The position numbers and the translations under genes are program-made. Below are positions 1-64,000 of a stretch of DNA of 64,000 bases, piece after piece (within the stretch, counting starts at the first letter, position 1; the number at the start of each line of letters is the position of its first letter). Source of the DNA: Flavobacteriales bacterium (GTDB lineage: Bacteria; Bacteroidota; Bacteroidia; Flavobacteriales_D; UBA2798). The notes under the pieces are model-generated. The model saw only the letters and a program-made list of their open reading frames with translations, made no database searches and had not been told where the DNA came from. The DNA is taken from positions 6,232-70,231 of the forward strand of contig DATGXI010000034.1 of NCBI GenBank assembly GCA_035299065.1. The letters run 5' to 3'.

Positions 1-1761
1 TTTGGTATTTCTCCGGCAGGAGAAGATCCATTGACCTTTGGTGAAGGTACCTGGCAAAGTTTAATGCGTACAATGGATGCGGGTACTGTTGGTGGCGATG
101 TTGGAGCCGGATACCGAACCGTAGGCTTGATCGTTACCATTGGTGGTATTTTTATTTTTTCAGCACTCATCGGGGTTTTATCAAACGGTATAAATGAAAA
201 ACTGGAAGAGTTAAGGAAAGGAAAAAGTTTTGTGATTGAAAAAGACCACACACTTATTCTTGGTTGGTCATCTAAAATTTTTACCATTATTTCAGAACTT
301 GTTATTGCAAACGAAAACCAAAAAAACCCGCGTATTGTCATTTTATCGGAACGTGAAAAAGTTGAAATGGAGGATGAAATTCGCAATAAGCTGGAAGACT
401 TGCGCAATACAAAGGTAATTTGCCGCCAGGGAAGCCCAAATGACCTGGTTGATCTTGGTATTGTAAATCCACATAGTGCAAAATCCATTATTGTACTTGC
501 ACCAGAAGAAGGAAATCCCGATCCCCTTACCATTAAAACAATTCTTGCCATAACCAATAACCCTGAAAGGCGTGAGGAGCCTTATCACATTATTGCTGAA
601 ATAAAGAACGAAAAAAACCTGGAAGTGGCGAAAATGGTTGGTAAGGATGAAGTAGAGCTTGTTTTAACCGATGATGTGATTGGACGCATCATGGTGCAAA
701 CTTCGCGTCAAAGCGGCTTAAGCATTGTATACACCGAATTAATGGATTTTGATGGAGCTGAAATTTACTTCAACGAGGAAAAGTCACTCATTGGCAAAAC
801 TTATGCCGAGGTTATTTTTGCTTACGTTGACTCAACCGTAATGGGTTTGCAATTTGCCAATGGCGATGTAAAAATAAACCCCGACATGAATTATGTGCTG
901 CAACCCGGTGATAAAGTTATTGCCATTACGGAAGATGATGACACCCTGGTAGCATCAAAAGACAAAACACCGCCAATTAATGAGGCCGCTATTGTGAACC
1001 TGAACTCAGAAAAAAAAGAATCGGAGCGAATTTTAATGCTTGGGTGGAACAAACGCGCGTTTATCATTATACGTGAAATGGACAATTATGTAAGCCAGGG
1101 ATCATACATGAAAGTTGTTTCAACATTTGACAATGACCGTGATGACATTCTTTCAATTGCCAAAACATTAAAAAACATTAAACTTGAGTTCATGCATGCC
1201 GACACAACCGCCCGTACAGTTATTGATGGGCTTGATGTGACTTCTTACAACAGCGTGCAGTTATTGTGTTACAAAGAGCACATGGAAATACAGGATGCCG
1301 ATGCACAAACATTGATTTCACTGCTCCACATTCGCAGGATTATGGAAGAAACCGGCAAGGACATGAAAATTGTAAGCGAAATGCTTGATTTGCGCAACAG
1401 GGACCTGGCCGAAGTAACCAAAGCCGATGACTTTATTGTAAGCGATAAATTAATTAGCTTGCTCATGTCACAGGTTTCAGAAAACAAATACCTGATGCGG
1501 GTATTTGAAGATTTGTTTGATGTGGATGGCAGCGAAATTTACCTCAAGCCAATGAGTGATTACATTAAACCTGGCTCAACCGTTGATTTTTACACTGTTC
1601 TTGAAAGTGCCCGCAGAAAAGGACAAACCGCCATAGGATACCGCCTTGCCGCGCTTTCTTACGATAGCTCAAAAGCATACGGCATTAATGCCAACCCGGT
1701 TAAAACAAAAACACATACGTTTACCGAAGAGGATAAATTGATTGTACTGGCCGAAGATTAA
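1..1761 (+). CDS. CASTOR/POLLUX-type ion channel with two RCK (TrkA-N-like) domains; 5' end lies outside the window
   Basis: The frame is open from base 1, with no stop before the TTG at 31. A pore-like GTVGGD is followed by TM helix LIVTIGGIFIFSALIGVL. Two RCK-type beta-alpha starts are present (HTLILGWSSK, RILMLGWNKR). Confidence 0.7.
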   Translation, partial: FGISPAGEDPLTFGEGTWQSLMRTMDAGTVGGDVGAGYRTVGLIVTIGGIFIFSALIGVLSNGINEKLEELRKGKSFVIEKDHTLILGWSSKIFTIISELVIANENQKNPRIVILSEREKVEMEDEIRNKLEDLRNTKVICRQGSPNDLVDLGIVNPHSAKSIIVLAPEEGNPDPLTIKTILAITNNPERREEPYHIIAEIKNEKNLEVAKMVGKDEVELVLTDDVIGRIMVQTSRQSGLSIVYTELMDFDGAEIYFNEEKSLIGKTYAEVIFAYVDSTVMGLQFANGDVKINPDMNYVLQPGDKVIAITEDDDTLVASKDKTPPINEAAIVNLNSEKKESERILMLGWNKRAFIIIREMDNYVSQGSYMKVVSTFDNDRDDILSIAKTLKNIKLEFMHADTTARTVIDGLDVTSYNSVQLLCYKEHMEIQDADAQTLISLLHIRRIMEETGKDMKIVSEMLDLRNRDLAEVTKADDFIVSDKLISLLMSQVSENKYLMRVFEDLFDVDGSEIYLKPMSDYIKPGSTVDFYTVLESARRKGQTAIGYRLAALSYDSSKAYGINANPVKTKTHTFTEEDKLIVLAED

Positions 1762-2108
1762 ATTATTTGTTCCAGCGATTGATTGTCCCGGCCAATTACC
1801 GCCTTGTCTTGTTTTACAAGAATAGGACGTTGCATAAGCACAGGATATTGGACTATTAAATACAGGTACTCATCATCGGTGTAACTTTTTTGACTGAATT
1901 TTTCAATAAACAAAGGTTCTTTTGTTCGCACAATGTCAATAGGCTTTAATCCAAGTTTATTCAAAATTGATTTTAAATCTTCAACTGAAGGTGTTTCAGA
2001 AAGGTATTCAATAAGCTTTGGTGTAATGCCCTGTGCCTTCAAAAAATCAAGCGCAAACAGGCACTTGCTGCACGATGGATTGTAATACATGCGAATTTCT
2101 TCGCTCAT
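1758..2108 (-). CDS. ArsC/Spx-family thioredoxin-fold protein (arsenate-reductase-like)
   Basis: 116 aa. N-terminal YYNPSCSKC redox-type motif and the size are typical of the ArsC/YffB family. 4-bp stop/stop overlap with the convergent channel gene. Confidence 0.65.
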   Translation of the reverse strand: MSEEIRMYYNPSCSKCLFALDFLKAQGITPKLIEYLSETPSVEDLKSILNKLGLKPIDIVRTKEPLFIEKFSQKSYTDDEYLYLIVQYPVLMQRPILVKQDKAVIGRDNQSLEQII

Positions 2109-3298
2109 TAATTTAAAATAGCTTCAACACCAACCAATGTTCCGTTTTCAATGTATTCAAGTAAAGCACCACCACCTGTTGAAACATAACTAACCTTATT
2201 GGCCAATTTATATTTATTTATTGCTGCAACACTATCACCACCACCAATAAGCGTATACGCCCCTGTTTCAGTAGCTGCTGCTACTGCCAGTGCCACTGCC
2301 TTGGTGCCCTCTTCGAAATTGCTCATTTCAAAAACACCCATTGGACCATTCCATAAAACTGTTTTTGATTTTTTTATGACATCGGTAAATTTTTTAATGG
2401 ATTCAGGGCCTATGTCCAATCCCATCATTCCCTCAGGTACTGCATTTATGGCCGACATGCCTGTTTTAGCATTGTTGTCAAACTTATCAGCTGTTTTTGT
2501 ATCAATGGGCAAATGAATGGCAACCCCCTTTTGTTTGGCTGTTTCCAGTAATTTTAAAGCTGTTTCCAGGCGATCATCTTCACACAGCGAATTTCCTATT
2601 TTTCCGCCTTGTGCTTTTGCAAAGGTGTAAGCCATACCACCTCCAATAATGATATCGGTTACCTTATCCAGCAATTGTTCAATGATTAAAATTTTATCAG
2701 AAACTTTTGCGCCTCCAATTATTGCTGTAAATGGTTTATCGGCATGGTTCAATACTTTGGTAATGCTGGCCACCTCACCCGCCATTACATAGCCAAATAC
2801 TTTATCGTTTGGGAAAAATTTTGCCACAACGGTAGTTGAGGCATGGGCACGGTGTGCGGTACCAAAAGCATCGTTCACGTATACGTTTCCATGCTTTGCC
2901 AGTTTTTGCGCAAATTCTTCATCGCCTTTTTCTTCTGCTTTATAAAAACGAAGGTTCTCCAGCAATAAAACTTCACCCGGTTTTAAGGATGCTGATTTTT
3001 CAAAGGCATCGGCACCTATGCAATCGTTAGCAAACTTAACTTCAACACCAAGCGCGGCTGACAAATGTTTTACCAGGTGTTTCAACGAAAATTTTTCCTC
3101 GGGTTTTTCTTTGGGCCTTCCAAGGTGGCTCATCAAAACAACTGATCCACCATCTTTCAGTATTTTTTTAATGGTGGGAATGGCCGCTTTTGTGCGGGTA
3201 TCATCAGTGATCTCAAATTTATCGTTAAGAGGCACGTTAAAATCAACGCGAATCAAGGCTTTTTTTCCAGCGAAATTATAATTGTCAACCGTTTTCAT
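2108..3298 (-). CDS. pgk: phosphoglycerate kinase
   Basis: 396 aa. Motifs [26 protein letters not shown] and STGGGA. Confidence 0.95.
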
Positions 3299-3406
3299 TT
3301 GAAACTATTTAATGGGCAAATATGGGAAAAAAACGGTTTTTTAAACCAACTGCACATTGGAGTTTATCAAACAGAAACGATGTGTAATAAATTGAAGTTG
3401 AATATT

Positions 3407-3811
3407 TTATTTAATTACAACGCCCTTTTTGTTGAGAACCGGAACATTTATGCAATTTTCTTTACGAATTGTTTCGGGCAGGAAAATAAATTTTTTGTCA
3501 AACATTATTTTGCCCAGGTAAAAGCTTACCCAATATTCATTGTTCAGGCAAAATACATCTTCAACAATTGGTTCAATTTTTTTAAACGTTTTTGGCTCCA
3601 GTACGTCCAAAAAATGCCGTAGCTCGGATGTAGCTCTTTTCTCATTTTGAATTTCACCATAACCACGCGATGATACAAGCACCCCTTCAATTGGTTCGCT
3701 TTTCAAATTGACAATGTAAACATTCCATTCCTCTACATTTTCGTCATTTACTTCGTTTACTACAGCTACAGCTACATCGGTAACTTTTGGTATTTCTATA
3801 TCTTTACGCAT
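3407..3811 (-). CDS. hypothetical protein
   Basis: 134-aa ORF, tightly packed (1-bp gap) upstream of the next minus-strand gene. No recognisable motif. Confidence 0.5.
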   Translation of the reverse strand: MRKDIEIPKVTDVAVAVVNEVNDENVEEWNVYIVNLKSEPIEGVLVSSRGYGEIQNEKRATSELRHFLDVLEPKTFKKIEPIVEDVFCLNNEYWVSFYLGKIMFDKKFIFLPETIRKENCINVPVLNKKGVVIK

Positions 3812-3812
3812 T

Positions 3813-4994
3813 CTATTTAAAACTTAAGGCCATGTCAATCATGGCAAACAAATCTTTGGGTTGATCATCAGCACGCTTGTCGCCTCGTTTATGGCCCGTT
3901 CTTACTATTATTATATTTTCTGAAGGAATACATACAATGTATTGTCCTTTTATTCCCCTGGCATAAAACACCTTTTTGTTTTGGTGACTTGTTATCCACC
4001 AGCAATATCCGTACCGGTCATTTTTATCACCTTCCGTTGTTGTCAAATCGGCAGGAATAACGCTTTGTGCAGCATAGGTACTGTCAATTACCTGTTCTCC
4101 ATTCCATTCGCCATTATTCATCATAAGTTTACCCAGTCGGGCAAAATCACGTGAGGTGGCATATAAACAACAATATGATTTTTCAACCCCGTTTTTGGCA
4201 TCAAGGCTCCAGTATGCGCTATTTTCGGCCCCAACTTTTTTCCAGATTTTTTCAGATGCGTATGCAGCCAGTGTTTTGCCGGTTACTTTTTGAAGGATCA
4301 TAGCCAATACCTGCTGGCTGCCACTTTTGTAATCAAAAACTTTTCCGGGATTTTTACCATACTCAACCGACTCCATTTTTGTGTTTAAATCGGTTCCGTA
4401 ATACGCTTCGGCATTATCTGATAAAGGGTTCCAGGCACTTTCATTCCACACCATGTCAGAACTCATGGTTAACAAATGGCGTATGGTGATTTTTTTTCGG
4501 GTTCCTTCACTATAACCACTTAAGTACTTGCTCACCGGGTCATCAATGCTGTTTATTTTCCCTTCAGCCTGGGCCACACCAATAAGCAATCCAACAACCG
4601 ATTTAGCAATGGAAAACGAATTGCTGCGCTCTTTTTCACCATAGCCATCAAAATACTCTTCGTATAAAAGCGAGTCGTTTTTAAAAACCAGGAATGAAGT
4701 TGTTGAAAGGCTTGTAAGTGAATTGCGTTGCTCTTCTGTTAATTTATATTTATTGTATTTTTTTGATAACGGCCATGGTTGTGCATTTGCAATTTCAACT
4801 TCACGGCTATGGAAATAATCTTTATCAAAAATACCCGGCCCCATTTGACCATGCAAAAACGTATAATACACTGCGCGGTAAATGTAAAAATTGCCGGTAA
4901 TAAGAATATAAAGGTTAGCTATAACAAGAAACGCTATAAGGAATTTTAAAAAATACCCGCCTGTACGTTTAAGAATATGCAGGAATTTTTTCAA
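3813..4994 (-). CDS. serine hydrolase, beta-lactamase/transpeptidase-like family
   Basis: 393 aa. N-terminal TM anchor and an S-x-x-K motif (SIAK) in the expected context (NSFSIAKSVVGLL). Confidence 0.7.
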   Translation of the reverse strand: MKKFLHILKRTGGYFLKFLIAFLVIANLYILITGNFYIYRAVYYTFLHGQMGPGIFDKDYFHSREVEIANAQPWPLSKKYNKYKLTEEQRNSLTSLSTTSFLVFKNDSLLYEEYFDGYGEKERSNSFSIAKSVVGLLIGVAQAEGKINSIDDPVSKYLSGYSEGTRKKITIRHLLTMSSDMVWNESAWNPLSDNAEAYYGTDLNTKMESVEYGKNPGKVFDYKSGSQQVLAMILQKVTGKTLAAYASEKIWKKVGAENSAYWSLDAKNGVEKSYCCLYATSRDFARLGKLMMNNGEWNGEQVIDSTYAAQSVIPADLTTTEGDKNDRYGYCWWITSHQNKKVFYARGIKGQYIVCIPSENIIIVRTGHKRGDKRADDQPKDLFAMIDMALSFK

Positions 4995-5713
4995 TGCTGC
5001 GTGTTTAATTGTTTAACGAAGTTAAAAGAAAAAATGTTTGCCATGTTGTCAAGTAAGCGTTGTTTCATTTCATTCATATCAATTTCACGTCCAAGTTCCT
5101 TTTGGACTGATGTAACCGCTTTGTCATTTATACCACATGGAACTATAAAATTAAAATAGTCAAGATTTGTATTCACGTTAAAACCAATGCCGTGCATGGT
5201 AACCCACCTACTGCATTTTACACCCATGGCACAAATTTTTCGCGCTTTTAAAGGATTATCGCCATCAATCCACACGCCTGTAAGCCCATTAACCCTACCT
5301 CCCTTTATTCCATACTCATTCAATGTCAAAATCACCACTTCCTCAAGGTAGCGAAGGTATTGGTGGATATCGGTAAAAAAATTGTCAAGGTTTAAAATTG
5401 GATAAACCACCAGTTGACCGGGACCATGATACGTAATATCACCACCGCGATTTATTTTATAAAAAGTTGCGTTTTTCGATTCGAGTAATTCATTATTAAG
5501 CAACATGTTTTTTTCATCGCCACTTTTGCCAAGCGTATACACATGTGCATGTTCACACATAAGCAGGTAATTTTTGGTAGGCGTTTTGGGATGAACACCC
5601 GCGGTACGTTGCTCCAACTTTTCCTCTACAACCCGGTTAAAGAGCTGCTCCTGGAAATCCCAGGCCTCCTTGTAATCGATCAGGCCAAGGTCTATGGTTT
5701 CAACAGTTACCAT
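4991..5713 (-). CDS. lipB: lipoyl(octanoyl) transferase
   Basis: 240 aa. RGGDITYHGPGQLVVYP and a KICAMGVK catalytic-Lys region. Confidence 0.9.
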   Translation of the reverse strand: MVTVETIDLGLIDYKEAWDFQEQLFNRVVEEKLEQRTAGVHPKTPTKNYLLMCEHAHVYTLGKSGDEKNMLLNNELLESKNATFYKINRGGDITYHGPGQLVVYPILNLDNFFTDIHQYLRYLEEVVILTLNEYGIKGGRVNGLTGVWIDGDNPLKARKICAMGVKCSRWVTMHGIGFNVNTNLDYFNFIVPCGINDKAVTSVQKELGREIDMNEMKQRLLDNMANIFSFNFVKQLNTQH

Positions 5714-6699
5714 TATATTTTATCCAATTCTCCTTTCAAATGATTGATCACTTCAATTTCAATCGGATCTTTCTCATTTAGCTGCGCAAGGTATAAAGAA
5801 ACCCAATCGCCAAGATGTATAAGATGAATTGTTTGTAAAATAACCTCATCACCATTTGCATATACATCCAACACGTTAGCTGTGTATTTATGAATTACTT
5901 CCTTGTTTATTTCAATACGGGTATTGTTACGTGTGTATTCCGTTTTTGTTCGTAAAAACAAAACGGCCAAGGCATCATCTTTTTTACGCCAACCCACTAA
6001 TTCATTGTGGTTCATTTCAGGCACAACGTGGTGTGAACACAATTGTTTTGAGTTTTCATTTATTTGCTGCCTCCAGCGTATGGCAATTCCTTCGTTATAG
6101 GTGGTTGTATAAAGTATAGGAAATTTACCAAAAATAAAAGCTGCAATATGACGGCCCTGCTGCATGATGGCCGCTTTATTGGTAATAATATAATTAGCGG
6201 CATTGTTAATTTTTGGAAGTGGATTTTCAACAATACAGCCAATTTTGTGAAGGAGGGCCAGTTGCTGCACCAGTGAAAAACCCAGGCATGCTCTGGGAGG
6301 CATGCCTCCCGGTATAATTACATGGGGCAAGCCTTGTTTTTTAGCAAAGTCGGCAATTTTACCACCCGAGGTAATGCACACAATTTGAGCGCCTTTTTTA
6401 TAAGCAAGCTCAAGCGCATGAAACGTTTCTTCGGTATTACCCGAATAGGATGATATAATAACCAGGGTGTTTTCATTTACATAACCGGGAATGAAATAGG
6501 TTTTGGATACCTGAATAGGGTATTTTGTTTCAGCCTGGGCTATTTCAGCTGCAATATTACCGCCTATACCAGACCCGCCAAGACCTGAAATAAGAACGTT
6601 ATGAATGGGTTTAACCGGTGTAAAATCAATGGTTTTGGCTATTTCAACGGCATTGTGTAACTGCTTTCCAAAGCCATCAATCAAATCATGCATGTCCAT
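5713..6699 (-). CDS. bifunctional phosphoglucose/phosphomannose isomerase (SIS domain)
   Basis: 328 aa. SIS motifs GLGGSGIGG and ISSYSGNTEET. 1-bp overlap with lipB. Confidence 0.75.
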   Translation of the reverse strand: MDMHDLIDGFGKQLHNAVEIAKTIDFTPVKPIHNVLISGLGGSGIGGNIAAEIAQAETKYPIQVSKTYFIPGYVNENTLVIISSYSGNTEETFHALELAYKKGAQIVCITSGGKIADFAKKQGLPHVIIPGGMPPRACLGFSLVQQLALLHKIGCIVENPLPKINNAANYIITNKAAIMQQGRHIAAFIFGKFPILYTTTYNEGIAIRWRQQINENSKQLCSHHVVPEMNHNELVGWRKKDDALAVLFLRTKTEYTRNNTRIEINKEVIHKYTANVLDVYANGDEVILQTIHLIHLGDWVSLYLAQLNEKDPIEIEVINHLKGELDKI

Positions 6700-6873
6700 A
6701 AGGCAAATATATCAAAACACTGGTAACGGCAAGGGGGAAAGTTTAGTGTTTAAGCAGTTTACAGTTGTTTCGTTTACAGTTTACAGTTGTTTAGTTCTGA
6801 GTTATTGGTTTGCGCTGATTTATATTGCCGGATGGTCAATTTTGTGGCTAAACAATGATATTATGCCCATAAC

Positions 6874-6974
6874 CTGCCAGGGATAGCCGTGAAAAGCCCG
6901 CAGCCAGCGAAGATTCAATGTTTAAACTTCAATATTAAGGCGAGGACCTGGAACGGATAGCCCGGCCCGAAACC
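6874..6974 (+). repeat. GC-rich bipartite dispersed repeat, copy 1
   Basis: CTGCCAGGGATAGCCGTGAAAAGCCCGCAGCC, an AT-rich core with TTAAGGC, then GAGGACCTGGAACGGATAGCCCGGCCCGA. Related copies are at 39780-39892 (reverse) and 41094-41180. Confidence 0.6.
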
Positions 6975-7152
6975 ATGCGTTATTCCTTTGTAAGTGATTT
7001 ATGGTTTGGTTGAGGGGGCAGCCAAATTGCTGCTACATTCAAGTGGGAAACGATGAGTTTGGACGTGTCTCAACCTTAAACTGCGAGCTGTAAACGGCAT
7101 AACTCTGTTTTTCACTGTTGGAAACTCTTTTTTATCCAATACCCCAAAACTC

Positions 7153-7160
7153 TATATTTG
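7153..7160 (+). promoter_or_regulatory. candidate Bacteroidota -7 promoter box (TAnnTTTG) for lysS
   Basis: TATATTTG lies 17 nt upstream of the lysS ATG. Confidence 0.4.
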
Positions 7161-7176
7161 GAACCTCAAAAATTAC

Positions 7177-8703
7177 ATGATTATGGTTGCTGAATTGACC
7201 GAACAGGAAGTAGTACGCAGGAATAAACTGGCCGAAATACGCGAATTAGGTATTGACCCTTACCCTGCCCAGGAATTTGTAGTTACGCACGACTCCAAAT
7301 CGGTAAAGGATGTTTTTAAACCCGAAATGACAGGGTTTGAAAATGTAACCATGGCCGGACGCATTATGAGCCTGCAGCCAAAAGGCAAAGCAAGTTTTGC
7401 CAAAATACAGGACAGTACCGGTAAAATGCAGCTGTTTATTGGAATTGATAATTTATGTCCCGGTGAAGACAAGACCATGTACAACAAAATGGTTTTGCAC
7501 TTACTTGATATTGGCGATTTCATTGGTGTGAAAGGTGAGATTTTTATTACCAAGACAGGGGAAACCACTTTGCGTGTGAAAGAATTAACACTGCTGTGCA
7601 AAACCCTGCGCCCACTGCCCATTGTAAAAACCGATGAACAAGGCAATGTATTTGATGCATTTGTTGACCCTGAAAAACGTTACCGTATGCGTTATGTTGA
7701 TTTGGTGGTGAATGATGGTGTAAAAGAAGTTTTTATCAAACGAACCAAACTGGTAAATTCATTGCGCAATACGTTTAATAGCCGTGGTTACATTGAAGTG
7801 GAAACACCGGTTTTACAACCCATACACGGTGGTGCGGCCGCACGTCCTTTTATGACACACCATAATGCACTTGATATGCCTTTGTACCTGCGCATAGCCA
7901 ATGAGCTTTATTTAAAGCGTTTGATTGTAGGCGGATTTGAAGGCGTGTATGAGTTCTCAAAAAATTTCAGGAATGAAGGCATTGACCGTACCCACAACCC
8001 TGAATTTACAGCCATGGAAATTTACGTGGCGTATAAGGATTATAACTGGATGATGGATTTTACCGAGGAAATGATTGAAAAAGTGGCGATGGATGTGAAT
8101 GGGCAAACCAACGTAAAAGTTGGCGAAAACGAAATTGAATTTAAAAAACCGTACAAGCGCATAAGCATGTACGATGCCATTAAAGAACATACGGGTTTTG
8201 ACATAAGCCAAATGGATGAGGCCGGTATTCGCGAAGTGTGTAAAAAATTAGGTATTGATGTTGACCCAAAAGTGGGTAAAGGAAAATTGATTGATGAGAT
8301 TTTTGGCGCAAAATGCGAGCACATGTACATTCAACCCACGTTTATTACCGACTACCCCGTTGAAATGAGCCCGCTCACCAAAAAACACCGTAGCAAACCA
8401 GGACTTGTTGAGCGTTTTGAATTGTTTGTGAACGGTAAAGAAATTGCCAATAGTTATAGCGAGTTGAATGATCCAATTGAGCAGCGTGAACGGTTTGAAG
8501 AACAAATGAAATTGGGTGAACGTGGCGATGATGAGGCCATGGTAATTGACCATGACTTTTTGCGTGCGCTGGAATACGGCATGCCGCCTACCTCAGGTCT
8601 GGGTATTGGTATTGACAGGTTGTGTATGTTCATGACCAACCAGGCCAGCATACAGGAAGTGTTGTTTTTCCCACAAATGCGCCCTGAACAAATTAAGGAT
8701 TAG
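7177..8703 (+). CDS. lysS: lysine--tRNA ligase (class II)
   Basis: 508 aa. OB-fold N-terminus, FRNEG, and class II motif 3 GLGIGIDRL. Confidence 0.95.
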   Translation: MIMVAELTEQEVVRRNKLAEIRELGIDPYPAQEFVVTHDSKSVKDVFKPEMTGFENVTMAGRIMSLQPKGKASFAKIQDSTGKMQLFIGIDNLCPGEDKTMYNKMVLHLLDIGDFIGVKGEIFITKTGETTLRVKELTLLCKTLRPLPIVKTDEQGNVFDAFVDPEKRYRMRYVDLVVNDGVKEVFIKRTKLVNSLRNTFNSRGYIEVETPVLQPIHGGAAARPFMTHHNALDMPLYLRIANELYLKRLIVGGFEGVYEFSKNFRNEGIDRTHNPEFTAMEIYVAYKDYNWMMDFTEEMIEKVAMDVNGQTNVKVGENEIEFKKPYKRISMYDAIKEHTGFDISQMDEAGIREVCKKLGIDVDPKVGKGKLIDEIFGAKCEHMYIQPTFITDYPVEMSPLTKKHRSKPGLVERFELFVNGKEIANSYSELNDPIEQRERFEEQMKLGERGDDEAMVIDHDFLRALEYGMPPTSGLGIGIDRLCMFMTNQASIQEVLFFPQMRPEQIKD

Positions 8704-8838
8704 CTTGATTTCAAAGCGCATTCATGAGCATCAAAAAAAAAATTATGTTTGCGAATAAATGCGCCCTGAACAAATTAAGGATTAGCTTGATTTCAAAGCG
8801 CATTCATGAGCATCAATTAAAAAAAATGTTTGCGAATA
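8675..8838 (+). repeat. tandem duplication (2 x 82 bp) spanning the lysS stop codon
   Basis: Unit 1 is 8675-8756 and unit 2 is 8757-8838. The first 60 nt are identical (AAATGCGCCCTGAACAAATTAAGGATTAGCTTGATTTCAAAGCGCATTCATGAGCATCAA). The tails are near-identical and end in TGTTTGCGAATA. Confidence 0.9.
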
Positions 8839-8890
8839 CATTAAGCCTGAAAAAAGAGCAGAATAAAATACATTTCAATTTGTATAACAC

Positions 8891-9436
8891 ATGAACAAAA
8901 ACATTATTACCGAAATTATTTGGTTTGTTGCCTTTGCTGTTTTGGCAGCAGGCGTTTATTTTGGCTTGGGCGTTCAGGCTTCATTTGACAACCTCATCAG
9001 GAGTTTTGACTCGGATCCATTGGTACAATTTGCTTCCTACGTACCCGCCAAACTCATTGTAATATGTTTTGTACTTGTTGCTTTTGTTGGTTACCTGGTG
9101 CGCATCATTGTTCAAAAAGGCCTTAACAACGCAACCCTAATTACCGGAACCGCTGTTTTGTTGGTGGCCCTTATTGCATTTAACGATATGAAAACTTATT
9201 TGAACCTTGTGGGTGTAGATTTCAAGCATTTTAAACTTTCTTTACTTGGTTCAGGCGGAAATTTATTTCCTGCCGCTGCAAAACTTATGACCTGGTTAAA
9301 AGTGGGTATGGGCGCATTTGCCATCAATTTATTGGTAAATGCTTATTTTATTTACCGAAACTACAACGAAAAGAAGCCCGTACCGGTTGACGAAAATATG
9401 AATGCCGATGCACCCATTGACCAGGTAAACGTTTAA
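8891..9436 (+). CDS. hypothetical multi-pass membrane protein
   Basis: 181 aa with about 5 hydrophobic helices. Confidence 0.5.
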   Translation: MNKNIITEIIWFVAFAVLAAGVYFGLGVQASFDNLIRSFDSDPLVQFASYVPAKLIVICFVLVAFVGYLVRIIVQKGLNNATLITGTAVLLVALIAFNDMKTYLNLVGVDFKHFKLSLLGSGGNLFPAAAKLMTWLKVGMGAFAINLLVNAYFIYRNYNEKKPVPVDENMNADAPIDQVNV

Positions 9437-9466
9437 CAGGTACTTTATAGCTGGCCTGAAAAAACG

Positions 9467-9474
9467 TATATTTG
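9467..9474 (+). promoter_or_regulatory. candidate -7 box (TATATTTG)
   Basis: Matches TAnnTTTG, 5 nt upstream of the ATG at 9480. Confidence 0.3.
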
Positions 9475-9479
9475 GTTGG

Positions 9480-10247
9480 ATGAAAGTTTTTCCAGGACTA
9501 TTTTTTCTTATGCTTTCACTTCCTGTTTTTTCGCAGGAAGATACAACCCATATTAGTACCGATAGGCCTGACCAGAGTGATGGAGCCTATATTGTGCGGC
9601 CTGCTGTTTTACAACTTGAAACAGGTACCTATGTAAACACGCTTGACCAATACAACCAGGCATTGGTACAATCAACTATGCTGCGGTATGGCCTGGTAAA
9701 CCGCGTTGAATTACGTGTTTTATTTGATGCGGGAATTTTTAATAACCAATATGCACATACCAGTTCCAACGGCATTTTTCCGCTTACTTTTTGCTCAAAA
9801 ATAAACCTTGTTAAGGGTAAAAGCATTGTACCTGATATTACCCTGTCGGGGTATTTGCGTTTGCCATTTACCGCTTCTGAAAATTTACGCACACCACATT
9901 ACGCGCAAACAGGCATACTTGTGTTGCAAAAGACCATTGGAAAAATGTTTACTGTTGCCTTAAATGCAGGTATTTCGCGCAGCGGTTTTGATAAATCCCT
10001 TTCATACCCTGTAACAGCGGTTTTCATACTTGCGCCACAAGCGCATTTTAGTTTTTTTGGCGAATATTATGCCAGCTATCAAACACAATGCCTTCCCTTA
10101 AATAACATTGATTTTGGATTTCTATATTGCACACATCACCATATACAACTTGATGTTGCCTTTGGAACTACGTTATTGCCGAATGTAAAAAGTAATTTTG
10201 TAACGGCCGGATTTTCGTACAGATTTAGTTCGCTGAAAAATAAGTGA
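9480..10247 (+). CDS. outer-membrane beta-barrel protein (MetA-pathway/transporter-like family)
   Basis: 255 aa. Signal peptide ending in SQ, N-terminal STDRPDQSDG motif, alternating beta-strand pattern, C-terminal aromatic residue. Confidence 0.55.
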   Translation: MKVFPGLFFLMLSLPVFSQEDTTHISTDRPDQSDGAYIVRPAVLQLETGTYVNTLDQYNQALVQSTMLRYGLVNRVELRVLFDAGIFNNQYAHTSSNGIFPLTFCSKINLVKGKSIVPDITLSGYLRLPFTASENLRTPHYAQTGILVLQKTIGKMFTVALNAGISRSGFDKSLSYPVTAVFILAPQAHFSFFGEYYASYQTQCLPLNNIDFGFLYCTHHHIQLDVAFGTTLLPNVKSNFVTAGFSYRFSSLKNK

Positions 10248-10294
10248 AGCATATTTACCCGCGAACAGTAAACTGATCAACTGCAAACTGCAAA

Positions 10295-11560
10295 CTAGTT
10301 AAGCCCTACAGGCTGCTCAACCAATTTTTCATTGGCAGCTGTTTCAATAATAATTTCTTTTGCCATTTTCATGGGCACCGAAATGTATTTCTTTTCCATG
10401 TACTCAACCACTTTTTGCAATACTTCGCGGCTGTTTTCGTCCATGTTGGCTATGTCTTTGGCAAATATTGAGTTCATTGCCATTTCCCTGATTTCTTTTA
10501 TTTTTTGCGGAACCTCGCACATGGCGCGTTCGATCTGCCGGATTTTGAATACATCTTTAAACTCCGAGAAATGCTCATCAATCATTTTATGGCAATGCAC
10601 CATTTCTTTTTCACGCTCACGCAAGTTACTCTCGGCAACGGTTTTTAAATAATCAACCGAAATGTATTTTGTTTTGTTATTCTTTAAAATTACAGGATCA
10701 ACATCGGTTGGAATGGCAAGGTCAATGATGAACTTCAAATCAGTTTCGCCATTTAACAGCGATGTATATACTTCGGGTGTAATAATGTACTCACTTGAGG
10801 CAGTACAGGTAATAAGCACATCAAAACCTTTTTTGTACTCCATTATTTCTGCCAGTTCTTTTGAATCGCACTTTAATTCTGCCGCCAGTGAAAGTCCATT
10901 TGCAACAGAGCGGTTAAATACAACAAAATTGGTGTACCCGTATTTTTTTAAAAAACGCGCCATGTTGGTATTGGTTTGACCCGCACCAATAAATAAAATA
11001 CGTGCATCGTTTTTAACATTGTATTCTTCAAGGCGTTTAAAAGCCAGGGATACAACCGACACAGGCTTTGTTGCAATATTTGTTTTGCTGTAAATTTCTT
11101 TGGCCGTTTCAATGGTTTTTTTCACAACCAGTCGAATCCCGTCACCGGTTAATCCCATGTCTTTTGATTTTTCAAAAGCTGAACGTACCTGGGTTATGAT
11201 TTCGCGCTCGCCAACCACCATTGAGTCAAGTGATGAAGCTACATTAAATACGTGTTTGATGGCTTCTTCGCCAACGTAATGTTCTGATGATTTTACGGCA
11301 GCGTGTAGTTGTGTTTCGGTCCACTGCGGATTAAATGCCATGTAAAACCCAACCAAAAACTCATCGTCCAAAGCTTCCTTTGTTACAAAGTAAAATTCAA
11401 CGCGGTTACAGGTTGAGAGGTACATCAACTCATCCAGTTTAGCAGCACTTTTTAAATGATGCAAACGCTTTGATTGATCCTCATCGCTGATGTGAAATTT
11501 TCCGACTTCGTTTAACCCGTTTAATCGATGGGTTATGGCTATAACTTTAAAATGGTCCAA
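10295..11560 (-). CDS. hemA: glutamyl-tRNA reductase
   Basis: 421 aa. STCNRVEFY catalytic-Cys motif and GAGQTN NADPH-binding loop. Confidence 0.9.
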   Translation of the reverse strand: MDHFKVIAITHRLNGLNEVGKFHISDEDQSKRLHHLKSAAKLDELMYLSTCNRVEFYFVTKEALDDEFLVGFYMAFNPQWTETQLHAAVKSSEHYVGEEAIKHVFNVASSLDSMVVGEREIITQVRSAFEKSKDMGLTGDGIRLVVKKTIETAKEIYSKTNIATKPVSVVSLAFKRLEEYNVKNDARILFIGAGQTNTNMARFLKKYGYTNFVVFNRSVANGLSLAAELKCDSKELAEIMEYKKGFDVLITCTASSEYIITPEVYTSLLNGETDLKFIIDLAIPTDVDPVILKNNKTKYISVDYLKTVAESNLREREKEMVHCHKMIDEHFSEFKDVFKIRQIERAMCEVPQKIKEIREMAMNSIFAKDIANMDENSREVLQKVVEYMEKKYISVPMKMAKEIIIETAANEKLVEQPVGLN

Positions 11561-11846
11561 TGCGCTCGTTTTCTCCTATACAAATTTCGCGAAACGTTTA
11601 GTGGGAATTGTCATGGAATTGTCAGTTTTTTTATTTGGAATTTGTCTAAATTTAAAACCAAACGAATGACTGTCAGTTATTTATGTTTTTGAACCTCATT
11701 TACTGGCCTGCTTAAGCGTTTTGTAAAAATTGATTTTACTTGAGTAAATGCATCAGCGACTTACAAAATCATCATATAGCCATTGCAGGTATGCTTTAGC
11801 AAAACCAAGGCCTTTTGCCGTACCATATTCCTTTTTTGTTTGCAAT

Positions 11847-13586
11847 TCATAGGACGGCAGTGCTATCGGTTATTAATGCCATTACATATTCTGTTGCATA
11901 GTACGCAAACTTGTGTTTTGCTTTAAAGGGATCTTTCGCGAACTTGAATTTTTTTGGGTTGTATCCATAATAAGGTGATATCATTTTCAACAAATCATTT
12001 TGACCAAGTACTGAATCCCACTTTTTACCAACCAACGTGTCATTTAATGCACCTCCGGTTAACATACATAGAATTCTTTTTCCCTCAGGCCAATTCAGGT
12101 CCCGGTTGCGTGGTAAACTGTGACCATGATCGGCAACCAGCAGAAACAACGTGTTTTTATACCAACTTGTTTTTTTTGCCCTGCTGAAGTATTGACGTAA
12201 ACAGGCATCGGTATAGTAAGCTGCATTTTTAAACCTGTCAGGCATATCATTTCCCGGAAATTTTTTTTGTCCGGGAACTTCAAACGGTTCGTGAGTGCTC
12301 AGGGTTAAAACGCAGGATGCAAATGGTTCAGGCAGGGTATTTAAATGATCAATTTGCGCATCCAGTACCTTGTCGTCATGGGCTCCCCATTTACTGTTAT
12401 AATCCTTCGACTGGTAATGACTCTTATCACTTATGAATTCGAAGCCTTGTTGCACAACAAAACTCCTGGTTTGGGCAAAATTCAAATCGCCCCCATAAAA
12501 AAAAGAGGTCTGGTATTTTTTGGAATTTAAAAATGCAATAAGCGAAGGTAGTTTACGTGTTTTTTCAGGATATGCCATTATGGAATTATCAGGTTGCGCA
12601 GGGTACCCAGCCAAGATACTTACCAAACCCTGATCGGTTCGTGCTCCTGAACCATAACAATGTGTAAACAAATAACTATCTTTTATCAATTCACTGGTAA
12701 AGGGGGTTGTGTTTTTTTCACCCCCCAATTCGGCAATTATATCTGCGGTCCAGCTTTCCAGCACTATAATAACGAGGTTGGGCTTTTTTACATGGGTAAG
12801 TGCTGTGGTTTTAACAGGCCCCTCTTCCATTAAGGATTTTACATGTTTATTGCGTGCGGCCGAAGTGTAAAATTTAAACTTGTTGTTGCTGTTAAGAACG
12901 TAATATTCATATACGCTGTGTGTAAAATAATAAAATGGGTTTACCGCTGCATGATCGTTGCTTATATGCCGGGAGTAAAATGAATCGCTTTCATTTATGG
13001 GGATACCCTGTACACCGCCCCTTATGCCAATTAAAAGTAAAGGTAAGCTGGCAAGGTAAGCAAGGCCCCACCGCAGGTTTTTTATGGCTTTTTTATGGCG
13101 TCCAACAAATTTTGCATGAAACCACAAAAAACACACCAGCATCAAAACAAAGCTCAACAAGCCCACTGCAATTTGTGCTGTGGTCATAAAACGGCTAACC
13201 TCAAGCGGATTGTTCAAATAAAGCAAAATTCGTTTGCTTACTACACTTTGCCAATTAACGTAATTGATGACATTTACAAACGCAATAAATACTACCGTAA
13301 CTATCAGGCAAATGTTTATGCTGTACAAAAACCGAAAAAACCACTGCTTTTGAATAAATACGTATAAGGCCCAAAGCAAAAAAACCGGTATGAGTAAATA
13401 ACCAGCGGTTGCAACATCCAGCCTCAGTCCCGCAACAAAAATCACCAGCTTATGCCCAAATGATCCCTGAAAATAATGAAAGTTGTACATTACAAAAAAC
13501 AGACGGAAAACACTGAACAAAATCATCCAAAATAAAAAGCACCTGAATAAAAAATGATCATAGATATTTTTCAAAAGGCTTCGCAT
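11847..13586 (-). CDS. LTA-synthase-family sulfatase / phosphoglycerol transferase-like membrane enzyme
   Basis: 579 aa. Five N-terminal TM helices followed by a sulfatase domain (VLESWTAD, STHEPF, VADHGH). Confidence 0.8.
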   Translation of the reverse strand: MRSLLKNIYDHFLFRCFLFWMILFSVFRLFFVMYNFHYFQGSFGHKLVIFVAGLRLDVATAGYLLIPVFLLWALYVFIQKQWFFRFLYSINICLIVTVVFIAFVNVINYVNWQSVVSKRILLYLNNPLEVSRFMTTAQIAVGLLSFVLMLVCFLWFHAKFVGRHKKAIKNLRWGLAYLASLPLLLIGIRGGVQGIPINESDSFYSRHISNDHAAVNPFYYFTHSVYEYYVLNSNNKFKFYTSAARNKHVKSLMEEGPVKTTALTHVKKPNLVIIVLESWTADIIAELGGEKNTTPFTSELIKDSYLFTHCYGSGARTDQGLVSILAGYPAQPDNSIMAYPEKTRKLPSLIAFLNSKKYQTSFFYGGDLNFAQTRSFVVQQGFEFISDKSHYQSKDYNSKWGAHDDKVLDAQIDHLNTLPEPFASCVLTLSTHEPFEVPGQKKFPGNDMPDRFKNAAYYTDACLRQYFSRAKKTSWYKNTLFLLVADHGHSLPRNRDLNWPEGKRILCMLTGGALNDTLVGKKWDSVLGQNDLLKMISPYYGYNPKKFKFAKDPFKAKHKFAYYATEYVMALITDSTAVL

Positions 13587-13664
13587 GCTTATTGGTGATG
13601 TGTTGTAAATGTATTTTTTGATTTATGTTTAACGTTCATCCCCTAAGCTATAATTTCCATTTAT

Positions 13665-15614
13665 TTATTGCCTTACAAAATCAGCATAAATTACCTGCAA
13701 ATAGGCTTTTGCTTTTTTCATATCCTCCCTGCTTCCGGTTACAGCACCGGTATGAATTTCATACCCGGCAGCGCCCTGATTGGTAACTATACCCAAAATG
13801 TTTTCATTTGAAAAATAAGCAAATGGATAAGATGCTTTAAAGGGGTCTTTGGCAAACGGATATTTTTTTGGATCAACCTTGTAATAGGGTGCCAGCATTT
13901 TTACCAAATCGTGCTGGTTCATGACACTGTTCCATTGCTGGCCGCGCATTTCCTGCGTGAGCGCTCCACCCGTTACAATGCAAGTAATGCGCTTTGATTC
14001 AGGGGCATTTAAATTCCGGTTCATGGGTAAATGATGTCCATGATCAGCCACCAGCACAAAAAGCGTATTCTTGTACCAGTCGGTTTTTTTTACGGTTGCA
14101 AAATAGTTTTTAAGGCATTGGTCGGTGTAGTACGCTGAATTTTTAAATTTTCCTGGTTCGGTTTCATGTTCGAATTTATGCTTAATCGGAACTTCGAATG
14201 GCTCGTGGGTGCTGAGCGTTAACACACACGAAATAAACGGCTGTTTTTGCCCTGAAAGATATTTTGCCTGTGAGTCCAGAACTTTTCCATCGTGAGCTCC
14301 CCATTTACTGTTAAAATCCTTTGCATCGTAATTGCTTTTATCACTTATGTACTCAAATCCCTGCTGAATCACAAAACTTTTCATTTCAGCAAAGGTAATG
14401 TCGCCACCGTAAAAAAAGGATGACCCGTAATTTTGCTTTTTCAACTGGAAACAAAACGAAGGAAGGTTGGCAATTTTTGACGGATACGCAATTATTGAGT
14501 TGTCAGGCTGAGAGGGATATCCTGCCAATATACTTACCAGGCCCTGATCGGTTCGGTAGCCTGACCCATAACACTGTGTAAACAATAAACTTTCCTGAAT
14601 CAACTCACTGGTAAAGGGCGTAATACCTTTTTCGCCTCCCAATTCCTCAATTACATCAGCTGTCCAGCTTTCCAAAATGATAAATACAAGATTTGGATGT
14701 TTAATAGTTGTTAGCTGTATTGTGTCGCTGACCGATTCAACCATTATTTCATCAAAAAGTTTACCCGCTGCTTTTTCGGAGAAAAAAACATACTTATCAC
14801 TGACATAAAAATATTCAGATACGCTGTGAACAAAATAGTATACAGGATTAACAGCTGCATGGCAATTGGGTTCATATGCCGAATAATAGGCAGCATTTTC
14901 GTTGATGGGTGTGGTTTGAAGCCCTCCTCTCATAAATAAAAACAAAGGGGCTATTGCTAAAAAATTCAACCCCAACACACCGTATGTTTTTGCTGGTGCG
15001 TGTTCTTTTTTCACAAATTTTTTATGAAAAAAAATGGCCAGCCAGCACAAAGCAATAATGAGTATGGGCGACAGTATTAATTGTGCGGTACTCATGAAAT
15101 GCGACACTTCAGAAATATTTTCAAAATACAACAACACCCGTTTGTTTATAGGCGTTTGCCAGTTGGCATAATTGCCAATATTCATTAAACAAATAAAAAC
15201 AACAGGTACTGTCAACACAATGGTAACATACCGTGCTACAACAAGTAAAAATTTTCGTTTAAAGCCAATGTAAAACATCCATAGCAAAAAAGCGGGTGCA
15301 ACCAAAAAAGCGGCCATGGCACTATCCAAACGCACTGCTGCAAAAAACAAAAGCATTTTATGCCCAAAACCACCTTGCAGGAATTTATAATTCATGATCA
15401 CGAATAACAAACGCATCACAAAAAAAAGGGCCATCCAGTACAGGAATGTTTTTACAAGAAAGTGGCGGTAGATATTGAGGATTTTTTGCTTCAAGGTTTG
15501 TAAAGATAAGGATTTCCGCAAATTGTTAGCCACATAGCGCGACTTCGTCACGTTTAAAGAAACATCTACAATTTCGATTTGGGAACGATTAGCCTCACAG
15601 GTCGCTTTCACCAA
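13665..15614 (-). CDS. LTA-synthase-family sulfatase (tandem paralog)
   Basis: Same architecture and motifs (ILESWTAD, STHEPF, VADHGH). The annotated ATG overlaps rnhB by 20 bp. Alignment with the paralog's N-terminus (LLKNIYDH vs ILNIYRH) suggests a later start, e.g. TTG at 15494. Confidence 0.8.
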   Translation of the reverse strand: MVKATCEANRSQIEIVDVSLNVTKSRYVANNLRKSLSLQTLKQKILNIYRHFLVKTFLYWMALFFVMRLLFVIMNYKFLQGGFGHKMLLFFAAVRLDSAMAAFLVAPAFLLWMFYIGFKRKFLLVVARYVTIVLTVPVVFICLMNIGNYANWQTPINKRVLLYFENISEVSHFMSTAQLILSPILIIALCWLAIFFHKKFVKKEHAPAKTYGVLGLNFLAIAPLFLFMRGGLQTTPINENAAYYSAYEPNCHAAVNPVYYFVHSVSEYFYVSDKYVFFSEKAAGKLFDEIMVESVSDTIQLTTIKHPNLVFIILESWTADVIEELGGEKGITPFTSELIQESLLFTQCYGSGYRTDQGLVSILAGYPSQPDNSIIAYPSKIANLPSFCFQLKKQNYGSSFFYGGDITFAEMKSFVIQQGFEYISDKSNYDAKDFNSKWGAHDGKVLDSQAKYLSGQKQPFISCVLTLSTHEPFEVPIKHKFEHETEPGKFKNSAYYTDQCLKNYFATVKKTDWYKNTLFVLVADHGHHLPMNRNLNAPESKRITCIVTGGALTQEMRGQQWNSVMNQHDLVKMLAPYYKVDPKKYPFAKDPFKASYPFAYFSNENILGIVTNQGAAGYEIHTGAVTGSREDMKKAKAYLQVIYADFVRQ

Positions 15615-16224
15615 ACAATTCCAACTGCTCGGCCGGCAACAAGGTAAAACTCATGCGGTGGTATTTACAGGCACCATGTTTAGCAATGGCATCGCGGTGT
15701 TCCTGTGTGGGATAACCTTTATTCTGTATCCAGTTATAGTGTGAAAATTCCTCGTGTAATTTTTTCATCCATTCATCGCGGTAGGTTTTTGCTAAAATAG
15801 AAGCAGCAGCAATGCTCATGTATTTTCCATCGCCTTTAATTACACAGGTATGTTTTATGTTTTTATATGGAATAAACCGGTTTCCATCAATCAAAATATG
15901 TTCAGGAACCTGGGTAAGCTGGTCAAGCGCCAGGTGCATGGAATAAAACGAGGCTTTTAAAATATTTACTTCATCAATTTGCTCATTGGTATAATACCCC
16001 ACTGCATATGTTATGGCTGCTTTTTCAATTTCAATGCGCAATTCGGCACGTTGATCATGTGTAAGTTTTTTGGAATCGTCTAAGTATTTATTGCGGTAAT
16101 TTTTTGGAAGAATGACGGCAGCTGCCACAACAGGCCCTGCCAGGCAACCGCGGCCAGCTTCATCGCAACCGGCTTCAACCAAATTTTTATCAAAGTATTT
16201 TTTTAGCACGTGCTGTTTTTTCAA
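15595..16224 (-). CDS. rnhB: ribonuclease HII
   Basis: 209 aa with a GCDEAGRGCLAGPVV motif. Confidence 0.9.
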   Translation of the reverse strand: MKKQHVLKKYFDKNLVEAGCDEAGRGCLAGPVVAAAVILPKNYRNKYLDDSKKLTHDQRAELRIEIEKAAITYAVGYYTNEQIDEVNILKASFYSMHLALDQLTQVPEHILIDGNRFIPYKNIKHTCVIKGDGKYMSIAAASILAKTYRDEWMKKLHEEFSHYNWIQNKGYPTQEHRDAIAKHGACKYHRMSFTLLPAEQLELFGESDL

Positions 16225-17362
16225 TTACACTCCACACAATTTCTGCTGTTTTGTCCCAGCTAAAATCGGCAGCGCGTTTTTTCCCTTTTTCAATCAGGTC
16301 CCGTTCCAAAGCTGAATCTATGTAAAATTCATGCATTGTTTTTGCCATATCATCAACATCAAAGGCATTAAAATAAACAGCGGCATTGGCCGCAACTTCC
16401 GGAAAACAGGTTGCGTTTGAACAAATTACGGGACATTCGCACTGCATGGCCTCAATTAAAGGTATGCCAAATCCTTCAAAATAACTCGGGAAAACCAGCG
16501 CTTTAGCCCCTGAATAGGCTTTCACCAAATCTTCGCGGGTTAGGTGCCCGGCAAAAATTACATCGTTTTTAAATTTCATGCCCTCAAATGTTTTGTTCAT
16601 TGAGGTTGTCCAGTTGTATTTGTTCCCCACCAAAACAAGGTTTACTTTTTTTTGGGTGTTTTGCCTGAACTTATCAAAGGCGAGCAGCAAGCGCTCAATG
16701 TTTTTTCGGGCATGAATTGATCCTACTGACAAAAAGTAATCGTTTTCCAATGAAAACTTTTTTCTCAGGTCAATTATGTTGGCCGATTTTTTAAAACTTT
16801 CATCGGCACTGTTATACCCTACTGTTATTTTTTCGGGATCAATTTGGTATGTTTTTGCAATGTCATTTTTTGAAAATTCGGATACGGTTAAAATATGATC
16901 GGCTTTTTTTGCAAAAAGCGGAAAATATTTTTTGTAGTAGCGAATGATGTGCGGTTTTAAATCATTGGGATAATGCTCAAAGTTCAAATCATGGATTACG
17001 GCAATTTGAGGTATGTTGGTTCGCAAACTCATGTACCCGTCAGGACTCACAAACAGCTGGGCCTTATGCTTTTTAAGTATTCTTGGCACAACCTTTTCAA
17101 ACCACCAGTAAAAAAGCCAGGGGTGGCGGGCTTTGGGCCCGGCCTTTACGGCAGTTACATTTGGCCCGTATACAAAGGCGTTGTCATAGTCCCTGTCAAA
17201 TATAAAAATAAACTCATGTTCAGGGTGTTGGGCAACAATTCGCTTAAATACTTCGTGCGTATACCAGCCAAATCCTTCCATTTTACCGGTAATTAAAAAA
17301 CGTGTATTTACAGCTATACGCAATTGAAAAAGAATTAGGGATGCAATATTATTAAAATGCAC
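16190..17362 (-). CDS. glycosyltransferase family 4 (GT-B)
   Basis: 390 aa. RIAVNTRFL N-terminus and C-terminal EGFGIPLIEAM motif. Confidence 0.8.
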   Translation of the reverse strand: MHFNNIASLILFQLRIAVNTRFLITGKMEGFGWYTHEVFKRIVAQHPEHEFIFIFDRDYDNAFVYGPNVTAVKAGPKARHPWLFYWWFEKVVPRILKKHKAQLFVSPDGYMSLRTNIPQIAVIHDLNFEHYPNDLKPHIIRYYKKYFPLFAKKADHILTVSEFSKNDIAKTYQIDPEKITVGYNSADESFKKSANIIDLRKKFSLENDYFLSVGSIHARKNIERLLLAFDKFRQNTQKKVNLVLVGNKYNWTTSMNKTFEGMKFKNDVIFAGHLTREDLVKAYSGAKALVFPSYFEGFGIPLIEAMQCECPVICSNATCFPEVAANAAVYFNAFDVDDMAKTMHEFYIDSALERDLIEKGKKRAADFSWDKTAEIVWSVIEKTARAKKIL

Positions 17363-17371
17363 GAGTTTAAT

Positions 17372-17379
17372 TACATTTG
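17372..17379 (+). promoter_or_regulatory. candidate -7 box (TACATTTG)
   Basis: Matches TAnnTTTG, 22 nt upstream of the ATG at 17402. Confidence 0.35.
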
Positions 17380-17401
17380 CCCACCTTTTTAAAATCTTTT
17401 A

Positions 17402-18394
17402 ATGGAAAATAAACCCTTAAATGCCGAACCATTATTGGTGCTGATATGGAAAAACCGTAAGCTCTTTATTGTGGTTGGCCTTCTTGCCGCTATTGTTTCT
17501 TCTGTAGCCTCATTCATGATTCCAATTAAATACAAAGCAGCGTGTACCATGTTTCCCTCAAAAACACATAGCTTGTCAATGGTTGAGCGTGGTATTCCCG
17601 CTCACGGTGTTGAGTTATTTGGTGAGGAAGAAGAGGGCGAACGCATGCTTGCCATTCTGAATTCAAGCGCACTCATGAATAGTATGATTGATAAGTATAA
17701 ACTTTTCAAACACTACAACATTGATGTAAAAAGCGAAACCAAAAATGACCAGATGGCCGGGGCCATTCGTGAACACATTCAGTTTGAACGTACGCGTTAC
17801 GGGTCAGTAAACATCATTGTTTGGGACCAAAATCCCGACACCGCAGCATTGATTGCCAATGATTTGGGACGTAGCTTTGACAAGGTAATGAACAGCATGA
17901 TTGCCGAAGGTCAAATGCAAAACTATTCGTCACTGGAACGCGAATACCAATCGCTTTTGCAACAGGTAAAAGAAGTACAGGATACCATGCGTTATTTTGA
18001 AAATTTAGGCGTGGTAAGCGATGAAGAGCCCTGGGCTGCGTTAATTCAGCGCGAAACCGAAGCGTTGATGCGTGGCGGCAAAGCATTGCAGGACATACAA
18101 CCTGTAATGGAAGCAAACCGCAAATACCGCAGTATTTACCGTTCATTTTTTACCAAAGAGCCATTCCTTCAAAAACGTGTTGAGGCATTAAAAAGTAATT
18201 TGGATCAATTGCAAAGCGATGCGCGTTCAACCATGGCACACAAATACATTGCCGATTATGCATCGCCTCCTGATAAAAAAGCATATCCGGTACGCTGGCT
18301 GGTAGTAGTTGTATCAACCGTTTCCACCATTTTCCTTTTACTAACATTGCTTGTAATCCTTCAAAAGATTAAGCAATTGCAGGCACAGGTGTAG
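17402..18394 (+). CDS. polysaccharide chain-length-determinant-like (Wzz-type) membrane protein
   Basis: 330 aa. N-terminal TM after a LxxIWKNRK box, a long coiled soluble region, and a C-terminal TM. Sits next to GT4 and O-antigen ligase-like genes. Confidence 0.45.
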   Translation: MENKPLNAEPLLVLIWKNRKLFIVVGLLAAIVSSVASFMIPIKYKAACTMFPSKTHSLSMVERGIPAHGVELFGEEEEGERMLAILNSSALMNSMIDKYKLFKHYNIDVKSETKNDQMAGAIREHIQFERTRYGSVNIIVWDQNPDTAALIANDLGRSFDKVMNSMIAEGQMQNYSSLEREYQSLLQQVKEVQDTMRYFENLGVVSDEEPWAALIQRETEALMRGGKALQDIQPVMEANRKYRSIYRSFFTKEPFLQKRVEALKSNLDQLQSDARSTMAHKYIADYASPPDKKAYPVRWLVVVVSTVSTIFLLLTLLVILQKIKQLQAQV

Positions 18395-18432
18395 TGTTCC
18401 AGATTTTTGATTTCAAATTTCAGATTTAGCCT

Positions 18433-19860
18433 ATGACACTCCCCCTAAATAAACGCATATTGGGCATTTCACTTGCCTTTATACTGCTGTTATTTGTGGC
18501 CTTATTAAAAGAGTGGTACATTGTTGTGGGTGTTCCGTTGGTTATTTTTACCGTTTATGCTATTCTGTACCAGCCAAAGTGGGCGCTTTTCATGGTGGCT
18601 TTTTTTGTTCCGCTGTCCATTAACACCGATAATCTTTTTGCCTCGCCCATGGCCCTTTTTGTGCCCACCGAGCCCATTCTTATTGCGCTCATGGTCATTT
18701 ACTTTTTCGTGCACATGGTTCACAATGTTTTTGACAACCGTATTTTTTCTCATCCTATTTTTTTGGCATACTGCGTATACATGTGCTGGGTGTTCATTAC
18801 CTCGCTGGTAAGCATGGACCCCGTGGTATCGCTTAAATATTTAATTGCGCATTGCTGGTTATTTTTTCCCGTATTTATTTTTTCGGCACAAACATTTAAG
18901 GACAAAGCCAGCATTCGTATTTTTTTCGGGCTTATGATAGCCAGTATGAGCATTGTTGCATTTTACACCCTGGTGCGCCACTCGGGTTATGCGTTTGAGG
19001 AAAAACCAGCGCACTGGGTGATGGAACCTTTTTTTAAGGACCATACCTCCTACGGTGCCATACTTGCACTTATTTTTCCAATAATCATTGGCATGATTGT
19101 GTCGAAGGAAAAAGTTGATTTTGCGCATTCGCTTTTATATGGTGTAATTGTGCTTTTTTTATTTGCCCTGGTATTTAGTTACACACGTGCGGCCTGGTTA
19201 AGCCTTGTTGCCATACTGGGCATATGGGGCGTTATTTATTTCCGCATTCGTTTCAGTACACTGGTTATTCTTGCACTTGGTGCAGGTTTTTTATTTTTTG
19301 TTTCGTATGACAACATCATACGCGACCTCTCAAAAAATGAACAGGACTCATCGGGCGATTTTAGCGAACACATTACATCTGTTTCCAACATCAGTACCGA
19401 TGCCTCCAACCTTGAACGGTTAAACCGGTGGGATTGTGCCATGACCATGTACCACAAAAAGCCGTGGATGGGTTGGGGCCCTGGAACCTACCAGTTTTAT
19501 TATGCCCCCTTTCAACGTGCCGAAAACCTAACCATCATATCAACCTTTAATGCTGACGGAGGTAATGCACACAGTGAGTATTTAGGCCCGCTTGCCGAAA
19601 CAGGTTTACCCGGTTTAATTTTATTTGCGTTCGTGGTTATTGTGGTTTTTTATTGCGCATTTCGCAATTACCATTACATTGAAGACCGCAGGTTGCGTAT
19701 GCTGTACATTTCGGCCATTCTTGGTTTGTGTACCTATTTTATTCACGGTTTCCTTAATAATTATTTGGATACCGATAAGGCCGCTGTTCCTGTTTGGGGC
19801 ATTGCAGGTTTGATTGCTTCGGTTGATTTGTTTCACCGGGGAAAGAAAAAAGTGGTGTAA
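18433..19860 (+). CDS. O-antigen ligase/polymerase-family membrane protein
   Basis: 475 aa, about 10-12 TM helices, Wzy_C-like segment (FSYTRAAWLSL), large late periplasmic loop. Confidence 0.7.
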   Translation: MTLPLNKRILGISLAFILLLFVALLKEWYIVVGVPLVIFTVYAILYQPKWALFMVAFFVPLSINTDNLFASPMALFVPTEPILIALMVIYFFVHMVHNVFDNRIFSHPIFLAYCVYMCWVFITSLVSMDPVVSLKYLIAHCWLFFPVFIFSAQTFKDKASIRIFFGLMIASMSIVAFYTLVRHSGYAFEEKPAHWVMEPFFKDHTSYGAILALIFPIIIGMIVSKEKVDFAHSLLYGVIVLFLFALVFSYTRAAWLSLVAILGIWGVIYFRIRFSTLVILALGAGFLFFVSYDNIIRDLSKNEQDSSGDFSEHITSVSNISTDASNLERLNRWDCAMTMYHKKPWMGWGPGTYQFYYAPFQRAENLTIISTFNADGGNAHSEYLGPLAETGLPGLILFAFVVIVVFYCAFRNYHYIEDRRLRMLYISAILGLCTYFIHGFLNNYLDTDKAAVPVWGIAGLIASVDLFHRGKKKVV

Positions 19861-19953
19861 TCCTTTTACCTACGCGCTAAGGTGCTATTTGTGCCCGGCT
19901 ACCAGCTACAAAACTTAATTGATTAATTCATAATTGATAATTGATAATTATTT

Positions 19954-19961
19954 TACCTTTG
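19954..19961 (+). promoter_or_regulatory. candidate -7 box (TACCTTTG)
   Basis: Matches TAnnTTTG, 4 nt before the purN ATG. This would imply a near-leaderless mRNA. Confidence 0.3.
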
Positions 19962-19965
19962 GAGG

Positions 19966-20538
19966 ATGAAACACGTAGCCATTTTCGCATCGGGTAAAGG
20001 TTCCAATGTTGAGAATTTACTGGCGCATTTCAACAATCATTCATCCATCAAAATCTCATTACTTGTTTCAAACAATGCCCAGGCTGGCGCCATTGACATA
20101 GCAAAAAAAAATAATGTTGATGTATTGGTGCTTGACAAAGACCAAACTGCTGATGGAAATTTCATTGTTGCGGCACTTGCATCAAAAAAAATAAATTATG
20201 TCATACTTGCCGGGTATTTAAAAATTATACCTGTTGAGCTCATACATGCTTACCCTGAAAAAATCATCAACATACACCCTGCCCTGCTTCCAAAATTTGG
20301 CGGCAAAGGTATGTATGGTTCACATATTCATAAAGCCGTGGTGCAAAGTGGCGAAACTCAATCAGGTATTACCATTCATTTTGTGAATGAAGAATATGAC
20401 AAAGGCCGAATTATTGCGCAAAAAGCAGTTAAATTAGAGCCAGGCGACAGTTTTAACGAAGTAGAAAATAAAGTACGTTCACTGGAAATGCAATGGTTCC
20501 CAAAAATTGTTGAAGAGGTGATTTCAGGCAGGAAATGA
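19966..20538 (+). CDS. purN: phosphoribosylglycinamide formyltransferase
   Basis: 190 aa. AIFASGKGSN and NIHPALLPKFGGKGMYG motifs. Confidence 0.9.
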   Translation: MKHVAIFASGKGSNVENLLAHFNNHSSIKISLLVSNNAQAGAIDIAKKNNVDVLVLDKDQTADGNFIVAALASKKINYVILAGYLKIIPVELIHAYPEKIINIHPALLPKFGGKGMYGSHIHKAVVQSGETQSGITIHFVNEEYDKGRIIAQKAVKLEPGDSFNEVENKVRSLEMQWFPKIVEEVISGRK

Positions 20539-20605
20539 ATACTACATTAACTACAGGCCACCAATAACACGGATTCAATAAATAATCAAGGCAAAAAAAG
20601 AATAA

Positions 20606-21196
20606 ATGAACTTTAATTTAACCGAAATAGGAAAAGCAACCATGATTTTGCTTGCCGTGATTGATATCATTGGCTCAATTCCCATGGTTATTGAAATAAA
20701 AAACAAAGCGGGTGGTACTATTTTTCCCTTCAGGGCCACCATGGTTTCACTTGGCATCATGATTGGTGTGCTTTTTCTTGGCGAAGGAATTTTAAAAGTA
20801 ATTGGCATTGGTTTCAATGAATTTGCCGTTGCCGGGTCATTTGTTTTATTTTTTATGTCGCTTGAAATGATTCTTGGTATAAAACTGTTTCGCGATGAAG
20901 GGCTTTCAAAAACAGCCTACATTGTACCCCTTGCATTTCCACTTATTGCCGGTGCAGGAACAATGACCACTATTTTATCTATACGTGCCGAGTTTGCAAC
21001 CGAAAATATTATTGTAGCCATTGTACTTAATTCGCTTTTAATATACGCAGTGTTAAAATCGCTTGGCTACCTTGAAAAATTACTGGGCGTAGGTGGCATT
21101 GCCGTTATGCGTAAAGTTTTTGGCATTGTATTATTGGCCATGGCCGTAAAATTGTTTTCGACCAATATAACCGCATTATTTAACGTAGCACATTGA
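20606..21196 (+). CDS. MarC-family (UPF0056) integral membrane protein
   Basis: 196 aa, 6 TM helices, AGAGT-containing helix typical of MarC. Confidence 0.75.
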   Translation: MNFNLTEIGKATMILLAVIDIIGSIPMVIEIKNKAGGTIFPFRATMVSLGIMIGVLFLGEGILKVIGIGFNEFAVAGSFVLFFMSLEMILGIKLFRDEGLSKTAYIVPLAFPLIAGAGTMTTILSIRAEFATENIIVAIVLNSLLIYAVLKSLGYLEKLLGVGGIAVMRKVFGIVLLAMAVKLFSTNITALFNVAH

Positions 21197-21678
21197 TTGA
21201 GTTGTATACAGACGGAGCAGCGCAAGGCAACCCGGGTCCGGGAGGTTACGGTCTCATATTGCGTTCAGGCAAACATTACAAGGAAATGAGCGAGGGTTTT
21301 GAACGCACTACCAATAACCGCATGGAATTGCTGGCCGTTATTGTTGGCCTTGAGCAAATCAAACAACCGGGTTCGGCCGTAATGGTTTATTCAGATTCAA
21401 AATACGTAGTTGACGCAACTGAGAAAGGGTGGATCAAAGGCTGGCAGGCGCGCGGATTTAAAAAAGTAAAAAACGTTGATTTGTGGAAACGTTTTATACA
21501 AATTGCTGCCAAACACAAAGTGAAATTTACATGGATAAGGGGTCATGCAGGTCATCCTGAAAATGAGCGATGCGATCAATTGGCCGTTGCCGCAGCAAAC
21601 ATGGCTAAAAAATCAATTGATCATGGCTACCTCGAAAGCCTTGCCGCTGGTGAACAAAATTTTTTTGAGGGCGAATAA
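21193..21678 (+). CDS. rnhA: ribonuclease HI
   Basis: 161 aa. YTDGAAQGNPGPGGYG, NNRMEL and GHAGHPENERCDQLA. TTG start overlaps the MarC stop (TTGA). Confidence 0.9.
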   Translation: MIELYTDGAAQGNPGPGGYGLILRSGKHYKEMSEGFERTTNNRMELLAVIVGLEQIKQPGSAVMVYSDSKYVVDATEKGWIKGWQARGFKKVKNVDLWKRFIQIAAKHKVKFTWIRGHAGHPENERCDQLAVAAANMAKKSIDHGYLESLAAGEQNFFEGE

Positions 21679-21934
21679 TTGCTTTAACATTCTTCCCAAA
21701 AAAACATTACAACCAACCTGTTTTTATACGCAGTTGAATTGGCCCATTTTGGCCTTGTTGAATGCAAAAGCATTTACAGCCTAAAAAGCAAGGAAAAATA
21801 ATATTTTTAAGGCGTTTCTTAATTGCCTGATAGTGTGTTTAAGACATGCCCAAACCTTCTGAAAAACACCCCTTTAACCTATATTATCATTCCCGTTCCA
21901 AAACTTTGGTTAATTTTAAAATAACGGCCAACCT

Positions 21935-24595
21935 ATGTGGAGTATTTTAGCACGTATCATAATTCGTAAACGCTGGTTTATCCTGCTTTTATTGCTGGGT
22001 TTAACCGGCATGTTTGGTTATTACACTACCAAAATTCAACTTAACCGTGAAATTGCCGATATGTTACCACCCGATGATACCAACCAGGTGGTATTTCGCA
22101 AAATGCGGCAACTTTTTGGTGAAGAGGGAATGGTGATTGCTGTTGGTATTAAAGACAAAGATCTTTACACACCAAAAAAATTCAAAGCCTGGTATGATTT
22201 AGGCAATGAGTTAAAAGACCTTGAAGGTGTAGATTCCGTTTTTTCTGAAGCCAACATGTATTACCTGGTGCTTGACACGGGTAAAAAAGATTTTGTGCTG
22301 CGAAAAACATTTAACAAATATCCTTCCACGCAAGCTGAACTGGACTCATTAAAAAAGTTTACACGTTCGCAACCGTTTTACGAAGACATTATGTTTAACA
22401 ATCAAAAAGGCACATCGGTCATGATGGTGTTTGTGAATGTTAAGCGTTTTAATTCGCAGTACCGCGGCAACCTGATTCCCGACATTATGGCTGCGGCCGA
22501 AAAGTACAGGCCGTTTTTTAAAGAATTCCATTACTCGGGATTGCCACTTATACGCGATACACTTTTCAGGAGCTTAAAAGGCGAGCTGTTGCTGTTTGTC
22601 ATTCTTTCGGTATTTGCATCTGCAGTTATTTTATACCTGTTTTTCCGCTCATTTACGGTATTGTTCATATGCATGCTTACCATCATCATGGGGCTTGTGT
22701 GGTCATTTGGGTCAATTGGATTACTGGGTTACAAAGTTTCGGCACTTATGAGCCTTATACCACCGCTCATGATCATTATTGCTATTCCCAATTGCATTTA
22801 CCTCATCAACAAATACCACCAGGAATACCAACGTTCAAAAAATAAAATGAAAGCGCTTACCATGGTTATTTACAAGCTGGGCGCTGCTACCTTTATTACC
22901 AATGCCAATACAGCACTCGGTTTTCTTACGTTTATTTTTACAGGCAATACAAAACTTTTGCAATTTGGTGTCATTACTTCGTTCAACGTAATGGCCATGT
23001 TCCTTATTTCGCTCACGTTTATACCCATCCTGTTTACGTTTTTTCCATCTCCTTCGGTAAAACACACCAAGCATCTTGATAAAAAATGGTCGCTCAACAT
23101 CATTTCGCGTCTTACCAACCTTATACTTTACAGGCGTAAATTAATTTATGTATTAACCATTTTAATAACCGTTGGAAGCTTTTTTGGTATTTTTTATATA
23201 CGCACTACCGGTAATATTGCCAGTGATTTGCCGGCCGACTCGCCTGTTGTTGCCGACTTAAACTATTTTGAAAAAGAATCGGGCGGTATCATGCCCATGG
23301 AAATTGTTATCAACTCGAAAGAAAAAGGGCAAATTACCAAGGACAAAACTATCCACAAAATTGATTCCATTCAACAATACCTGCGGCAGGATAAAATTTA
23401 TTCAAAGTCCATTTCAATTGTTGATGCCGTAAAATTAGTGAACCAGGCCATGCACGGTGGCGATGTGGCGTATTATGATTTTCTTGAGCAGTCTGACAAA
23501 CGTTTGTTGTTGAAGTTTCGTGATAAGCTCAAAGGTAAACGGGGTAATCTTAAAAGTTTTGTTGACAGTACTGAAACGCTTACGCGTATTACCGCCAGCA
23601 TGGCCGACATTGGTTCGGTTGAAATTGTTCAAAAGCAAACAACTCTTCTGGCCGTAATTGATTCCATTCTTAATCCTGATAAGGCCAGGGTAACCGTGGT
23701 TATTGACCGTATAAACCGCAACAAATTAAAAGGCGATGAACGCATTGCTGCCGTTAATGCCTTGTTTGATGAAAACAACCGGTTCAGGAATCGTACCGTT
23801 GAATTGATTGCCGGAAGTGATACCAGCGCACGGTACATTGAACTGGATGAAAACCCTGAGTTGCTGGAAAAAGAAATGGTAAAACCTGATTTTGGCGAAA
23901 AACTGCGTATCGCATACAAAACCACCCAATACGAAACACAGGTTACCGGTACCTCTACCTTGTTTGCCAAAGGAACCAACTACATGATTGACGACATGGT
24001 GCAAAGTTTAATATTTGCCATACTAACCATATCGGCACTTATGTTCTTTTTATTTACCTCGGCACGCATGATTATAATTTCATTGGTGCCCAACATTATT
24101 CCGCAAATTATGATTGCCGGCCTGATGGGTATTTTTGATTTACCGATTAAACCTTCTACCATACTTGTATTTAGTCTTGCCTACGGTATTTCGGTTGACA
24201 ACAGTATTCATTTCCTGGCCAAATACCGGCAGGAGTTAAAAGCACAACATTTTAACATAAAGCAATGTGTAATTGTTAGTTTACGCGAAACATTCCTTAG
24301 CCAGGTATACACAAGTATTGTGTTATTGCTCGGGTTCAGTATGTTTTGTTTCTCCAGTTTTGGAGCCACCGTAGCCCTGGGAATTTTGGTTTCATTGTCA
24401 CTTTTTATTGCCATGTTCTGCAATTTAATTATTCTGCCTGCCTTGTTGCTTTCACTTGACCGTTACATTGCTGTAAAAGCTTACCAGGAGCCTTTCCTGA
24501 GCATTTATGACGAGGAAGAAGACATTGATTTAAGTGAACTGGAAATACGAAAACCTGACGAAGAATTACCACTTGAGGAATTAAAAGACGAATAA
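21935..24595 (+). CDS. RND-superfamily exporter (MMPL/SSD-type)
   Basis: 886 aa. Two bundles of about 6 TM helices, each preceded by a large soluble loop, and an acidic C-terminal tail. Confidence 0.75.
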   Translation: MWSILARIIIRKRWFILLLLLGLTGMFGYYTTKIQLNREIADMLPPDDTNQVVFRKMRQLFGEEGMVIAVGIKDKDLYTPKKFKAWYDLGNELKDLEGVDSVFSEANMYYLVLDTGKKDFVLRKTFNKYPSTQAELDSLKKFTRSQPFYEDIMFNNQKGTSVMMVFVNVKRFNSQYRGNLIPDIMAAAEKYRPFFKEFHYSGLPLIRDTLFRSLKGELLLFVILSVFASAVILYLFFRSFTVLFICMLTIIMGLVWSFGSIGLLGYKVSALMSLIPPLMIIIAIPNCIYLINKYHQEYQRSKNKMKALTMVIYKLGAATFITNANTALGFLTFIFTGNTKLLQFGVITSFNVMAMFLISLTFIPILFTFFPSPSVKHTKHLDKKWSLNIISRLTNLILYRRKLIYVLTILITVGSFFGIFYIRTTGNIASDLPADSPVVADLNYFEKESGGIMPMEIVINSKEKGQITKDKTIHKIDSIQQYLRQDKIYSKSISIVDAVKLVNQAMHGGDVAYYDFLEQSDKRLLLKFRDKLKGKRGNLKSFVDSTETLTRITASMADIGSVEIVQKQTTLLAVIDSILNPDKARVTVVIDRINRNKLKGDERIAAVNALFDENNRFRNRTVELIAGSDTSARYIELDENPELLEKEMVKPDFGEKLRIAYKTTQYETQVTGTSTLFAKGTNYMIDDMVQSLIFAILTISALMFFLFTSARMIIISLVPNIIPQIMIAGLMGIFDLPIKPSTILVFSLAYGISVDNSIHFLAKYRQELKAQHFNIKQCVIVSLRETFLSQVYTSIVLLLGFSMFCFSSFGATVALGILVSLSLFIAMFCNLIILPALLLSLDRYIAVKAYQEPFLSIYDEEEDIDLSELEIRKPDEELPLEELKDE

Positions 24596-24613
24596 AGACC
24601 AATTCTTACAAAC

Positions 24614-25477
24614 ATGAAAGGAATTATACTTGCCGGTGGGTCCGGTACACGTTTGCATCCGCTAACACTCGCCATTAGCAAGCAGTTGATGCCTGTGTAT
24701 GACAAACCAATGATTTATTACCCGCTTTCTACGTTGCTGACAGCTGGTATAAAAGACATTCTTATAATAAGCACGCCACACGACTTACCCATGTTTGAAA
24801 AACTACTTGGTTCGGGAAACCAAATTGGCTGTAATTTTTCATATGCCGTACAGGAAGTTCCAAACGGACTTGCACAGGCATTTGTAATTGGCTCAAGTTT
24901 TATAGGAAATGAAAACGCGGCTCTTGTTTTGGGTGACAATATTTTTTACGGTTCAGGCATGGACAAAACCCTGGTTGAGGCCGCTACCAATATCCATGGC
25001 GGAGTTGTGTTTGCCTACCACGTAAGTGATCCTGAACGTTACGGTGTGGTTGAATTTGATAAAAACATGCAGGCTATTTCCATTGAGGAAAAGCCAAAAC
25101 AGCCAAAATCAAATTATGCCGTGCCTGGTTTGTATTTTTACGACAATTCAGTTGTAAACATTGCAAAAAATCTGAAACCAAGTGCACGTGGCGAATACGA
25201 AATTACCGATGTGAATAAGGAATATTTAAAAAACGGAAAGCTAAACGTTTCTATACTTGACCGTGGAACGGCATGGCTTGACACAGGAACATTTACCTCA
25301 CTTATGCAAGCTGCACAATACGTACAGGTAATTGAAGAACGCCAGGGCTTAAAAATTGGCTGCATTGAAGAAATTGCCTACCGCAAAGGATTTATTAATG
25401 CTGAGCAACTTGAAAAAATTGCACAACCCCTGACCAAAAGTGGTTATGGAAACTATCTTTTAAATTTACTGAAATAA
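24614..25477 (+). CDS. rfbA: glucose-1-phosphate thymidylyltransferase
   Basis: 287 aa. [11 protein letters not shown] and LGDNIFYG motifs. Confidence 0.95.
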
Positions 25478-25480
25478 CAA

Positions 25481-26449
25481 ATGGATTTTTTAAACGGGTA
25501 CCTGGGCGAAATAGAAGCGGAATTACATGCCATAGCATTACCCGGTGGTCCGGCCAACCTATACGATCCTTTTCGTTATATGCTAAGCCTGGGTGGCAAA
25601 CGTATACGCCCCGCACTAACCCTTATGGGACATACGTTGTATAATACCGACCATAAAAAAGCCATGCCGGCAGCTTTGTGCGTTGAGCTGTTCCATAATT
25701 TTTCGCTCATTCATGACGATATTATGGATAAAGCGCCTTTGCGCAGGGGGAAAGCCACCGTGCACACCAGGTGGAATGAAACAATTGGCATCCTGTCAGG
25801 CGATGTAATGTTGGTTAACACGTATAAAATGCTTACCGAAAATTATACCGGTGACGTGTTGGTGCGCCTCCTGAAAGTTTACAATAACACAGCCATTGAA
25901 GTGTGCGAGGGACAGCAAATGGATATGGATTTTGAATCACGAAACAACGTAAGTGTTGAAGAATACGAGCAAATGATATCGCTTAAGACTTCAGTACTTT
26001 TGGGCTGTGCATTAAAAATGGGTGCTATAACCGGTGGGGCCAATGAAAACGATGCCAACCATTTATATGAGTTTGGAAAAAACATTGGAATTGCATTTCA
26101 ATTACGCGATGATTACCTGGATGCATTTGGTGATCCCGTTAAAACAGGCAAACAACCCGGTGGCGATATTCTGGCAGGTAAAAAAACATTTTTAATGATT
26201 GAATGCAATACCCTTGCAAACAATGGCGATAAAGAAAAACTGGGCCAGTTGCTGAATGACAAATCCAGTGAAAAAGTTAAATCAACCCTTGACTTATTTA
26301 AAAAATACAAAGTGGATGAGTTGACTCAAAAAGAAGTAGCCCGCTTCCAGCATTTGGCCATGGACCACCTGGCAAAAGTAAGTGTGGGCGATGAAAAGAA
26401 AAAACCCCTGGTTGGATTGGCCAATTATTTACTGAACAGGGAACATTAA
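25481..26449 (+). CDS. polyprenyl diphosphate synthase (trans-isoprenyl, chain length not determinable)
   Basis: 322 aa with two DDxxD motifs (FSLIHDDIMD, FQLRDDYLD). Confidence 0.85.
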   Translation: MDFLNGYLGEIEAELHAIALPGGPANLYDPFRYMLSLGGKRIRPALTLMGHTLYNTDHKKAMPAALCVELFHNFSLIHDDIMDKAPLRRGKATVHTRWNETIGILSGDVMLVNTYKMLTENYTGDVLVRLLKVYNNTAIEVCEGQQMDMDFESRNNVSVEEYEQMISLKTSVLLGCALKMGAITGGANENDANHLYEFGKNIGIAFQLRDDYLDAFGDPVKTGKQPGGDILAGKKTFLMIECNTLANNGDKEKLGQLLNDKSSEKVKSTLDLFKKYKVDELTQKEVARFQHLAMDHLAKVSVGDEKKKPLVGLANYLLNREH

Positions 26450-26539
26450 ACGATTATAAATTATTTGACTGAAGTTTGATTCTATTTGCTGAATTCAATC
26501 TTACTTCAAACTTCTGGAACTTTAAATAACACATAAACA

Positions 26540-27277
26540 TTGAATATAATTTGCATTATACCCGCCCGCTTTGCCAGCACCCGTTTTCCGGGTAAACCAT
26601 TAGTTGACATTGGCGGCAAGTCAATGATACAACGCGTTTACGAACAGGCACAAAAAGCAAAGGGAATCACAAAAATTATTGTGGCAACCGATGATGAACG
26701 AATTGAAAAAGCTGTAAAAAAATTTGGTGGAAATGTTGTTATGACCTCACCACATCACCAAAGCGGAACCGACAGGTGTGCCGAGGTGGTTAAATATACC
26801 GATGAAGAATTTGACATTGTTATAAACGTGCAGGGCGATGAACCCTTTATTCACCCCGAGCAAATTGAACAGGTTGCCAAAACACTTGCCCAGCACAATA
26901 CCGAAATTGCAAGCCTGGTTCGCCTGGTAAAAAATAACGATGATGTTTTTGATCCCTCAAAAGTCAAAGTGACGCTTGACTATACTAAAAAGGCCTTGTA
27001 TTTTAGCCGTAGCCCTATTCCATTTAACCGCAATGCAGGTGACAAAAACTGGATAAGCGATACCGATTATTACCTTCATGTAGGCATATACGGTTACCGT
27101 GCCGATGTGCTGCGCGAAATAAGCGCACTGCCAACCGGCAAACTTGAATTAAGCGAATCACTTGAACAATTGCGCTGGCTTGAGAACGGGTATGCCATTC
27201 ACATGGACATAACCAGCCACGAAAGTTATGGAATTGACACACCTGAAGACCTGGAAAACATAAAACACATGCTTTAA
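26540..27277 (+). CDS. kdsB: 3-deoxy-manno-octulosonate cytidylyltransferase
   Basis: 245 aa. IIPARFASTRFPGKPL and NVQGDEPF motifs. TTG start. Confidence 0.9.
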   Translation: MNIICIIPARFASTRFPGKPLVDIGGKSMIQRVYEQAQKAKGITKIIVATDDERIEKAVKKFGGNVVMTSPHHQSGTDRCAEVVKYTDEEFDIVINVQGDEPFIHPEQIEQVAKTLAQHNTEIASLVRLVKNNDDVFDPSKVKVTLDYTKKALYFSRSPIPFNRNAGDKNWISDTDYYLHVGIYGYRADVLREISALPTGKLELSESLEQLRWLENGYAIHMDITSHESYGIDTPEDLENIKHML

Positions 27278-27281
27278 TGCC

Positions 27282-27797
27282 ATGGCAAGCTCCATAAAAA
27301 CAATTGCTTTATCAACCGATAATATCAGGGCGCTTAATCAACGAAAGAAACTAAATTTCATAGCTATCGCCTTAATTAACGGTGTTTCGTTAACTGTACT
27401 TACGCTATTTTTTCTTTTTTATACGAAAAACAACCAGGCGGCAAAAGTAACCATGTATGTCATCGTTCCCTTTAGTGCCATAAGTTTTACCATTAGCCTG
27501 CTTGTTACTATAAAGCGCATTAATCTCGTTTTGCAAAGTGGCGTAAAATACGTTGAGCTTATCAAACAACATGAAATAAAAGAAGAAAAAAGCCATACAA
27601 CCAACTCAAGTGAAAAAGCTGTTACCTTTACTTACTTTTTTATTATAACACAAGATCAACGGAAATTGCGCATTACTCCCCAACAAAAAGAAAAGGCGCT
27701 GCTCCAGAATGAATTTATAGTTGAGTATACGCTGGCCGATAAAATTCCGGTTGTGGATGCCTTATATACCAATGCTGAAAAAATAGTTGTCAGCTGA
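27282..27797 (+). CDS. hypothetical membrane protein
   Basis: 171 aa with 2 TM helices. The C-terminal segment is related to the next ORF. Confidence 0.4.
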   Translation: MASSIKTIALSTDNIRALNQRKKLNFIAIALINGVSLTVLTLFFLFYTKNNQAAKVTMYVIVPFSAISFTISLLVTIKRINLVLQSGVKYVELIKQHEIKEEKSHTTNSSEKAVTFTYFFIITQDQRKLRITPQQKEKALLQNEFIVEYTLADKIPVVDALYTNAEKIVVS

Positions 27798-28443
27798 ATG
27801 TGCGCATCCAAGCATTAACATGAGTCCTCCCGTTAAAATACCGCTTACAACAAATGACAGGAAGTCCATCAGGCGCAGAATGGCCGGTAATTACATAGCC
27901 CTTGTTGTTATTCCCGGCAGCCTTGTGGCAGCCATTCCATTATCGGCCGAAGTATATTCCATGTCACAAACCATTTTGCCCTGGATTGTCAACGCTGCGC
28001 TGCTTTCACTGGCTGTTTATTTAGCTTTTGTATTCATACGCACCTTAAAACGGCTGGGCCGGCTTTTGGCCGATGGAAAGAAATTCCGGGAGCGTGTTTC
28101 GCTTTCAACTGCAAAAGCGTATGAAACCAGGAACACGACCAGCAAGGGCGTACGCATAAGTTATACCCTTGAAATGCATGATGCGTTCAGATTTATAATT
28201 ACGTACAGGCAATTTGTACTGATCAATAAATTAAACGAATTTTTTATAGAGTACAAACCTTACAACCACAACACCATTGATGTTGTTCAAACCCTTGATT
28301 TCAATAAGGAAATTGAAGAACTGCAGGAGACCAATACCTGGAATGATGCTGATTTTCCTGCTAAAATTGATGCTGCGTTGGCACGCATCAGAAGCCGTAC
28401 CGATAAGGATCCGGATGCACCGGGTGAACCTACTGATAATTAG
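27787..28443 (+). CDS. hypothetical membrane protein (paralog of previous ORF)
   Basis: 218 aa with 2 TM helices. Shares FIIT..Q...NEF(I/F)(V/I)EY...(V/I)D motifs with 27282-27797. 11-bp overlap. Confidence 0.4.
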   Translation: MSAECAHPSINMSPPVKIPLTTNDRKSIRRRMAGNYIALVVIPGSLVAAIPLSAEVYSMSQTILPWIVNAALLSLAVYLAFVFIRTLKRLGRLLADGKKFRERVSLSTAKAYETRNTTSKGVRISYTLEMHDAFRFIITYRQFVLINKLNEFFIEYKPYNHNTIDVVQTLDFNKEIEELQETNTWNDADFPAKIDAALARIRSRTDKDPDAPGEPTDN

Positions 28444-28510
28444 CCCCCTGGTTTATTCCTTTTTCATTTTCAAGCGGATTTTTATACACATAAAATCGTA
28501 ATTTCGCTGC

Positions 28511-31465
28511 ATGGAATACAATCACCGCGATATCGAAAAAAAATGGCAGGCTTACTGGGCTAAGGAAAAAACGTTTAAAGCCGAAAACGATTCTTCCAAA
28601 CCAAAATATTATGTGCTTGACATGTTCCCTTACCCATCAGGTGCAGGCTTACATGTTGGTCACCCGCTTGGATACATTGCCAGTGACATTGTAACACGTT
28701 ACAAACGGTTGAAAGGATTCAATGTATTGCATCCCATGGGCTATGACAGTTTTGGCTTACCAGCCGAACAATACGCCATTCAAACAGGACAACATCCTAA
28801 AATTACCACCGAACAAAATATAAAACGCTACCGCGAACAGTTGGATAAAATTGGTTTTTCGTTTGACTGGGACCGCGAAGTACAAACATCTGACCCGAAT
28901 TATTATAAATGGACGCAGTGGATATTCCTGCAATTGTTCAACAGCTGGTATAACCCGCGTACAAACAAAGCCGAAAAATTAGAAACACTTATTGCTGTTT
29001 TTGAAAAAGAAGGGTTTAAAGGAAATGAACACGATATTTTAACGGGCGATATTGAAAAAGACCTTGCTCCCTTTACCGCAGTTGAATGGAAAAGTTTTGA
29101 TCTTAAAAAACAAAACGATGTGCTCATGAACTTTCGCCTGGCTTATTTGGGCGAAGCCTATGTAAACTGGTGCCCGGCCATGGGAACGGTTTTAGCCAAC
29201 GATGAAGTAAAAGACGGAGTGAGCGAACGTGGCGGACATCCTGTAGAAAGAAAATTAATGAAACAATGGAGCATGCGTATAACTGCGTATGCACAACGCC
29301 TGTTAGACGGGTTGGATACCATTGACTGGAGCGATAGTTTGAAAGAAGCACAACGCAACTGGATTGGCAGGAGCCAGGGATGTAGTATTAAATTCCGAAT
29401 TTCGAATTTCGAAGGGGATATCGAAGTTTTCACCACCCGGCCTGATACCTTGTTTGGTGTTTCGTATTTAACATTGGCACCCGAGCACGAATTGGTTGAT
29501 AAAATTGTAAGTGCTGAACAAAAAGACAACGTTACCGCTTACGTTACTTATGCCAAAAACAGGAGTGAACGCGAGCGCATGGCCGATGTAAAAAAAGTAA
29601 CCGGTGAATTTACCGGTGCATATGCCATTCACCCGTTTACCAATGAAAAAATTCCGGTTTGGATTGGTGATTATGTATTGGCTGGATATGGAACAGGTGC
29701 TGTTATGGCTGTGCCTGCGCACGATGAGCGCGACCATGCATTTGCCAGGCATTTTGGTTTACAGTTGAAACAGGTGATTGAATTGCCTGAAGGTTGGGAC
29801 TTGCAAAAAGCAAGTTATGATGAAAAAAAAGGCAAAGTCATCAACAGCGATTTCATGAATGGTATGGAAGTGGTGGATGCCATTAAAGAATGCATTCAAC
29901 GCATCGAAAACCATAAATTTGGCAAGGGGCAAATCAATTACCGTTTGCGCGATGCCGTGTTTGGCCGCCAGCGTTATTGGGGCGAACCTATTCCCATTTA
30001 TTACAAAGACGGGATTCCGCATGGGATTCCTGAAAACGAATTGCCTTTGACATTGCCCGAGGTAGATAAATATTTACCCACACCTGACGGGGAACCACCC
30101 TTGGCGCGTGCCAATAACTGGAAATACAAAGGGCAATATGAATATGAATTAACCACCATGCCGGGTTGGGCAGGTAGTTCATGGTATTTTTTGCGTTACA
30201 TGGATCCGCACAACACCAAAGCGTTTGCTGATAAAGCAGCCATGGATTACTGGGGCAATGTTGATTTGTATATTGGCGGCAGCGAGCATGCAACAGGACA
30301 TTTATTGTACGTACGCTTCTGGACAAAATTTTTGAAGGATTTTGGTTTGATCAATGTGGATGAACCCGCACAAAAACTGATTAACCAGGGAATGATTGGT
30401 GGGATGTCCGAAAAATTCTATCTTCAAAATATTTATCAACAAGACGATAAGCCTCATTTAGAAATTAGATTTGATTCGGAAGGAAAATTTGAATTAATTG
30501 AGCTCCCGAAATCAATTCAACACATATATGTTAGTGCTGATGTAAGAGAAAAAGGATTTGTAAAGGGATCAATGGACACTTTACATCCAAGAAATCTGCC
30601 TATAGAATTAGTTGATAATTCTACACTGATTGATAGAAAAAAATTCGTTGAGTGGCATTTGCAAGATTCCGAAGCAGTATTTGTTTGCTTAGGTGGATAT
30701 TGGTATAAAGACAATTTTTTTCCATTTAAAAATTCTAAAGAAACTAGCCAGGATTTTAGAACCGTTAGAGAAAACGAAAAAATGTCTAAATCCAAATACA
30801 ATGTTGTTAATCCTGATCAATTGTGTGAAAAATTTGGTGCCGATAGCTTCCGTCTTTATGAAATGTTCCTTGGTCCATTGACTGATTCAAAACCCTGGGA
30901 CACCAAGGGCATTGAAGGTGTTTCGCGTTTCTTAAAAAAACTGTGGCGTTTGTATGCCCATGAAGGCAAACTTGTGTTAAACGATGAAGAACCGTCAAAA
31001 CCTGAATACAAGGCATTGCACAAATGCATTAAACGCGTAACCGAAGACATTGACCGTTATTCGTTCAACACGGTTGTTTCAACGTTCATGATTTGTGTGA
31101 ATGAGTTGAGTGATTTGAAATGCAACAAGCGCAAAATTCTTGAGCCGCTGGCTATTTTATTATCGCCTTACGCACCGCACATTGCCGAAGAGTTGTGGAG
31201 TGAAGCCATATTGGGCCATAAACATTCGGTTACGTATGCTACCTGGCCTGAACTGAATGAATCGTATTTGGTGGAAGATTCATTTGCATTCCCTATTTCG
31301 TTCAACGGTAAAACAAAGTTCAACCTTGAAATGAGTTTAACCCTAACACCTGCCGAGATTGAAAAGCTGGTGATGGAACATGCCGATACCCAACGTTTTT
31401 TAGAAGGGAAACCGGTGAAAAAAGTGATTGTGGTGCCGAAGAAGATTGTGAATATTGTGGTTTAA
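28511..31465 (+). CDS. leuS: leucine--tRNA ligase
   Basis: 984 aa. HVGHPLGY (HIGH), KMSKS at 30779-30793, and a CP1 editing domain. Confidence 0.95.
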   Translation: MEYNHRDIEKKWQAYWAKEKTFKAENDSSKPKYYVLDMFPYPSGAGLHVGHPLGYIASDIVTRYKRLKGFNVLHPMGYDSFGLPAEQYAIQTGQHPKITTEQNIKRYREQLDKIGFSFDWDREVQTSDPNYYKWTQWIFLQLFNSWYNPRTNKAEKLETLIAVFEKEGFKGNEHDILTGDIEKDLAPFTAVEWKSFDLKKQNDVLMNFRLAYLGEAYVNWCPAMGTVLANDEVKDGVSERGGHPVERKLMKQWSMRITAYAQRLLDGLDTIDWSDSLKEAQRNWIGRSQGCSIKFRISNFEGDIEVFTTRPDTLFGVSYLTLAPEHELVDKIVSAEQKDNVTAYVTYAKNRSERERMADVKKVTGEFTGAYAIHPFTNEKIPVWIGDYVLAGYGTGAVMAVPAHDERDHAFARHFGLQLKQVIELPEGWDLQKASYDEKKGKVINSDFMNGMEVVDAIKECIQRIENHKFGKGQINYRLRDAVFGRQRYWGEPIPIYYKDGIPHGIPENELPLTLPEVDKYLPTPDGEPPLARANNWKYKGQYEYELTTMPGWAGSSWYFLRYMDPHNTKAFADKAAMDYWGNVDLYIGGSEHATGHLLYVRFWTKFLKDFGLINVDEPAQKLINQGMIGGMSEKFYLQNIYQQDDKPHLEIRFDSEGKFELIELPKSIQHIYVSADVREKGFVKGSMDTLHPRNLPIELVDNSTLIDRKKFVEWHLQDSEAVFVCLGGYWYKDNFFPFKNSKETSQDFRTVRENEKMSKSKYNVVNPDQLCEKFGADSFRLYEMFLGPLTDSKPWDTKGIEGVSRFLKKLWRLYAHEGKLVLNDEEPSKPEYKALHKCIKRVTEDIDRYSFNTVVSTFMICVNELSDLKCNKRKILEPLAILLSPYAPHIAEELWSEAILGHKHSVTYATWPELNESYLVEDSFAFPISFNGKTKFNLEMSLTLTPAEIEKLVMEHADTQRFLEGKPVKKVIVVPKKIVNIVV

Positions 31466-31469
31466 AAAT

Positions 31470-32090
31470 TGAGTGTAGATCTCGCTGATTTATTTTATGC
31501 AGAGACAGTGCGCGCTGATCTCGCAGATCTCGCAGATTTTTTTTGTGACCATGTTTTTTTCACGCAGATAGCGCAGAAATACGCAGATTTTTATTGATGT
31601 GACCTGGTGTCCTTGTGGCAACGCAACATTCCGCGCAGATCTCGCAGATTTATTTTATGCAGAGACAGTGCGCGCTGATCTCGCTGATCTCGCAGATTTT
31701 TTTAGTGACAACAGCCATGTTTTTTCACGCAGATAGCGCAGAAATACGCAGATTTTTATTGATGTGACCTGGTGTCCTTGTGGCAACGCAACATTCCGCG
31801 CTGATCTCGCAGATCTCGCAGATTTATTTTATGCAGAGACAGTGCGCGCTGATCTCGCTGATCTCGCGGATTTATTTTATGCAGAGACAGTGCGCGCAGA
31901 TCTCGCAGATTTATTTTGTGACAACAGTCATTTTTTTTCACGCAGAAAACGCAGAAATACGCAGATTATTTTGATTTACTTTGTGCTTATACATGGCGCG
32001 CAGATCTCGCAAATCTCGCAGATTTTTCACGTGACAACAGCCATTTTTTTTCACGCAGAATACGCAGATTTTTATTGGTGGACTTAGCGG
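31470..32090. repeat. complex tandem/nested repeat built from GCAGATCTCGC(A/T)GAT-type motifs, with a higher-order unit of about 165 bp
   Basis: TTATTGATGTGACCTGGTGTCCTTGTGGCAACGCAACATTCCGCGC occurs at 31591 and 31756. TTTATTTTATGCAGAGACAGTGCGCGC occurs 4 times. CACGCAGA(T/A)A(G/A)CGCAGAAATACGCAGATT occurs 3-4 times. Confidence 0.9.
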
Positions 32091-32127
32091 CTTTGTGAGT
32101 ACGTGGCTAAAGTTGTATAGATAAAAT

Positions 32128-32538
32128 ATGTATTTTTGTTTAATGGCCAGGCAACCTAAGCCCATACCGTTTGACTTTATTCTTGACGAATTGTTTTCAT
32201 TAAACCCACGTGTTAATCCCATGTTTGGGTGCCATGCTATATATGTGGGCGAAAAACTGTATTTTATTGTGCGTGATAAACCCGGTGTACACGAAGAATC
32301 AAACGGGGTTTGGATATCCACCTCAACCGAACACCATGCCAGCCTCCAAAAGGAATTTCCAGCGCTTAAATCGGTTGAAATACTAAGTATGCCCAGCAGG
32401 GAAACGCCCTGGCGTATGCTTCATAAAGACGAGGAGCGTTTTGAGAGCGATGTTATTCGTATTTGCAGCCTTGTAAAAAAGGGTGATCCCAGGCTTGGCA
32501 AGGTACCCCAGAAAAAGAATAAGAAAAAACAAAAATAA
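32128..32538 (+). CDS. hypothetical protein with Lys-rich C-terminal tail
   Basis: 136-aa ORF. A TATTTTTG -7 box at 32131-32138 lies inside the ORF, so the ATG at 32143 (MARQPKP...) is the more likely start. Confidence 0.45.
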   Translation: MYFCLMARQPKPIPFDFILDELFSLNPRVNPMFGCHAIYVGEKLYFIVRDKPGVHEESNGVWISTSTEHHASLQKEFPALKSVEILSMPSRETPWRMLHKDEERFESDVIRICSLVKKGDPRLGKVPQKKNKKKQK

Positions 32539-32590
32539 TATAAGATTGTTTGGGGGTTTGTACCTAATTTTAGGTTTAACAGGCTAACTA

Positions 32591-33457
32591 TTGCCTCTCA
32601 AAAAAAAACCTATGAAAACCCTTTTAACCACTTGCATACTAACAGCCTTATTTGTAACGGCCCAGTCACAGGACAACGATAAAAAATTTCGTTTTGGACT
32701 GAAAATGACCCCTTCATTCAACTGGCTTAAGATTGATGATACCAAAACATTTGAAGGCAACGGTGCCGTCATGAAATTTGGTTATGGCCTTATTACTGAA
32801 TTTAACCTTACAGGTACCATTTGGTTCTCAACCGGGTTACAGGTTGATTACGATGGTGGAAGAATAAGAACTACTTCAACCGATCCTTTTCTTGACAATA
32901 CCAGCGGAAAAGTATTTTACCAGTATGATGAGAACAAAGGCCTGGCTGAATACGACAATACGGATAACGGCTATAAAACCTACTGGTTACGTGAACGCAC
33001 TTACCGCACAACGTACATTACATTGCCTATTCAGTTGCGCATGAAGACCAAGGAAATTGGTATGCTTACCTATTTCGGGAACATTGGTATCAATGCTTCA
33101 TTCCAGGCAAAAACACGTGTAACTGATGTTACAAATCAAATTAACAGCGGTGGCGGACTTGGTTACCAATCCTCCACCACCGAATTTGACAGGCTTGTGA
33201 TGAGTGATGACATGAACCCTGTTCGCCTGGGACTTGTTATTGGTGGCGGTGCCGAAATGAACCTTTCAGGCAGCACCTCATTGTTGTTTGGCCTGCATTT
33301 TTTCCAGGGCTTTACCAATACGGTGAAAAAAGAATCGAAGTATTTACTGGACGGTGAAAAAACAACTGCTGCTTCAACTACTGAATACAAACCTGTGGCA
33401 CAGGAACAAAAATTCCTGAACAACAACATTACCATTACGGTTGGTGTTTTGTTTTAA
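32591..33457 (+). CDS. outer-membrane beta-barrel (porin-family) protein
   Basis: Signal peptide MKTLLTTCILTALFVTAQSQ begins at the ATG at 32612, which is the likely true start. Alternating beta pattern and C-terminal ...VGVLF. Confidence 0.6.
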   Translation: MPLKKKPMKTLLTTCILTALFVTAQSQDNDKKFRFGLKMTPSFNWLKIDDTKTFEGNGAVMKFGYGLITEFNLTGTIWFSTGLQVDYDGGRIRTTSTDPFLDNTSGKVFYQYDENKGLAEYDNTDNGYKTYWLRERTYRTTYITLPIQLRMKTKEIGMLTYFGNIGINASFQAKTRVTDVTNQINSGGGLGYQSSTTEFDRLVMSDDMNPVRLGLVIGGGAEMNLSGSTSLLFGLHFFQGFTNTVKKESKYLLDGEKTTAASTTEYKPVAQEQKFLNNNITITVGVLF

Positions 33458-33680
33458 TGAACGTACCATTACCTGACTTTTTCAAACCGTAAAGGCAATT
33501 TGCCTGTACCTGGAATGAATTCCATTTGATGTTCACTGCAATTCATGATTTGTATGAATGAAACCTGCGCACCCGCGCAGGTAAGTTCCATAAAATTACG
33601 GTCCTCTGCCACCATGTATTCCCACGTTCCCGTGTTACAATTGAATCGCCCCGGGGTTGTTTCCCGTGTACCCTTATGCA

Positions 33681-35660
33681 TTACACCCTTACACCAATAA
33701 CACATACGTCATCCAGCTGCTCATACTCGCCTTTCCAGTTTTCAAATTCATGGTCCAGCATTTCACGTTGCTTCTCCAGATCCAAACCATATATTTCGTT
33801 TAACTTTTCCTTGAACTGACTGTATTTAAATTTTTTTCCCTGTGGTCCTCCAAACTGGTCGGCATACCCATCGGTAAATAAATAAAAAGCATCGTCTTTT
33901 TCAAGTTCAATTTTGTGGTTGGTAAATGGTTTTGGGTTTGAATGGTAGCCTATGGGCTGTTTGTCCGCCTTAATTTCAACAAACTCATTTCCTGTTGTTG
34001 ATTTTTTTATGATCCAGAGCGGGTTGTTGGCCCCGGCCCATTGCAGCTCTTTTGTTTTTAAATTCAGCCGCATCATGCTTATGTCCATTCCATCTTTATT
34101 CTCACCGGTTGCACCGGTTTGCGAAAGTTCCTGTATGAACCGTGCACGCAACTTATCAAGAATCTGGGCAGGAGTCAACAATTCGGTTGAGGCATTTATT
34201 TCATTTAAAAACGCAACGCCCAACATGGTCAAAAACGCACCGGGAACACCGTGGCCTGTGCAATCAGCTGCTGCCAGGTACAGGTGTTCCTGCTTTTCGC
34301 TTGCCCAGTAAAAATCACCCGCAACAATGTCCTTAGGCCTGAAATAAATAAAATGCCTGGGCAAATGGGACGATACGTGCGTTTGCTCCTTTAACAGGGC
34401 CAATTGAATGCGCTTGGCATAATTTATACTATCGGTAATGTCTTTGTTTTTTTCTTCAACAAATCTCTTTTGTTCTTCAATCAACTGGTTTTTTTCTTCC
34501 AAAACAAGGTTGGCTTTCTTTTTTTGACGGTAGGTGCGAACCATGTACAACAACAACACCATTACCAGCAATAACCCGCCAATGGCCGCGTAAACAATGG
34601 TATTTCTTTTGCTCAGTTCGGCATTGTGTTCAGCTGTTTTTTGCTGGTCAGCCAACTCCTGCTCATGGGCTTTGCGTTCAATTTCATAGCTGAACTGCAC
34701 TTCGTTCACGCGTTTTGAGTTTTCAAACTGGTTTAACGAATCGCTGTAGGTATAGTATTTTTTTGCATAGGCATAGGCTTTGGCCTTATCGTTCTTGTGC
34801 TCGTACAGCAACGACAATTCCCTGTAATAGTTGCACAACAGTTCGCACAGCCCCATTTTTTCGGCATAGGTTAAACCGTTGAGCAAATTCTCACCCATTT
34901 TTTCATAATTTTTTTGCTTAAAATAAATTCCCGCAATTTTTAAATAGTTTTGCGATACCAGGGGCAGGTCAGCCAGCTCAATGCTTACCGGTAACGATGC
35001 ATTGTAATAATGCAGGGCCGAATCATACATGTTTTGATCGTTGTAAACATGCCCCATGTTTTGAAGTGTATTGCTTATGCCACGCTTATAGCCTATTTTT
35101 TGCGACAGCATGTTTGATTTGCGAAACCAAAAATAAGCCGAGTCATAGTTTTTGTGCTTGTAATGCGAAAATCCCTTGTTGTTATAAATATTTGTTTCGC
35201 CTTCGGTATCGCCAATGCGCTTTTTTATAGCCAGCGATTTGTTCAGGTAAATCATGGACTGGCTGTGGTTCAATTGCATTACATAAATATTGGCCAGGGC
35301 CAGGTACGATGCTGATAATAAAAAATCGTTTTTTTCCTTTTCGCAAATTTCAATGGCCTTTACGGCATGTTCAAGTGAATTTTTAAAATCGTCAATTAAA
35401 AAATAGGCTTTTGCCAGTTCAAAGCTTGATTTGGCAATACCCATTTGGTAATTTATTTTTTTGGATAGTTCCAGGGCTTTGTAGGCAATTTTTATGCTTT
35501 CCTGGGTGTCCTTATAGCGTATTTCAAATGCTTTTTTGTTCAACGCACCAATGCGTGCCGTGTCTTTAGCCCAATTGGCTTTACCCTGCGCAGCGGTATA
35601 AAAGCTACCCAGGCTGTAAACAAGAACAACAATCCATTTTAGTTGCGCACGCATGATCAT
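33681..35660 (-). CDS. TPR-repeat sensor with C-terminal SpoIIE/PP2C phosphatase domain
   Basis: Signal/TM, TPR-like repeats, a TM helix (VYAAIGGLLLVMVLLLYMV), a coiled coil, then PP2C (GDFYW, DCTGHGVPGA, TDGYADQFGG). Start placed at MIMRAQLKW; the ORF track extends to 35753. Confidence 0.8.
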   Translation of the reverse strand: MIMRAQLKWIVVLVYSLGSFYTAAQGKANWAKDTARIGALNKKAFEIRYKDTQESIKIAYKALELSKKINYQMGIAKSSFELAKAYFLIDDFKNSLEHAVKAIEICEKEKNDFLLSASYLALANIYVMQLNHSQSMIYLNKSLAIKKRIGDTEGETNIYNNKGFSHYKHKNYDSAYFWFRKSNMLSQKIGYKRGISNTLQNMGHVYNDQNMYDSALHYYNASLPVSIELADLPLVSQNYLKIAGIYFKQKNYEKMGENLLNGLTYAEKMGLCELLCNYYRELSLLYEHKNDKAKAYAYAKKYYTYSDSLNQFENSKRVNEVQFSYEIERKAHEQELADQQKTAEHNAELSKRNTIVYAAIGGLLLVMVLLLYMVRTYRQKKKANLVLEEKNQLIEEQKRFVEEKNKDITDSINYAKRIQLALLKEQTHVSSHLPRHFIYFRPKDIVAGDFYWASEKQEHLYLAAADCTGHGVPGAFLTMLGVAFLNEINASTELLTPAQILDKLRARFIQELSQTGATGENKDGMDISMMRLNLKTKELQWAGANNPLWIIKKSTTGNEFVEIKADKQPIGYHSNPKPFTNHKIELEKDDAFYLFTDGYADQFGGPQGKKFKYSQFKEKLNEIYGLDLEKQREMLDHEFENWKGEYEQLDDVCVIGVRV

Positions 35661-35728
35661 TGTATGAATGTGGATTATAATAAGCAAAACGTATATAAGG
35701 TAAATACCGTATTTTACCGTAGGCCGGG

Positions 35729-38044
35729 TTAAACCCTGATACCTATCACGCACACGTCATCAATCTGCTCCAGTGAACCGCGCCATTTTTCAAACTCATC
35801 GTTCAAAATATGTTTTTGTTCTTCCATGGGCTTGTCGTGAATTTCCTGCAACAGGTTTTGCATGGTTTTGTACTTGAATTTTTTGCCGTTAGGGCCACCA
35901 AACTGATCGGCATACCCGTCACTGAACAAATAAATACAATCGCCTTTTTTAATATCAATTACATTGTTGGTAAATGGCTTGCGGTAATCAAATTTACCAA
36001 TGGGTTGTTTGTCGGCTTTTATTTCTTCAATCTCACGCGTGTCATGGCGTACAATCCACATAGGGTTATGCGCGGCTGCAAACTCCATTTTGCCGGCTTT
36101 AAAATCAATTGAGCACAGTGAAATGTCCATCCCATCTTTTACTTCGTGGTCCTGCGTTTCAAAGGTTTCAATTACCAGGTCACATAATTTGTCAAGTATA
36201 TCACTTGGTTTTTTTAAACCAAATTCTTTTACGCAACGGTCAAGGTTATTTGCGCCCACCACACTTACCATGGCGCCAGGCACACCGTGACCGGTACAGT
36301 CAACCGCAGCAATTTTTATTTCGTTGCCGTGGGTGTACATCCAGTAAAAATCGCCACTCACAATGTCTTTTGGTTTGAACAAAATAAAACTATCGGTCAA
36401 ATGTGATTTAACTGCTGTTACCGTTGGTAAAATGGCGTTTTGCAAGCGTTGTGCGTAGTTGATGGAGTCAAGAATTTCTTTGTTTTTTTCCTCCACCATT
36501 TCTTTTTGGCGGTGCAGGTCATGCGTACGTTCGGCAACTTTTTGTTCCAGGTTGGCATTGATGTGTTTTAAATCACCAATGAGGTTTTTAATGGACACCT
36601 GCATTTTTTTAAAGCTCAGGGCAAGTATACCAATCTCATCTTTACGTTTGATGGTGATTTCCACATCCATGTTGCCTTTGGCAATTTCGCGGGCATCGTA
36701 GGTTAATAATTTTAAGGGTTTGGTCATTCCGCGCGCAATAACCACCGATGCAAGAATAACCAGGCCAACCAATCCTGCAAAACAGTACACAATAAACCTG
36801 CGCAGGCTGTATACTTCCTGGAATGCTTCCTCCTCATCAATTTCGCTCATAATGACCCAGTGCATGCCTTTGATGTTAAGCGGGCGGTAGGCCGACAAAA
36901 CAGGCACGTCACGGTAATCGGGAAACGTTTCGGCATTGGTTTCACCTTTCAATGCTGCTTTTGTTCCCTGGGTTTTTACTTCCTGCAAACCAATTGAGCT
37001 GTTGAATGAGCGAATTTCTTTGATCACCTCGGGTTTTACGCCCAGGCCTTTGATCATTTTAAAATAATTGGTACTGTCTTCAATCAAAAAACGCGATTGG
37101 TTGCGCAGTTTATAGTCTTCGCCCACCAAATACGTTTCGCCCGATTTGCCCAAACCAACTTTTTCCCATTGCTGTTTGTTGGTCATAACATCGTTAATGC
37201 GTGCTATGGGCAATTGAAAAATAAGTACACCTATTTTTGTCTGGTCATCGTAAATAGGCGCTGCAATAAAAGCAGCAGGCGCGTAATACGAAGGGTTGTA
37301 GGGTTTAAAATCAACCAGCTTTACAAAATCTTTGTTGTCGGTTTCGGCTGCTTCGCGAAAAGCTTCGGCCAGGTTGGTGTTTTTAAACGGACCGGTTAAC
37401 AGCGATGTGGCAAAATCAACCTCCTTGAAAACCGAGTAAATAATGTTCCCGGTTTTGTTGTCAACTATAAAAATATCATAGTAACCAAACTTCTCCAGGT
37501 ATTTTTTTACAACCGGATGAAAGTTTGCATGTGCTTTGCTGTAGCCGCTGGTGTCATTGTACGGCTGGTTTAAAAAATGTTTTTCGCCAACGGGGTTTGG
37601 ATTGCTTGCAATGTATTGTGTTTGTAAAATGCGTGTATGAATGTCTTTTGACGACTCGGTTTCAAACGTAGCTTTTGTTCTTAAATTTTTGTTGAGCCTT
37701 GGCAAATACTCCTTTTCAAAATACTGGCGCAGGAGTGAATCGTTTGCGCGCATGTTTGCCTCGTTAAAGCCCGTTGATTTGTCAATGTTGTTGAACGCCT
37801 CTTTTAACCTGCGTGTGCCGTACACAATCATACGGTCTTCGGCAAACGTTGAAACCTGGTCACTTATCAATTGAAAATAATCTTCAATTTGCGTAGCTTT
37901 CATTTCACGCACAGCCGTGAGGCGGTTAAACGATTCGTATTTTAACGAGCTTTTGGCTTTGTGGTAGGATATGATTCCAACCACCAGCATTGAAAAAAAT
38001 GCGATGATGAAAAAATAGATGGTTAGTTTTAATCCTATTTTCAT
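35729..38044 (-). CDS. Cache-domain/HAMP sensor with C-terminal SpoIIE/PP2C phosphatase domain
   Basis: 771 aa. TM helix, about 400-aa extracytoplasmic Cache-like region, second TM helix, HAMP (RGMTKPLKLL...), then a PP2C domain very similar to the downstream paralog. Confidence 0.8.
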   Translation of the reverse strand: MKIGLKLTIYFFIIAFFSMLVVGIISYHKAKSSLKYESFNRLTAVREMKATQIEDYFQLISDQVSTFAEDRMIVYGTRRLKEAFNNIDKSTGFNEANMRANDSLLRQYFEKEYLPRLNKNLRTKATFETESSKDIHTRILQTQYIASNPNPVGEKHFLNQPYNDTSGYSKAHANFHPVVKKYLEKFGYYDIFIVDNKTGNIIYSVFKEVDFATSLLTGPFKNTNLAEAFREAAETDNKDFVKLVDFKPYNPSYYAPAAFIAAPIYDDQTKIGVLIFQLPIARINDVMTNKQQWEKVGLGKSGETYLVGEDYKLRNQSRFLIEDSTNYFKMIKGLGVKPEVIKEIRSFNSSIGLQEVKTQGTKAALKGETNAETFPDYRDVPVLSAYRPLNIKGMHWVIMSEIDEEEAFQEVYSLRRFIVYCFAGLVGLVILASVVIARGMTKPLKLLTYDAREIAKGNMDVEITIKRKDEIGILALSFKKMQVSIKNLIGDLKHINANLEQKVAERTHDLHRQKEMVEEKNKEILDSINYAQRLQNAILPTVTAVKSHLTDSFILFKPKDIVSGDFYWMYTHGNEIKIAAVDCTGHGVPGAMVSVVGANNLDRCVKEFGLKKPSDILDKLCDLVIETFETQDHEVKDGMDISLCSIDFKAGKMEFAAAHNPMWIVRHDTREIEEIKADKQPIGKFDYRKPFTNNVIDIKKGDCIYLFSDGYADQFGGPNGKKFKYKTMQNLLQEIHDKPMEEQKHILNDEFEKWRGSLEQIDDVCVIGIRV

Positions 38045-38370
38045 TTGGTGTAGTGGTGGTTAAGGCAGGCTGCTAATTTAGTAACTAATTGGTTAGCGGT
38101 TACATAAAAACAGTAACACCGGCCTTTTTTTAATTGGTTGATTTATATACCAAAACAGGCCCTTTCAGGTTTTAGGTACGGGGTATTATACTGCTAAATG
38201 CCGTGGTAAGCCTGTTTATTTAAAAGGGCAAAACCTTAGTTAAATCAACGCTTTACAGGGCATTAACATATATTTAAGCTTACCAGGCCAAATAATGTGC
38301 ATATTTGAAATACGCATGTGCCGCTAAGCGCAAACAGGTGTGTACATGACTACCGGAACAGAACTATACA

Positions 38371-39609
38371 ATGACCGAGGAAACTAAAAAAGGCGGGAAA
38401 TTACATGACAAGCTTAGTCTTATGGACTTTAAGCTCAACTCGCTTTTGGACATTACCAAGGCCATTAACTCAAACAACAGTACTGAAAAATTACTTGATA
38501 TTTATAAATTCATACTCAAAGAGCAGTTGGGCATTACCAAGCTTATGCTGTTTACGTTTGACAACAATTGGGTATGTATTTTAAAATACGGTATTAAAGC
38601 AGCCAGTAAGGAAATAAACGTAAAAAATGATTTAACCCGTGTAAAAGAAATTACCGTGATTGAATCATCGTCAAAAGAGTATTTGAATTCATTTGACGTT
38701 GTTATACCTGTTTTTCATAAGGACTCGCCACTGGCGTATTTGTTGATTGGTGATTTGGATGAAGATGAATTAAAAATATCGCCCACCATCAAGCACATGC
38801 CTTTTATTCAAACCCTCACCAACATAATTGTGGTGGCCATTGAAAACAAAAGGCTGGCCAAGGAAGGCATTAAGCAGGAATTGATTAAAAAAGAACTGCA
38901 GGTAGCCAGTGAAATGCAAACACTGTTGCTGCCTGATAATTTGCCAAGTGATACCAAAGTTGACATAGCCGCCTTGTACAAAGCGCACCAGCAAGTGGGT
39001 GGTGATTATTATGATTACATACCGGTTGATGAGGATGAGTTTGTGTTTTGCATAAGTGATGTGAGCGGCAAAGGCATATCGGCAGCGTTGTTAATGGCCA
39101 ATTTTCAGGCAAATTTGCGCGCGTTAATTAAGTATACCAATTACAGTTTAAGCAAAATAGTTGAGGAGTTAAATACAAGCGTAACGCAAAGTGCCAAGGG
39201 CGAAAAATTTATTACCCTGTTTATTGCGCGTTACAACATTATTTCGCGCAAGTTGACGTATATAAACTGTGGCCACAACCACCCGGTATTTTCAACCGGT
39301 GTAGAGGTGCGTTATTTGGTAAGCGGTACAACCGGTTTGGGCATGGTTGATGAGTTGCCCGCCATTGAGGAAGCGCAATTGTACGTGCCGGCAAACAGCA
39401 TGTTGTTGTGTTATACCGATGGGTTGACCGAGATTGAGAACGAGGACAACGAATCGTTCAGCATGGAAAAACTGATTGACACCATTCATAAAAATTACGA
39501 TCACAAAATGGCCCGCATGAATGAGCTGATATTTGAGGCCGTTGACAAGCACAGGGGCAAAGCACCGTTTTTTGATGATACTGCTTTGTTTAGTGTGCGG
39601 TTTCATTAG
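38371..39609 (+). CDS. GAF-domain SpoIIE/PP2C phosphatase (RsbU-like)
   Basis: 412 aa. N-terminal GAF-like region followed by PP2C motifs (GGDYYDY, SDVSGKGISAALLMA, YTDGLTE). Confidence 0.8.
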   Translation: MTEETKKGGKLHDKLSLMDFKLNSLLDITKAINSNNSTEKLLDIYKFILKEQLGITKLMLFTFDNNWVCILKYGIKAASKEINVKNDLTRVKEITVIESSSKEYLNSFDVVIPVFHKDSPLAYLLIGDLDEDELKISPTIKHMPFIQTLTNIIVVAIENKRLAKEGIKQELIKKELQVASEMQTLLLPDNLPSDTKVDIAALYKAHQQVGGDYYDYIPVDEDEFVFCISDVSGKGISAALLMANFQANLRALIKYTNYSLSKIVEELNTSVTQSAKGEKFITLFIARYNIISRKLTYINCGHNHPVFSTGVEVRYLVSGTTGLGMVDELPAIEEAQLYVPANSMLLCYTDGLTEIENEDNESFSMEKLIDTIHKNYDHKMARMNELIFEAVDKHRGKAPFFDDTALFSVRFH

Positions 39610-39779
39610 TGAGATGTGAGATTTGAGTAGTGAGATTTGAGAAACGGGACTTTTAGGGCGCGGTTTTTAAACGAGGCTGTTATGCGTTAACCAACAAACT
39701 TCCATTGTATTTTTGTAAATTAGTTTGGCTGCCTCCCCTCGGGCAATAGCTTAAATTTTAAATCTCAGATCTTAAATTC

Positions 39780-39892
39780 CCTCGGGGCCGGGCTGTACGC
39801 TGTACTCCTCACCTTCAAAAAAAAATTTATGCCTTAATCAGAAAAAACGCTTTTTTTTGAAGGTTGCGGGGTGCCGCTTCCATCCCTGGCAG
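39780..39892 (-). repeat. GC-rich bipartite dispersed repeat, copy 2 (reverse orientation)
   Basis: The reverse complement reads CTGCCAGGGATGGAAGCGGCACCCCGCAACC, then A/T runs with TTAAGGC, then GGTGAGGAGTACAGCGTACAGCCCGGCCCCGAGG. Confidence 0.6.
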
Positions 39893-39993
39893 AAGGGGGG
39901 GATGAAAACAGTGCCCAACGTTTGAAAAATTGGTATAATTTAAGTCACTGCAAAACATTTATATTTGCCCGGCCTGTCACTTTTTAAGCTGTA

Positions 39994-40446
39994 ATGGAAA
40001 TACTAAAAACAAACCAATTAACTCCGTTACAGGCGCAACAGGTACATGAGTTGTGGAACCGGGAGTACCCTGTAAAACTGGCCAACCGTTTTAGCCTGTT
40101 GCTTGAAGGCGTTACCCGTTTTAACCATTACCTGATTGAAGATGGTGCAAAAAATGTGCTGGCCTGGGCCGTTGATTTTGATAAGGACGGTGAAACCCGT
40201 TTCTCCATCATTGTAAATACGGCACACCAACAAAAAGGCCTTGGCAGTTTACTGGTTGAAACATTAAAACGTGAAAACCATGAGTTTTTTGGGTGGGTAA
40301 TTGATCACAACAACGATGTGAAAAGCACTGGTGAGCATTACCAAACACCCATGCCCTTTTTTGTAAAACACGGCTTTGAAATTATGCATGGCGTGCGCAT
40401 TGAAAGTGATATGTTGCGTGCCGTAAAAATAAAATGGCGAAAATAA
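39994..40446 (+). CDS. GNAT-family N-acetyltransferase
   Basis: 150 aa with the Q-x-x-G-x-G motif (HQQKGLGSLLV). Confidence 0.6.
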   Translation: MEILKTNQLTPLQAQQVHELWNREYPVKLANRFSLLLEGVTRFNHYLIEDGAKNVLAWAVDFDKDGETRFSIIVNTAHQQKGLGSLLVETLKRENHEFFGWVIDHNNDVKSTGEHYQTPMPFFVKHGFEIMHGVRIESDMLRAVKIKWRK

Positions 40447-40467
40447 ATAGTTGCTATACTAAATGTT

Positions 40468-41079
40468 ATGACTGAAATGAATAAACCCAAAAAGCCGCTT
40501 TACAAACGTTTACTTATTTTTTGCCTGTTGTTTGGTTTGTTGCTTGCCATTGTTTTAGGCACCGCCACCACTCCGTTTGAAAAATTAACCGTTAAACAGC
40601 TTGTTTTAAAAGAGGACCCGCGTTTTGTGATTGAGCGCGAAGCGGGTTCAAAAAACAACGGGGTTGAGTATAAAATTTTATTGAGTTTTAATCAGTTTAA
40701 AGACACCCTGCACATAACTGGTAACGACCTGGAGTTTGCCAACCGCAAAGCCATACAGCAGGAATTGAAAGCGGGCGACCGTGTTACCGTTACCTACCAC
40801 GATGTGTTTTTATACGTATGCCAGCTTTCAAAAAACGGCAAAAATTATATGAATGCGCAGCAAGCGTTTAAAAGCGGGCGCAGCATTGAGTTGTTTTTGT
40901 TATGGTTGAGCATAGTGGGCAGTGTAACCTGTTTAGCTGGTTTTATATTTGTAAAACGCAACGTTAAACATGCGGGGTGGTTGTGTGCTGCAATTATTTT
41001 GGTTGCGGGGGTTATTTTGTTTTTTGCATTTGGCGTTCATTTTTCAAATACGGGTAATTATACTGAGTTTACCAGTTGA
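40468..41079 (+). CDS. hypothetical membrane protein
   Basis: 203 aa. N-terminal TM helix and two C-terminal TM helices. Confidence 0.4.
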   Translation: MTEMNKPKKPLYKRLLIFCLLFGLLLAIVLGTATTPFEKLTVKQLVLKEDPRFVIEREAGSKNNGVEYKILLSFNQFKDTLHITGNDLEFANRKAIQQELKAGDRVTVTYHDVFLYVCQLSKNGKNYMNAQQAFKSGRSIELFLLWLSIVGSVTCLAGFIFVKRNVKHAGWLCAAIILVAGVILFFAFGVHFSNTGNYTEFTS

Positions 41080-41093
41080 ACGGGGGGTTTTCA

Positions 41094-41180
41094 GGCCAGG
41101 GGTTGAAGCGGCACAAAGCGCAGTGTTTTGCGTACGGCTGTTTAGGTGAGGAGGCGACCAGCGGAAGCCACCGCAGCCAA
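41094..41180 (+). repeat. GC-rich bipartite dispersed repeat, copy 3 (shorter core)
   Basis: CCAGGGGTTGAAGCGGCACAAAGCGCAG ... GGTGAGGAGGCGACCAGCGGAAGCCACCGCAGCC. Lies at the junction between core genes and the recombinase. Confidence 0.5.
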
Positions 41181-41425
41181 ACAGGCGTAGCAAAATACAA
41201 GCGTAGTAAAGCGTAAAACCCGTTAAGGCCCAAAAAAAATAAAACTGAAAAAAATTGGTTTTTAAACCCGTTTGCGAAAGGCACGGTTTTGCCAGCATAC
41301 AAATTTATGCTCATTTATTTATTGGCGCATGGGTTTATTTTACTTTTTATAAAAAAACTACATATTGTAGTTAAACCAAGTGGGTTTTGCTGCTATTTTC
41401 ATTTTTTTTTTAATACACACACCCC

Positions 41426-42538
41426 ATGCACATACTACTGCTACACCACCAGGGGCAACCTGTTTATGGTTTACAATTTGCGTATAACGCTGTACTGGTA
41501 CAACACTTTAAAAAGGATTTTGGTGCAACCTGGTCATCAACCAAAAAATGCTGGTATTTAAAAGCTGATATAGCTAAACTTGTAAAGTTAAAAGCCAGCC
41601 TTGAAAAAACATTTGGCCTGGTGGTTACGCTTGACCCTTTGCTGCAGGCTGAAGTTGAAAAACTGCAACCATTACCTGAAAACAAGTTACTGATTGATAT
41701 GCTTGCCGGGCACATGCGCATGAAGCGTTACAGTGAGCGCACGGTTGGCACGTATACCGATATTTTGCACCTGTTTTTTGTTTTTTACCGTGAAAAGCTG
41801 GCGCATGAAATAACCGGTTATGACATTGAGCGTTTTAACACCGAGTATATTTTGCACCGCAACTTATCATTTGCGTACCAGAACCAGTTTGCCAGTGCTT
41901 TAAAATTATTTTTTACGTACACGCGTATTGGGCGCAGTGTGCCGGCCATTGAGCGCACGCACCGGCAAAGTAAATTGCCCCTGGTACTGGCCCCGCAGGA
42001 GGTGGCTGAAATTATAAACGTGGTGAGCAATCAAAAACACCAAACCATGCTTGCCTTAATATACTCGGCCGGGTTAAGGCGTGGGGAGTTGTTGCATTTA
42101 AAGCCGGTGCACATTGATTCAAAGCGTATGCTTATACATATTTTGAACGCCAAGGGAGGTAAGGACAGGGTTGTACCGCTATCACCCACCGTGCTGGAAA
42201 TGCTGCGTGCTTATTTTTTGGCTTACCGGCCCAAAACCTGGTTATTTGAGGGGCAAAAAGCAGGTGAGCGGTACAGTGAGCGCAGCATTGAACTGGTGTT
42301 TAAAAAAGCCTTGGGTTTGGCAAAAATCAGGAAAAAAGCTACCTTGCATACCTTGCGGCACAGTTATGCCACGCATTTGCTTGAGGGCGGTACCAATTTG
42401 CGGTATATACAGGAGTTGCTGGGGCACAGCAGCCCCAAGACCACGCAAATTTACACGCATGTGAGCACGGCAGCGTTAGGCCGGATTGAGAGTCCGCTGG
42501 AGAAATTAAACATAACCCATAAACCCAATGCGAAATAA
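41426..42538 (+). CDS. tyrosine-type site-specific recombinase (XerC/D-like catalytic domain with about 100-aa N-terminal extension)
   Basis: 370 aa. SAM-like core-binding region, catalytic R (AGLRRGEL), HTLRHSYATHLL (H-x-x-R), LLGHSSPKTTQIYTHV (H...Y). Confidence 0.85.
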   Translation: MHILLLHHQGQPVYGLQFAYNAVLVQHFKKDFGATWSSTKKCWYLKADIAKLVKLKASLEKTFGLVVTLDPLLQAEVEKLQPLPENKLLIDMLAGHMRMKRYSERTVGTYTDILHLFFVFYREKLAHEITGYDIERFNTEYILHRNLSFAYQNQFASALKLFFTYTRIGRSVPAIERTHRQSKLPLVLAPQEVAEIINVVSNQKHQTMLALIYSAGLRRGELLHLKPVHIDSKRMLIHILNAKGGKDRVVPLSPTVLEMLRAYFLAYRPKTWLFEGQKAGERYSERSIELVFKKALGLAKIRKKATLHTLRHSYATHLLEGGTNLRYIQELLGHSSPKTTQIYTHVSTAALGRIESPLEKLNITHKPNAK

Positions 42539-42580
42539 GCTTTATGCAAACCACGCGCCCATGGCACCTGTTTTGGCAGG

Positions 42581-42615
42581 ATGGGCGAAATTTTGCAAGG
42601 CAAAACTTCGCCCAT
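42581..42615 (+). other. 16-bp-stem hairpin flanked by TTATGCAAA direct repeats, immediately 3' of the recombinase gene
   Basis: ATGGGCGAAATTTTGC-AAG-GCAAAACTTCGCCCAT with one mismatch. TTATGCAAA is at 42542-42550 and 42623-42631. No T-tract follows. Confidence 0.6.
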
Positions 42616-42814
42616 AAACAAGTTATGCAAAAGGCGCAATAAAATTGACGTGTTATTAATTTCTTTTTTGAAGTAAAGCGTAACCGTAGCAGAGTAAAAA
42701 TATTCCCGTAATTTACGACACGTCTCCGAACAAGCACAAATCAAAAATTTAGCGTTTTAAAAAAGCCAGCGCACTTTTTTGGGTTGTGAGTACACAACCC
42801 ATGTTGGCGCACGC

Positions 42815-42950
42815 CCCGCAACACATTTAAATTTTAGCGCCTAATGCCCTACTTCAACCTGGCATCACCCTACACTAAAATTTAAAAGAGTTGCTTCCTC
42901 CAACGCACGTTGAAATAAGGTTGCACTTCGTGCGACTCTGCGCTACTCCC
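42815..42950 (+). repeat. diverged third copy of the central part of the conserved non-coding module
   Basis: ACACATTTAAATTTTAG...CTGGCATC...CTAAAATTTAAAAGAGTTGCTTCCTCC parallels 58729-58800. Hairpin arms are 42826-42837 and 42875-42886. Confidence 0.5.
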
Positions 42951-43047
42951 TCCGGTCAAACAAGGCGCAAGCCACAGGCGTGTGGTAGAGCCAATTATAG
43001 GAAATTCTTATTTGTAAAAGAAAATTTATTAAATTTATAAAACCCCT

Positions 43048-43599
43048 ATGAAAGAATATATACCAATAATAGCCGATGTTTCGAGCATCGTTTTATCCGT
43101 TACAGCTTTGTTTTTTACCTATAGGGTGTTTAAGCGCGAAAACACAATTAATAACGAAAATTTTATTTATCAAAAGAAGTTTGATTCACATAACGCCCTA
43201 TTTGTCTACTGTATTGAATATATGGATAGCGCGGAGCAAGTAGGTGGTTGGCTAAAGCAAATACAAAAAGAAGACACCCCCTTTTCACGAAATGAGCATA
43301 AAAAGTATCTCGAAATGTTTGTCAAAATTGAAAACGGGTTGGAAATAGAGCTGCTTAAACATACGTTAATTATTCCTGAACATATTTTGAAACAATATCA
43401 TGAATTTTTGTATGGCCCTTCTCCCTGGAATGATTTAGATAATATAGAAAAATGGGATTTGATGACCGATCATTTTTATACGAAATTAGAGCACATTCAT
43501 CAACTGGTTTCTGAAGACTTACACATTCAAAAATTAAATACTAACATGATTTCAAGATTCGGAACTTCCCGTAAAAATAAATTAGCGACTAAGCCATGA
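43048..43599 (+). CDS. hypothetical protein with N-terminal TM anchor
   Basis: 183 aa, AT-rich. TM helix IIADVSSIVLSVTALFFTY. Confidence 0.5.
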   Translation: MKEYIPIIADVSSIVLSVTALFFTYRVFKRENTINNENFIYQKKFDSHNALFVYCIEYMDSAEQVGGWLKQIQKEDTPFSRNEHKKYLEMFVKIENGLEIELLKHTLIIPEHILKQYHEFLYGPSPWNDLDNIEKWDLMTDHFYTKLEHIHQLVSEDLHIQKLNTNMISRFGTSRKNKLATKP

Positions 43600-44306
43600 A
43601 TTTTATAGAAATACCCATTCTTGAACGAATAGACCGTTATGTTGAAATGCTTATAGTGCGGCCTTTAAAAGACTATGGCCATCACAGTTTTTCAAAGCAG
43701 GACAAAGTAGCACTTAGAAATATTATTCATGGTGTATTTCTAAACCCAAACGAAAATACGCAGCAGTTAGCTAGTAATTTCGGACATTATACTAAAAACT
43801 GGAATATTGATTGGCATTGGATTGCACGACATATCTTACATGATAATTATAATATTGAGCAAGCAAAATCAATAATACGGCATTCTGGAATAAATTCTAC
43901 TGTTGTCAAAGAGATTGATGATTTAACCAGTCAAGAATGTTATTCTCTTTACTTATCTGAACCTAGTAATCCTAATAGTGCTCCAAAGGAGTTCCTCTTA
44001 AGAGAATTAATAGAAAATGGGGATAATTTTGGTAAATCCAAGGAAAACTGGAAACCTATTATTGGGATAACTGATTTCGGATTTTACACCTTTCATCCGT
44101 ATGATGACCCTTCTTTTGATAAAGAAACCGAGCATTATTATGATACTTCTACCTTACAATTTAAACCATTAGATCATGTTTGGAACGAAAAGGAAAAAAA
44201 CTATGTGCTAGAAGAAAAACCGTTAACGGAAAGACAAAAGAAAATAAGGAGTTTAATTAAAGTAACCATAACGCGCACAGACGATCATAATAAAAATGAA
44301 GGCTAA
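43596..44306 (+). CDS. hypothetical protein
   Basis: 236 aa. ATGA start/stop overlap with the upstream ORF, which suggests translational coupling. Confidence 0.5.
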   Translation: MNFIEIPILERIDRYVEMLIVRPLKDYGHHSFSKQDKVALRNIIHGVFLNPNENTQQLASNFGHYTKNWNIDWHWIARHILHDNYNIEQAKSIIRHSGINSTVVKEIDDLTSQECYSLYLSEPSNPNSAPKEFLLRELIENGDNFGKSKENWKPIIGITDFGFYTFHPYDDPSFDKETEHYYDTSTLQFKPLDHVWNEKEKNYVLEEKPLTERQKKIRSLIKVTITRTDDHNKNEG

Positions 44307-44438
44307 ATTTAAGTGAAATGGGAAACAAATCAGTCAAACTAGGCCAAGCCACAGGCGTGTGGTAGAATGGTTTATAATTTTATAAACAACTAGAAATTTA
44401 CCTATTTTTTTACTATTTTCATTTAAAAACAAAAATCC

Positions 44439-44828
44439 ATGGATAAAGTACGAATACAGACCGAACAAGGAGAAGTAATAATCCCTTATACCGATAAGGT
44501 TGCTCACGGCATTTTTGTAATTGACGATGACGATAATATTGCATTAAGAAACGCGAAAACCTTAAAAATAAATATCGAACAAAGTGTACCTAATGAATTA
44601 GTACGCCAAGTGACAAAGTTTTCAAAAACAGGAATACTTACTTTACGCGCAGGCAATAAATGCCTTCAGTACATTTTCAAGGAATATGCAAGTCGCGAGG
44701 ACGTTGAGAACTTTGTAAGTGAATATGATGTAGACTTAGCTAATCTGATGAGGCAAGCTTACAATCTATCTAAAATGGATAAGCCTTCCGACCTTGATTT
44801 ACTGAGCACTCTTGGTAATGTAAATTAA
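44439..44828 (+). CDS. hypothetical protein
   Basis: 129 aa. First gene of a tightly packed three-gene + strand unit. Confidence 0.5.
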   Translation: MDKVRIQTEQGEVIIPYTDKVAHGIFVIDDDDNIALRNAKTLKINIEQSVPNELVRQVTKFSKTGILTLRAGNKCLQYIFKEYASREDVENFVSEYDVDLANLMRQAYNLSKMDKPSDLDLLSTLGNVN

Positions 44829-44834
44829 TATTAT

Positions 44835-45635
44835 ATGCAAAGACCTGGTCCCTTTAATGTAGAAACTATACTTAATCAATTTGTGACAGAAATTGGGGGA
44901 GAACTTGTTAGTACCCTTATTACAGATACTAAGGGGCAACCAAATGCAGACTACGCTTTTAAAAAAAAGAACGTTATTGCAGAGCTTAAATGTTTTCAGA
45001 AAGATTTGTTTAATGGACAAAATGATCAAGAAAGATTAAATGCTTTAGTTGAAAAATGGACTGAGCGTGGTTTATATACTGATCAAACTCTTAATATGCT
45101 TTTTAATGGCGAACTACCAGTTGAGTTTAAGGCAGACTTGATACAAGACGCTAGAAAATCAATTGACAATGTCATTCGAAAGGCTAATCGACAAATAAGA
45201 GAGACAAAAAAAATACTAAAGATGAAGGATGCTATGGGACTAGTATTACTTTGCAATGACGGAAACTATTTTTTGCGCAACGAACATTATTTTGGTCTAA
45301 TTTGCAATTTAATGGCAAATAAGTATATGCAATCCGACATTGATGGTATTCTCTATTTTACAATAAATCAAGTTTCTCGTTCCCCCGAAGATGAATTTGA
45401 TCACAACGTTTGGCTTCCTGCATATAGGAGTGACGACAGCAGCCTAGGTGATTTTGTAAATGAAATGGGGGTAGCATTTATGGACGAATTTTATCCTAAA
45501 CTAACCGGTAGTCCTTTATCACATAAATTTATGACTGACAATCCAGAGGAAGGCATAAAAAAAATAAGTAGCTTAACTTATTTACCAAAGGCAATAGCAT
45601 ATAAAAAAGAAAAACAAATTGATTTTTTTGACTGA
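44835..45635 (+). CDS. hypothetical protein, possible PD-(D/E)XK nuclease fold
   Basis: 266 aa. The candidate D...E-x-K signature (NADYAF-x6-IAELKCF) near the N-terminus is a motif-level inference only. Confidence 0.45.
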   Translation: MQRPGPFNVETILNQFVTEIGGELVSTLITDTKGQPNADYAFKKKNVIAELKCFQKDLFNGQNDQERLNALVEKWTERGLYTDQTLNMLFNGELPVEFKADLIQDARKSIDNVIRKANRQIRETKKILKMKDAMGLVLLCNDGNYFLRNEHYFGLICNLMANKYMQSDIDGILYFTINQVSRSPEDEFDHNVWLPAYRSDDSSLGDFVNEMGVAFMDEFYPKLTGSPLSHKFMTDNPEEGIKKISSLTYLPKAIAYKKEKQIDFFD

Positions 45636-46575
45636 CCAAGAACTCATAGAGATTTACAATCTCGCTTATAAAGAAGAATTTGACCATCATTTTGAGATTG
45701 TCAATTCCTTTTATGAACCAGCCCGAGATAAAAAGTACGCTATTGAACTTGGAATAGGAATAATAGGCCTGGTTCTTTCATTTAGAAATGGTTCGGAATT
45801 GGAAGTTGAGATTGCAAATTTATTCGAACATGTTCACAAGCTAGGTGGATCTGTTGCAGATTGCATTAGGGAAATACCGAATTCCATTAATAGCCACAAA
45901 TTTGTTGCTGAAGAATGGCATAAAACTAATAAAAAAGAAATTTCAACAGAATTCAAGAAATTTCTTGGTATTCCATATGCTATAAAACAGATCCATGTTA
46001 AAGGAGTGATGCGTATGGGCTCAGTTTTTGAAAGATTAAATTCTCTTGAAGATATCTCTAAAGAACTTGGACGAAAAATAGCTTTGATTGATTTATTTTC
46101 GAAGCTTAAAGACAAATACGAAAAATTAAATGGTGAAATAACACCAAAGCAGATTCAAACTTTGCCAATACAATATGAACCTTTACTTGAACTTAAATCA
46201 TTGCTTGAAAAGAATGACGTAGATGCATTTTTTACAATCATTCAAAGCTTCTTTGCCGGCTTGTCTTACAATATGAAAGTTACTGAAGGTTATTTTCAAA
46301 GCCATATACATATGTTACTAAAGCTGCTTCATTTTAACATTGAATCAGAAATAGACACTAACAAAGGTCGCATCGATTCAGTTATTGAAACTGGTTCATT
46401 CGTTCATATTGTTGAATTTAAATTAAATAGTAGTCGAATTGCATTAGAACAGATTGAAAAAAAAGAATATTATCAAAGATACCTAAACTCAAAAAAGAAA
46501 ATCATAATGATTGGGGTCGGTGTGGATGCTGAGAAAAAAAACATCATTGATTGGAAAGTGAAAAACTATAACTAA
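45619..46575 (+). CDS. protein with C-terminal PD-(D/E)XK nuclease domain of the PDDEXK_9/DUF1703 type
   Basis: 318 aa. GRIDSVIE...HIVEFKLN...ALEQIEKKEYYQRY...IMIGVGVD matches the pattern seen in Bacteroides AAA-ATPase-like/PDDEXK_9 proteins. The N-terminal half has no recognised domain. Confidence 0.6.
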   Translation: MIFLTDQELIEIYNLAYKEEFDHHFEIVNSFYEPARDKKYAIELGIGIIGLVLSFRNGSELEVEIANLFEHVHKLGGSVADCIREIPNSINSHKFVAEEWHKTNKKEISTEFKKFLGIPYAIKQIHVKGVMRMGSVFERLNSLEDISKELGRKIALIDLFSKLKDKYEKLNGEITPKQIQTLPIQYEPLLELKSLLEKNDVDAFFTIIQSFFAGLSYNMKVTEGYFQSHIHMLLKLLHFNIESEIDTNKGRIDSVIETGSFVHIVEFKLNSSRIALEQIEKKEYYQRYLNSKKKIIMIGVGVDAEKKNIIDWKVKNYN

Positions 46576-47195
46576 ATATAATTAACAATAATTTCTCCGA
46601 TTTTGGTACTCCGGTATCGAACATTTCCCTCTCCTCCAAAGTTAATATTGTACACTTTGATAATAGCTAAAAATCCCGCATTTAATAAACTTGTTTTTAT
46701 ATCTGGGTCAAGCATATTATCTCTATAATTTTTTAAGTGAGTTAAATCTTTATAGTATACTTTATTTATGCCAATAGAAATTCTTTGATATGTGTCAAAA
46801 TCAATCTCACCGAGAACAAATCCCCTAAATATTTTTCCAATCACGCTGCTCTTTTCAATTTGATCAGTTTGGCCGAGTAAAAATAAAACATTTTCTCCTA
46901 TTCGTCCCAGCTCATTTTTTGCATCTTTTTCGGCAATAAATTTTAACCGCTCACCTTCCGCAATATCTTTAAGTTCAAACAAGAATTTTTCTATTTTTTT
47001 TAGATAGAAATAGTCATTGATTTTTTGAAATGCTGAAATTGACTTAAACACCAAACCAAAAACTGGCAGTTCTTTAAAGATCCCGTCAGTTAAATTTTCG
47101 TCTAGGATTGCCTCTGATACCTCACCAGTAATTTCCTTTATTTCATCTGAAGCAATGCTTCGAATTATTTCTTCACTCGATTTTTTGTCCTTCAT
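46572..47195 (-). CDS. hypothetical protein (last gene of the NACHT operon)
   Basis: 207 aa, 2-bp gap from the upstream gene. No recognisable domain. Confidence 0.5.
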   Translation of the reverse strand: MKDKKSSEEIIRSIASDEIKEITGEVSEAILDENLTDGIFKELPVFGLVFKSISAFQKINDYFYLKKIEKFLFELKDIAEGERLKFIAEKDAKNELGRIGENVLFLLGQTDQIEKSSVIGKIFRGFVLGEIDFDTYQRISIGINKVYYKDLTHLKNYRDNMLDPDIKTSLLNAGFLAIIKVYNINFGGEGNVRYRSTKIGEIIVNYI

Positions 47196-47197
47196 TA

Positions 47198-48508
47198 TTA
47201 TTTGCCTTTCTTTTGAGCTAATTCCAATAATTTATCCAACTTAATATTGGTCATGTAAAATTCCTTGCTTGGGTAGTTCTTAATACTTTTTTCAAGGTTC
47301 CAGTTATCGTCTATAATTTCCTTTAAATTTGAAATAAATTTTTGTAGCATATTAAATTCCTCCGTTTCCAAATCCAAATAATCTAATTCTGCATCGTAAT
47401 GAATCAGACATTCCAAGTAATAGAAATTAGCCCTAGATTCTTGGTCCGCTCGTAATGGATTTAAATCGAACCATGCGCTCCTAAAAGCATTCATAGAATG
47501 TGTTCCACTTCCGAGGGAAGAGGGACTAAGCTGGATTTTGAGGCTGTACTTTGAACCAACTATTTTAATATATGGATGTTGCAGTTCTTCAAAATGAATT
47601 TCTATTGTTGAATCGGGTGGAAGACATATTGGACCTTTATACGTCATATTCATATATTCTTTAAAGCCATGAACCCAATTCAATTTTGGAAATAAGTCAT
47701 CACCAATAATCTTTAAATCAGAAAATCCAAGCTTACACATCGGTACTGGCTTTTCTGTAACTAGCGATCCTGAAGCCATCCGATTATAACTCTTTGAAAT
47801 CCCAATGTGCCAACTGTTTGGAAAATAGCGCCAAAAAGTTTTCAGTAATGCCCAGATCGTGGTCTGTAACATGAATGGTTGGGTCTTATCATTAAGCCTT
47901 AAGTTTTCGTCTATATCTTCCGGATCTAAACCTTGAAAAAACCAGCCTATTTCATACGAACTATGGGGAAAAGGCCTACCCACTACTCCAAGATTTTGCT
48001 TTTGAACCTCAAAGCCACTCACTATATCAATAGAAATTCCGGGATCATTGACATCTTTGAACATCCATTCCAATTGTGCATCATTCACAGGCCTCTTTCC
48101 ATGCATCGTTCTAATATAGTAAGTCCTTTCAAGGATGTGCCCACTATTCTCTTTAATATAAGAATGTGGTATTCCTTTTCTTCTTGGCACTTCTACAATC
48201 AGAAAATCTATGTCTCCCTCAATTAGTTGAACTTCAACTTCAATTCGAGGACTAATATTAGTATAGCAGATATTTTGAATTTTACCTTTTAAGCCATCCA
48301 GATCTCTAGCTAGTTTCTCGTCAAAGCTACCATCGTTATTAATCCCAAAAATAATTTTCCCGCCATGTCTATTTGCAAAAGCCAGAATACTACAAGCTAT
48401 ATCTCTACTAGCATCCTTATTTCCAAATAATCTAAATGACTTACACTCTCTAAAAACTGTTTCAAGCTCTTTAGATTGGGTTATTTTGTGAATTTCATCG
48501 ACTGTCAT
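47198..48508 (-). CDS. AlbA_2 (Schlafen-like, putative DNA-binding) domain protein with unknown C-terminal domain
   Basis: 436 aa. The N-terminal 140 aa fit AlbA_2 (ELETVFRECK...DIACSILAFANRHGGKIIFGINNDGS...FLIVEVPR). Confidence 0.65.
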   Translation of the reverse strand: MTVDEIHKITQSKELETVFRECKSFRLFGNKDASRDIACSILAFANRHGGKIIFGINNDGSFDEKLARDLDGLKGKIQNICYTNISPRIEVEVQLIEGDIDFLIVEVPRRKGIPHSYIKENSGHILERTYYIRTMHGKRPVNDAQLEWMFKDVNDPGISIDIVSGFEVQKQNLGVVGRPFPHSSYEIGWFFQGLDPEDIDENLRLNDKTQPFMLQTTIWALLKTFWRYFPNSWHIGISKSYNRMASGSLVTEKPVPMCKLGFSDLKIIGDDLFPKLNWVHGFKEYMNMTYKGPICLPPDSTIEIHFEELQHPYIKIVGSKYSLKIQLSPSSLGSGTHSMNAFRSAWFDLNPLRADQESRANFYYLECLIHYDAELDYLDLETEEFNMLQKFISNLKEIIDDNWNLEKSIKNYPSKEFYMTNIKLDKLLELAQKKGK

Positions 48509-48525
48509 AATTAATAATTTAAGTA

Positions 48526-51500
48526 CTAAAAACTCGATGCTGCCAACTTTCTTTTAGCTTCTTCAATAGTTTCTATTTTAGGCATTGATTCATAATATTT
48601 ATCTTCTATACCATCAATATGCTCTAAAATAAATCGAGATTTCGGATATTTATCTCTGTACTCAGATAAAAATCTATTAAGATCATCTTTAACAATCTTT
48701 AGATTTTGCTCGCTTTGAATTCCTATTTTATGATATGCTGAAAGTACACTCGAATTAAAGTAACCTTTATCCTCTGATTCTTCTACTTCATAACTTAATT
48801 TCAGAAGTTCAAAAAGACCTGGTAAAACTCTTATAGAAGTAACGTTGGACAAACTTCTATAATTAATTTCCTCTTTGTGAGATTTCCAATGTGAATTAAC
48901 CAAGTCGATTAATAGCTGAATACCAACTTCGTTATCAATAATTACTAAATGATAACATGCGTTGATTTTAAAACTAATATCATCCCTTCTTTTCTCTTCG
49001 TTAACTAAAAAGTCCTTTATAAATTCCTCTTCGTTAACCTCAGATAGTTTTTTGATTATTTCCCATATAGTACCCGAATCGCACTTCGAGATTATTCTCT
49101 TTAAATACTCTTTGTCTAATGTTTCTTCATAATAAAGGTTTATTAGTTCCCTTTTCTCATATTCCGACCAATTTTCGTTTTCGATTTTCGCCTCTAGGAC
49201 CGTGTAAAAATCATAAAGTCTATTTTTCAGAACGTATTGAAAATGGTTCTTAAATATTTCAAAAATTGTGATTCCTTGTTCTATATTATCCTTAATTCTC
49301 TGGTTCACCTTATCGTTATCAATAAGTTTTATAAGATGATCGAAATTCAAGTATTTATATTCTAGTATTATTGAATAACTTAGCATATTAAGGAGCACTT
49401 CTTCTGATACAATAAAATTGAGCTTGTAATGGAAATAAAAGAAATAATTTGCATAGTAATTAAAAGTGGTTGTATTCCCTTTTCTTCTCAAAGATGTTCT
49501 GAAATCAAACTTTGATAGCACTCTATTACACCAATTTTCAATCCACTGAACTTGGTTTTGATTTAGAACTAAAAAGTCATTGTGTATCAGAAGTTGTTCA
49601 AGTCGTCCGACACAATATCTTTCTACGTTTTCTCTGTCCACAAACCATAATTCAACCTTTTCCTTATCAATGGTTTTTTCTACAGAATCCTTTTTTAAGT
49701 AGAGCATATCTCTCAGCAACCATAGTACCGCACCATTGTACTTGTCTTCTAACTCAACAATTCTATTATTTATCTTTAAAATATCATATAATTCAGATTT
49801 AGTAAGTTCTTCCTTTTTAAAATCCTCGAATATCTCTATTGCTTGTGATGCCATTGAATCAATATTAAACAATAGTTCAAATTCTTGAATTGTTTGTTGC
49901 CTTCTTATTTCGTTATAGTCAACCTGTGGCAACTCTTCAAAAACCAAGTCAGTTTTACGAGATAAATAATTGCGAAACTCTTTAGTACTTACTTCCTTAG
50001 AATTATATAAATTTGTACTTATGACTTGCAAATCTGATTTTTCGATTTTTTTCTGGTTGTATAATTCGACAAATAAATCCAACGTATCTTTAAAAACAAA
50101 GCAACTTAGCAAATAAGATCTGTCCCTTTTATTTTCAGTTCGAAGAATTTGAGCTATGGCTTTTGAAATACTCTGCGTTTGAACGAAATAAGAAACCAGT
50201 AGTTCTTTTATATCAAAATCAAAACTTATTCCACCCGCGCTAAACCAAGAGAGACATGCGCTAAATACATTATCGTTTACATTTTCCGCTTCAATTGCAC
50301 TTTTGATTAACGTTCTTGCGCTTTCTCCTGAATCATAATGGTGCCTAAAATACTCTCCTTCGGAAGCATAATTAATTAGTTTTGTAATCGATGCGTCTGT
50401 CTTTACCGCCCCAATACACTCTTTTAAATTATAAATCTCATTCATTGAGGTTGATCCACCTCTTTCTTCCGAATCAGTTCTATATCTTAGATCACACCCG
50501 CTTATAATATAGTCTACGTACTTATCACTAAGTTCGTAACCTAGAATAAGATCATACATAGCAGTTCTTATATATTTATTCGCGCTCTTGCCAAATAACG
50601 AAAATATATGCTCTATTTCGCTTACTTCCAATAATCTTGAAATTGTTAATGCCTTTAATATCTCACTAACAATATTGACCCTTGAACGGCATTTATCCAA
50701 TAATTCGATTAGCCTTTTCTTTACAGAGCTACCATTATCTAAATCACGAAAATTAAAATTCCCTAAAACTCTAATAGCGTTTCTAAGAGTTATTTCACTT
50801 GGCTCATCAAGTAAATTCAACAAATATTCAACACAACCTTTACTATTTCCGAAACTTGTAAATTCATGCAAATTAAGTTTATACTCATTTATCCAAAACT
50901 CATTTTTTTGGTAATATGAAAATATTTCTTTAAAGATAACTTCCCGCTTTACAATGTCAAGTTTTTCACGTTCTACTTTTATAATGAGTTCTTTGTCATT
51001 CTTCATTAACCAAGTGATGAGATCATCATAATAAGTGCCATTTTTTATCCCTAGTAAAAATGTTATAGTATTCATCCAACTTGGAATTAGCTTTGTATGT
51101 CCAGGAGAATATGTAATTAGGGTAATTATTTCATCAAATCTGAGTTTGGAAAGATATCTTGCTGCCAAATATTCTTGAAATAATCGATGTTCAAATTTCC
51201 AAATCCCACGACTATTTTCAGATTTAGTGAAAAGCTTCGAATATTTGATTAAATCAATTTTTGAAGAATCATCAATCACTGATTCGAAATCAGAATTGGA
51301 AATCGCATTTTTTCCCATAATTTCCATTAGAACTGCTATTCTCTCCAATAAGGATAACGTTTGACTCTTCTTAAGCGTTATATTATCAACTGTAAGTACA
51401 TATTTCTTCTGGTCAAAAAACATATCCATCTGTATGAATTGATCGAATAAATCCGACTTATTAGAGGGCAGTTGCCCCTTCTCAGCGTATAAGCTCGCTA

Positions 51501-52668
51501 ACGTTGTTAGATGAAATGGGTTTACCGTTAACTCATACAGTTCTTTGTCTTCAATTTCTTTACAAAAGTTCTTATAGTCTATTTTATACCTGTTTTTCAA
51601 AAAGGCTTTAACACTAGACTCGTAAAGATTTAAATTTGCGATAACAAAGACCTTAAAAAGTTCATCAAAAAAACTTACATTATTTAATGAAGCGTGTTCA
51701 AAGTGATTGGTTCTACAGGACAAAACTACCTTTGTACTCTGATTTTTCTGAACGAATTGTTTAATCTTCCTCATTAAGCCAATAAAATCTGAAGGTTCCA
51801 CTTCATCTAGGCCATCCATAAAAACAATAAATTTTTCCTGGTCAATATTAATCCAATTCTTTGGCAATATCTCTTCAATCTGTTCGTTCTTATATGTTTT
51901 AAAATCCAACATTAATGGAAAATACCCTAACGACTTAAGTTTAATACAAGTCTCTTGTAATTCCGTAGATTTTCCTGTCCCTCCATTTCCAATAACAATA
52001 ATTCTTTGATGGTTTAGAATCGCTTTTAAACATGGGATTGTTTCAAATCCCTCTGTTTCTATCCGACTAGCAAATTCTACTAATACTCGGGGAATCTTAT
52101 CTTCTTCTTTATGTCTGATCTGATCTAAAAAAGTATAATCTGGAGCGCTATTATCCCCTTTAATTTCTGTAATTTGCTCACTTATGTCCTCAAGCATCAG
52201 ATTAATTCTCGTGCTAGCCTCTTTTAATCCTGGATTCGTAACCTTAGTAATTAATTGTTTGAATATTTTTATAAAGTCGGTTAACTCACCCTTAATATTT
52301 ACATCTATATTTTTCAATTCAATAAGATAAGGGCTTGTATGCAGAGTATGATCAAGTAGTCTAACTAAATCCTCATATTCGCTTTCATTGTTGAAATAAT
52401 TTTGAAATTGTTTGGCAAATTCATTAAACAAAAAGAGCCTGGAAAAAGCTTTACCCTTCTCTTGCTCATATTTTAAAACAGCATGAAAATAAACCGATAT
52501 AAATTCGTCTTTTAAATCAGCGGCTAAAAAGAGGTAACGATTTTTTTGAAAGAATCTAAACAAACTGTATTGCTTGTTCATTTCTTTTTTAGCGCTCTGC
52601 CAAAAAAAGAAAATGACCTTACCAGCAAATGGTTTAATCCAACTACTTAAATTGAATCCAGTTGACAT
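48526..52668 (-). CDS. NACHT/STAND P-loop NTPase (bacterial NLR-like), 1380 aa
   Basis: Walker A IIVIGNGGTGKST, Walker B FIVFMDGLDEV, then a SCRTNHF sensor-like segment. About 220-aa unknown N-terminal domain and about 950-aa helical-repeat C-terminus. Confidence 0.8.
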   Translation of the reverse strand: MSTGFNLSSWIKPFAGKVIFFFWQSAKKEMNKQYSLFRFFQKNRYLFLAADLKDEFISVYFHAVLKYEQEKGKAFSRLFLFNEFAKQFQNYFNNESEYEDLVRLLDHTLHTSPYLIELKNIDVNIKGELTDFIKIFKQLITKVTNPGLKEASTRINLMLEDISEQITEIKGDNSAPDYTFLDQIRHKEEDKIPRVLVEFASRIETEGFETIPCLKAILNHQRIIVIGNGGTGKSTELQETCIKLKSLGYFPLMLDFKTYKNEQIEEILPKNWINIDQEKFIVFMDGLDEVEPSDFIGLMRKIKQFVQKNQSTKVVLSCRTNHFEHASLNNVSFFDELFKVFVIANLNLYESSVKAFLKNRYKIDYKNFCKEIEDKELYELTVNPFHLTTLASLYAEKGQLPSNKSDLFDQFIQMDMFFDQKKYVLTVDNITLKKSQTLSLLERIAVLMEIMGKNAISNSDFESVIDDSSKIDLIKYSKLFTKSENSRGIWKFEHRLFQEYLAARYLSKLRFDEIITLITYSPGHTKLIPSWMNTITFLLGIKNGTYYDDLITWLMKNDKELIIKVEREKLDIVKREVIFKEIFSYYQKNEFWINEYKLNLHEFTSFGNSKGCVEYLLNLLDEPSEITLRNAIRVLGNFNFRDLDNGSSVKKRLIELLDKCRSRVNIVSEILKALTISRLLEVSEIEHIFSLFGKSANKYIRTAMYDLILGYELSDKYVDYIISGCDLRYRTDSEERGGSTSMNEIYNLKECIGAVKTDASITKLINYASEGEYFRHHYDSGESARTLIKSAIEAENVNDNVFSACLSWFSAGGISFDFDIKELLVSYFVQTQSISKAIAQILRTENKRDRSYLLSCFVFKDTLDLFVELYNQKKIEKSDLQVISTNLYNSKEVSTKEFRNYLSRKTDLVFEELPQVDYNEIRRQQTIQEFELLFNIDSMASQAIEIFEDFKKEELTKSELYDILKINNRIVELEDKYNGAVLWLLRDMLYLKKDSVEKTIDKEKVELWFVDRENVERYCVGRLEQLLIHNDFLVLNQNQVQWIENWCNRVLSKFDFRTSLRRKGNTTTFNYYANYFFYFHYKLNFIVSEEVLLNMLSYSIILEYKYLNFDHLIKLIDNDKVNQRIKDNIEQGITIFEIFKNHFQYVLKNRLYDFYTVLEAKIENENWSEYEKRELINLYYEETLDKEYLKRIISKCDSGTIWEIIKKLSEVNEEEFIKDFLVNEEKRRDDISFKINACYHLVIIDNEVGIQLLIDLVNSHWKSHKEEINYRSLSNVTSIRVLPGLFELLKLSYEVEESEDKGYFNSSVLSAYHKIGIQSEQNLKIVKDDLNRFLSEYRDKYPKSRFILEHIDGIEDKYYESMPKIETIEEAKRKLAASSF

Positions 52669-52728
52669 TTTTTAATATTAAATTTTTTGTTTTATAATAA
52701 GGTACGAAATGTCTTAGAGCAAGAATAT

Positions 52729-53445
52729 TTATGAAGGAGTATGATTATACCATTCAATTAATTCTCGCAATCTTTTAACTAAAATATGTACAGTCGTGCT
52801 TGGATTGGCTTCTAGTGGACTGTTATCCATTTTTATGTGTTCGGAATAAAGCTTTTCAGCACGATTAATCGCATCAGATTCACTTCCCATCTCTTGTAAT
52901 GGCTTAAAAATCTCTAAACCCGCATGTTCATATTCAAAAGTATCATATCCTTGATATGCCCGAATTTCAGTCGTTAACATATTATAAATATCTTGACGCG
53001 CAATTGGCGTATTAGCGGGCACGCTAATAAAATGCAATAAAAGCCACAATTCAAAAACCTCATTACTATATGCAACTTTTATTTTTTGTTTCTTAGCTAG
53101 TGTAAAAGCGTCCACAAACCTGGCCGTATTTCCTTGGGATTTTTGGGCATCATCTTTATCAAAAACTGACCAAACCTCGTCTACGTGCTTACCTGCTTCC
53201 TCATATAGTTTTGTTCTTTCAATTACGGTTTGCTCAACAACGCCCTTATAGTTTCTTCCCGTTCCGACTGCTCTAAGAAATACAGTTTTATCTGGAAATT
53301 CCTTTACGAATCCATTAAAATAGAATGGCTCTGACTTTTGGTCTTCACAAACAATTAAAAATAGATGATCATACCTTTTTGGCCTAACAGGTCTATCGTC
53401 TTTATCCTTTAATTCTTTTTTATGGACTATTCCTTTGACCGCCAT
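52729..53445 (-). CDS. RloB-like (Toprim-like) protein
   Basis: 238 aa. FLIVCEDQKSEPFYF, VWSVFDKDD and AYSNEVFELWLLLHF are the hallmark RloB (PF13707-type) motifs. Confidence 0.75.
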   Translation of the reverse strand: MAVKGIVHKKELKDKDDRPVRPKRYDHLFLIVCEDQKSEPFYFNGFVKEFPDKTVFLRAVGTGRNYKGVVEQTVIERTKLYEEAGKHVDEVWSVFDKDDAQKSQGNTARFVDAFTLAKKQKIKVAYSNEVFELWLLLHFISVPANTPIARQDIYNMLTTEIRAYQGYDTFEYEHAGLEIFKPLQEMGSESDAINRAEKLYSEHIKMDNSPLEANPSTTVHILVKRLRELIEWYNHTPS

Positions 53446-54782
53446 TTAGCTGAATGAATAAAATTTTTAAAATCTCCAAGAACAGGAATAGCACCATATC
53501 GACCTTCAATATATCTCTTTTCTTTATCTGTATCAGGTCTCTCTTTTTCGGATTTGAATTCTCCATTTTTTTCTTCAAAATAGATAAAGTCTGACAAAGT
53601 ATAAAGCTCTGTGCTTTCCCATTTATTTTTTTCAGCGAAACACACTTGGTCTCTTCTTAACTGAGAATAACTTAAAAGATTTGTATCATGAGTCGCAAAA
53701 ATCAGTTGTGCCCCATTTGGATTGCTTTCTTTCCTTAAAAATAATTCAATTGTATTTAACGTCATTATTGGGTGCATTGCAGCTTCTATTTCATCAATTA
53801 TAAGAACCCCACCATTTGCAAGAGCCCATAAAACGGGGCCACTTAGTTTAAATGCTTTTTGGGTTCCTGCAGATTCTCTTTCATTAAAATCCCAACTATG
53901 CAATTCATTTGTAGGAGATCCATCGGATTTATATGTTTGATGAATTGCATGTACAATATAACTCTTGCTGCCTTTTAATTTTTGAGCTAATTGAGTCTTT
54001 AAATTTTCCGGCATACTATGAGGCAACTCTGATTCCTCAAAATCCTTTGGTGTAATTTCAACATCATGTAAACCTAGTCCTAAGTTTGATAAATATTTCC
54101 GAATAGTTTCCTTGTATTCGTTTAATTCAGATAGGGATGCCGTTCTAATATCATCATCTGTATTTAAACCATCAATCATTACAAATAACTTAAACCACTG
54201 CATTATTTTCTTAGCCTCCTCAACATTTAAAATATCACAGGTGGATAGGAAAAGTGCGTTGACTCGCGTTGCCTCAATAGCTGCGTCAATTAATTTCTTT
54301 GACCCGACATATCCAGAGCTAACATCAATAACATTCCCTTCTCTTTCAAAGAGACTTACTTCTCTTCCAGCAGATTTTCTAAATAGCCATTCCTTTTGGA
54401 CTTCTGTTGAGTTAAATTCAAGACCGTATCTATATCTATTTTCTTCAACAACAAACGATATTTCAAAAGTTGTTGGCTTATTAGACCATCCATCTCTTAA
54501 TAAGAAAGGATCATAAGGAAGTTTTGTTACAGACGATGTTCTAGCTGATATGTGAACAAGCATATCAAGAAGGCTCATTGATCTCAAAATATTAGATTTA
54601 CCTCCTCCATTAGGTCCATAAAGTGAAATTGCATTCAGACCTTTATATTTACTTTTGGAAATTATGTTTTGAGGATAGTCCTTTTGTTTAGGCGCTGGAA
54701 CCAAACTCAAAATTTGCTCTTCCCCAATCGATCTATAATTTGAAACTCTAAATTCAAGTAACATAGCTTTGCGAATTTTCAC
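53427..54782 (-). CDS. AAA_21/AAA_15-type ABC-like ATPase (partner of RloB)
   Basis: FRVSNYRSI, Walker A YGPNGGGKSN, Walker B LIIDEIEAAMHP, and FATHDTNLL. The track start is GTG; the ATG at 54764 (MLLEFRV) is the more likely start. 19-bp overlap with the RloB gene. Confidence 0.8.
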   Translation of the reverse strand: MKIRKAMLLEFRVSNYRSIGEEQILSLVPAPKQKDYPQNIISKSKYKGLNAISLYGPNGGGKSNILRSMSLLDMLVHISARTSSVTKLPYDPFLLRDGWSNKPTTFEISFVVEENRYRYGLEFNSTEVQKEWLFRKSAGREVSLFEREGNVIDVSSGYVGSKKLIDAAIEATRVNALFLSTCDILNVEEAKKIMQWFKLFVMIDGLNTDDDIRTASLSELNEYKETIRKYLSNLGLGLHDVEITPKDFEESELPHSMPENLKTQLAQKLKGSKSYIVHAIHQTYKSDGSPTNELHSWDFNERESAGTQKAFKLSGPVLWALANGGVLIIDEIEAAMHPIMTLNTIELFLRKESNPNGAQLIFATHDTNLLSYSQLRRDQVCFAEKNKWESTELYTLSDFIYFEEKNGEFKSEKERPDTDKEKRYIEGRYGAIPVLGDFKNFIHSAKWRSKE

Positions 54783-54904
54783 AAATATATGACACTTGGA
54801 TCAATAAAAAGCGTCCAACTATGCCTTTTTTGCTATTTTTCCGTAAAATAGTGGCATTTAGTCTAGATAATGTGCAATAAATTATTTTATTGATTATCAG
54901 ATAA

Positions 54905-55267
54905 TTAAAAAATCGAAGAACTCATTTTAATTAGTTCTTTATAAATCTCATTCGCTATTGGTTCTAGTGCCCTATTTGAGTCCTTTATATTAATCTTAGC
55001 GGCTTTTCTGGTTGCATTGTGATAGTATTCGCCAATACGTTCCTCCCCCGCTTTCTCCTCTATCCCTAGAATGGCGAATATGGTTTCGCTGAGATGTAAG
55101 CAGTAGTGCAAAGCATCAAAATCTAAAGCTTCCAGGCCATAAATAAGCCTGTTATTAATTAAATCATCTTTGATTAGGGCTATTAAAAGCTTTTCCTGAG
55201 TGATTTTTGGCTTTTTTGATTTCATATCACAACACTTTAGTGCTACAAAAATAAAATAAAGTGGCAT
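54905..55267 (-). CDS. hypothetical protein
   Basis: 120-aa ORF. The likely true start is the ATG at 55225 (MKSKKPK...), because the first 14 codons coincide with a promoter-like inverted repeat. Confidence 0.4.
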   Translation of the reverse strand: MPLYFIFVALKCCDMKSKKPKITQEKLLIALIKDDLINNRLIYGLEALDFDALHYCLHLSETIFAILGIEEKAGEERIGEYYHNATRKAAKINIKDSNRALEPIANEIYKELIKMSSSIF

Positions 55268-55370
55268 AAAATAACACTAAAGTGAATTAATATTAGCTTT
55301 TAGTTGTCTTTTAATACACTTTTCATTGATTTTAAGTTCTTTAGATATGCTTAAATTGCCACTTTATTTA
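55253..55370. promoter_or_regulatory. divergent promoter/operator region with inverted copies of TGCCACTTTATTT(TA)T(T/G)TTTG(T/A)AGCACT
   Basis: The minus-strand copy reads from 55266 leftward and the + strand copy from 55357 rightward. The minus copy contains TATTTTTG (TAnnTTTG). A third partial copy (TGCCACTATTTTA) lies on the minus strand at 54845-54856. Confidence 0.5.
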
Positions 55371-55387
55371 TGTTTTGAAGCACTTAA

Positions 55388-55600
55388 ATGGTCGAAAAGA
55401 TGGTATATAATCGAATTAAAGCAGTTTTAGCTGAAAAGGATAAGACAAATATCTGGTTAGCGGATAAATTGGGTAAGAACAAAACAACTGTATCTAAATG
55501 GTGTACCAATGATGTTCAACCAACCATTGAAACATTATTTGAAGTTGCTAAAGTTCTTGATGTAGATGTCCGTGAGTTACTGGTACCAACAAAAAAATAA
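55388..55600 (+). CDS. XRE/Cro-C1-family helix-turn-helix transcriptional regulator
   Basis: 70 aa. NRIKAVLAEKDKTNIWLADKLGKNKTTVSKWCTN is a typical HTH_3 pattern. Confidence 0.8.
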   Translation: MVEKMVYNRIKAVLAEKDKTNIWLADKLGKNKTTVSKWCTNDVQPTIETLFEVAKVLDVDVRELLVPTKK

Positions 55601-55670
55601 TTTGTAAAATCACCAACTTTGTTTACAATCTCTCTTTTTTAATTAATAATGATTCCGTAGCTTTATTCAA

Positions 55671-56213
55671 ATGAAGCAAAGTCACGATTTTGGGCATATA
55701 AAATCAGCGTATCAAGAAGGATATAATGATGCTATTAAGAAAAAAATTGATAAGCTACCTACAACTGTTGAGAACTGGTTTGAAACTTTAAATCAAATTG
55801 AGTTTAAGTTTCTATCTGATATAAAATGGGTAGGTGTTCTAATGTATCCCTATTATCCAATAGGAGATTTATTCGCTGATTTTGGCAACCCATTTAAAAA
55901 GGTTGCCGTTGTAATAGAATATAAAAATCATGATGGCGCTCTTTTGGAAAAAAGAATTAATTCTTTTAGAGAAAAAGGATGGACAGTTTATACGCTAGAA
56001 AGTAAATCAGTAACATACACCGCTGAAGAATTATTCGACTACAATAAAACAGATCCTAATTTGGACTTTTATGAAATTCCGCAAGAAGAGTTTGTAGAGT
56101 TTGTTAATTTAAATAAAGCCAAAAACTCTCAATGTTTGCTATATTATATACGTTTTAATCATTTTGATTGGTTAGACGCCCTTGAGGAAGAAATGGAAGA
56201 GCTCGAACAATAA
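55671..56213 (+). CDS. hypothetical protein, possible DUF559/Vsr-like endonuclease fold
   Basis: 180 aa. The segment ADFGNPFKKVAVVIEYKNH...EKR...FREKGWTVYTL resembles the DUF559 core (xDF...xIExDG.xH...D..R...L...GW.V.R). Weak, motif-level only. Confidence 0.35.
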   Translation: MKQSHDFGHIKSAYQEGYNDAIKKKIDKLPTTVENWFETLNQIEFKFLSDIKWVGVLMYPYYPIGDLFADFGNPFKKVAVVIEYKNHDGALLEKRINSFREKGWTVYTLESKSVTYTAEELFDYNKTDPNLDFYEIPQEEFVEFVNLNKAKNSQCLLYYIRFNHFDWLDALEEEMEELEQ

Positions 56214-56529
56214 TTCTTTTTTTGTTACACAACTGTTAAACGCTACCGTTGCCTCAATAGGCACGTGAACAAAAGTTAAAATCACTAACATTCTTTTCAT
56301 TCGGCACGTTATTTCGTTTAAACGCATTTATTAGAAAAGAAAGGAAGGGATGAAAAATGCCACAACAAAATCAAAACATCAATTGTAAATAGTTTATCTG
56401 TATGACAACTATTGCATGGGGTTTCTCTTTTGACGGGTTCTCTTCCTCAAACAAATAGTTCAACCTTTCGTTGGTTGTTCGCAGAACCTTAAATTTTTTC
56501 CAATTATTTAATTTTTAAAATTTAAGATT

Positions 56530-57279
56530 ATGTCTAGTTTCACAGAAACAGGGCACGCAAAAAACGTTGCCAATTTTGAAGATCTCATTTCGTTCTGTAC
56601 CGGTTATGGTGCTACCTACAACCCGGTGAACGTTAACATTAAAATTCCTGCATTAAACTCAAAGTACACGGCTTGTGTGAACGCCATACTTGCGGTTAAG
56701 GTGGCCAAAACGGCTTTTGACAATTCAACCAACTCGCGTGAGCTTGTATTTGCTTCGCTCAAGAAACTCTCCACACGCGTTGTAAACGCTCTGGAGGCTA
56801 CCACGGCTGCAAAGGTAACCGTTGATGATGCAAAGACTGTAAACCGCAAAATTCAGGGCAAGCGTGCCTCCAAGGTACCCGAAGAACCATCCGATGGTGG
56901 TGGCACGGGTGCAGAGGCTCCCGTTAAGACCATATCGGTGTCACAGCAGAGTTATGACAGCCTGATTGATCATTTCATCAAGCTGATACAGATCGTGAGC
57001 ACTGAGCCCCTTTATTTGCCCAACGAGACGGATTTAAAGGTGGTTACTTTAAATGCTTTGCTGGTGAGTTTAAAGGCTGCCAACACTTCGGTGATTGGTA
57101 CCACTACTTCTTACAGCAACAGCCGTATTACGCGTGACAGTGCTTTGTATGATGTTACAACGGGTATGGTTGACCTGGCTTTTGAGGTAAAGGCTTACGT
57201 GAAGAGTTTGTACGGGGCAGGCAGTATGCAATACAAACAGGTAAGCGGGTTAAAATTTACAAAGATCAAACATTCGTAA
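56530..57279 (+). CDS. hypothetical protein (GC content like the core genome)
   Basis: 249 aa, Ala/Thr/Val-rich, followed by a strong intrinsic terminator. Confidence 0.55.
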   Translation: MSSFTETGHAKNVANFEDLISFCTGYGATYNPVNVNIKIPALNSKYTACVNAILAVKVAKTAFDNSTNSRELVFASLKKLSTRVVNALEATTAAKVTVDDAKTVNRKIQGKRASKVPEEPSDGGGTGAEAPVKTISVSQQSYDSLIDHFIKLIQIVSTEPLYLPNETDLKVVTLNALLVSLKAANTSVIGTTTSYSNSRITRDSALYDVTTGMVDLAFEVKAYVKSLYGAGSMQYKQVSGLKFTKIKHS

Positions 57280-57288
57280 TGTGTTTGA

Positions 57289-57316
57289 GGGGTTTCTTAA
57301 GGAACCCCTTTTTTTT
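57289..57316 (+). terminator. rho-independent terminator
   Basis: GGGGTTTC-TTAA-GGAACCCC (8-bp stem including one G-U pair) followed by T8. Confidence 0.8.
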
Positions 57317-57354
57317 GTCGTGTTGTGAACGATTAAAAAAAGAAAGCTGGCATC

Positions 57355-57599
57355 CTGTATTAGTGTTTTCCTGCCAACAGGTAGAAATCTCGTATCCGCA
57401 TTTAGTGTTCCTGCAACTGTGCGGAGTATTCTTGCGACTAACAAAAGAAAGTTAGCGTCCCTACTTAGTGTTCTTGCGTCTGCACTTAGAAACCTTGCGA
57501 CCTGAGTTAGTGTTCTTACAACTACGCGGAGTGTTTTCGTCTCCGCATTTAGAATTCTCTTAACTGCACTTAGTGTTCTCTGACCAATTGACAGTTTTT
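57355..57599. repeat. 21-bp-periodic iteron-like array, copy 1 (about 11 units, consensus about CTGCACTTAGTGTTCTTGCGA)
   Basis: TTAG(T/A) cores at 57360, 57402, 57465, 57486, 57507, 57549 and 57570. All spacings are multiples of 21. Confidence 0.85.
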
Positions 57600-57647
57600 A
57601 CTCATCAGTAAAATATACTCAAACAAATAGATGTTCTGTTCATTATA

Positions 57648-58550
57648 TCAATTTGGACCATCATAATTTGGGCCTCTATATTTTACTTTAATTTTAGAGT
57701 GCTCAATTCGCTTACGCCAGTAATCTTTGGAGGTCACTTTTGCCTCTTTTACGATTTGCAAATTTACCTCTCTCCAAATGACCCTATTTCTAAATCTTTC
57801 TGCTCTTTTTCGGTTGAACTCAATTACAGATTCGGGGCAATAAAAAGTATGGACTTTGTCTTTCTTTTCGTTTTCAAACACAAAGAAACAATAAGCATAT
57901 GGCGTTGTGTTCGAATGAATAATACGTATTTCTGAATATTGGTTAAAAACCTCTTTTTGTATTTGTATATATTTTTCATCATGAAGAATAACTTCTACTC
58001 CATCCACATGAGGAGATAGCACCATATTTTGATCTATAAAAGGTAAAGTATATACGGTCTTTAAATCGGTATCTTTAATTTCGAATTTTCTTTTAAACGT
58101 TTCTATTACTTCCTTTCCTTCGACCGTTTCTTCATCAAAAGTGTATTTGCCAACGACTTTATCCGTTGAATCGTACATTTTCCCTCTTTTAAATTTAAGA
58201 GAAGATATTGCCTTAATAAAAGAGTCCTTGGATTCCTTTTCCAATTGCTTTTTATCCTTAAAGTCGATTTTAAAAAAGGGTGGATCAAATAGAGAAAAGA
58301 GCAATAATGGTTCACCATTATGAATTATGGGCACGAAAAAACAACGAATATCCCATTTAATTGAAGAGTTATATTCCCATCTGATTTTACTCTTAATAAA
58401 ATTAAAACTTGCTCTTTTACCAGACTTCCAATGATGAGTCATGAGCTTAAATTGCTCATCCCATATTTTATGATCTTCTAAATTTTTGTTAATGGCAGCA
58501 CCTATAATTTCGCGATTAAAAACAAGTTTCATACGGTCTTTTTCTTTCAA
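57648..58550 (-). CDS. hypothetical protein
   Basis: 300 aa, AT-rich, Lys/Glu-rich, no recognisable domain. Lies in a roughly 1-kb segment that is absent from the second copy of the surrounding repeat. Confidence 0.5.
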   Translation of the reverse strand: MKEKDRMKLVFNREIIGAAINKNLEDHKIWDEQFKLMTHHWKSGKRASFNFIKSKIRWEYNSSIKWDIRCFFVPIIHNGEPLLLFSLFDPPFFKIDFKDKKQLEKESKDSFIKAISSLKFKRGKMYDSTDKVVGKYTFDEETVEGKEVIETFKRKFEIKDTDLKTVYTLPFIDQNMVLSPHVDGVEVILHDEKYIQIQKEVFNQYSEIRIIHSNTTPYAYCFFVFENEKKDKVHTFYCPESVIEFNRKRAERFRNRVIWREVNLQIVKEAKVTSKDYWRKRIEHSKIKVKYRGPNYDGPN

Positions 58551-58675
58551 ATATAAAAAAACATTTCACTTACAAACTAATATATTCCAAATCCTTTCGA
58601 ACTTAACATAACTTACTGACCATGACGTGTTAGTTTGGCACATATTTTCTCTAACCGACCTGTGTATCATTCTTG

Positions 58676-58961
58676 GGCAGCGTCATTTTTCAGAGAGGAC
58701 AAGAGGAACTTCCCGCCACCGCACGTCAAACACATTAAAGGGTTTTTAGTTTTAAAATTAGCTGGCATCTAAAAACCCTTTAATAAGTTTGCCTTCCCTC
58801 CCTGTACGGGCACCTTGAATAGGGTGTTATCGTATTTGCCGACTCTTTTTTTTAAAACGCTAAATTTTTGATTTGTGCTTTTAAGGGCAGGGTTCTTTAG
58901 TTGGACACGTTCTTTAACGGGGGAAAGGGAAAAGGTTGGCCCAAAGGGGTGTGCGCCCTCT
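58676..58961 (+). repeat. conserved non-coding module, copy 1 (possible structured RNA or regulatory element)
   Basis: Near-identical to 62037-62373 apart from a 50-bp indel. Contains a perfect 15-bp hairpin (58735-58749 / 58769-58783) and ends directly at an attC-like site. Confidence 0.8.
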
Positions 58962-59096
58962 GCATAACTTGGCGGTGGCCGCTATTGCGGGGCAGCAACA
59001 ATTGTTAAGGTAAAAGCATTATATTAGCGTAACGTTTTGGTGAAGGGTTCGGGGCATTTATTCCGCAACAGCAAGCCCACCGCCCGAACGTTATGC
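58962..59096 (+). repeat. attC-like site 0 (135 bp)
   Basis: GCATAAC-TTGGCGGTGGCC ... GCCCACCGCCCGAAC-GTTATGC. The terminal 7-mers are perfectly complementary. Confidence 0.6.
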
Positions 59097-59106
59097 GTAA
59101 CCTTTT

Positions 59107-59565
59107 ATGACATTCGAACAACATATTGACCGACTGGAAAAATTTCTTAAAGACAAATGCAAAATCGTGCGAGAAAATAAAAATTCGTTTTTTGCAGTTT
59201 CAGACGGACACGAGTTTCACTCGCCAATTTACATATGCGACCAAGGAGGAACAATACACGTTGGTATCGGTGATACATATGATTACTTTGACAAGCCCAA
59301 AGAACAGTTGGATAAAGCTGTATTGCGCTTTCTGACTTTACTGACGTGTAAAATCGAACGGACGGACTATTTTAAAGGAAATAATCTCTATAAAAGTACT
59401 TTTATTTTGCCAGACAATAAAACTGACTCCTATAACCAGGCTTCTTATAGATTCCCTTTTCCGTTTTGGAAAAAAACTAAGACAAATAAGATTATTCAAT
59501 TACCAATTATAACAGCTAGCGACATCGAAACGCATTTTGGCGATCTAACAAAAGGCAACGCATAA
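59107..59565 (+). CDS. cassette ORF, hypothetical protein
   Basis: 152 aa. The ATG is 11 nt after the preceding GTTATGC. The stop TAA is embedded in the next site's GCATAAC core. Confidence 0.55.
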   Translation: MTFEQHIDRLEKFLKDKCKIVRENKNSFFAVSDGHEFHSPIYICDQGGTIHVGIGDTYDYFDKPKEQLDKAVLRFLTLLTCKIERTDYFKGNNLYKSTFILPDNKTDSYNQASYRFPFPFWKKTKTNKIIQLPIITASDIETHFGDLTKGNA

Positions 59566-59751
59566 CAGGTCGGTGGCCGCTATTGCCCAGTAACAAGCAA
59601 CTTTATAAGCCGCATTTCCATATTACGCCAAGGGCGTTAAGTAAAATTGCCTTTTAACCGCAGACATCATAAATATTTTACTTAACTTGTGCTCTAACCG
59701 AAACGTTTCCATAAGGTCGGCAACAGCAAGCCCACCGCCCGAACGTTAGGG
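59560..59751 (+). repeat. attC-like site 1 (192 bp)
   Basis: GCATAAC-AGGTCGGTGGCC ... inner hairpin GTTAAGTAAAAT/ATTTTACTTAAC ... GCCCACCGCCCGAAC-GTTAGGG. Confidence 0.6.
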
Positions 59752-59771
59752 GCAAGCTACAAACAGTAAGT

Positions 59772-60062
59772 ATGAAAACCGCGCGCATTTATGTAGACTT
59801 TAATGAGATGGTTGAAGACGATCTCGTCCTTTTAGCAAAAGACAATTTTACAATTGATTCCCAAGGTAACCGTGTTGAATTACGCGAAGGACTTAAAGTC
59901 GACATTTACATGGATGACATAGACGACAACGATAATCCAGACAATTTAATCGCAAGCGGAATTGTTCTTCCTAACAACACAGACATTCCGTGGACGAAAA
60001 ATGCGCTTTGGTTGTGCCGAATAGATAAGGATGGAATTAGACATGAATCCGATGTTCAATAA
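59772..60062 (+). CDS. cassette ORF, hypothetical acidic protein
   Basis: 96 aa. Starts 21 nt after the GTTAGGG core. Confidence 0.5.
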   Translation: MKTARIYVDFNEMVEDDLVLLAKDNFTIDSQGNRVELREGLKVDIYMDDIDDNDNPDNLIASGIVLPNNTDIPWTKNALWLCRIDKDGIRHESDVQ

Positions 60063-60081
60063 ATAAACTTGTTTTGCCAGC

Positions 60082-60273
60082 CCCTAACTTGGCGGTGGCC
60101 GCTATTGCCGGGAACAGGGTCAGTTCAGGGCGCGTTTTTGTACTTTTAAGCCGGTCACGTTAAACAAAAAACGTTTTACCGGTAGACATTCATAATTGTT
60201 TTTTGTTTAACTTGCTTTTGAAAGTAACGTTTCCAAGGTCGGCAACAGCATGCCCACCGCCCGAACGTTAGCC
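60082..60273 (+). repeat. attC-like site 2 (192 bp)
   Basis: CCCTAAC-TTGGCGGTGGCC ... inner hairpin GTTAAACAAAAAAC/GTTTTTTGTTTAAC ... GCCCACCGCCCGAAC-GTTAGCC. Confidence 0.6.
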
Positions 60274-60323
60274 GTAATTATTGCTACCGATGGTTTAATA
60301 AGCACTAAAAAATTAACGATTCA

Positions 60324-61688
60324 TTGAGAACTTTAGCCGTCATATCATTATTTTTTCTGCCTGTTGTGAATTGTACTTCACAAAGTTTTGAAACAGCAGG
60401 CATGCCAACTCCTGTTGCTCAAATTCGCGATATAAGTATAGATACTATTGGAAATAAAATGTATACCGTAGGTATTCAAACACTGGATGGTTCTGGTATG
60501 CTTTCTTTAAATACCGCTTACATGTACGATGGAACCACTTGGACTTCCATGGATACTCTTTATAACGTCACTTATTGTTCCGCTTTTTATAATGGCGAAT
60601 TAATCATAGGTGGCGGGTTTGTTGACAGTGCTGGAGTTAATCAAAAATACCTAAGCAAATGGACCGGCACAAAATGGGTACATTTTGGTGATAGTATTAA
60701 TAATACTGTTTTAGGTATGAGAATAATTGGTAATGATTTGTATTGCATGGGTCATTTTACACACATTGGAAATATTAATGTAAAAGGCATTGCAAAATGG
60801 GATGGCTCTACATGGAGTAATGTATATAATTGTCCATTTACAGGAATTGTTGACTGCACAATTTACAATGGTGATTTATACGTAGCAGGAAATTTTGACA
60901 GCACTGAAATAGACATCATAGATATTGCTGTTTATAAAGCCGGAACTTGGCAAAAAGTTGGGGTTACGGATTATGTTAAGGGAGGTTTAGGATCTATTTC
61001 CTGTATGGAAATTTATAAAAATGAGCTTTACATCGCTGGATTCATTGCTAAATTTGAAGGTAACGTAGGCCATGGAATCCAAAAATGGAATGGCACTAAT
61101 TGGTCTGAAGCTGGAACAGGCGTTCAGGACAATACTAACGGGTATTCTACCTGGGCTCCTGTATATGATTTAATGGTTTACCAAAATAAATTATATGTTG
61201 GAGGCGCTTATTGGTATTCAGGCAATATTTATAGCCGTGGTTTTTCAACGTGGGATGGTAATCAATGGTGCGCAATTGACACAACATTTACCGGGTCAGT
61301 AAAACATGCCGTTTTTCAGGATACGCTTTTTGCTAGTTCAGCTACTGATACAGTTGCCGGTATTTACGTTAATAATCTCGCAAAATTTACAGACTTGGCA
61401 GTTGATTCCTGTAGTATTGCTTTTAGCATTGATGAGAATGAAAATTCAAGCATTTTGGATATTTATCCAAATCCAACAAATGGGAACGTAACGATAACCT
61501 TAAACAAAATGTTACCCGATGCCGGTTTGTCGATAATTAATGCCTTGGGTGAAGTTATCTTAAAAAGAGATTTAAGTTTTTTAAATGAGATAGAACTTGA
61601 TATTTCAAATTTTCCTAACGGAATTTATTTTGTGCAAATCGCAAACAATCAAGTCAGATCTACTAAGAAAATCATACTTCGGAAGTAA
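60324..61688 (+). CDS. secreted repeat (beta-propeller-like) protein with T9SS C-terminal sorting domain
   Basis: 454 aa. Signal peptide, recurring W-x-G-x-x-W repeats (KWTGTKW, KWDGSTW, KWNGTNW, TWDGNQW), and a C-terminal LDIYPNPTNGNVTI...GIYFVQI Por-tail. TTG start. Confidence 0.7.
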   Translation: MRTLAVISLFFLPVVNCTSQSFETAGMPTPVAQIRDISIDTIGNKMYTVGIQTLDGSGMLSLNTAYMYDGTTWTSMDTLYNVTYCSAFYNGELIIGGGFVDSAGVNQKYLSKWTGTKWVHFGDSINNTVLGMRIIGNDLYCMGHFTHIGNINVKGIAKWDGSTWSNVYNCPFTGIVDCTIYNGDLYVAGNFDSTEIDIIDIAVYKAGTWQKVGVTDYVKGGLGSISCMEIYKNELYIAGFIAKFEGNVGHGIQKWNGTNWSEAGTGVQDNTNGYSTWAPVYDLMVYQNKLYVGGAYWYSGNIYSRGFSTWDGNQWCAIDTTFTGSVKHAVFQDTLFASSATDTVAGIYVNNLAKFTDLAVDSCSIAFSIDENENSSILDIYPNPTNGNVTITLNKMLPDAGLSIINALGEVILKRDLSFLNEIELDISNFPNGIYFVQIANNQVRSTKKIILRK

Positions 61689-61745
61689 AAGGTTTAATCC
61701 ATCTCGAAAATAATTTCTCCAACTGTAAGTAGTATACTAGCAAAC

Positions 61746-61990
61746 TGAGTTGGTGTTTTCCTGCCATGAATTGGAAATCTCCTATCCTGATTTAGTATTG
61801 TTGCATCCTCACTTAGAAATCTTCCACTTGTCAAAAGAAAGTTCGCGTCCGTACTTAGTGTTCTTGGATCCGCAAAAGGAATTCCCGCGACCTGACTTAG
61901 TGTTCTTGCACCTGCACGGAGTATTCTCGTCTCCGCATTTAGAATTCTCTTAACTGCACTTAGTGTTCTCTGACCAATTGGCAGTTTTTT
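61746..61990. repeat. 21-bp-periodic iteron-like array, copy 2
   Basis: Colinear with 57355-57599. The last roughly 50 bp are identical (CGTCTCCGCATTTAGAATTCTCTTAACTGCACTTAGTGTTCTCTGACCAATTG). Confidence 0.85.
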
Positions 61991-62036
61991 GTTATCTGAT
62001 CACCAATACGTGTTAATCACCAGGCGTGTTATTTTT

Positions 62037-62373
62037 GGCAGCGTCTTTTTTCAGAGAGGAAAGTAGGAACTTCCCGCCACCGCGCGTCAAACACATTTAA
62101 GGGTTTTTTTTGTGTTGAAATAAGCTGGCATCTAAAACCCTTTAATAAGTTTGCCTTCCCTCCCTTTACAGGCACCTTGAATAGGGTGTTATCGCATTTG
62201 CCGACCTCTTTTTTTATTCGGGGAATAATTTGTCTTTTAGCCGTCCTCATGAATGCAAAGCATTTAAAACGCTAAATTTTTGTTTTGCGCTTTTAAGGGC
62301 GGGGTTCTTCATTTGGACACATGCTTTATCGGGGGAAAGGGAAAAGGTTGGCCCAAAGAGGTGTGCGCCCTCT
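62037..62373 (+). repeat. conserved non-coding module, copy 2
   Basis: Colinear with 58676-58961, with an extra segment at 62216-62265. Abuts attC-like site 3. Confidence 0.8.
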
Positions 62374-62602
62374 GCATAACTTGGCGGTAGCCGCAACCTG
62401 CCTGCCATAGCGCAAGCCAGTGCAAGGGCAGGCAGGGTGCTAGGGGCAAGGTCAGGTCAGGACACGTTTTTGTATTATACTGTCTCCGTTAAACAAAAAA
62501 CGTTTTATCGGCAGACAATCATAATTGTTTTTGTTTAACTTTACTTCGGTCGGTACGGTTTCAAAATTTGGCACCTGCAAGCCCACCGCCCGAACGTTAG
62601 GT
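62374..62602 (+). repeat. attC-like site 3 (229 bp)
   Basis: GCATAAC-TTGGCGGTAGCC, an extra palindrome CCTGCCTGCC...GGCAGGCAGG, the inner hairpin at 62488-62539, then GCCCACCGCCCGAAC-GTTAGGT. Confidence 0.6.
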
Positions 62603-62609
62603 GTAATTT

Positions 62610-62864
62610 ATGTCGACCGAGGATAGATATTACGTAACAAGGTACTGCAAAAATTGTGGCAATAAAGACAATTTCCATTTTTCTAAAAGGGAAATGGCTT
62701 TCGGACTTTACAGTACAAAAGCAATTTGGGACACCCCTTGTACAAAGTGCAAATCTGAGGAATGCTCAGGATCTTCAAGACTTGGCGTAACTATGGATAA
62801 GGACCTTTTTAAAGAATGGTCTTTAATGACGAATTATACATTGACGAACAGGATGAAGAAATAA
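62610..62864 (+). CDS. cassette ORF, small Cys4 zinc-ribbon-like protein (possibly the N-terminal part of a frameshifted gene)
   Basis: 84 aa with CKNCG...CTKCKSEEC. The ATG is 8 nt after GTTAGGT. Confidence 0.45.
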   Translation: MSTEDRYYVTRYCKNCGNKDNFHFSKREMAFGLYSTKAIWDTPCTKCKSEECSGSSRLGVTMDKDLFKEWSLMTNYTLTNRMKK

Positions 62865-63115
62865 TTCTTGCGAAAGAAATTAATTTAGCTCTCATACTAG
62901 AATTAGTAGACGATCCTGTCACATTGAGAAGTAAAAAACAAACACTCTATGCCGCACTTTGTGTTTTAATTTATGATTCAATAAACTCAAACAACAAATT
63001 ATTAGAGCTTGTGAGAACGGAATTAATAAAACGAAAAGAGGACTTTCTTAAGACAGAGCCATTTATCATGGATTATATACGGAAAAAAGTATTCCCAATA
63101 ATTGGTTTAGAATAA
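62816..63115 (+). CDS. cassette ORF overlapping the previous one by 49 bp in another frame (possibly the C-terminal part of the same gene)
   Basis: 99 aa. There is no independent spacing or promoter, and the reading frames abut at ...DLFKEW / (M)VFNDELY... Confidence 0.4.
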   Translation: MVFNDELYIDEQDEEIILAKEINLALILELVDDPVTLRSKKQTLYAALCVLIYDSINSNNKLLELVRTELIKRKEDFLKTEPFIMDYIRKKVFPIIGLE

Positions 63116-63120
63116 ACTAC

Positions 63121-63312
63121 ACCTAACAGCCCGGTTAGCGCAAGCGCCATGGAAGAAGCAACTTTTTAAGTCTCGTTTTCACATTACGCCAAGGGCGTTA
63201 AACAAAATTGCCTTTTAACCGCAGAGATCATAATTATTTTGTTTAACTTGTGCTCAAACCGAAACGTTTCCATAAGGACGGCAACAGCAAGCCCACCGCC
63301 CGAACGTTAGCG
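63121..63312 (+). repeat. attC-like site 4 (192 bp, divergent left arm)
   Basis: ACCTAAC-AGCCCGGTTAGCGC..., inner hairpin GTTAAACAAAAT/ATTTTGTTTAAC, then GCCCACCGCCCGAAC-GTTAGCG. Confidence 0.5.
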
Positions 63313-63331
63313 GCAATTTGCAATCACATTT

Positions 63332-63943
63332 ATGTTAAAAATAGTCAGACGAGAAATTGATGTAGCGTCCTTGGGTCCAGACGACCCCAGGAGTCCAAGT
63401 GCAAAAAGGCTTGCTCTTATTTCGCGTTTTTTTCTCTTATTTTTTACTTTTTTAATACCATTTGCTATGTATCGGTTTTTTTATCGCCCCGATACAACAA
63501 CAAATTTCATTGCTATTATAACCATAATTATTCTCGCATTTTTTGCAACCTATTTGATGACCAATCGTGCAAAAAAGCACTCACCAGTAATCAATCCAAT
63601 GGTTGAAGTTTTAGAAGTTAAAACCAGTCGAATAATTAAAAGAATTTCAAACGATGAAAACATTAGTTGCTTTTACGTTGACATTTTTTATGAAGGTCAT
63701 GCAAAAGTGCTTTTTTTGCAAAACCTTTTTGTTAACGATAAGGAATCTGAGAATAGTTTTCCAAATACCGATTTCGAAATAACTAGAAATCCCGATACGC
63801 AGGAAATATTCGAGGTTAAAACAAAAGGTCGGTCTTTTAAGCCAGAAAAAACGCTTAATCCCTTTACTGAAATGGACTTTGAGGAGAACAGAATTCCTGA
63901 GGATTGCGAAATATTAGATACGACCATTGACGCTATTAAGTAG
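63332..63943 (+). CDS. cassette ORF, hypothetical membrane protein
   Basis: 203 aa with two TM helices (LISRFFLLFFTFLIPFAMY, FIAIITIIILAFFATYLM). Starts 20 nt after GTTAGCG. Confidence 0.5.
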   Translation: MLKIVRREIDVASLGPDDPRSPSAKRLALISRFFLLFFTFLIPFAMYRFFYRPDTTTNFIAIITIIILAFFATYLMTNRAKKHSPVINPMVEVLEVKTSRIIKRISNDENISCFYVDIFYEGHAKVLFLQNLFVNDKESENSFPNTDFEITRNPDTQEIFEVKTKGRSFKPEKTLNPFTEMDFEENRIPEDCEILDTTIDAIK

Positions 63944-63954
63944 TGGCAAACAAC

Positions 63955-64000
63955 CCCTAACTTGGCGGTGGCCGCAAGCACCAGGCCGCAACCTGCCTGC
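63955..64000 (+). repeat. attC-like site 5, truncated by window end
   Basis: CCCTAAC-TTGGCGGTGGCCGCAAGC...GCCGCAACCTGCCTGC resembles the left part of site 3. Confidence 0.5.

Follow-up and report, generated by a model that had tools for sequence, protein, structure and literature searches.

The non-coding block that is repeated in the window (the whole stretch of 64,000 nucleotides from a Flavobacteriales bacterium that we analysed) is, with good support, the local form of a conserved, strand-specific, non-coding element belonging to an integron-like platform of Bacteroidota. We put at roughly 85% the probability that it is a member of a conserved family of hairpins specific to cassette arrays. 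Its core, a hairpin here called H, recurs with compensating base changes in many Bacteroidota cassette arrays, and for this reason the block is probably, as far as sequence can tell, a functional signal made of folded DNA (less likely of RNA) and not a gene, a promoter or junk.

The platform itself is made of a recombinase gene, the attI site next to it and an array of cassettes, of which the following parts are needed here:
41426-42538, + strand: Xer-type tyrosine recombinase (Pfam Phage_integrase and SAM_4).
42581-42628, + strand: attI, a palindrome ATGGGCGAAATTTTGC / GCAAAACTTCGCCCAT followed by AAACAAG|TTATGC, with the crossover within GTTA at 42622-42625.
58962-59096, + strand: attC-like site 1, GCATAAC...GTTATGC, the first of the array.
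62374-62602, + strand: attC-like site 4, 3' of module copy 2.

IntI integrases carry an IntI-specific additional domain around patch III, according to the account of Messier & Roy 2001 given in PMC9668308. This insertion is absent from the recombinase of the window, which scores 178 against TIGR02249, below the cut-off of 265 and with the profile matched in two pieces, and in which the 25 residues 261-286 span the 67 residues 178-245 of VchIntIA. It has an extra N-terminal region of about 90 aa, homology to Xer and IntI starting only at residue ~90. The window and a related locus with an identical recombinase (L081) share the same sequence through ...AAACAAGTTA and are unrelated beyond, where L081 has an ORF cassette; judging from this natural cassette-insertion polymorphism at attI, the platform is recombinationally active. 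The locus has what is expected of an integron, that is, an attI that receives cassettes and an array of ORFs with attC sites, and in related loci the arrays also lie downstream of the recombinase. Every cassette ends in its own GCATAAC...GTTAnnn site (the ends being GTTATGC at 59090-59096 in site 1 and GTTAGGT at 62596-62602 in site 4), five of the attC-like sites have CCCACCGCCCGAACGTTA in common (0.02 expected by chance), and the sites of the array fold as bulged hairpins. The bulged bases of attC sites in these systems are found in the arm opposite to that of canonical attC. Cassette ORFs start 9-20 nt 3' of each attC and need transcription from upstream.

The repeated block, or module, is present in this setting in three copies, the third of them rearranged:
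58673-58961, + strand: module copy 1, a repeat with copy 2 and colinear with positions 8190-8500 of locus L094; its sub-parts are u (58673-58726, with a CCACCGCAC box at 58716), the hairpin H1 (58727-58791), f (58792-58847), B (58848-58880) and C (58881-58961).
62034-62373, + strand: module copy 2, recovered as a repeat with copy 1, by arm search and by a covariance-model (CM) match; the arms of H2 are at 62088-62107 and 62134-62153, and an additional ~50 nt (~62217-62262) lie directly 5' of B2 (~62263-62292).
42806-42915, + strand: hairpin part of copy 3 (A3), a CM match, flanked by CGCACG and a CCAACGCAC box (42900).
42622-42764, - strand: inverted distal part of copy 3, made of the reverse complements of C3 (42622-42731) and B (42732-42764).

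Copies 1 and 2 align over 58673-58982 and 62034-62394 with 79% identity across 362 columns, the ~50-nt indel included, and with 91-93% identity in the ungapped blocks; the preliminary description was right about their colinearity and the indel, and somewhat generous in calling them near-identical. Both end, as it had reported, directly at the GCATAAC core of an attC-like site (58962-58968 and 62374-62380), and we agree that no credible ORF lies inside them, since the only ones present encode 20-73 aa, begin at non-ATG or non-conserved starts and show mostly non-synonymous differences between copies. The repeat is real, but the unit of 290-340 nt first proposed is only part of a larger one of ~660 nt, whose left half is an array of 21-nt units treated below. 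A simple ORF-less cassette, one of the options considered at the outset, does not describe it: the duplication does not extend from one core to the next, and the flanking ORFs and attC interiors differ between the copies. Nor is there support for the suggested pairing of its 5' part (the CCACCGC box) with GCGGTGGC of the downstream attC, the box being a flank motif of the whole hairpin family.

The diverged third copy seen next to the recombinase holds for the hairpin part, which is on the + strand; the copy as a whole is a mosaic in which B and C are inverted and abut attI. Its inverted part begins right at the attI crossover, contains a perfect 33/33-nt inverted match to the B of copy 1 (42732-42764 on the - strand, 58848-58880 on the + strand) and shares the terminal sequence TGCGCCyTyTGCATAACTT. 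This arrangement indicates that part of the module was moved in a rearrangement linked to attI. Two simple routes to it were tried and rejected, as neither a single inversion between attI and an attC inverse core nor an inversion between the two B copies reproduces the orientation of the hairpin part. The physical tie of the repeated non-coding block to attC-like sites and recombinase is clear in the window, whose 64 kb contain three copies of H only, all in the platform or the array. When metagenomes were searched for further module copies, the B probe gave 0 matches and an attC-arm probe found related arrays without the module copy of the window, one of which (L083) has an H hairpin; in exact-protein look-ups for more copies, several cassette proteins had no record.

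H is an imperfect palindrome, ~60-100 nt long, that forms the core of the module. Its outer stem (5-11 bp) can covary freely and is followed by a fixed core duplex (5'-GC-ACA-TT / 5'-AA-AGA-GC), after which come the inner stem (9-15 bp) and a loop of 12-45 nt; CC(A/C)CGCAC boxes and a pyrimidine tract flank the hairpin. In MFE folds and in the alignment, the core duplex contains a symmetric 3x3 internal loop (A.A, C-G, A.A), and bulges are absent. The perfect 15-bp hairpin noticed at first lies in copy 1, within arms of 23 nt (58727-58749 / 58769-58791), and arms exist in all three window copies: those of copy 2 are of 20 nt with 85% complementarity, and those of copy 3 (42818-42837 / 42875-42894) differ in sequence and keep complementarity. 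In L094 the 15-bp inner stem has likewise been rewritten in sequence and is still perfectly complementary. The conserved loop element CTGGCATC is a feature of the window copies, as had been claimed: all 4 of its occurrences in the 64-kb window are inside modules and on the + strand, where 1.3 would be expected, and it is kept in the three window copies but not in L094. The stem base reads ..AAC / GTT.. in the window copies and L094, and the closing sequences of the other 16 of the 20 aligned hairpins differ (AAGC/GCTT, TGGC/GCCA or CAGC/GCTG, for example).

The argument for structural selection, which had been drawn from three local copies, extends to more than 25 homologues in other genomes with many compensatory changes. 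In the CM alignment 95.9% of cells are paired (63% in shuffles), with double changes in 12 of 13 pairs, and in an alignment of 20 stem sequences that takes in the window copies 91.8% are paired (59.9% in shuffles), with double changes in 15 of 17 pairs, both pairing percentages being somewhat inflated because the stem alignments were anchored or fitted on structure. The covariation score of the 20-sequence alignment is 0.81 against 0.19; none of 500 shuffles reaches 0.81, and slid controls stay at or below 0.25. G-U pairs are rare in the stems (1/340 cells of the 20-sequence alignment, 6/579 MFE pairs), and one-sided changes are virtually absent from that alignment. A sub-family of H has the same core duplex with the opposite end closed by the loop, something that makes sense only for an intrastrand hairpin.

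We built a CM from 12 hairpins, all of them from genomes other than that of the window. In the whole-window search it recovers copy 3 with 30 bits (E=3.7e-7), and within 57000-63000 copies 1 and 2 rank first (58714-58811, 10.8 bits, E=0.04) and second (62075-62173, 10.1 bits, E=0.07). The scores of copies 1 and 2 with the family CM are weak (about 10 bits). Over 90 related loci the CM gives 24 matches, every one on the + (cassette) strand. In the recombinase-centred loci L001-L080, 23 out of 23 matches are downstream of the recombinase, a side that makes up 33% of the flanking bases, and the 24th is that of L083, a related cassette array on a contig without recombinase. H occupies two types of position, either 35-190 nt 3' of an attI or attC crossover, as in copy 3, or 60-220 nt 5' of the first core of an attC, as in copies 1 and 2, and both contexts are also found in IMG/VR contigs. 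The whole module is colinear in L094 (u-H-f-B-C-attC), where B is about 70% conserved and a neighbouring conserved gene is 80% identical. We found no sequence relation between H and either attI or the arms of attC, and no homology junctions at H itself, hence no sign of H being itself recombined. In the window H occurs in 2 of about 6 array intervals; since only some cassettes have it, not every attC reaction can depend on it.

Upstream of the module lie the array that completes the larger repeat, a conserved gene and, in copy 1, an insertion:
57341-57612, no strand assigned: Lrep1, a strict 21-nt periodic array of 13 units, unit about AGTGTTCTTGCGTCTGCACTT.
61731-62002, no strand assigned: Lrep2, a second 21-nt array, which runs directly into module copy 2.
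56530-57318, + strand: GeneQ, 249 aa and all-alpha, the conserved upstream neighbour of the array, with its intrinsic terminator (57287-57310, then a T-run).
57648-58555, - strand: an inserted ORF of 294 aa (57648-58532) with a Bacteroidetes-type promoter box TATATTTG at 58555.

The two arrays match over 57347-57606 and 61737-61996 with 79% identity, and at lags 21/42/63 they show an autocorrelation of 0.47-0.52, where the highest value among 1000 shuffles is 0.38; the period of 21 bp corresponds to two helical turns. A coding array was considered and rejected: a minus-strand frame is open in both copies, but it has no start codon and the differences are mostly amino-acid-changing. In copy 1 the array is split from the module by the insertion of ~1 kb with the 294-aa ORF, which is found neither in copy 2 nor in L092 and L100 and is present on a Logan contig (L090). 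We also discarded this ORF as a mobilising gene (a group II intron, or an IS1111/IS110 end with bridge RNA and attC as target), given that it has no Pfam or NCBIfam match, is missing in copy 2 and in relatives and is preceded by a promoter of its own. GeneQ has 4043 homologues, and its confident AlphaFold model (pLDDT 83.6) retrieved only generic helical bundles in a Foldseek search of the PDB (E >= 0.29), without a match to a DNA-binding fold. The order GeneQ-terminator-array(-H) is kept in L092, L100, L098 and L060, L098 being without H, and H is preceded by the 21-bp array and GeneQ in the window and in three other lineages. A gene for an XRE-type regulator (HTH, 55388-55600), with a homologue in L066, is adjacent.

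Several other explanations can be proposed for such a block. H could be a cis-acting RNA of cassette transcripts, either a hairpin for processing or stability or a signal for antitermination or insulation by which transcription copes with the attC hairpins. It would be transcribed together with the cassettes, starting at their own promoters or on the recombinase side. Its orientation is always that of the cassette ORFs, its covariation is strong, it is intergenic, directly 3' of stop codons or 5' of a promoter-plus-ORF, its CA-rich flanks and repeated CCAACGCAC boxes lie in regions expected to be single-stranded, and a cis-regulatory DUF805 RNA sits 130 nt 3' of one H. We nonetheless consider an RNA possible but rather doubtful, as we do the structured RNA or sRNA of the preliminary description. 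The scarcity of G-U pairs and of one-sided changes is at odds with it. No Rfam family covers H: the window scan gave no matches, the modules in E-value mode gave nothing relevant, and in seven loci with >10 H elements the only matches were DUF805 and Flavo-1, outside H. Folding of the whole module is ordinary compared with shuffles (z -0.7 / -1.4), and the array as RNA folds no better than shuffles (array and module z-scores ranging from -0.1 to -1.4). Also, the window block lies behind a strong, canonical terminator and is itself bounded by no promoter or terminator, no consensus promoter was found upstream of its hairpin, and in several loci a consensus promoter is found downstream of H, which is then not part of that mRNA. 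H does not have the makeup of an intrinsic terminator, most members being followed by C-rich or mixed tracts, and canonical terminators with T-runs exist in the same loci, after GeneQ. The near absence of G-U pairs and one-sided changes, the ordinary folding of the array, the terminator upstream, the lack of a consensus promoter before H and the helical period of 21 bp are together our reasons, all of them indirect, to prefer DNA over RNA. Promoters in Bacteroidetes follow the consensus -33 TTG / -7 TAnnTTTG, the -33 element being 19-21 nt upstream, and TAAGTTTG, which copies 1 and 2 carry in the 3' arm (58784 / 62146), fits the -7 part; with the need of cassette ORFs for upstream transcription, and with B identical at 33/33 positions in two otherwise diverged copies and partly conserved in L094, one could see in TAAGTTTG or in B an internal, Pc-like promoter for the cassettes beyond the abutted attC. 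This early suggestion now looks improbable: TAAGTTTG is the sole box of its type and is missing from copy 3 and L094, no -33 TTG stands at the correct spacing from it, B gives 7/8 matches only and in copy 3 is inverted, pointing into the recombinase gene, sigma-70-type scans return fewer sites than in shuffles, and a promoter would leave the covarying hairpin unexplained.

It is also conceivable that H is a selfish palindromic repeat of the REP or MITE type, spreading among cassettes with no function for the platform, and that the window copies are mere insertions and duplications. A palindrome with conserved flank boxes resembles a repeated target, and H does occur in only some cassettes and in several copies per array in some loci (three in L003). 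Such an origin is hard to reconcile with its low copy number, its restriction to the cassette side and to one strand, the position next to attI fixed in at least 7 unrelated genomes and a conservation across orders by structure-preserving substitutions, unlike the near-identity of active MITEs; with no cognate transposase seen, we hold it to be very unlikely. We are equally sceptical of an origin-like region, with iterons, stem-loop and unwinding element, serving an excised element or cassette circle in replication, transfer or complementary-strand priming. Thirteen direct repeats in exact helical phase, followed by a strand-specific hairpin whose loop is conserved in the window copies and by an AT-rich block, would suit this role, and the array-plus-hairpin order is repeated in L066, L092 and L100. 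On the other hand, genes for a Rep, relaxase or HUH protein are missing in the vicinity, GeneQ encodes an all-alpha bundle without a DNA-binding fold match, the block and GeneQ are absent from 72,556 plasmids and 50,697 phage records (DNA and protein), and the two parts come apart, H being often without any array and L098 having the array alone.

Our preferred reading is that H acts as a strand-specific, folded single-stranded DNA accessory site near attI and attC, a mechanism that we advance tentatively, on comparative grounds, and that falls short of even odds. Among the options of the preliminary description, "recombination enhancer" is the nearest to it. H would be read as a single-stranded DNA hairpin of the cassette (+) strand, as attC sites are. 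It would work in cis, at no more than ~200 nt from the recombination cores, in an accessory or architectural role, and could help to fold or present the adjacent attC or attI, or be bound by the recombinase or a host factor. In the same nucleoprotein region, the array of 21-bp units and the AT-rich B might then provide double-stranded DNA for proteins to bind or bend. As for the copies, the two inside the array (1 and 2) would derive from a block duplication, and copy 3 from a rearrangement at attI. Against this reading stand the occurrence of H in some cassettes only, the absence from most members of the family of the AAC...GTT cores and extrahelical bases by which integrases recognise attC, and the missing sequence relations and homology junctions of H. 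A bolder version, which we regard as unlikely, would make H another class of folded single-stranded DNA site, next to attC, in a distinct integron-like branch. The integrase of this branch would be the Xer-type recombinase without the IntI-specific domain, the fixed core and the CCAACGCAC boxes could let the recombinase or a partner recognise or organise its single-stranded substrate, and H, the 21-bp array and the widespread GeneQ might define a new architecture of gene-cassette capture in Bacteroidota.

For the recombination of folded single-stranded DNA, integrons serve as the model system. Bacteroidota have been regarded as integron-poor or integron-less (10.1101/2024.07.02.601686), and our full-text searches of the literature retrieved no description of the H element or of Xer-type integron platforms in this phylum. 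In the window locus and its relatives, an active attI and arrays of attC type depend on a recombinase that does not have the domain held necessary for integron recombination, and these loci have in addition a covarying hairpin, specific to the cassette strand, that is described in no database. Should H be an accessory DNA site, it opens a direct way to study how an Xer-like enzyme deals with hairpin substrates and gives a marker to find such platforms in metagenomes; should it be an RNA, it would represent a novel class of cis-regulators, acting on cassette expression in a phylum without Shine-Dalgarno-driven initiation.

Among known elements, H resembles attC in form. Like it, H is an imperfect palindrome in which structure is conserved over sequence, with an internal unpaired spacer between outer and inner stems, stems of Watson-Crick pairs only, a strand fixed relative to the cassette ORFs and a distribution confined to cassette arrays. 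H differs from attC in that RYYYAAC/GTTRRRY cores, which in attC form the stem base and have the crossover at G|TT, are missing in most members, the extrahelical bases that set strand choice in attC are absent, and there are no homology breakpoints at it; it does not occur once per cassette, each cassette having a separate bona fide attC-like site, and, unlike attC sites, it has flank boxes and a core duplex conserved in sequence (GC-ACA-TT / AA-AGA-GC). Hairpin-plus-iteron origins (rolling-circle dso and sso, CRESS-virus origins, plasmid single-strand promoters or initiation sites) also combine a strand-specific hairpin, functional only as single-stranded DNA, with phased direct repeats and an AT-rich segment; here there is no initiator or relaxase gene, the block is absent from plasmid and phage collections, and array and hairpin also occur separately. 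With REP/BIME elements H shares short palindromes 3' of stop codons in fixed orientation, but it is of low copy, limited to integron-like arrays and conserved across orders with compensatory change. Delta-attI-type cassettes (PMC12901181), which are attI-derived sequences inside arrays, have one element both beside attI and inside the array, as seen with H; H, in contrast, is on the cassette side of the attI crossover and is a structured hairpin, not a truncated attI. The accessory sites of tyrosine recombinases, finally, include the lambda-type arm and bending-protein sites and the integrase-binding repeats DR1 and DR2 of attI1. The boxes of H are unlike the repeats left of attI, and known arm sites are double-stranded DNA with no covarying hairpin at their centre; what H shares with accessory sites is the layout, with direct boxes of 9-10 nt and tracts rich in AT at up to ~200 bp from a core site, on a platform whose recombinase has an extra N-terminal region of ~90 aa.

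The module, a repeated non-coding block, is 79% identical between its first two copies over 362 columns (58673-58982 versus 62034-62394, a ~50-nt indel included) and 91-93% identical in their ungapped blocks, which confirms the repeat of the preliminary description. Other elements of that description have held up: both copies terminate at GCATAAC (58962-68; 62374-80), ORFs within the module are not conserved between copies, and the hairpin at its core (H) is found in all three copies, with differing arms that keep their complementarity. The four occurrences of the loop element CTGGCATC in the window all fall within modules. GCATAAC is the first core of attC-like sites ending GTTATGC / GTTAGGT. 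Five sites in 58.9-64 kb have CCCACCGCCCGAACGTTA in common (0.02 expected), TAACTTGGCGGTGGCCGC-like left arms occur in five attC-like sites, the attC-like sites of the array are predicted to fold as long bulged hairpins, and + strand ORFs begin 9-20 nt past each of them. In their folded forms, the sites at 58962-59096 and 60081-60274 carry their unpaired or bulged bases in the 3' arm (coding (+) strand), which appears to be the reverse of canonical attC such as VCR and attC-aadA7; if truly reversed, these sites would be predicted to differ from canonical attC in strand choice.

H is part of a wider family. In a Mariniphaga locus (L066), a 21-nt array is followed by a hairpin of copy-3 architecture and then by attC. 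The pattern outer stem - ACA - inner stem ... inner' - NNN - outer' gave 43 matches versus 5 in shuffled sequence, and the true matches have flanks and loop motifs in common. A covariance model (CM) trained on 12 instances, none from the window, found copy 3 in the whole window (30 bits, E=3.7e-7) and, with filters off, placed copy 1 (10.8 bits) and copy 2 (10.1 bits) at the top of its ranking for 57-63 kb. Over 90 loci it returned 24 matches, 24/24 on the + strand; in recombinase-centred loci 23/23 lie downstream of the recombinase, where only 33% of flanking bases are found. Two IMG/VR contigs carry H in the same contexts.

The structural selection proposed earlier is strongly supported by covariation. 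In the CM alignment 95.9% of cells are paired versus 63% in shuffles, with double changes in 12 of 13 pairs, and in a 20-sequence stem alignment that takes in the window copies, L092 and L094, 91.8% versus 59.9%, with double changes in 15 of 17 pairs; these pairing percentages are somewhat optimistic because the stem alignments are anchored or fitted on structure. The 20-sequence covariation score is 0.81 (reached by 0/500 shuffles) versus 0.19, slid controls staying at or below 0.25. L094, a relative with 80% identity in the neighbouring conserved gene, has the whole module colinear (u-H-f-B-C-attC, the letters being sub-parts around H); its 15-bp inner stem has changed at several positions without losing perfect pairing, B is ~70% conserved, and the loop differs from the window copies. 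Finally, an attI-adjoining sub-family keeps the core duplex GC-ACA-TT / AA-AGA-GC with the loop closing the opposite end, a permutation that favours a hairpin within one strand over a pair of duplex half-sites. Its members carry that duplex with AGA on the 5' side and ACA on the 3' side.

Permuted H elements
L020 11210-11299, 170-190 nt past the recombinase stop
L061 10992-11081, same distance
L056 10178-10265, same distance
L064 11007-11096, same distance
L068 7123-7211, ~750 nt past the stop, immediately following an inserted cassette with its attC

H occupies two positions, type 1 lying 35-190 nt past the attI/attC crossover, upstream of a promoter and an ORF, and type 2 directly behind an ORF or 21-nt array, 60-220 nt ahead of the first attC core. 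Once a cassette is excised as a circle, either position falls within ~200 nt of attC.

Examples by locus (a/b/c, separate elements in one locus)
Type 1: L066a, L027, L012, L023, L044, L060a, L003a/b, L020, L061, L056b, L064b, L068b, window copy 3
Type 2: L056a, L060b, L064a, L066b, L083, L003c, L068a, L008, L094, window copies 1 and 2

Related arrays also hold two Rfam matches, a DUF805 RNA 130 nt downstream of H (L060 13490-13559, 78.9 bits) and a Flavo-1 RNA on the opposite strand (L027 9673-9750 (-), 60.4 bits), as well as an ORF-less cassette of ~43-nt periodic GAAGCGTGAAAATTGGA-type repeats between two attC sites in Flavobacterium limicola (L002 11920-12270).

The ORF at 41426-42538 is a tyrosine recombinase that scores under the cut-off of the integron-integrase profile, which it matches in two pieces, and has 25 residues at the IntI-specific insertion region versus 67 in VchIntIA; judged by these two features it is Xer-like. 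Its N-terminus carries ~90 additional residues. A Logan contig with an identical recombinase protein (L081) has identical DNA through ...CCCATAAACAAGTTA (window 42625) and is unrelated beyond, where it carries an ORF cassette, so that the two samples present a natural insertion polymorphism at attI 42581-42628. The attI beside the recombinase thus works despite the missing IntI-specific domain. Homologues of up to 49% identity (Flavobacterium, Lutibacter, Saprospiraceae, Bacteroidales and others) share this layout, with an attI-like ACAAGTTAGG after the stop codon and attC-type arrays on the same strand; many of their contigs end just 3' of the recombinase gene. The window itself belongs to a Flavobacteriales MAG. 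At three loci, heptamer tandem repeats (7-nt, 14-nt period) stand immediately 5' of recombinase genes (L040 772-960; L052 3454-3565 and 2560-2670; L063 9260-9357).

The module repeat extends to the left (57347-57606 versus 61737-61996, 79% identity) as an array of 13 units in strict 21-nt periodicity, with zero indels; its autocorrelation is 0.47-0.56 at lags 21, 42 and 63, and 1000 shuffles reach 0.38 at most. A 21-bp period is two helical turns, a spacing usual in duplex-DNA arrays that bind proteins. The array directly adjoins the module in copy 2 and is separated from it in copy 1 by a ~1 kb insertion, present there only, with a 294-aa ORF (57648-58555 on the - strand, including its own Bacteroidetes-type promoter box TATATTTG) for which a family search gave zero match. 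Strict 21-nt arrays, 5-20 units long, are found repeatedly close to these recombinases and 3' of GeneQ, a conserved gene upstream of the array; the period is constant in every lineage, the unit sequence varies, and some units hold palindromes (AGCTAGCT, GAGACGTCTC). The autocorrelation scan of the window also flagged a 48-nt periodicity at 31711-31801.

21-nt arrays
Window: 57341-57612; 61731-62002
Other loci: L017 7195-7420; L049 130-260; L059 9084-9300; L064 8686-8790; L066 17446-17690; L079 3828-3960; L092 1285-1565; L098 10830-11250

GeneQ (56530-57279, 249 aa) has 4043 homologues at 58-88% identity across Bacteroidota, with zero annotation and zero Pfam domain among them; its predicted fold is an all-alpha double bundle, for which fold comparison gave no informative match, and it was not found in plasmid and phage collections. 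Its homologues are often on very short contigs, as one would expect of a gene beside repeats. L092/L091/L093, L100 and L098 repeat the arrangement GeneQ - terminator - 21-nt array, and in L060 the array is upstream of GeneQ instead; with the exception of L098, each of these loci then has H. An XRE-type HTH gene comes after the attI-proximal H in L066 and L027. The window HTH (55388-55600) is 56% identical to it, and in the window a low-GC island (43048-55300; GC 0.29-0.35, flanks 0.41-0.49) splits copy 3 from this gene. These arrangements point to recombinase - attI - H - HTH - X - GeneQ - terminator - 21-nt array - H - attC - cassettes as the probable ancestral order.

Defence-like genes of the island
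45619-46575, PDDEXK_9
47198-48508, Schlafen/AlbA_2
48526-52668, STAND NTPase
52729-54782, AAA_21 and RloB

Copy 3 is a mosaic. Its hairpin part (42806-42915), near the recombinase, is in + orientation, and its distal part is inverted and begins exactly at attI; rc(B) (42732-42764) matches 58848-58880 at 33/33 positions, and of rc(C) only the terminal TGCGCCyTyTGCATAACTT is common with the other copies. The left edge of B is the position of all breakpoints, the copy-2 indel included. A single inversion was considered as the origin of copy 3, and the observed arrangement could not be derived from one. The perfect 33-nt inverted repeat (42732-42764 (-) / 58848-58880 (+)) flanks ~16 kb comprising the island, HTH, GeneQ, array and inserted ORF, and could support inversion of this segment. 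The Logan contig L082 terminates within the repeat.

As to whether H acts as DNA or RNA, the structured RNA first suggested found no backing in Rfam, where H matches no family. The folding energies of module and array are unremarkable; H stems are Watson-Crick only (one G-U in 340 cells and zero one-sided changes in the stem alignment; G-U in 6/579 MFE pairs of H folds); a canonical terminator lies upstream of the window block, and ahead of H no consensus promoter was found. All this speaks against an RNA gene, and we consider a cis-acting RNA element doubtful. A T-run is usually missing after H, and true terminators in the same loci have one. The Pc-like promoter also put forward fares worse, since neither copy 3 nor L094 retains the sole TAnnTTTG box, making a promoter block improbable. 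We give similarly little credence to H as a selfish palindrome, and hold an origin-like region to be quite unlikely. Taken with the 21-bp helical phasing, the Rfam result, ordinary energies, stem composition, upstream terminator and lack of a conserved promoter lead us to favour H as a putative strand-specific folded-DNA element, cis-acting near attI/attC. H would fold in one DNA strand and serve as an accessory or architectural site in cis, the 21-nt array and the AT-rich B possibly forming the duplex parts of the same region.

H was not found in plasmid or phage collections, nor any description of it in the literature; we class it as an integron-associated folded site, with a considerable chance that it represents a separate, as yet undescribed branch of cassette-capture systems. 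What makes the system of interest is an attI insertion polymorphism beside a recombinase without the IntI-specific domain, and a recombinase-attI-array layout kept on one strand across Bacteroidota relatives. Among known elements, H functions most like an attC-type folded site, yet three of the four defining attC tests are negative: hallmarks of attC are missing from H, and H is missing from some cassettes. The platform, in turn, functions like that of an integron, and differs from it in a recombinase for which the IntI-domain test is negative.

Follow-up and report, generated by a model that had tools for sequence, protein, structure and literature searches.

The question raised by this locus is whether the ordered open reading frames and hairpins at the 3′ end of the window (the whole 64-kb stretch of DNA analysed, from a member of the Flavobacteriales, phylum Bacteroidota) form an integron. 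A preliminary description had proposed a gene-cassette array with folded attC-like sites and read it as a sedentary chromosomal integron or a CALIN. The array itself is supported by the analysis. The locus shows an integron's genetic hallmarks without passing the IntI test by which integrons are defined, and is likely to be a sedentary chromosomal platform for cassette capture that works like an integron and is built from different parts. No description of such a system was found in the searchable literature.

Cassettes and their folded sites

The array consists of the following features.

58961–59097, + strand: attC-like site 1, short class, 129 nt from TAAC to GTTA, recognized by its arms and a covariance model.
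59098–59752, + strand: cassette 2, with ORF 59107–59565 (an ORFan, stop codon in the core) and site 2 (59559–59752).
59753–60274, + strand: cassette 3, with ORF 59772–60062 and site 3 (60081–60274, covariance model).
60275–62603, + strand: cassette 4, with ORF 60324–61688 (Pfam Por_Secre_tail), second copies of the D2 repeat and of a non-coding block, and site 4 (62373–62603).
62604–63313, + strand: cassette 5, with ORFs 62610–62864 and 62816–63115 and site 5 (63120–63313), whose arms are of differing types.
63314–64000, + strand: cassette 6, with ORF 63332–63943 and the start of site 6 (63954–64000, cut by the window end; core and 5′ arm present).

The six repeats that had been described after successive open reading frames were all confirmed in the sequence at their coordinates. 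The 3′ arm CCCACCGCCCGAACGTTA is found five times, at 59076, 59731, 60253, 62582, and 63292, always on the + strand, with no further copy in the 64 kb (chance expectation 0.02). The 5′ arm TAACTTGGCGGTGGCCGC, allowing three mismatches or fewer, is found at 58965, 59563, 60085, 62377, and 63958 (chance expectation 0.03). Site 5 (63121–63312) carries a left arm of a different type that pairs poorly with its own right arm, and it begins with ACCTAAC; for the other sites the core ends are those given earlier. Spans from TAAC to GTTA in the window are 129, 186, 186, 223, and 186 nt, and two length classes, ~124–129 nt and ~182–186 nt, are seen across the family. The 223 nt of site 4 include an extra internal hairpin, the 3′ arm being exact.

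All sites have the same polarity as the open reading frames, which are promoter-close and in one orientation, as had been claimed; the gap from GTTA to the following open reading frame is indeed short, at 10–53 nt instead of 8–51 nt. The TAA stop codon of ORF 59107–59565 (positions 59563–59565) does lie within the GCATAAC core, and the sole homologue of this open reading frame is itself. ORF 60324–61688 bears a T9SS sorting domain; cassette 4 is apparently chimeric. The cassettes hold ORFans or small unknown open reading frames, as those of chromosomal integrons do. The array extends past the window as expected, with site 6 cut at 64000 in a source contig of 76.3 kb.

A covariance model was built on 15 short-class sites, site 1 being the sole window member of the training set. 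On the + strand it matches site 1 (E-value = 1.4e-9, 54 bits), site 2 (7.6e-4), and site 3 (2e-6, 39.9 bits), the last from outside the training set, and gives no match in the remaining 58 kb of the window. Sites 4 and 5 are missed by this model of short-class sites. The preliminary description had named scattering of the repeat as evidence against its reading; in the 64-kb window the repeat is confined to the array, without copies dispersed regardless of open reading frame ends.

Stem pairing on the 15 diverse short-class sites amounts to 88% of cells versus 63% in shuffles (0/500 reach the observed value), and falls to 29–42% once the partners are slid. Both-sided changes are present in all 18 of the 18 stem pairs, and the same stems were recovered independently by RNAalifold. 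Thus the hairpin structure is under selection and the stems are kept by compensatory changes. The TAAC/GTTA ends are invariant apart from one compensatory CAAC/GTTG pair, and locus L018 (GTTGTGCG versus CGCACAAC) displays a compensatory change inside the core itself. The sites are therefore, as in integrons, imperfect inverted repeats with ..AAC and GTT.. cores at cassette 3′ ends, in which structure is conserved over sequence. Covariation of this kind is blind to the difference between folding as RNA and as single-stranded DNA. Internal parts of the sites are highly conserved between genomes.

The geometry differs from that of a canonical attC site, in which the central spacer of ~5/6 nt is unpaired and the R″/L″ arm of the top strand carries the extrahelical bases (aadA7 attC, VCR). 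Extra bases do lie on the GTT-proximal arm as had been noted, with 136 unpaired on the 3′ arm versus 12 on the 5′ arm in 28 family members. The canonical combination of spacer and extrahelical-base asymmetry was not found; the spacer is itself asymmetric, with 1–2 nt on the TAAC side versus 5 nt on the GTTA side. Wobble-compatible mismatches favor folding of the − strand (89 versus 26, with related sites and a recurrent spacer column among the counts), and the − strand is the more stable in 20/28 sites, a set with the same related sites and column. Integron integrases recombine attI × attC and attC × attC on the folded bottom strand. Here the sequence cues for the strand used are in conflict: on the + strand the 3′ arm has the extra bases, in the manner of a canonical bottom strand, whereas the wobbles favor the − strand.

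The recombinase and the attI-like site

Upstream of the array the window contains the following features.

41426–42538, + strand: tyrosine recombinase, 370 aa (Pfam Phage_int_SAM_4 and Phage_integrase).
42539–42628, + strand: attI-like site, with a GC-rich palindrome (42583–42613) followed by ATAAACAA, core GTTA (42622–42625) and four cassette-derived bases TGCA, recognized by a conserved motif and by the divergence of locus L013.
42623–59093, + strand: first ‘cassette’, 16.4 kb, delimited by start/end core complementarity.
42732–42764, no strand: left copy of a 33-nt perfect inverted repeat, with partners at 58848–58880 and (93%) 62263–62292.
57347–57606, + strand: D2, about eleven phased 21-nt repeats (..CTTAGTGTTCTTGC..), second copy at 61737–61996.
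58640–58960, + strand: conserved non-coding block running into the site 1 core; its copy at 62000–62372 runs into site 4 (78–93% identity).

The recombinase gene lies 16.4 kb upstream of site 1. The protein scores 203 bits with NF040815 and 178 bits with the integron integrase profile TIGR02249 (cutoff 265). The TIGR02249 match is in two stretches that skip profile positions ~176–256, and the same is seen in six homologues. When aligned to VchIntIA (2a3v), residues 12–178 and 245–320 are covered, and 24 aa replace the 66 aa of residues 179–244. The IntI additional domain is absent from the window recombinase and from all six homologues scanned; the IntI-specific intI_Cterm or ‘IntI patch’ is thus lacking. 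IntegronFinder requires this domain of an integron integrase, and Messier and Roy (2001) are said to have defined the integron integrase by it. Residues 1–63 form an extra N-terminal domain. The predicted fold (AlphaFold2 pLDDT 86) gives XerA (4a8e, 5hxy) as the best Foldseek matches, followed by 2a3v, and the catalytic R-K-H-R-H-Y set is unchanged throughout 32 homologues. In all family members TIGR02249 scores exceed both XerC and XerD scores, which are far below their cutoffs; scores with the XerA model are 203–225 bits (cutoff 220). The recombinase is about as closely related to integron integrases as it is to archaeal XerA. Synteny of its gene with msrB in several genomes suggests that the gene is inherited vertically. 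It has the same orientation as the cassettes and is not divergent from them as an integron integrase gene would be.

The attI-like site ends in ...ATAAACAAGTTA and is found directly 3′ of the recombinase stop codon. Five divergent recombinase loci share, past the stop codon, the conserved motif ...(palindrome)CC-TATAAACAAGTTA, the TATAAACAAGTTA-ending motif lying 84 nt past the stop codon; it is not found directly after the stop codon in L015 and L019. From cassette to cassette, the right half of the site differs. A GTATATTTGA box also follows the stop codon in 4/5 lineages and is degenerate in the window; we take it to be a possible Bacteroidetes −7 promoter element.

Cassette-level variation in related strains, which the preliminary description had named as a check, is present in L013. 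This locus is 97% identical to window positions 36347–42625 and then diverges right after GTTA, where it carries GTTAGCGG, an open reading frame and a ..CCGCTAAC site, i.e. a different cassette. The breakpoint is exactly at the attI GTTA core. As in integrons, there is a primary site beside the recombinase with insertion in or beside its GTTA core.

The first ‘cassette’ holds 420 nt of non-coding DNA, a defence island, ORF 56530–57279, D2, a (−) open reading frame, the non-coding block, and site 1. The defence island (43.0–56.3 kb) has a low GC of 0.30–0.35, and its cargo includes AbiLi/AbiLii, a STAND NTPase, Schlafen, and PD-(D/E)XK. We infer that the 16.4 kb form a single mobilisable unit. 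This is far larger than ordinary integron cassettes, and it may be a small cassette with an inserted island. D2 is restricted to its two copies, and the non-coding block 58640–58960 shows no Rfam match and no copy in the other loci.

Cassettes are found downstream in 6/7 recombinase lineages examined (49–100% identity). Same-strand downstream attC-like sites are present in L015 (59% identity), L018 (59%), L019 (51%), L021/L022 (49%), and L023, which is Flavobacterium petrolei. Around the recombinases the covariance model gives 10 matches downstream and none upstream in ~60 kb. In L017 the attI motif is present, yet no site was detected within 5 kb of the recombinase, and L001 and L003/L006 are arrays without a nearby recombinase. 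Every locus has its sites in a cluster, in one orientation and after open reading frame stops, and no target-site duplications are present at the sites.

Complementarity of successive cores

The 4 variable bases that follow GTTA are complementary to the 4 that precede the TAAC of the next site, perfectly so in 23/28 junctions. A same-site control gives 3/29, and permutation gives a mean of 2.1 with a maximum of 10 in 100,000. In the window the chain begins at the attI core, where TTATGCAAAAGGCGCA is the inverted complement of TGCGCCCTCTGCATAA at site 1 (8/8 at the core, 15/17 overall). The site 1 R′ sequence GTTATGCG complements CGCATAAC of site 2 (8/8), GTTAGGGG complements CCCCTAAC for cassette 3 (8/8), and GTTAGGTG complements CACCTAAC for cassette 5 (8/8). 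The rule is violated from site 3 to site 4 (GTTAGCCG versus TGCATAAC, 5/8) and in part from site 5 to site 6 (GTTAGCGG versus CCCCTAAC, 7/8). Each site is thus a hybrid as in integrons, with the bases after GTT of site k pairing with R″ of cassette k+1.

A crossover in or beside the GTTA core would produce this chain, since the 4 following bases would then travel with the downstream cassette, and upon circularisation would pair with the 4 bases before the TAAC of that cassette. The predicted site is a long imperfect hairpin that reads yyyyTAAC, a 1–2 nt spacer, a stem and its partner, 5 nt ((G/C/A)(G/A)A(A/C)C), and GTTArrrr. Stem sequences vary freely yet stay complementary, and therefore recognition is probably structural and would have single-stranded DNA as its target, like that in integrons and in the integration of CTX phage by Xer. 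Catalysis by the local recombinase, a single-stranded substrate, the strand chosen, and the mode of cassette transcription are putative and deduced from the sequence, the link between recombinase and sites being one of association. Direct support is given by the structure and covariation of the sites, their polarity, the core chain, the L013 cassette difference at the attI GTTA, and the conserved linkage of recombinase, attI-like site, and cassettes.

A CALIN has two or more attC sites and no integron integrase within a few kb. Judged on distance, the six sites would count as one, since 16.4 kb separate them from the nearest recombinase, which is not IntI by profile, but the attI core pairs with site 1. 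Biologically the locus is probably not a CALIN: the recombinase and attI-like site at 41426–42628 appear to be joined to site 1 by the first ‘cassette’. It is not a canonical integron either, as the IntI additional domain is absent, the recombinase is co-oriented with the cassettes, and the spacer is non-canonical.

Place among known systems

Sedentary chromosomal integrons such as the Vibrio cholerae superintegron are similar in that a recombinase gene on the chromosome has a primary site next to it and is accompanied by an array of cassettes, most of them with a single open reading frame. The cassettes are co-oriented, promoter-close, and often ORFans, with defence genes in the cargo. Their sites are likewise imperfect palindromes at cassette ends with ..AAC and GTT.. 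cores, homogeneous within an array; the presumed GTT-core crossover, the hybrid nature of each array site, and the covarying stems that point to structural recognition are further likenesses. Unlike theirs, the recombinase here has an extra domain at the N terminus and no IntI additional domain, and points the same way as the cassettes, whereas the integron standard is a divergent gene with the Pc promoter in intI or attI. The spacer of 1–2 versus 5 nt replaces one of 5/6 nt with extrahelical bases on the R″-side arm, and many sites are 182–223 nt long, compared with 123–126 nt for the V. cholerae VCR attC. In Treponema denticola-type integrons integrase and cassettes are co-oriented, as here, but the additional domain and canonical attC are retained.

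Xer systems are similar in that the recombinase has a simple core of two domains, for which XerA is the closest match. The XerS gene adjoins its site, difSL, as the recombinase gene here adjoins the attI-like site, and CTX phage is a precedent for recombination by a Xer enzyme between a duplex site and a single strand in folded form. An ordered array of many unrelated cassettes that all bear a folded site of their own, a site with one variable half, and the extra N-terminal domain are unlike Xer/dif. Acinetobacter plasmid pdif modules are gene units bounded by 28-bp duplex Xer-type sites in alternating orientation, with no dedicated adjacent recombinase or attI. The modular units between recombination sites are shared with pdif; the 125–225-nt hairpins in direct orientation are not.

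A canonical IntI could lie beyond the window or elsewhere in the genome, the 41.4-kb recombinase being a bystander of an ordinary integron or CALIN. The array does run off the window, ~12 kb of the contig is outside it, and the family includes arrays without an adjacent recombinase (L001, L003); CALINs are also common in classical integron surveys (PMC9024848). This reading is nevertheless very unlikely in view of the attI-like motif directly after the recombinase gene in five lineages, the L013 cassette difference exactly at that site, sites downstream of 6/7 homologous recombinases and never upstream, and a site geometry unlike that of canonical attC. The hairpins could also be RNA-level or REP/MITE-like elements (terminators, mRNA-stability signals, miniature transposable repeats) without a role in cassette recombination. 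They are long, GC-rich, and situated between convergently packed open reading frames, their internal parts are conserved between genomes, and covariation cannot separate the two kinds of folding. Such elements would leave both the next-site complementarity and the L013 breakpoint at GTTA unexplained, and with zero copies in the other 58 kb, no target-site duplications, and sites always at open reading frame ends in one orientation, this is the least credible of the explanations.

A housekeeping Xer-type dimer resolvase with a dif-like site, at which IMEX-like Xer exploiters have piled up as cassettes, would agree with XerA being among the best sequence and fold matches and with the msrB synteny. 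The attI-like core (GCGCCTATAA-ACAAG-TTATAAG..) is also loosely like the dif layout, measured against the E. coli dif sequence. Integration of a folded CTX phage strand via Xer is cited in PMC3091885. However, Bacteroidetes already possess XerC/XerD homologues, with a canonical 28-bp dif predicted in 19/19 genomes (PMC3025954, PMC3091885), and a second resolvase would therefore be superfluous; the right half of the attI-like site varies per cassette, the family N-terminal domain is absent from Xer proteins, and TIGR02249 outscores XerC/XerD in all members. We regard this explanation as quite improbable. Somewhat less improbable, though still unlikely, is the same platform with conventional duplex recombination at a short core (arm, 5–6 bp, TTAxxxx), the hairpin serving termination, protein binding, or the like. 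In its favor, the recombinase is without the domain through which IntI recognizes the extrahelical bases in a folded attC, and a core-like layout is shared by the site 3′ end (stem arm, xGAAC, GTTA) and attI (CGCCTAT, AAACAA, GTTA). A duplex arm read by sequence would be expected to be conserved in sequence, whereas the core-adjacent stem is free in sequence with pairing kept (18/18 compensatory), and the 5′ TAAC arm is always present in fixed geometry.

According to the methods of PMC2426708 and to PMC8138268, the IntI additional domain reads the extrahelical bases of folded attC, and integrons are defined and searched by it. Standard integron searches would probably miss this locus because its recombinase is without the domain that defines integron integrases. 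Surveys reported essentially no complete integrons in Bacteroidota (PMC9024848). The definition of an integron may be too narrow, as the phylum seems almost integron-free on the basis of the additional domain (PMC9024848), while a cassette-capture platform with the genetic hallmarks of an integron and without that domain is found in six or more lineages of the recombinase, one of them a cultured Flavobacterium. We lean, by a little, to the view that the Bacteroidota own a widespread integron class, whose recombinase, related to IntI and XerA, either lost the additional domain or never possessed it, and relies in its place on the N-terminal domain and on a folded site of another shape. The class and its cassette pool would have gone unseen because every integron survey picks integrases by the additional domain, and it may be intermediate between Xer recombinases and the integrases of integrons. 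Should the recombinase act on the sites, structural recognition of a hairpin site would need no additional domain, and a large reservoir of accessory genes (here ORFans, T9SS-sorted proteins, and a defence island) would have been overlooked in an ecologically dominant phylum. The origin of integron integrases from Xer-like enzymes would then be directly testable through a natural domain-less relative.

Architecture and relatives of the folded sites

Six structured repeats (sites 1–6, + strand) sharing one orientation occupy 58962–64000 exactly where the preliminary description had placed them, the sixth being cut by the window end. In a scan of the window, the 18-nt 3′ arm CCCACCGCCCGAACGTTA is found five times, always on the + strand and only in the array (chance expectation 0.02), and the 5′ arm TAACTTGGCGGTGGCCGC gives five matches at ≤3 mismatches (chance expectation 0.03). 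Each site is preceded by a + strand open reading frame, and the stop codon at 59563–59565 falls within a GCATAAC core, both as first described. The distance from GTTA to the next open reading frame start is 10–53 nt. When folded as single-stranded DNA every site forms a long imperfect hairpin closed by TAAC and GTTA. Site 5 has two arms of different types and pairs poorly, and site 4 displays an additional internal hairpin. The unpaired extra bases reported on the GTTA-proximal arm are confirmed, totalling 136 there vs. 12 on the other arm across 28 members of the family. A search of Rfam, over the whole window at gathering thresholds and over 57.2–64 kb at E ≤ 1, showed no known RNA family.

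An exact scan for the 18-mer in 185,579 representative genomes yielded one true relative, L001 (a Bacteroidota MAG), and one chance match in an NRPS gene. The same scan of metagenomes gave ten matches, of which five are true relatives (the word-scan loci L003/L006, L007, and L012 are metagenomic) and the others are chance matches in high-GC genes. Thus the exact repeat is rare, and the family is reached via structure and recombinase, not via sequence. Many further sites in these loci and in loci reached through the recombinase have quite different arm sequences but a single architecture: yyyyTAAC – (A / AG / TT) – stem … stem′ – (G/C/A)(G/A)A(A/C)C – GTTArrrr. By length the sites fall into two classes, of approximately 126 and 185 nt.

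When 15 short-class sites are aligned, 88% of the cells assigned to the proposed structure pair, compared with 63% in shuffled controls (equalled by 0 of 500) and 29–42% with slid partners. Each of the 18 stem pairs varies on both sides, and RNAalifold, unaided, predicts identical stems. Selection acts on the structure of this site family. A covariance model trained on these 15 sites gives 35 matches across 200 kb (window and compared loci), the strong ones without exception on the same strand as the cassette open reading frames, and it recovers long-class sites outside the training set, including sites 2 and 3. The rest of the window (58 kb) gives no match. Sites 4 and 5 escape the model, with scores that fall when filters are off; trained on the short class, it has reduced sensitivity for long-class sites whose spacer is TT.

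Sites of the 185-nt class enclose a conserved hairpin, CGTTAAACAAAA..TTTTGTTTAAC, in which the order of the cores is reversed (GTTA...TAAC), e.g. at 60150–60215 in the window. At 6950–7010 of L013, a Logan contig from another sample, this hairpin reads GTTAGCAAAAAAC..TTTTTTGCTAAC, a compensatory change. Arrays of the same family, CALIN-like relatives, are also found with no recombinase in view, starting beside housekeeping genes: one for a yggS-like PLP protein in L003 (positions 1–1267) and one resembling heme A synthase in L001. In Flavobacterium petrolei (L023, 12174–12307) there is a lone cassette encoding an LRR protein, whose site has GTCA, not GTTA, as its 3′ core; this cassette may be fixed in place.

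Junction chain and the attI-like site

The recombinase gene lies upstream of the array:

41426–42538, +, tyrosine recombinase (Phage_int_SAM_4 + Phage_integrase)

If crossover takes place at the GTTA core, the bases after the GTTA of one site are part of the next cassette, and they would therefore complement the bases before TAAC of the next site, not of their own. Of 28 consecutive junctions in 12 loci, 23 match perfectly across the four variable positions, whereas 3 of 29 pairings within one site do so. In 100,000 permutations the number of perfect junctions averages 2.1 and peaks at 10. Perfect junctions in the window are attI to site 1, site 1 to 2, site 2 to 3, and site 4 to 5. The junction of sites 5 and 6 matches at 7/8 and that of sites 3 and 4 is broken. 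Comparison of the window with the other loci showed no cassette in common, and the single cassette open reading frame searched is an ORFan.

The stop codon of the recombinase is followed by a GC-rich palindrome and then (C)CTATAAACAAGTTA, a layout also present in L017, L021/L022, L018, and L023, where the recombinases are only 49–59% identical. The first attC-like site after attI carries, in L021, L018, L023, and the window, a sequence exactly complementary to the attI core with four further bases. The core in L018 is GTTG, and its complement there includes a compensatory GTTG/CAAC pair. In L015, L018, L019, L021, and L023 the model matches are downstream of the recombinase, with none in the approximately 60 kb covered upstream of the recombinases. 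A conserved GTATATTTGA box, directed towards the cassettes, occurs in the first ~25 nt past the recombinase stop codon in L017, L021, L023, and L018; the window's own copy is degenerate. The box is taken to fit the -7 promoter consensus of Bacteroidetes, TAnnTTTG. As judged from its sequence, the box is a candidate promoter from which transcription of the cassettes may start.

Comparison with a related locus places the cassette difference at the GTTA core, in agreement with the expectation of the preliminary description. L013 is 97% identical to window positions 36347–42625 and diverges thereafter. The last common bases, ...CGCCCATAAACAAGTTA, are 84 nt past the recombinase stop codon. Beyond this breakpoint L013 continues with GCGG, an open reading frame, and an attC-like site with the core CCGCTAAC, an 8/8 complement, where the window has TGCA... 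in place of GCGG.

The first cassette and its repeats

The attI core GTTATGCA pairs with TGCATAAC of site 1, and 15 of 17 bases are complementary when the pairing is extended, the two mismatches both being C.A on the + strand. The segment 42623–59093 is thus bounded like a single 16.4-kb cassette. Its features, and the repeats ahead of site 4, are as follows.

Features of the first cassette and the repeats ahead of site 4
42623–59093, first cassette: 420 nt of non-coding DNA, then a low-GC island
43000–56300, defence island: 1380-aa STAND NTPase (NNH5 + nSTAND3); AbiLi/AbiLii (AAA_21 + RloB; PADLOC); Schlafen/AlbA_2 protein; PD-(D/E)XK protein; Xre-type HTH protein
56530–57279, open reading frame downstream of the island
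57347–57606, D2, copy 1
57648–58550, −, AT-rich open reading frame of 300 aa, no Pfam/NCBIfam family, between D2 and block
58640–58960, conserved non-coding block, copy 1 (320 nt), followed by site 1
61737–61996, D2, copy 2
62000–62372, conserved non-coding block, copy 2, followed by site 4

The island lies directly downstream of attI and has a GC content of 0.30–0.35 vs. 0.40–0.46. PADLOC names nothing in it beyond AbiLi/AbiLii, and no attC-like sites were found within the 16-kb island. The island may have been inserted secondarily, into a cassette that was originally smaller. A 33-nt perfect inverted repeat (42732–42764 / 58848–58880) is situated ~107 nt inside the attI end and ~82 nt inside the site 1 end, and a third copy (62263–62292, 93%) lies ahead of site 4. 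L014, a public contig of the same strain, breaks inside this inverted repeat.

The two 260-nt copies of D2 are 78% identical and consist of about eleven phased 21-nt repeats (..CTTAGTGTTCTTGC..), a motif found nowhere else in the window or in the other loci. D2 looks like a set of putative protein-binding sites arrayed on one helix face. The block copies are 78–93% identical, contain a 13-bp hairpin (AAAGGGTTTTTAG..CTAAAAACCCTTT), and continue without a break into TGCATAAC, the core of site 1 or site 4; the block gives no Rfam match and no copy elsewhere. D2 and block are repeated ahead of site 4 without the minus-strand open reading frame, which was therefore either gained by copy 1 or lost from copy 2. 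An attC-targeting group II intron does not account for the D2/block element, there being no group II intron match in Rfam, and an IS110/IS1111 element is unlikely, since the minus-strand open reading frame has no match in Pfam or NCBIfam.

Several other repeats are present. A 35-nt direct repeat (42955–42989 and 44333–44366, 94% identical), with a core AAGCCACAGGCGTGTGGTAGA that is itself palindromic, flanks two small open reading frames at the island start and could represent the two attachment sites of a further insertion. A complex tandem repeat at 31474–32068, intergenic and after a 984-aa open reading frame, has a 165-nt unit repeated 2.4 times and is made of the 9-mers CGCAGATCT and CGCTGATCT. 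A simple tandem array at 8675–8878, downstream of the open reading frame 7177–8703, has two copies of an 82-nt unit (95% identical). Two pairs of neighbouring paralogous genes, at 11847–15614 and 33681–38044 (repeat families D3/D6 and D10/D16), share ~73–76% DNA identity across several hundred nt.

The recombinase and the class of the locus

The top NCBIfam matches of the recombinase are XerA (NF040815, 203 bits, cutoff 220) and the integron integrase (TIGR02249, 178 bits, cutoff 265), the latter split in two stretches with the middle of the profile skipped. Six homologues behave likewise and give IntI scores of 189–219, higher than their XerD and XerC scores. Alignment to VchIntIA (2a3v) covers residues 12–178 and 245–320, and the region of the additional domain has 24 residues vs. 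66 in VchIntIA. An AlphaFold2 model (pLDDT 86) matches XerA (4a8e, 5hxy) and VchIntIA about equally. An N-terminal beta-beta-alpha-beta-beta-alpha domain (residues 1–63, window 41426–41615) is predicted with confidence in the model, has no counterpart in XerA or IntI, and is not in Pfam; both this domain and the catalytic residues are conserved across 32 homologues. The domain may bind the attI palindromes or the conserved site interior. msrB is found upstream in several loci, suggesting a vertically inherited chromosomal locus.

In surveys intI is defined by the additional domain (PMC2426708), and the recombinase fails this defining test. IntegronFinder 2.0 reports for Bacteroidetes only In0 elements and one complete integron, in Salinibacter (PMC9024848), and Smyshlyaev et al. 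describe the insertion as 'not fully conserved' within their integron-like subgroup (PMC8138268). Searches of the accessible literature, which takes in few subscription journals, turned up no domain-less integron, no attC-like arrays in Flavobacteriales, and no paper on cassette arrays for such recombinases.

The genetics fit an integron-like cycle. Consecutive folded sites would recombine at GTTA and release a circle, the circle would carry a site with a perfectly paired 8-bp R box, and it would then insert at the GTTA of attI. A duplex-core mechanism on the identical platform is possible; stem sequences that vary freely yet keep their pairing speak for a folded strand being recognised by its structure. 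As to which strand, the + strand has its extra bases on the 3′ arm and in this resembles the bottom strand of canonical integrons. By contrast, the − strand is favoured by mismatches that would become G.T wobbles (89 vs. 26) and is also more stable in 20 of 28 sites; these two counts are non-independent and include a recurrent spacer column.

That a canonical IntI located elsewhere serves the array is unlikely in view of the attI and strain-comparison evidence. It is improbable that the recombinase is a housekeeping Xer carrying IMEX-like cargo: canonical dif sites occur together with XerCD in Bacteroidetes (PMC3025954, PMC3091885), the site here varies in one of its halves, and the protein has its extra N-terminal domain. 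Were the repeats REP/MITE or RNA elements, the core chain, the polarity, the clustering, and the strain breakpoint would be left unexplained, and such an origin is very unlikely.

The preliminary description was thus right in kind, a cassette array with attC-like sites on a chromosomal platform. Platform and array stand, with three corrections: the array is linked to an integrase and attI 16 kb upstream, the integrase is not an IntI by definition, and the sites are folded repeats of non-canonical geometry. The locus is best filed within the integron kind, as a variant, and this variant appears to be widespread in Bacteroidota.

Follow-up and report, generated by a model that had tools for sequence, protein, structure and literature searches.

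What is the purpose of a hairpin that lies at the centre of attC-like repeats, and whose arms differ from copy to copy but stay complementary? Four such repeats (sites 1 to 4), accompanied by a short relative and by another that is cut at the edge of the sequence, are present near the end of the 64-kb stretch of Flavobacteriales DNA that was analysed in its entirety, here called the window (Table 1). A first-pass annotation of this DNA had ascribed the matched differences between the arms to selection on structure, and the coordinates and sequences it gave for the inner hairpins agree with the DNA in all four cases.

Table 1. Positions of the recombinase gene, attI-like site, attC-like sites, inner hairpins and cassette ORFs, counted from the first nucleotide of the window.
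Feature	Position	Strand	Details
Tyrosine recombinase, Xer-like	41426..42538	+	370 aa; catalytic motifs present; ~90-aa N-terminal extension
attI-like site	42581..42625	+	16-bp hairpin 42581-42596 / 42600-42615, then ATAAACAAGTTA; GTTA 42622-42625
Site 0	58962..59097	+	Short, attC-like, ~130 nt; no inner hairpin; outer arms complementary (score 13)
Site 1	59560..59752	+	TAAC 59563-59566; GTTA 59745-59748; inner hairpin 59636-59686
Site 1 inner hairpin	59636-59647 / 59675-59686		GTTAAGTAAAAT / ATTTTACTTAAC
Site 2	60082..60274	+	TAAC 60085-60088; GTTA 60267-60270; inner hairpin 60159-60211
Site 2 inner hairpin	60159-60172 / 60198-60211		GTTAAACAAAAAAC / GTTTTTTGTTTAAC; 14-bp stem, perfect
Site 3	62374..62603	+	TAAC 62377-62380; GTTA 62596-62599; inner hairpin 62488-62539
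Site 3 inner hairpin	62488-62539		5′ arm as in site 2; 3′ arm lacks one T, giving a one-base bulge
Site 4	63120..63313	+	TAAC 63124-63127; GTTA 63306-63309; inner hairpin 63197-63247, intact
Site 4 inner hairpin	63197-63208 / 63236-63247		GTTAAACAAAAT / ATTTTGTTTAAC
Site 5	63955..64000	+	Start of site; TAAC 63958-63961; cut by the window end
Cassette ORFs	59107..63943	all +	59107-59565, 59772-60062, 60324-61688, 62610-62864, 62816-63115, 63332-63943

By their features, the repeats at 58.9-64.0 kb are identified as the predicted sites at which cassettes recombine in an integron-like array of a Flavobacteriales chromosome. In each of these long imperfect palindromes, a centre of ~130 nt is surrounded by a co-varying stem and a TAAC/GTTA box. 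All sites read xTAAC ... GTTA(G/T) at their ends, save that L040a, from one of the related loci, has GTCA; the AAC/GTT triplets are invariant, while the extended form RYYYAAC ... GTTRRRY is matched only in part (e.g. GCATAAC, GTTAGCC). The stem formed by the second box pair (L″/L′) is kept in pairing and not in sequence, and the outer arms (GGCGGTGG/CCACCGCC, CCTGTTGG/CCAAACAGG, CCGTGTTGCCGA/TCGGCAGAACACGG, CACGCTACAAGCA/TGCTTGTAGCGCG) fit their own partners (score 12.1) better than those of other sites (7.0; permutation p<5e-5). Short ORFs on the same strand precede the sites, and only the repeats are common between related arrays, the ORFs between them being unrelated. No homologue of the window's cassette ORFs was found in these arrays except for the tail of ORF 60324-61688, which is a type IX secretion C-terminal sorting domain.

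These properties are also those of attC sites in sedentary chromosomal integrons, such as the Vibrio cholerae repeats, which are likewise imperfect palindromes with AAC/GTT end triplets and arms maintained by pairing, have a variable centre that may be long and branched, lie 3′ of promoterless ORFs on the same strand and are homogeneous within an array. The resemblance extends to strand preference. Of 13 sites, 10 are more stable when folded as the - strand, which is the complement of the ORFs, by ~2.8 kcal/mol on average (our own arithmetic), and the bottom-strand advantage of chromosomal integron attC sites averages -2.12 kcal/mol (Nivina et al. 2016, PMC5027507). Mismatches are A.C on the + strand, and hence G.T on the - strand, 26 times, and the reverse three times.

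In other respects the sites depart from the canonical form. They measure 129-225 nt (most are 186-190 nt), with a centre of ~130 nt, whereas attC sites typically span 57-141 bp, of which the variable terminal structure takes up 20-100 nt (PMC5027507, PMC4889954). The spacer between boxes is asymmetric (2-3 nt versus 5-6 nt), and gap positions number 137 in the 5′ arm versus 29 in the 3′ arm. The extra bases thus belong to the 3′ arm as read on the + strand (the 5′ arm on the - strand), opposite to the canonical location of extrahelical bases in the L″ arm, which is the 3′ one when the bottom strand folds (Larouche and Roy 2011, PMC3053210; Nivina et al. 2016, PMC5027507). Unlike chromosomal integron attC sites, they also carry at their centre a hairpin and a loop motif that are conserved in sequence, and have no cognate IntI in the window. 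The original designation of the repeats as attC-like is consequently borne out by their ends, stem, strand bias and context, but not by their length, bulge side or cognate integrase.

Individual sites vary further. Site 3 has an additional G+C-rich hairpin inserted 3′ of its 5′ arm (62393-62440), and site 0 appears to be a deletion derivative in which part of the 5′ arm (GTTAAGGTAAAAG) survives. Site 4 is chimeric: its 5′ outer arm belongs to another lineage, and its outer stem is poor (own-arm score 4, versus the mean of 12.1). As segments have been exchanged between repeats in this site and in the chimera L006f, recombination may have spread some of the co-variation described below.

No IntI is encoded within the 64-kb window, and the only recombinase linked to the array is the Xer-like protein listed in Table 1, whose gene lies 16.4 kb upstream of the first site with no detectable sites in between. 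It carries the Pfam domains Phage_integrase and Phage_int_SAM_4, and scores below the cut-off in two NCBIfam models, with 203 bits for NF040815 (cut-off 220) and 178 bits, in two separate stretches, for TIGR02249 (cut-off 265). Aligned with VchIntIA (2A3V), it has only 24 residues opposite IntI residues 179-244. The insertion of ~40 aa (I2 helix, beta-4,5) through which IntI contacts extrahelical bases, and by which it is defined (Larouche and Roy 2011, PMC3053210), is therefore absent. An identical protein is recorded in an entry named as from a Flavobacteriales MAG.

Comparison with related loci reveals where cassettes enter. As far as ...CAAGTTA in the attI-like site, L031, a locus from another sample, has the same sequence as the window and L032; beyond this point it is unrelated to them. 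L031 encodes an identical recombinase, and directly after ...CAAGTTA it carries a different ORF and a site of the window's attC-like family. The same layout is found with six recombinase homologues that are 49-59% identical (L033, L035, L037, L038/39, L040, which is Flavobacterium petrolei, and L041/42). In each, a hairpin plus a TATAAACAAGTTA-like motif lies downstream of the recombinase gene, and hairpin and GTTA are followed by ORFs on the same strand. Sites of attC-like type are present at all of these loci bar L037, which is an empty platform whose right flank corresponds to the sequence 3′ of the last site in the filled locus L033. Two natural cases (window/L032 versus L031, and L037 versus L033) thus document cassette insertion at the attI-like GTTA. 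Altogether, recombinase, attI-like site and cassettes are linked in eight loci, namely the window, the locus with the identical recombinase and the six homologues, and the array adjoins the recombinase gene in L031, L033, L035, L038, L040 and L041. Seven other loci thus combine such arrays with a recombinase of this type. The array in the window seems to be served by the recombinase upstream of it, and this apparent use of an Xer-like enzyme without the domain that defines integron integrases is the more unusual part of the system.

Turning to the inner hairpins, those of sites 1 to 4 are predicted to fold as single-stranded DNA at -7.2 to -9.9 kcal/mol, with Z-scores of -2.7 to -4.5 and with 0-1 of 200 dinucleotide shuffles folding as well. 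The reported exchange of GT for AC in one arm against AC for GT in the other is real. The arms of sites 1 and 4 differ by four transitions, all confined to two neighbouring pairs that read G:C/T:A versus A:T/C:G, and given two changes in the 5′ arm, the chance that two in the 3′ arm would match their partners in complementary fashion is ~1/594 by our own arithmetic. The conservation of sites 1 and 4 is by itself little proof, because the attC sites within a long chromosomal array are normally highly similar (Cury et al. 2016, PMC4889954).

More homologous repeats, as the annotation had recommended, were collected and gave 16 distinct hairpin copies from eight independent contigs or contig sets. 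In an alignment fitted to the structure, at least 94.3% of inner-stem cells are paired, a lower bound in that the 3′ arms of L031 and L007 are wrongly positioned in the model alignment but pair perfectly when read directly; controls with the partner slid are 32-62% paired. Double-sided changes affect 7 of 14 pairs (18 cells), a result that 0 of 500 shuffles reach, though the copies are related and the independent compensatory events few (~5-7). A-run and T-run lengths change together (4/4, 5/5, 6/6), and L031 and L007 each have coordinated one-base deletions on both arms. These compensatory substitutions and coordinated indels, which hold in the 16 copies, demonstrate that the inner-stem arms are under a pairing constraint, as the annotation had suspected.

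Such a pattern might nevertheless arise in a hairpin that has no function, if template switching within quasi-palindromes, gene conversion or recent shared ancestry had produced the palindrome and each paired change were a single event. The copies are indeed related and fall into few sub-lineages, and chimeric sites prove that they exchange sequence; moreover, site 0 persists after loss of its hairpin, and sites devoid of one work in the same system. We nonetheless regard this explanation as unlikely, given that no part of the site is as well conserved as the arms (identity 0.80) and the remainder, flanks included, has diverged to 0.54-0.67, that pairing is kept across arrays of different samples whose cassettes have nothing in common, that various pairs and run lengths have been altered in separate lineages, and that loop length stays within 24-28 nt.

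The location of the hairpin directly 3′ of cassette ORFs, on the coding strand, would also suit an element that acts in the cassette mRNA, for instance by terminating it, stabilising its 3′ end or regulating it; the stem can form in RNA and is detected by RNAalifold. This reading is improbable, however. An Rfam scan of the sites gave no match (Rfam holds no attC family), the A/U-rich stem has no T-run after it and is not terminator-like, and a terminator scan found none at these positions. Furthermore, the two single mismatches in the inner stems (L003d and L007b) are both A.C on the + strand, a pair that RNA would disfavour, and G.T wobbles on the other DNA strand.

The loop, 24-28 nt in length, is conserved in its own right. 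Sites 2 and 3 had been credited with a different loop from that of sites 1 and 4, but this proved incorrect: the loops are homologous and have the core TTTTAnCnGyAGAC in common, and the motif TTTTAnCGGyAGACA is kept in 13 of the 16 copies. The core motif and a TTTTGTAC box also occur in the L041 sites, which lack GTTAAAC arms and whose recombinase is only 49% identical to that of the window. As the motif is thus present in a distant lineage without hairpin arms, it is constrained at the level of sequence, which strengthens the earlier suspicion that the loop is not passive. Conservation of both arm sequence and loop motif might alternatively reflect a double-stranded palindromic operator, bound by a dimeric regulator or by the recombinase at an accessory site, where symmetry rather than a hairpin is maintained. 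The hairpin is bordered by further short palindromes (GAAACGTTTC, GAACAGTTC) and by direct repeats (CGTTTCCATA), and in both the window and L035 a GGYAGRA-like motif stands next to the attI hairpin. We place little weight on this possibility, since half-sites 24-28 nt apart would be unusual for a dimeric operator, and positions 1, 2, 6 and 7 switch base yet stay complementary, which fits a pairing constraint better than a reading of sequence.

The perfect GTTAAAC/GTTTAAC heptamers noted at the ends of the arms are present in some copies, but they are neither invariant nor required. Site 1 has GTTAAGT/ACTTAAC, L031 GTTAGC/GCTAAC and L001 TTTAAAC, and the arms of L007 have been rewritten as AATAGC/GCTATT, in which AAT/ATT replace GTT/AAC with pairing retained. 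The GTT and AAC triplets at the stem base of 14 of 16 copies raise the question, implicit in the remark on core-like heptamers, of whether a nested or secondary site of recombination lies within each repeat, or whether the hairpin is a small mobile palindrome that has entered the sites; the chimera breakpoint of site 4 lies, by eye, near the 5′ base of the hairpin, and the 5′ arm aligns as an insertion relative to the L041 sites. We consider this highly improbable. The triplet order (GTT... in the 5′ arm, ...AAC in the 3′ arm) is that of an R box reversed, second box, spacer and bulge are all absent, L007 departs from the triplets altogether, and L006f breaks elsewhere. No copy of the hairpin was found outside these sites: a model scan detected none elsewhere in the window, and twenty matches in viral contigs were rejected as unrelated hairpins.

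The interpretation we favour, with a probability of roughly 0.55, is that the repeats are sites of an integron-like cassette array in which the inner hairpin is a putative folding module of a single-stranded site that presents the loop motif, an Xer-like recombinase being the likely enzyme. The site would act as folded single-stranded DNA, probably as the better-folding complement of the coding strand. Its A/T-rich inner stem of 12-14 bp would form locally, compact the long centre and suppress rival pairings, such that the distant outer arms could meet, and it would display the motif TTTTAnCGGyAGACA, probably to a protein. The enzyme acting on the sites is probably the co-oriented recombinase, which has its own attI-like site, although a canonical IntI may be encoded elsewhere in the genome. 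The inner hairpin would correspond to the variable terminal structure of attC, a region that can be branched in long chromosomal-integron sites and that affects how a site folds and which strand is chosen (Nivina et al. 2016, PMC5027507). It is specific to one widespread lineage of sites and is absent from site 0, L033b, L038b, L035a, L040a and the L041 sites; because sites without a hairpin occur in the same and related arrays, it is not generally needed by the system.

A broader proposal, which we advance tentatively and at somewhat less than even odds, is that Flavobacteriia, and more broadly Bacteroidota, harbour a widespread integron-like system with a dedicated Xer-like recombinase devoid of the IntI-specific domain, folded single-stranded sites of ~190 nt with mirrored bulges, and a central motif that recruits an N-terminal domain or host factor. 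If so, the motif displayed on the inner hairpin in the window's lineage would recruit the extra N-terminal domain of the recombinase or a host factor, and the system would represent an independent or ancestral solution to single-strand cassette recombination.

The arrangement has partial parallels among known systems. As on an IntI platform, the gene for a tyrosine recombinase adjoins a site of attI type, GTT(A) is the point of cassette joining and the array extends downstream. In the inverted-integrase class of integrons, for example that of Treponema denticola, the integrase is co-oriented with the cassettes, as is the recombinase in the window, which differs from IntI in the features given above and in its N-terminal extension. 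Among other tyrosine recombinases, only XerC/D are known to join a folded single strand to a double-stranded partner (Nivina et al. 2016, PMC5027507). The attP hairpin of CTX phage would offer a precedent, in which an Xer-type enzyme without the IntI domain joins such partners, although there the enzymes are those of the host's chromosome-dimer resolution and the element is a phage, whereas here a dedicated recombinase accompanies an array of many cassettes. In a standard integron search, the array at 58.9-64 kb would probably appear as a cluster of attC sites with no integron integrase close by (CALIN), but its sites are not canonical, and it has a linked recombinase and attI-like site, which are more distant in the window (16.4 kb) than in the related loci where they adjoin the array.

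The window carries five complete copies and the start of a sixth of a repeat that spans xTAAC to GTTA(G/T), all on the + strand between 58962 and 64000. The ORFs between the repeats are short, lie on the + strand and have no Pfam match, except for one that encodes a protein with a type IX secretion sorting domain, which points to Bacteroidota; exact look-up of three cassette proteins returned no matching record. The outer arms near the ends of each repeat are complementary within a site and differ between sites (GGCGGTGG/CCACCGCC, CCTGTTGG/CCAAACAGG, CCGTGTTGCCGA/TCGGCAGAACACGG), with an arm complementarity of 12.1 for a site's own arms versus 7.0 across sites (permutation p<5e-5). A genome scan with a 19-mer of the R′ side (conserved 3′ arm) returned one real relative, in a Bacteroidota MAG (L001), and one chance match. 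A metagenome scan with the same 19-mer gave real matches on the JGI contigs L003, L006, L007 and L009, together with three chance matches in G+C-rich coding DNA, and additional copies came from the contexts of homologues of the recombinase described below (L031, L033 and L038). Across arrays, similarity is confined to the repeats, where it reaches at most 89% over 207 nt, and the ORFs are unrelated. Judged by sequence comparison, such a combination of similar repeats and unrelated ORFs marks cassette arrays.

Site 4 is chimeric: it carries the 5′ arm of another lineage and has lost its outer stem, and it may be inactive. A second chimera, L006f, has its breakpoint elsewhere and outer arms from different lineages, a mix by which an outer stem is weakened or lost; the two sites therefore indicate that repeats swap segments by homologous recombination. 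Site 3 holds an extra G+C-rich hairpin (CCTGCCTGCC.../...GGCAGGCAGG) just 3′ of its 5′ outer arm, and the truncated site 5 starts likewise (GCAACCTGCCTGC), as if another hairpin module had been inserted into the sites. The coordinates of these and other features are collected in the table.

Positions of features in the window and on related contigs
Feature	Contig	Position	Strand	Sequence or remark
Tyrosine recombinase gene	window	41426-42538	+	
GGYAGGAT motif	window	42565-42581		
GGYAGGAT motif	L035	~7615-7640		
Hairpin of attI-like site	window	42581-42615		16 bp
GTTA of attI-like site	window	42622-42625		
Schlafen/AlbA_2 (Schlafen-like) protein	window	47198-48508	-	
STAND NTPase	window	48526-52668	-	
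AAA_21/RloB pair	window	52729-54782	-	
21-nt repeat block, copy 1	window	57347-57606		
300-aa ORF	window	57648-58550	-	no Pfam match
Non-coding segment, copy 1	window	58673-58964		hairpin 58727-58791
Motifs flanking the hairpin (box, direct repeat), site 1 as example	window	59608-59622, 59705-59716		
Site 1 hairpin, 5′ arm	window	59636-59647		GTTAAGTAAAAT
Site 1 hairpin, 3′ arm	window	59675-59686		ATTTTACTTAAC
TTTTGTAC(T)TTTAA-like box	window	60126-60141, 62466-62479		
TTTTGTAC(T)TTTAA-like box	L038	13512-13644		
TTTTGTAC(T)TTTAA-like box	L041	13095-13269, 14270-14454, 15133-15330		
Site 2 hairpin, 5′ arm	window	60159-60172		GTTAAACAAAAAAC
Site 2 hairpin, 3′ arm	window	60198-60211		GTTTTTTGTTTAAC
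21-nt repeat block, copy 2	window	61737-61996		
Non-coding segment, copy 2	window	62034-62376		hairpin 62088-62153
G+C-rich hairpin, site 3	window	62393-62440		
Site 3 hairpin	window	62488-62539		5′ arm as site 2; 3′ arm minus one T
Site 4 (chimera)	window	63120-63313		
Site 4 hairpin, 5′ arm	window	63197-63208		GTTAAACAAAAT
Site 4 hairpin, 3′ arm	window	63236-63247		ATTTTGTTTAAC
G+C-rich hairpin, start, in truncated site 5	window	63975-64000		
Second chimera (L006f)	L006	2656-2851		

The four inner hairpins that the first-pass annotation had placed at the centres of sites 1-4 match the sequence exactly in both coordinates and bases. Folded as ssDNA, they have energies of -7.2 to -9.9 kcal/mol (z -2.7 to -4.5 versus dinucleotide shuffles). 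Between sites 1 and 4 the arms differ by four transitions, all within two adjacent pairs. Among 16 distinct copies of the hairpin, direct reading gives A:T in eight and G:C in eight at pair 6; pair 7 is C:G in 15 copies and T:A in one, and pairs 1 and 2 are G:C and T:A, with A:T at both in L007. Pair 5 is absent from both arms in L031 and L007, the A-run and T-run have matching lengths (4/4, 5/5 or 6/6) in 11 copies and are one off in five, and the closing pair is T:A or C:G according to lineage.

The earlier claim that changes in one arm are matched in the other is borne out by a covariance-model alignment of the 16 copies. The alignment is biased towards the structure, and 94.3% of its cells are paired, a figure that is a lower bound because two perfectly paired 3′ arms are misplaced. 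Double-sided changes affect seven of 14 pairs (18 cells), none of 500 shuffles reached the observed covariation, and a control with slid partners was 32-62% paired. The number of independent compensatory events is modest, about 5-7, and pair 6 changed at least three times, as can be told from the sub-lineages into which the flanks divide the copies. In sequence, too, the arms are better conserved than any other segment (identity 0.80; loop 0.63, left part of the site 0.54, right part 0.67). Set beside these figures, neutral maintenance of a palindrome is an unlikely account of the hairpin. Conservation of pairing rather than of sequence is a textbook trait of attC-type sites. Branched centres are already known in long chromosomal attC sites (Nivina et al., 2016, PMC5027507), and the hairpin taken alone is of modest to moderate interest; the system around it promises more.

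The evidence fits best with an inner hairpin that serves, in folded ssDNA, as a module of the long site centre whose structure is under constraint. Its local stem of 12-14 bp would bring the outer arms effectively closer together and restrict misfolding, and the hairpin would present a conserved motif in its loop, where a protein could putatively read it. Terminal structure is known to affect attC folding (PMC5027507), with which a role as a folding module agrees. Such a role would be non-essential to the system, because hairpin-free sites occur in the same arrays. That the hairpin functions instead as an RNA element is quite improbable: at E<=1, Rfam searches of 54-64 kb gave only a sub-threshold L20-leader match located elsewhere than the hairpins, and a promoter and terminator scan, whose model leaves Bacteroidota promoters outside, found nothing at them. 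A TAnnTTTG promoter box was sought by eye and discarded, since matches were limited to some sub-lineages. In viral contigs, a hairpin-pattern scan returned 20 matches, all of them unrelated A/T-rich hairpins that carry neither the loop motif nor the flanks. That the arms serve as an operator in duplex DNA is also quite improbable. The idea that the hairpin is itself a nested attC site seems highly improbable and was set aside.

The loops of sites 2 and 3, which had been described as different from those of sites 1 and 4, proved to be homologous to them. Loop length ranges from 24 to 28 nt, and 13 of the 16 loops have TTTTAnCGGyAGACA in common. Within a long array the sites are expected to be alike (Cury et al., 2016, PMC4889954), so loop similarity there is not by itself proof of function. 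The same motif is found in sites of L041, a locus whose recombinase is only 49% identical to that of the window and whose inner hairpin differs (GCAAATGC/GCATTTGC). In a MAFFT alignment, the 5′ arm of the window type is an insertion relative to the L041 sites, and the TTTTGTAC(T)TTTAA box that precedes the motif in L041 is also present in window sites 2 and 3. The occurrence of the motif with different arms therefore argues that it is older than the arms and constrained at the level of sequence. In canonical integrons this central region is regarded as variable and not bound by the integrase. Here, with a conserved stem and a loop motif common to a distant lineage, the site centre is sequence-constrained.

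Several further motifs occur at the site centres. Boxes resembling TTTTGTAC(T)TTTAA are found at the centres of otherwise unrelated site lineages, 5′ of the GACA-containing motif that makes up the loop of the window sites. On the right flank of the hairpin, sites 1-4 and all related sites have a conserved (G/T)AAC(N0-1)GTT(T)CC box that is similar to GAACGTTA of the site 3′ end; it is palindromic in two sub-lineages (GAAACGTTTC / GAACAGTTC), in which CGTTTCCATA forms a direct repeat on either side of the hairpin. Inspection of the loop by eye for sub-structure or a pseudoknot with the flanks revealed no consistent pairing, and its resemblance to an IHF site or a DnaA box is poor.

The - strand is the more stable in 10 of 13 sites. 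Mismatches in the outer stems are A.C on the + strand (G.T on the - strand) 26 times and of the opposite kind three times, and one such wobble occupies an identical stem position across very different site lineages. It is therefore the strand complementary to the cassette ORFs that folds better, as in integrons (Nivina et al., 2016, PMC5027507). Both single mismatches of the inner stems are likewise A.C on + and G.T on -. The additional, bulged bases are found on the 5′ arm of the better-folding strand, whereas the extrahelical bases of canonical attC are on the 3′ arm near L′′ (PMC3053210, PMC5027507), so that the geometry is mirrored here. In their ends, co-varying arms, array context and strand bias the sites resemble attC, and in length, side of bulged bases and cognate integrase they depart from it; we file them as an attC-like variant distinct from canonical attC.

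No recombinase gene lies near the array, and the candidate enzyme is the Xer-like tyrosine recombinase further upstream, in which the IntI insertion is missing. It scores below the cut-offs of NF040815 (203 versus 220 bits) and of the integron-integrase model TIGR02249 (178 versus 265 bits, in two pieces). Residues 179-244 of VchIntIA, a segment that includes the IntI extrahelical-base contacts K209, Y210, W219, P232, H240 and H241 (PMC3053210), are matched by only 24 residues, and archaeal XerA aligns without gaps. The IntI-specific domain is regarded as the innovation that allowed use of single-stranded hairpins (Escudero et al., 2016, PMC4792948), and the insertion is incompletely conserved in an integron-like subgroup (Smyshlyaev et al., 2021, PMC8138268). 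An identical recombinase protein is on record from a Flavobacteriales MAG.

About 40 nt past the recombinase stop codon is the hairpin of an attI-like site, followed by ATAAACAAGTTA and GTTA. Logan contig L031, from another sample, has the same gene neighbourhood, an identical recombinase and the same sequence through CAAGTTA, beyond which it is unrelated to the window and has a 192-aa ORF followed by a member of the repeat family (inner arms GTTAGCAAAAAAC/GTTTTTTGCTAAC). An identical recombinase with a different cassette exactly 3′ of GTTA is, at the level of sequence, a natural experiment. Homologues of 49-59% identity (L033, L035/36, L037, L038/39, L040 from Flavobacterium petrolei, and L041/42) show the same order of recombinase, hairpin, TATAAACAAGTTA-like motif and ORFs, with the ORFs on the recombinase strand, and attC-like sites are present at every one of these loci except L037. 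There the motif adjoins a non-coding flank that in L033 comes after the second site, so that L037 is the empty and L033 the filled state of the platform. Downstream of the recombinase gene, sequence runs for 0.1-4.4 kb before the contig ends in L032, L034, L035, L036, L040 and L041/L042, among them contigs of 252 kb (F. petrolei) and 1.06 Mb (MAG). Such ends are to be expected if repeat-rich arrays break short-read assemblies, and public genomes probably show fewer arrays of this kind than really exist. A GGYAGGAT motif immediately 5′ of the attI-like hairpin is similar to the loop core GGYAGACA; it was sighted post hoc in two of seven attI-like regions and may be due to chance.

In the literature searched we found no description of an integron-like system with such a recombinase in Flavobacteriia or Bacteroidota; Néron et al. 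(2022, PMC9024848) list a single complete integron for Bacteroidetes. If the recombinase acts on the sites, the origin of cassette recombination from Xer-type enzymes would become directly testable. This would also explain why standard searches recover almost no complete integrons from Bacteroidetes (Néron et al., 2022, PMC9024848) and bring to light a large, hidden stock of cassettes, with secreted proteins among those of the window. The 16-kb block adjoining the attI-like site also has anti-phage defence genes.

In the 16.3 kb that separate the attI-like site from site 0 (42626-58961), nhmmer and two arm-complementarity scans detected no further attC-like sites. The stretch holds uncharacterized + strand ORFs and - strand genes of defence type; it could be either one giant cassette or an island, with anti-phage defence genes, that inserted into the array. 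Two copies of a block, 78% identical, each contain about ten degenerate 21-nt repeats with a consensus near CTGCACTTAGTGTTCTTGCGA, and have no ORF and no Rfam match; they could be iteron-like or regulator-binding arrays. Tandem Repeats Finder misses these blocks, which are too degenerate, and a repeat search shows the 21/42-nt spacing. Downstream of each block is a copy of a non-coding segment (91-93% identical) with a strong hairpin, placed directly upstream of an attC-like site (site 0 or site 3); at the first copy, the 300-aa ORF separates block and segment.
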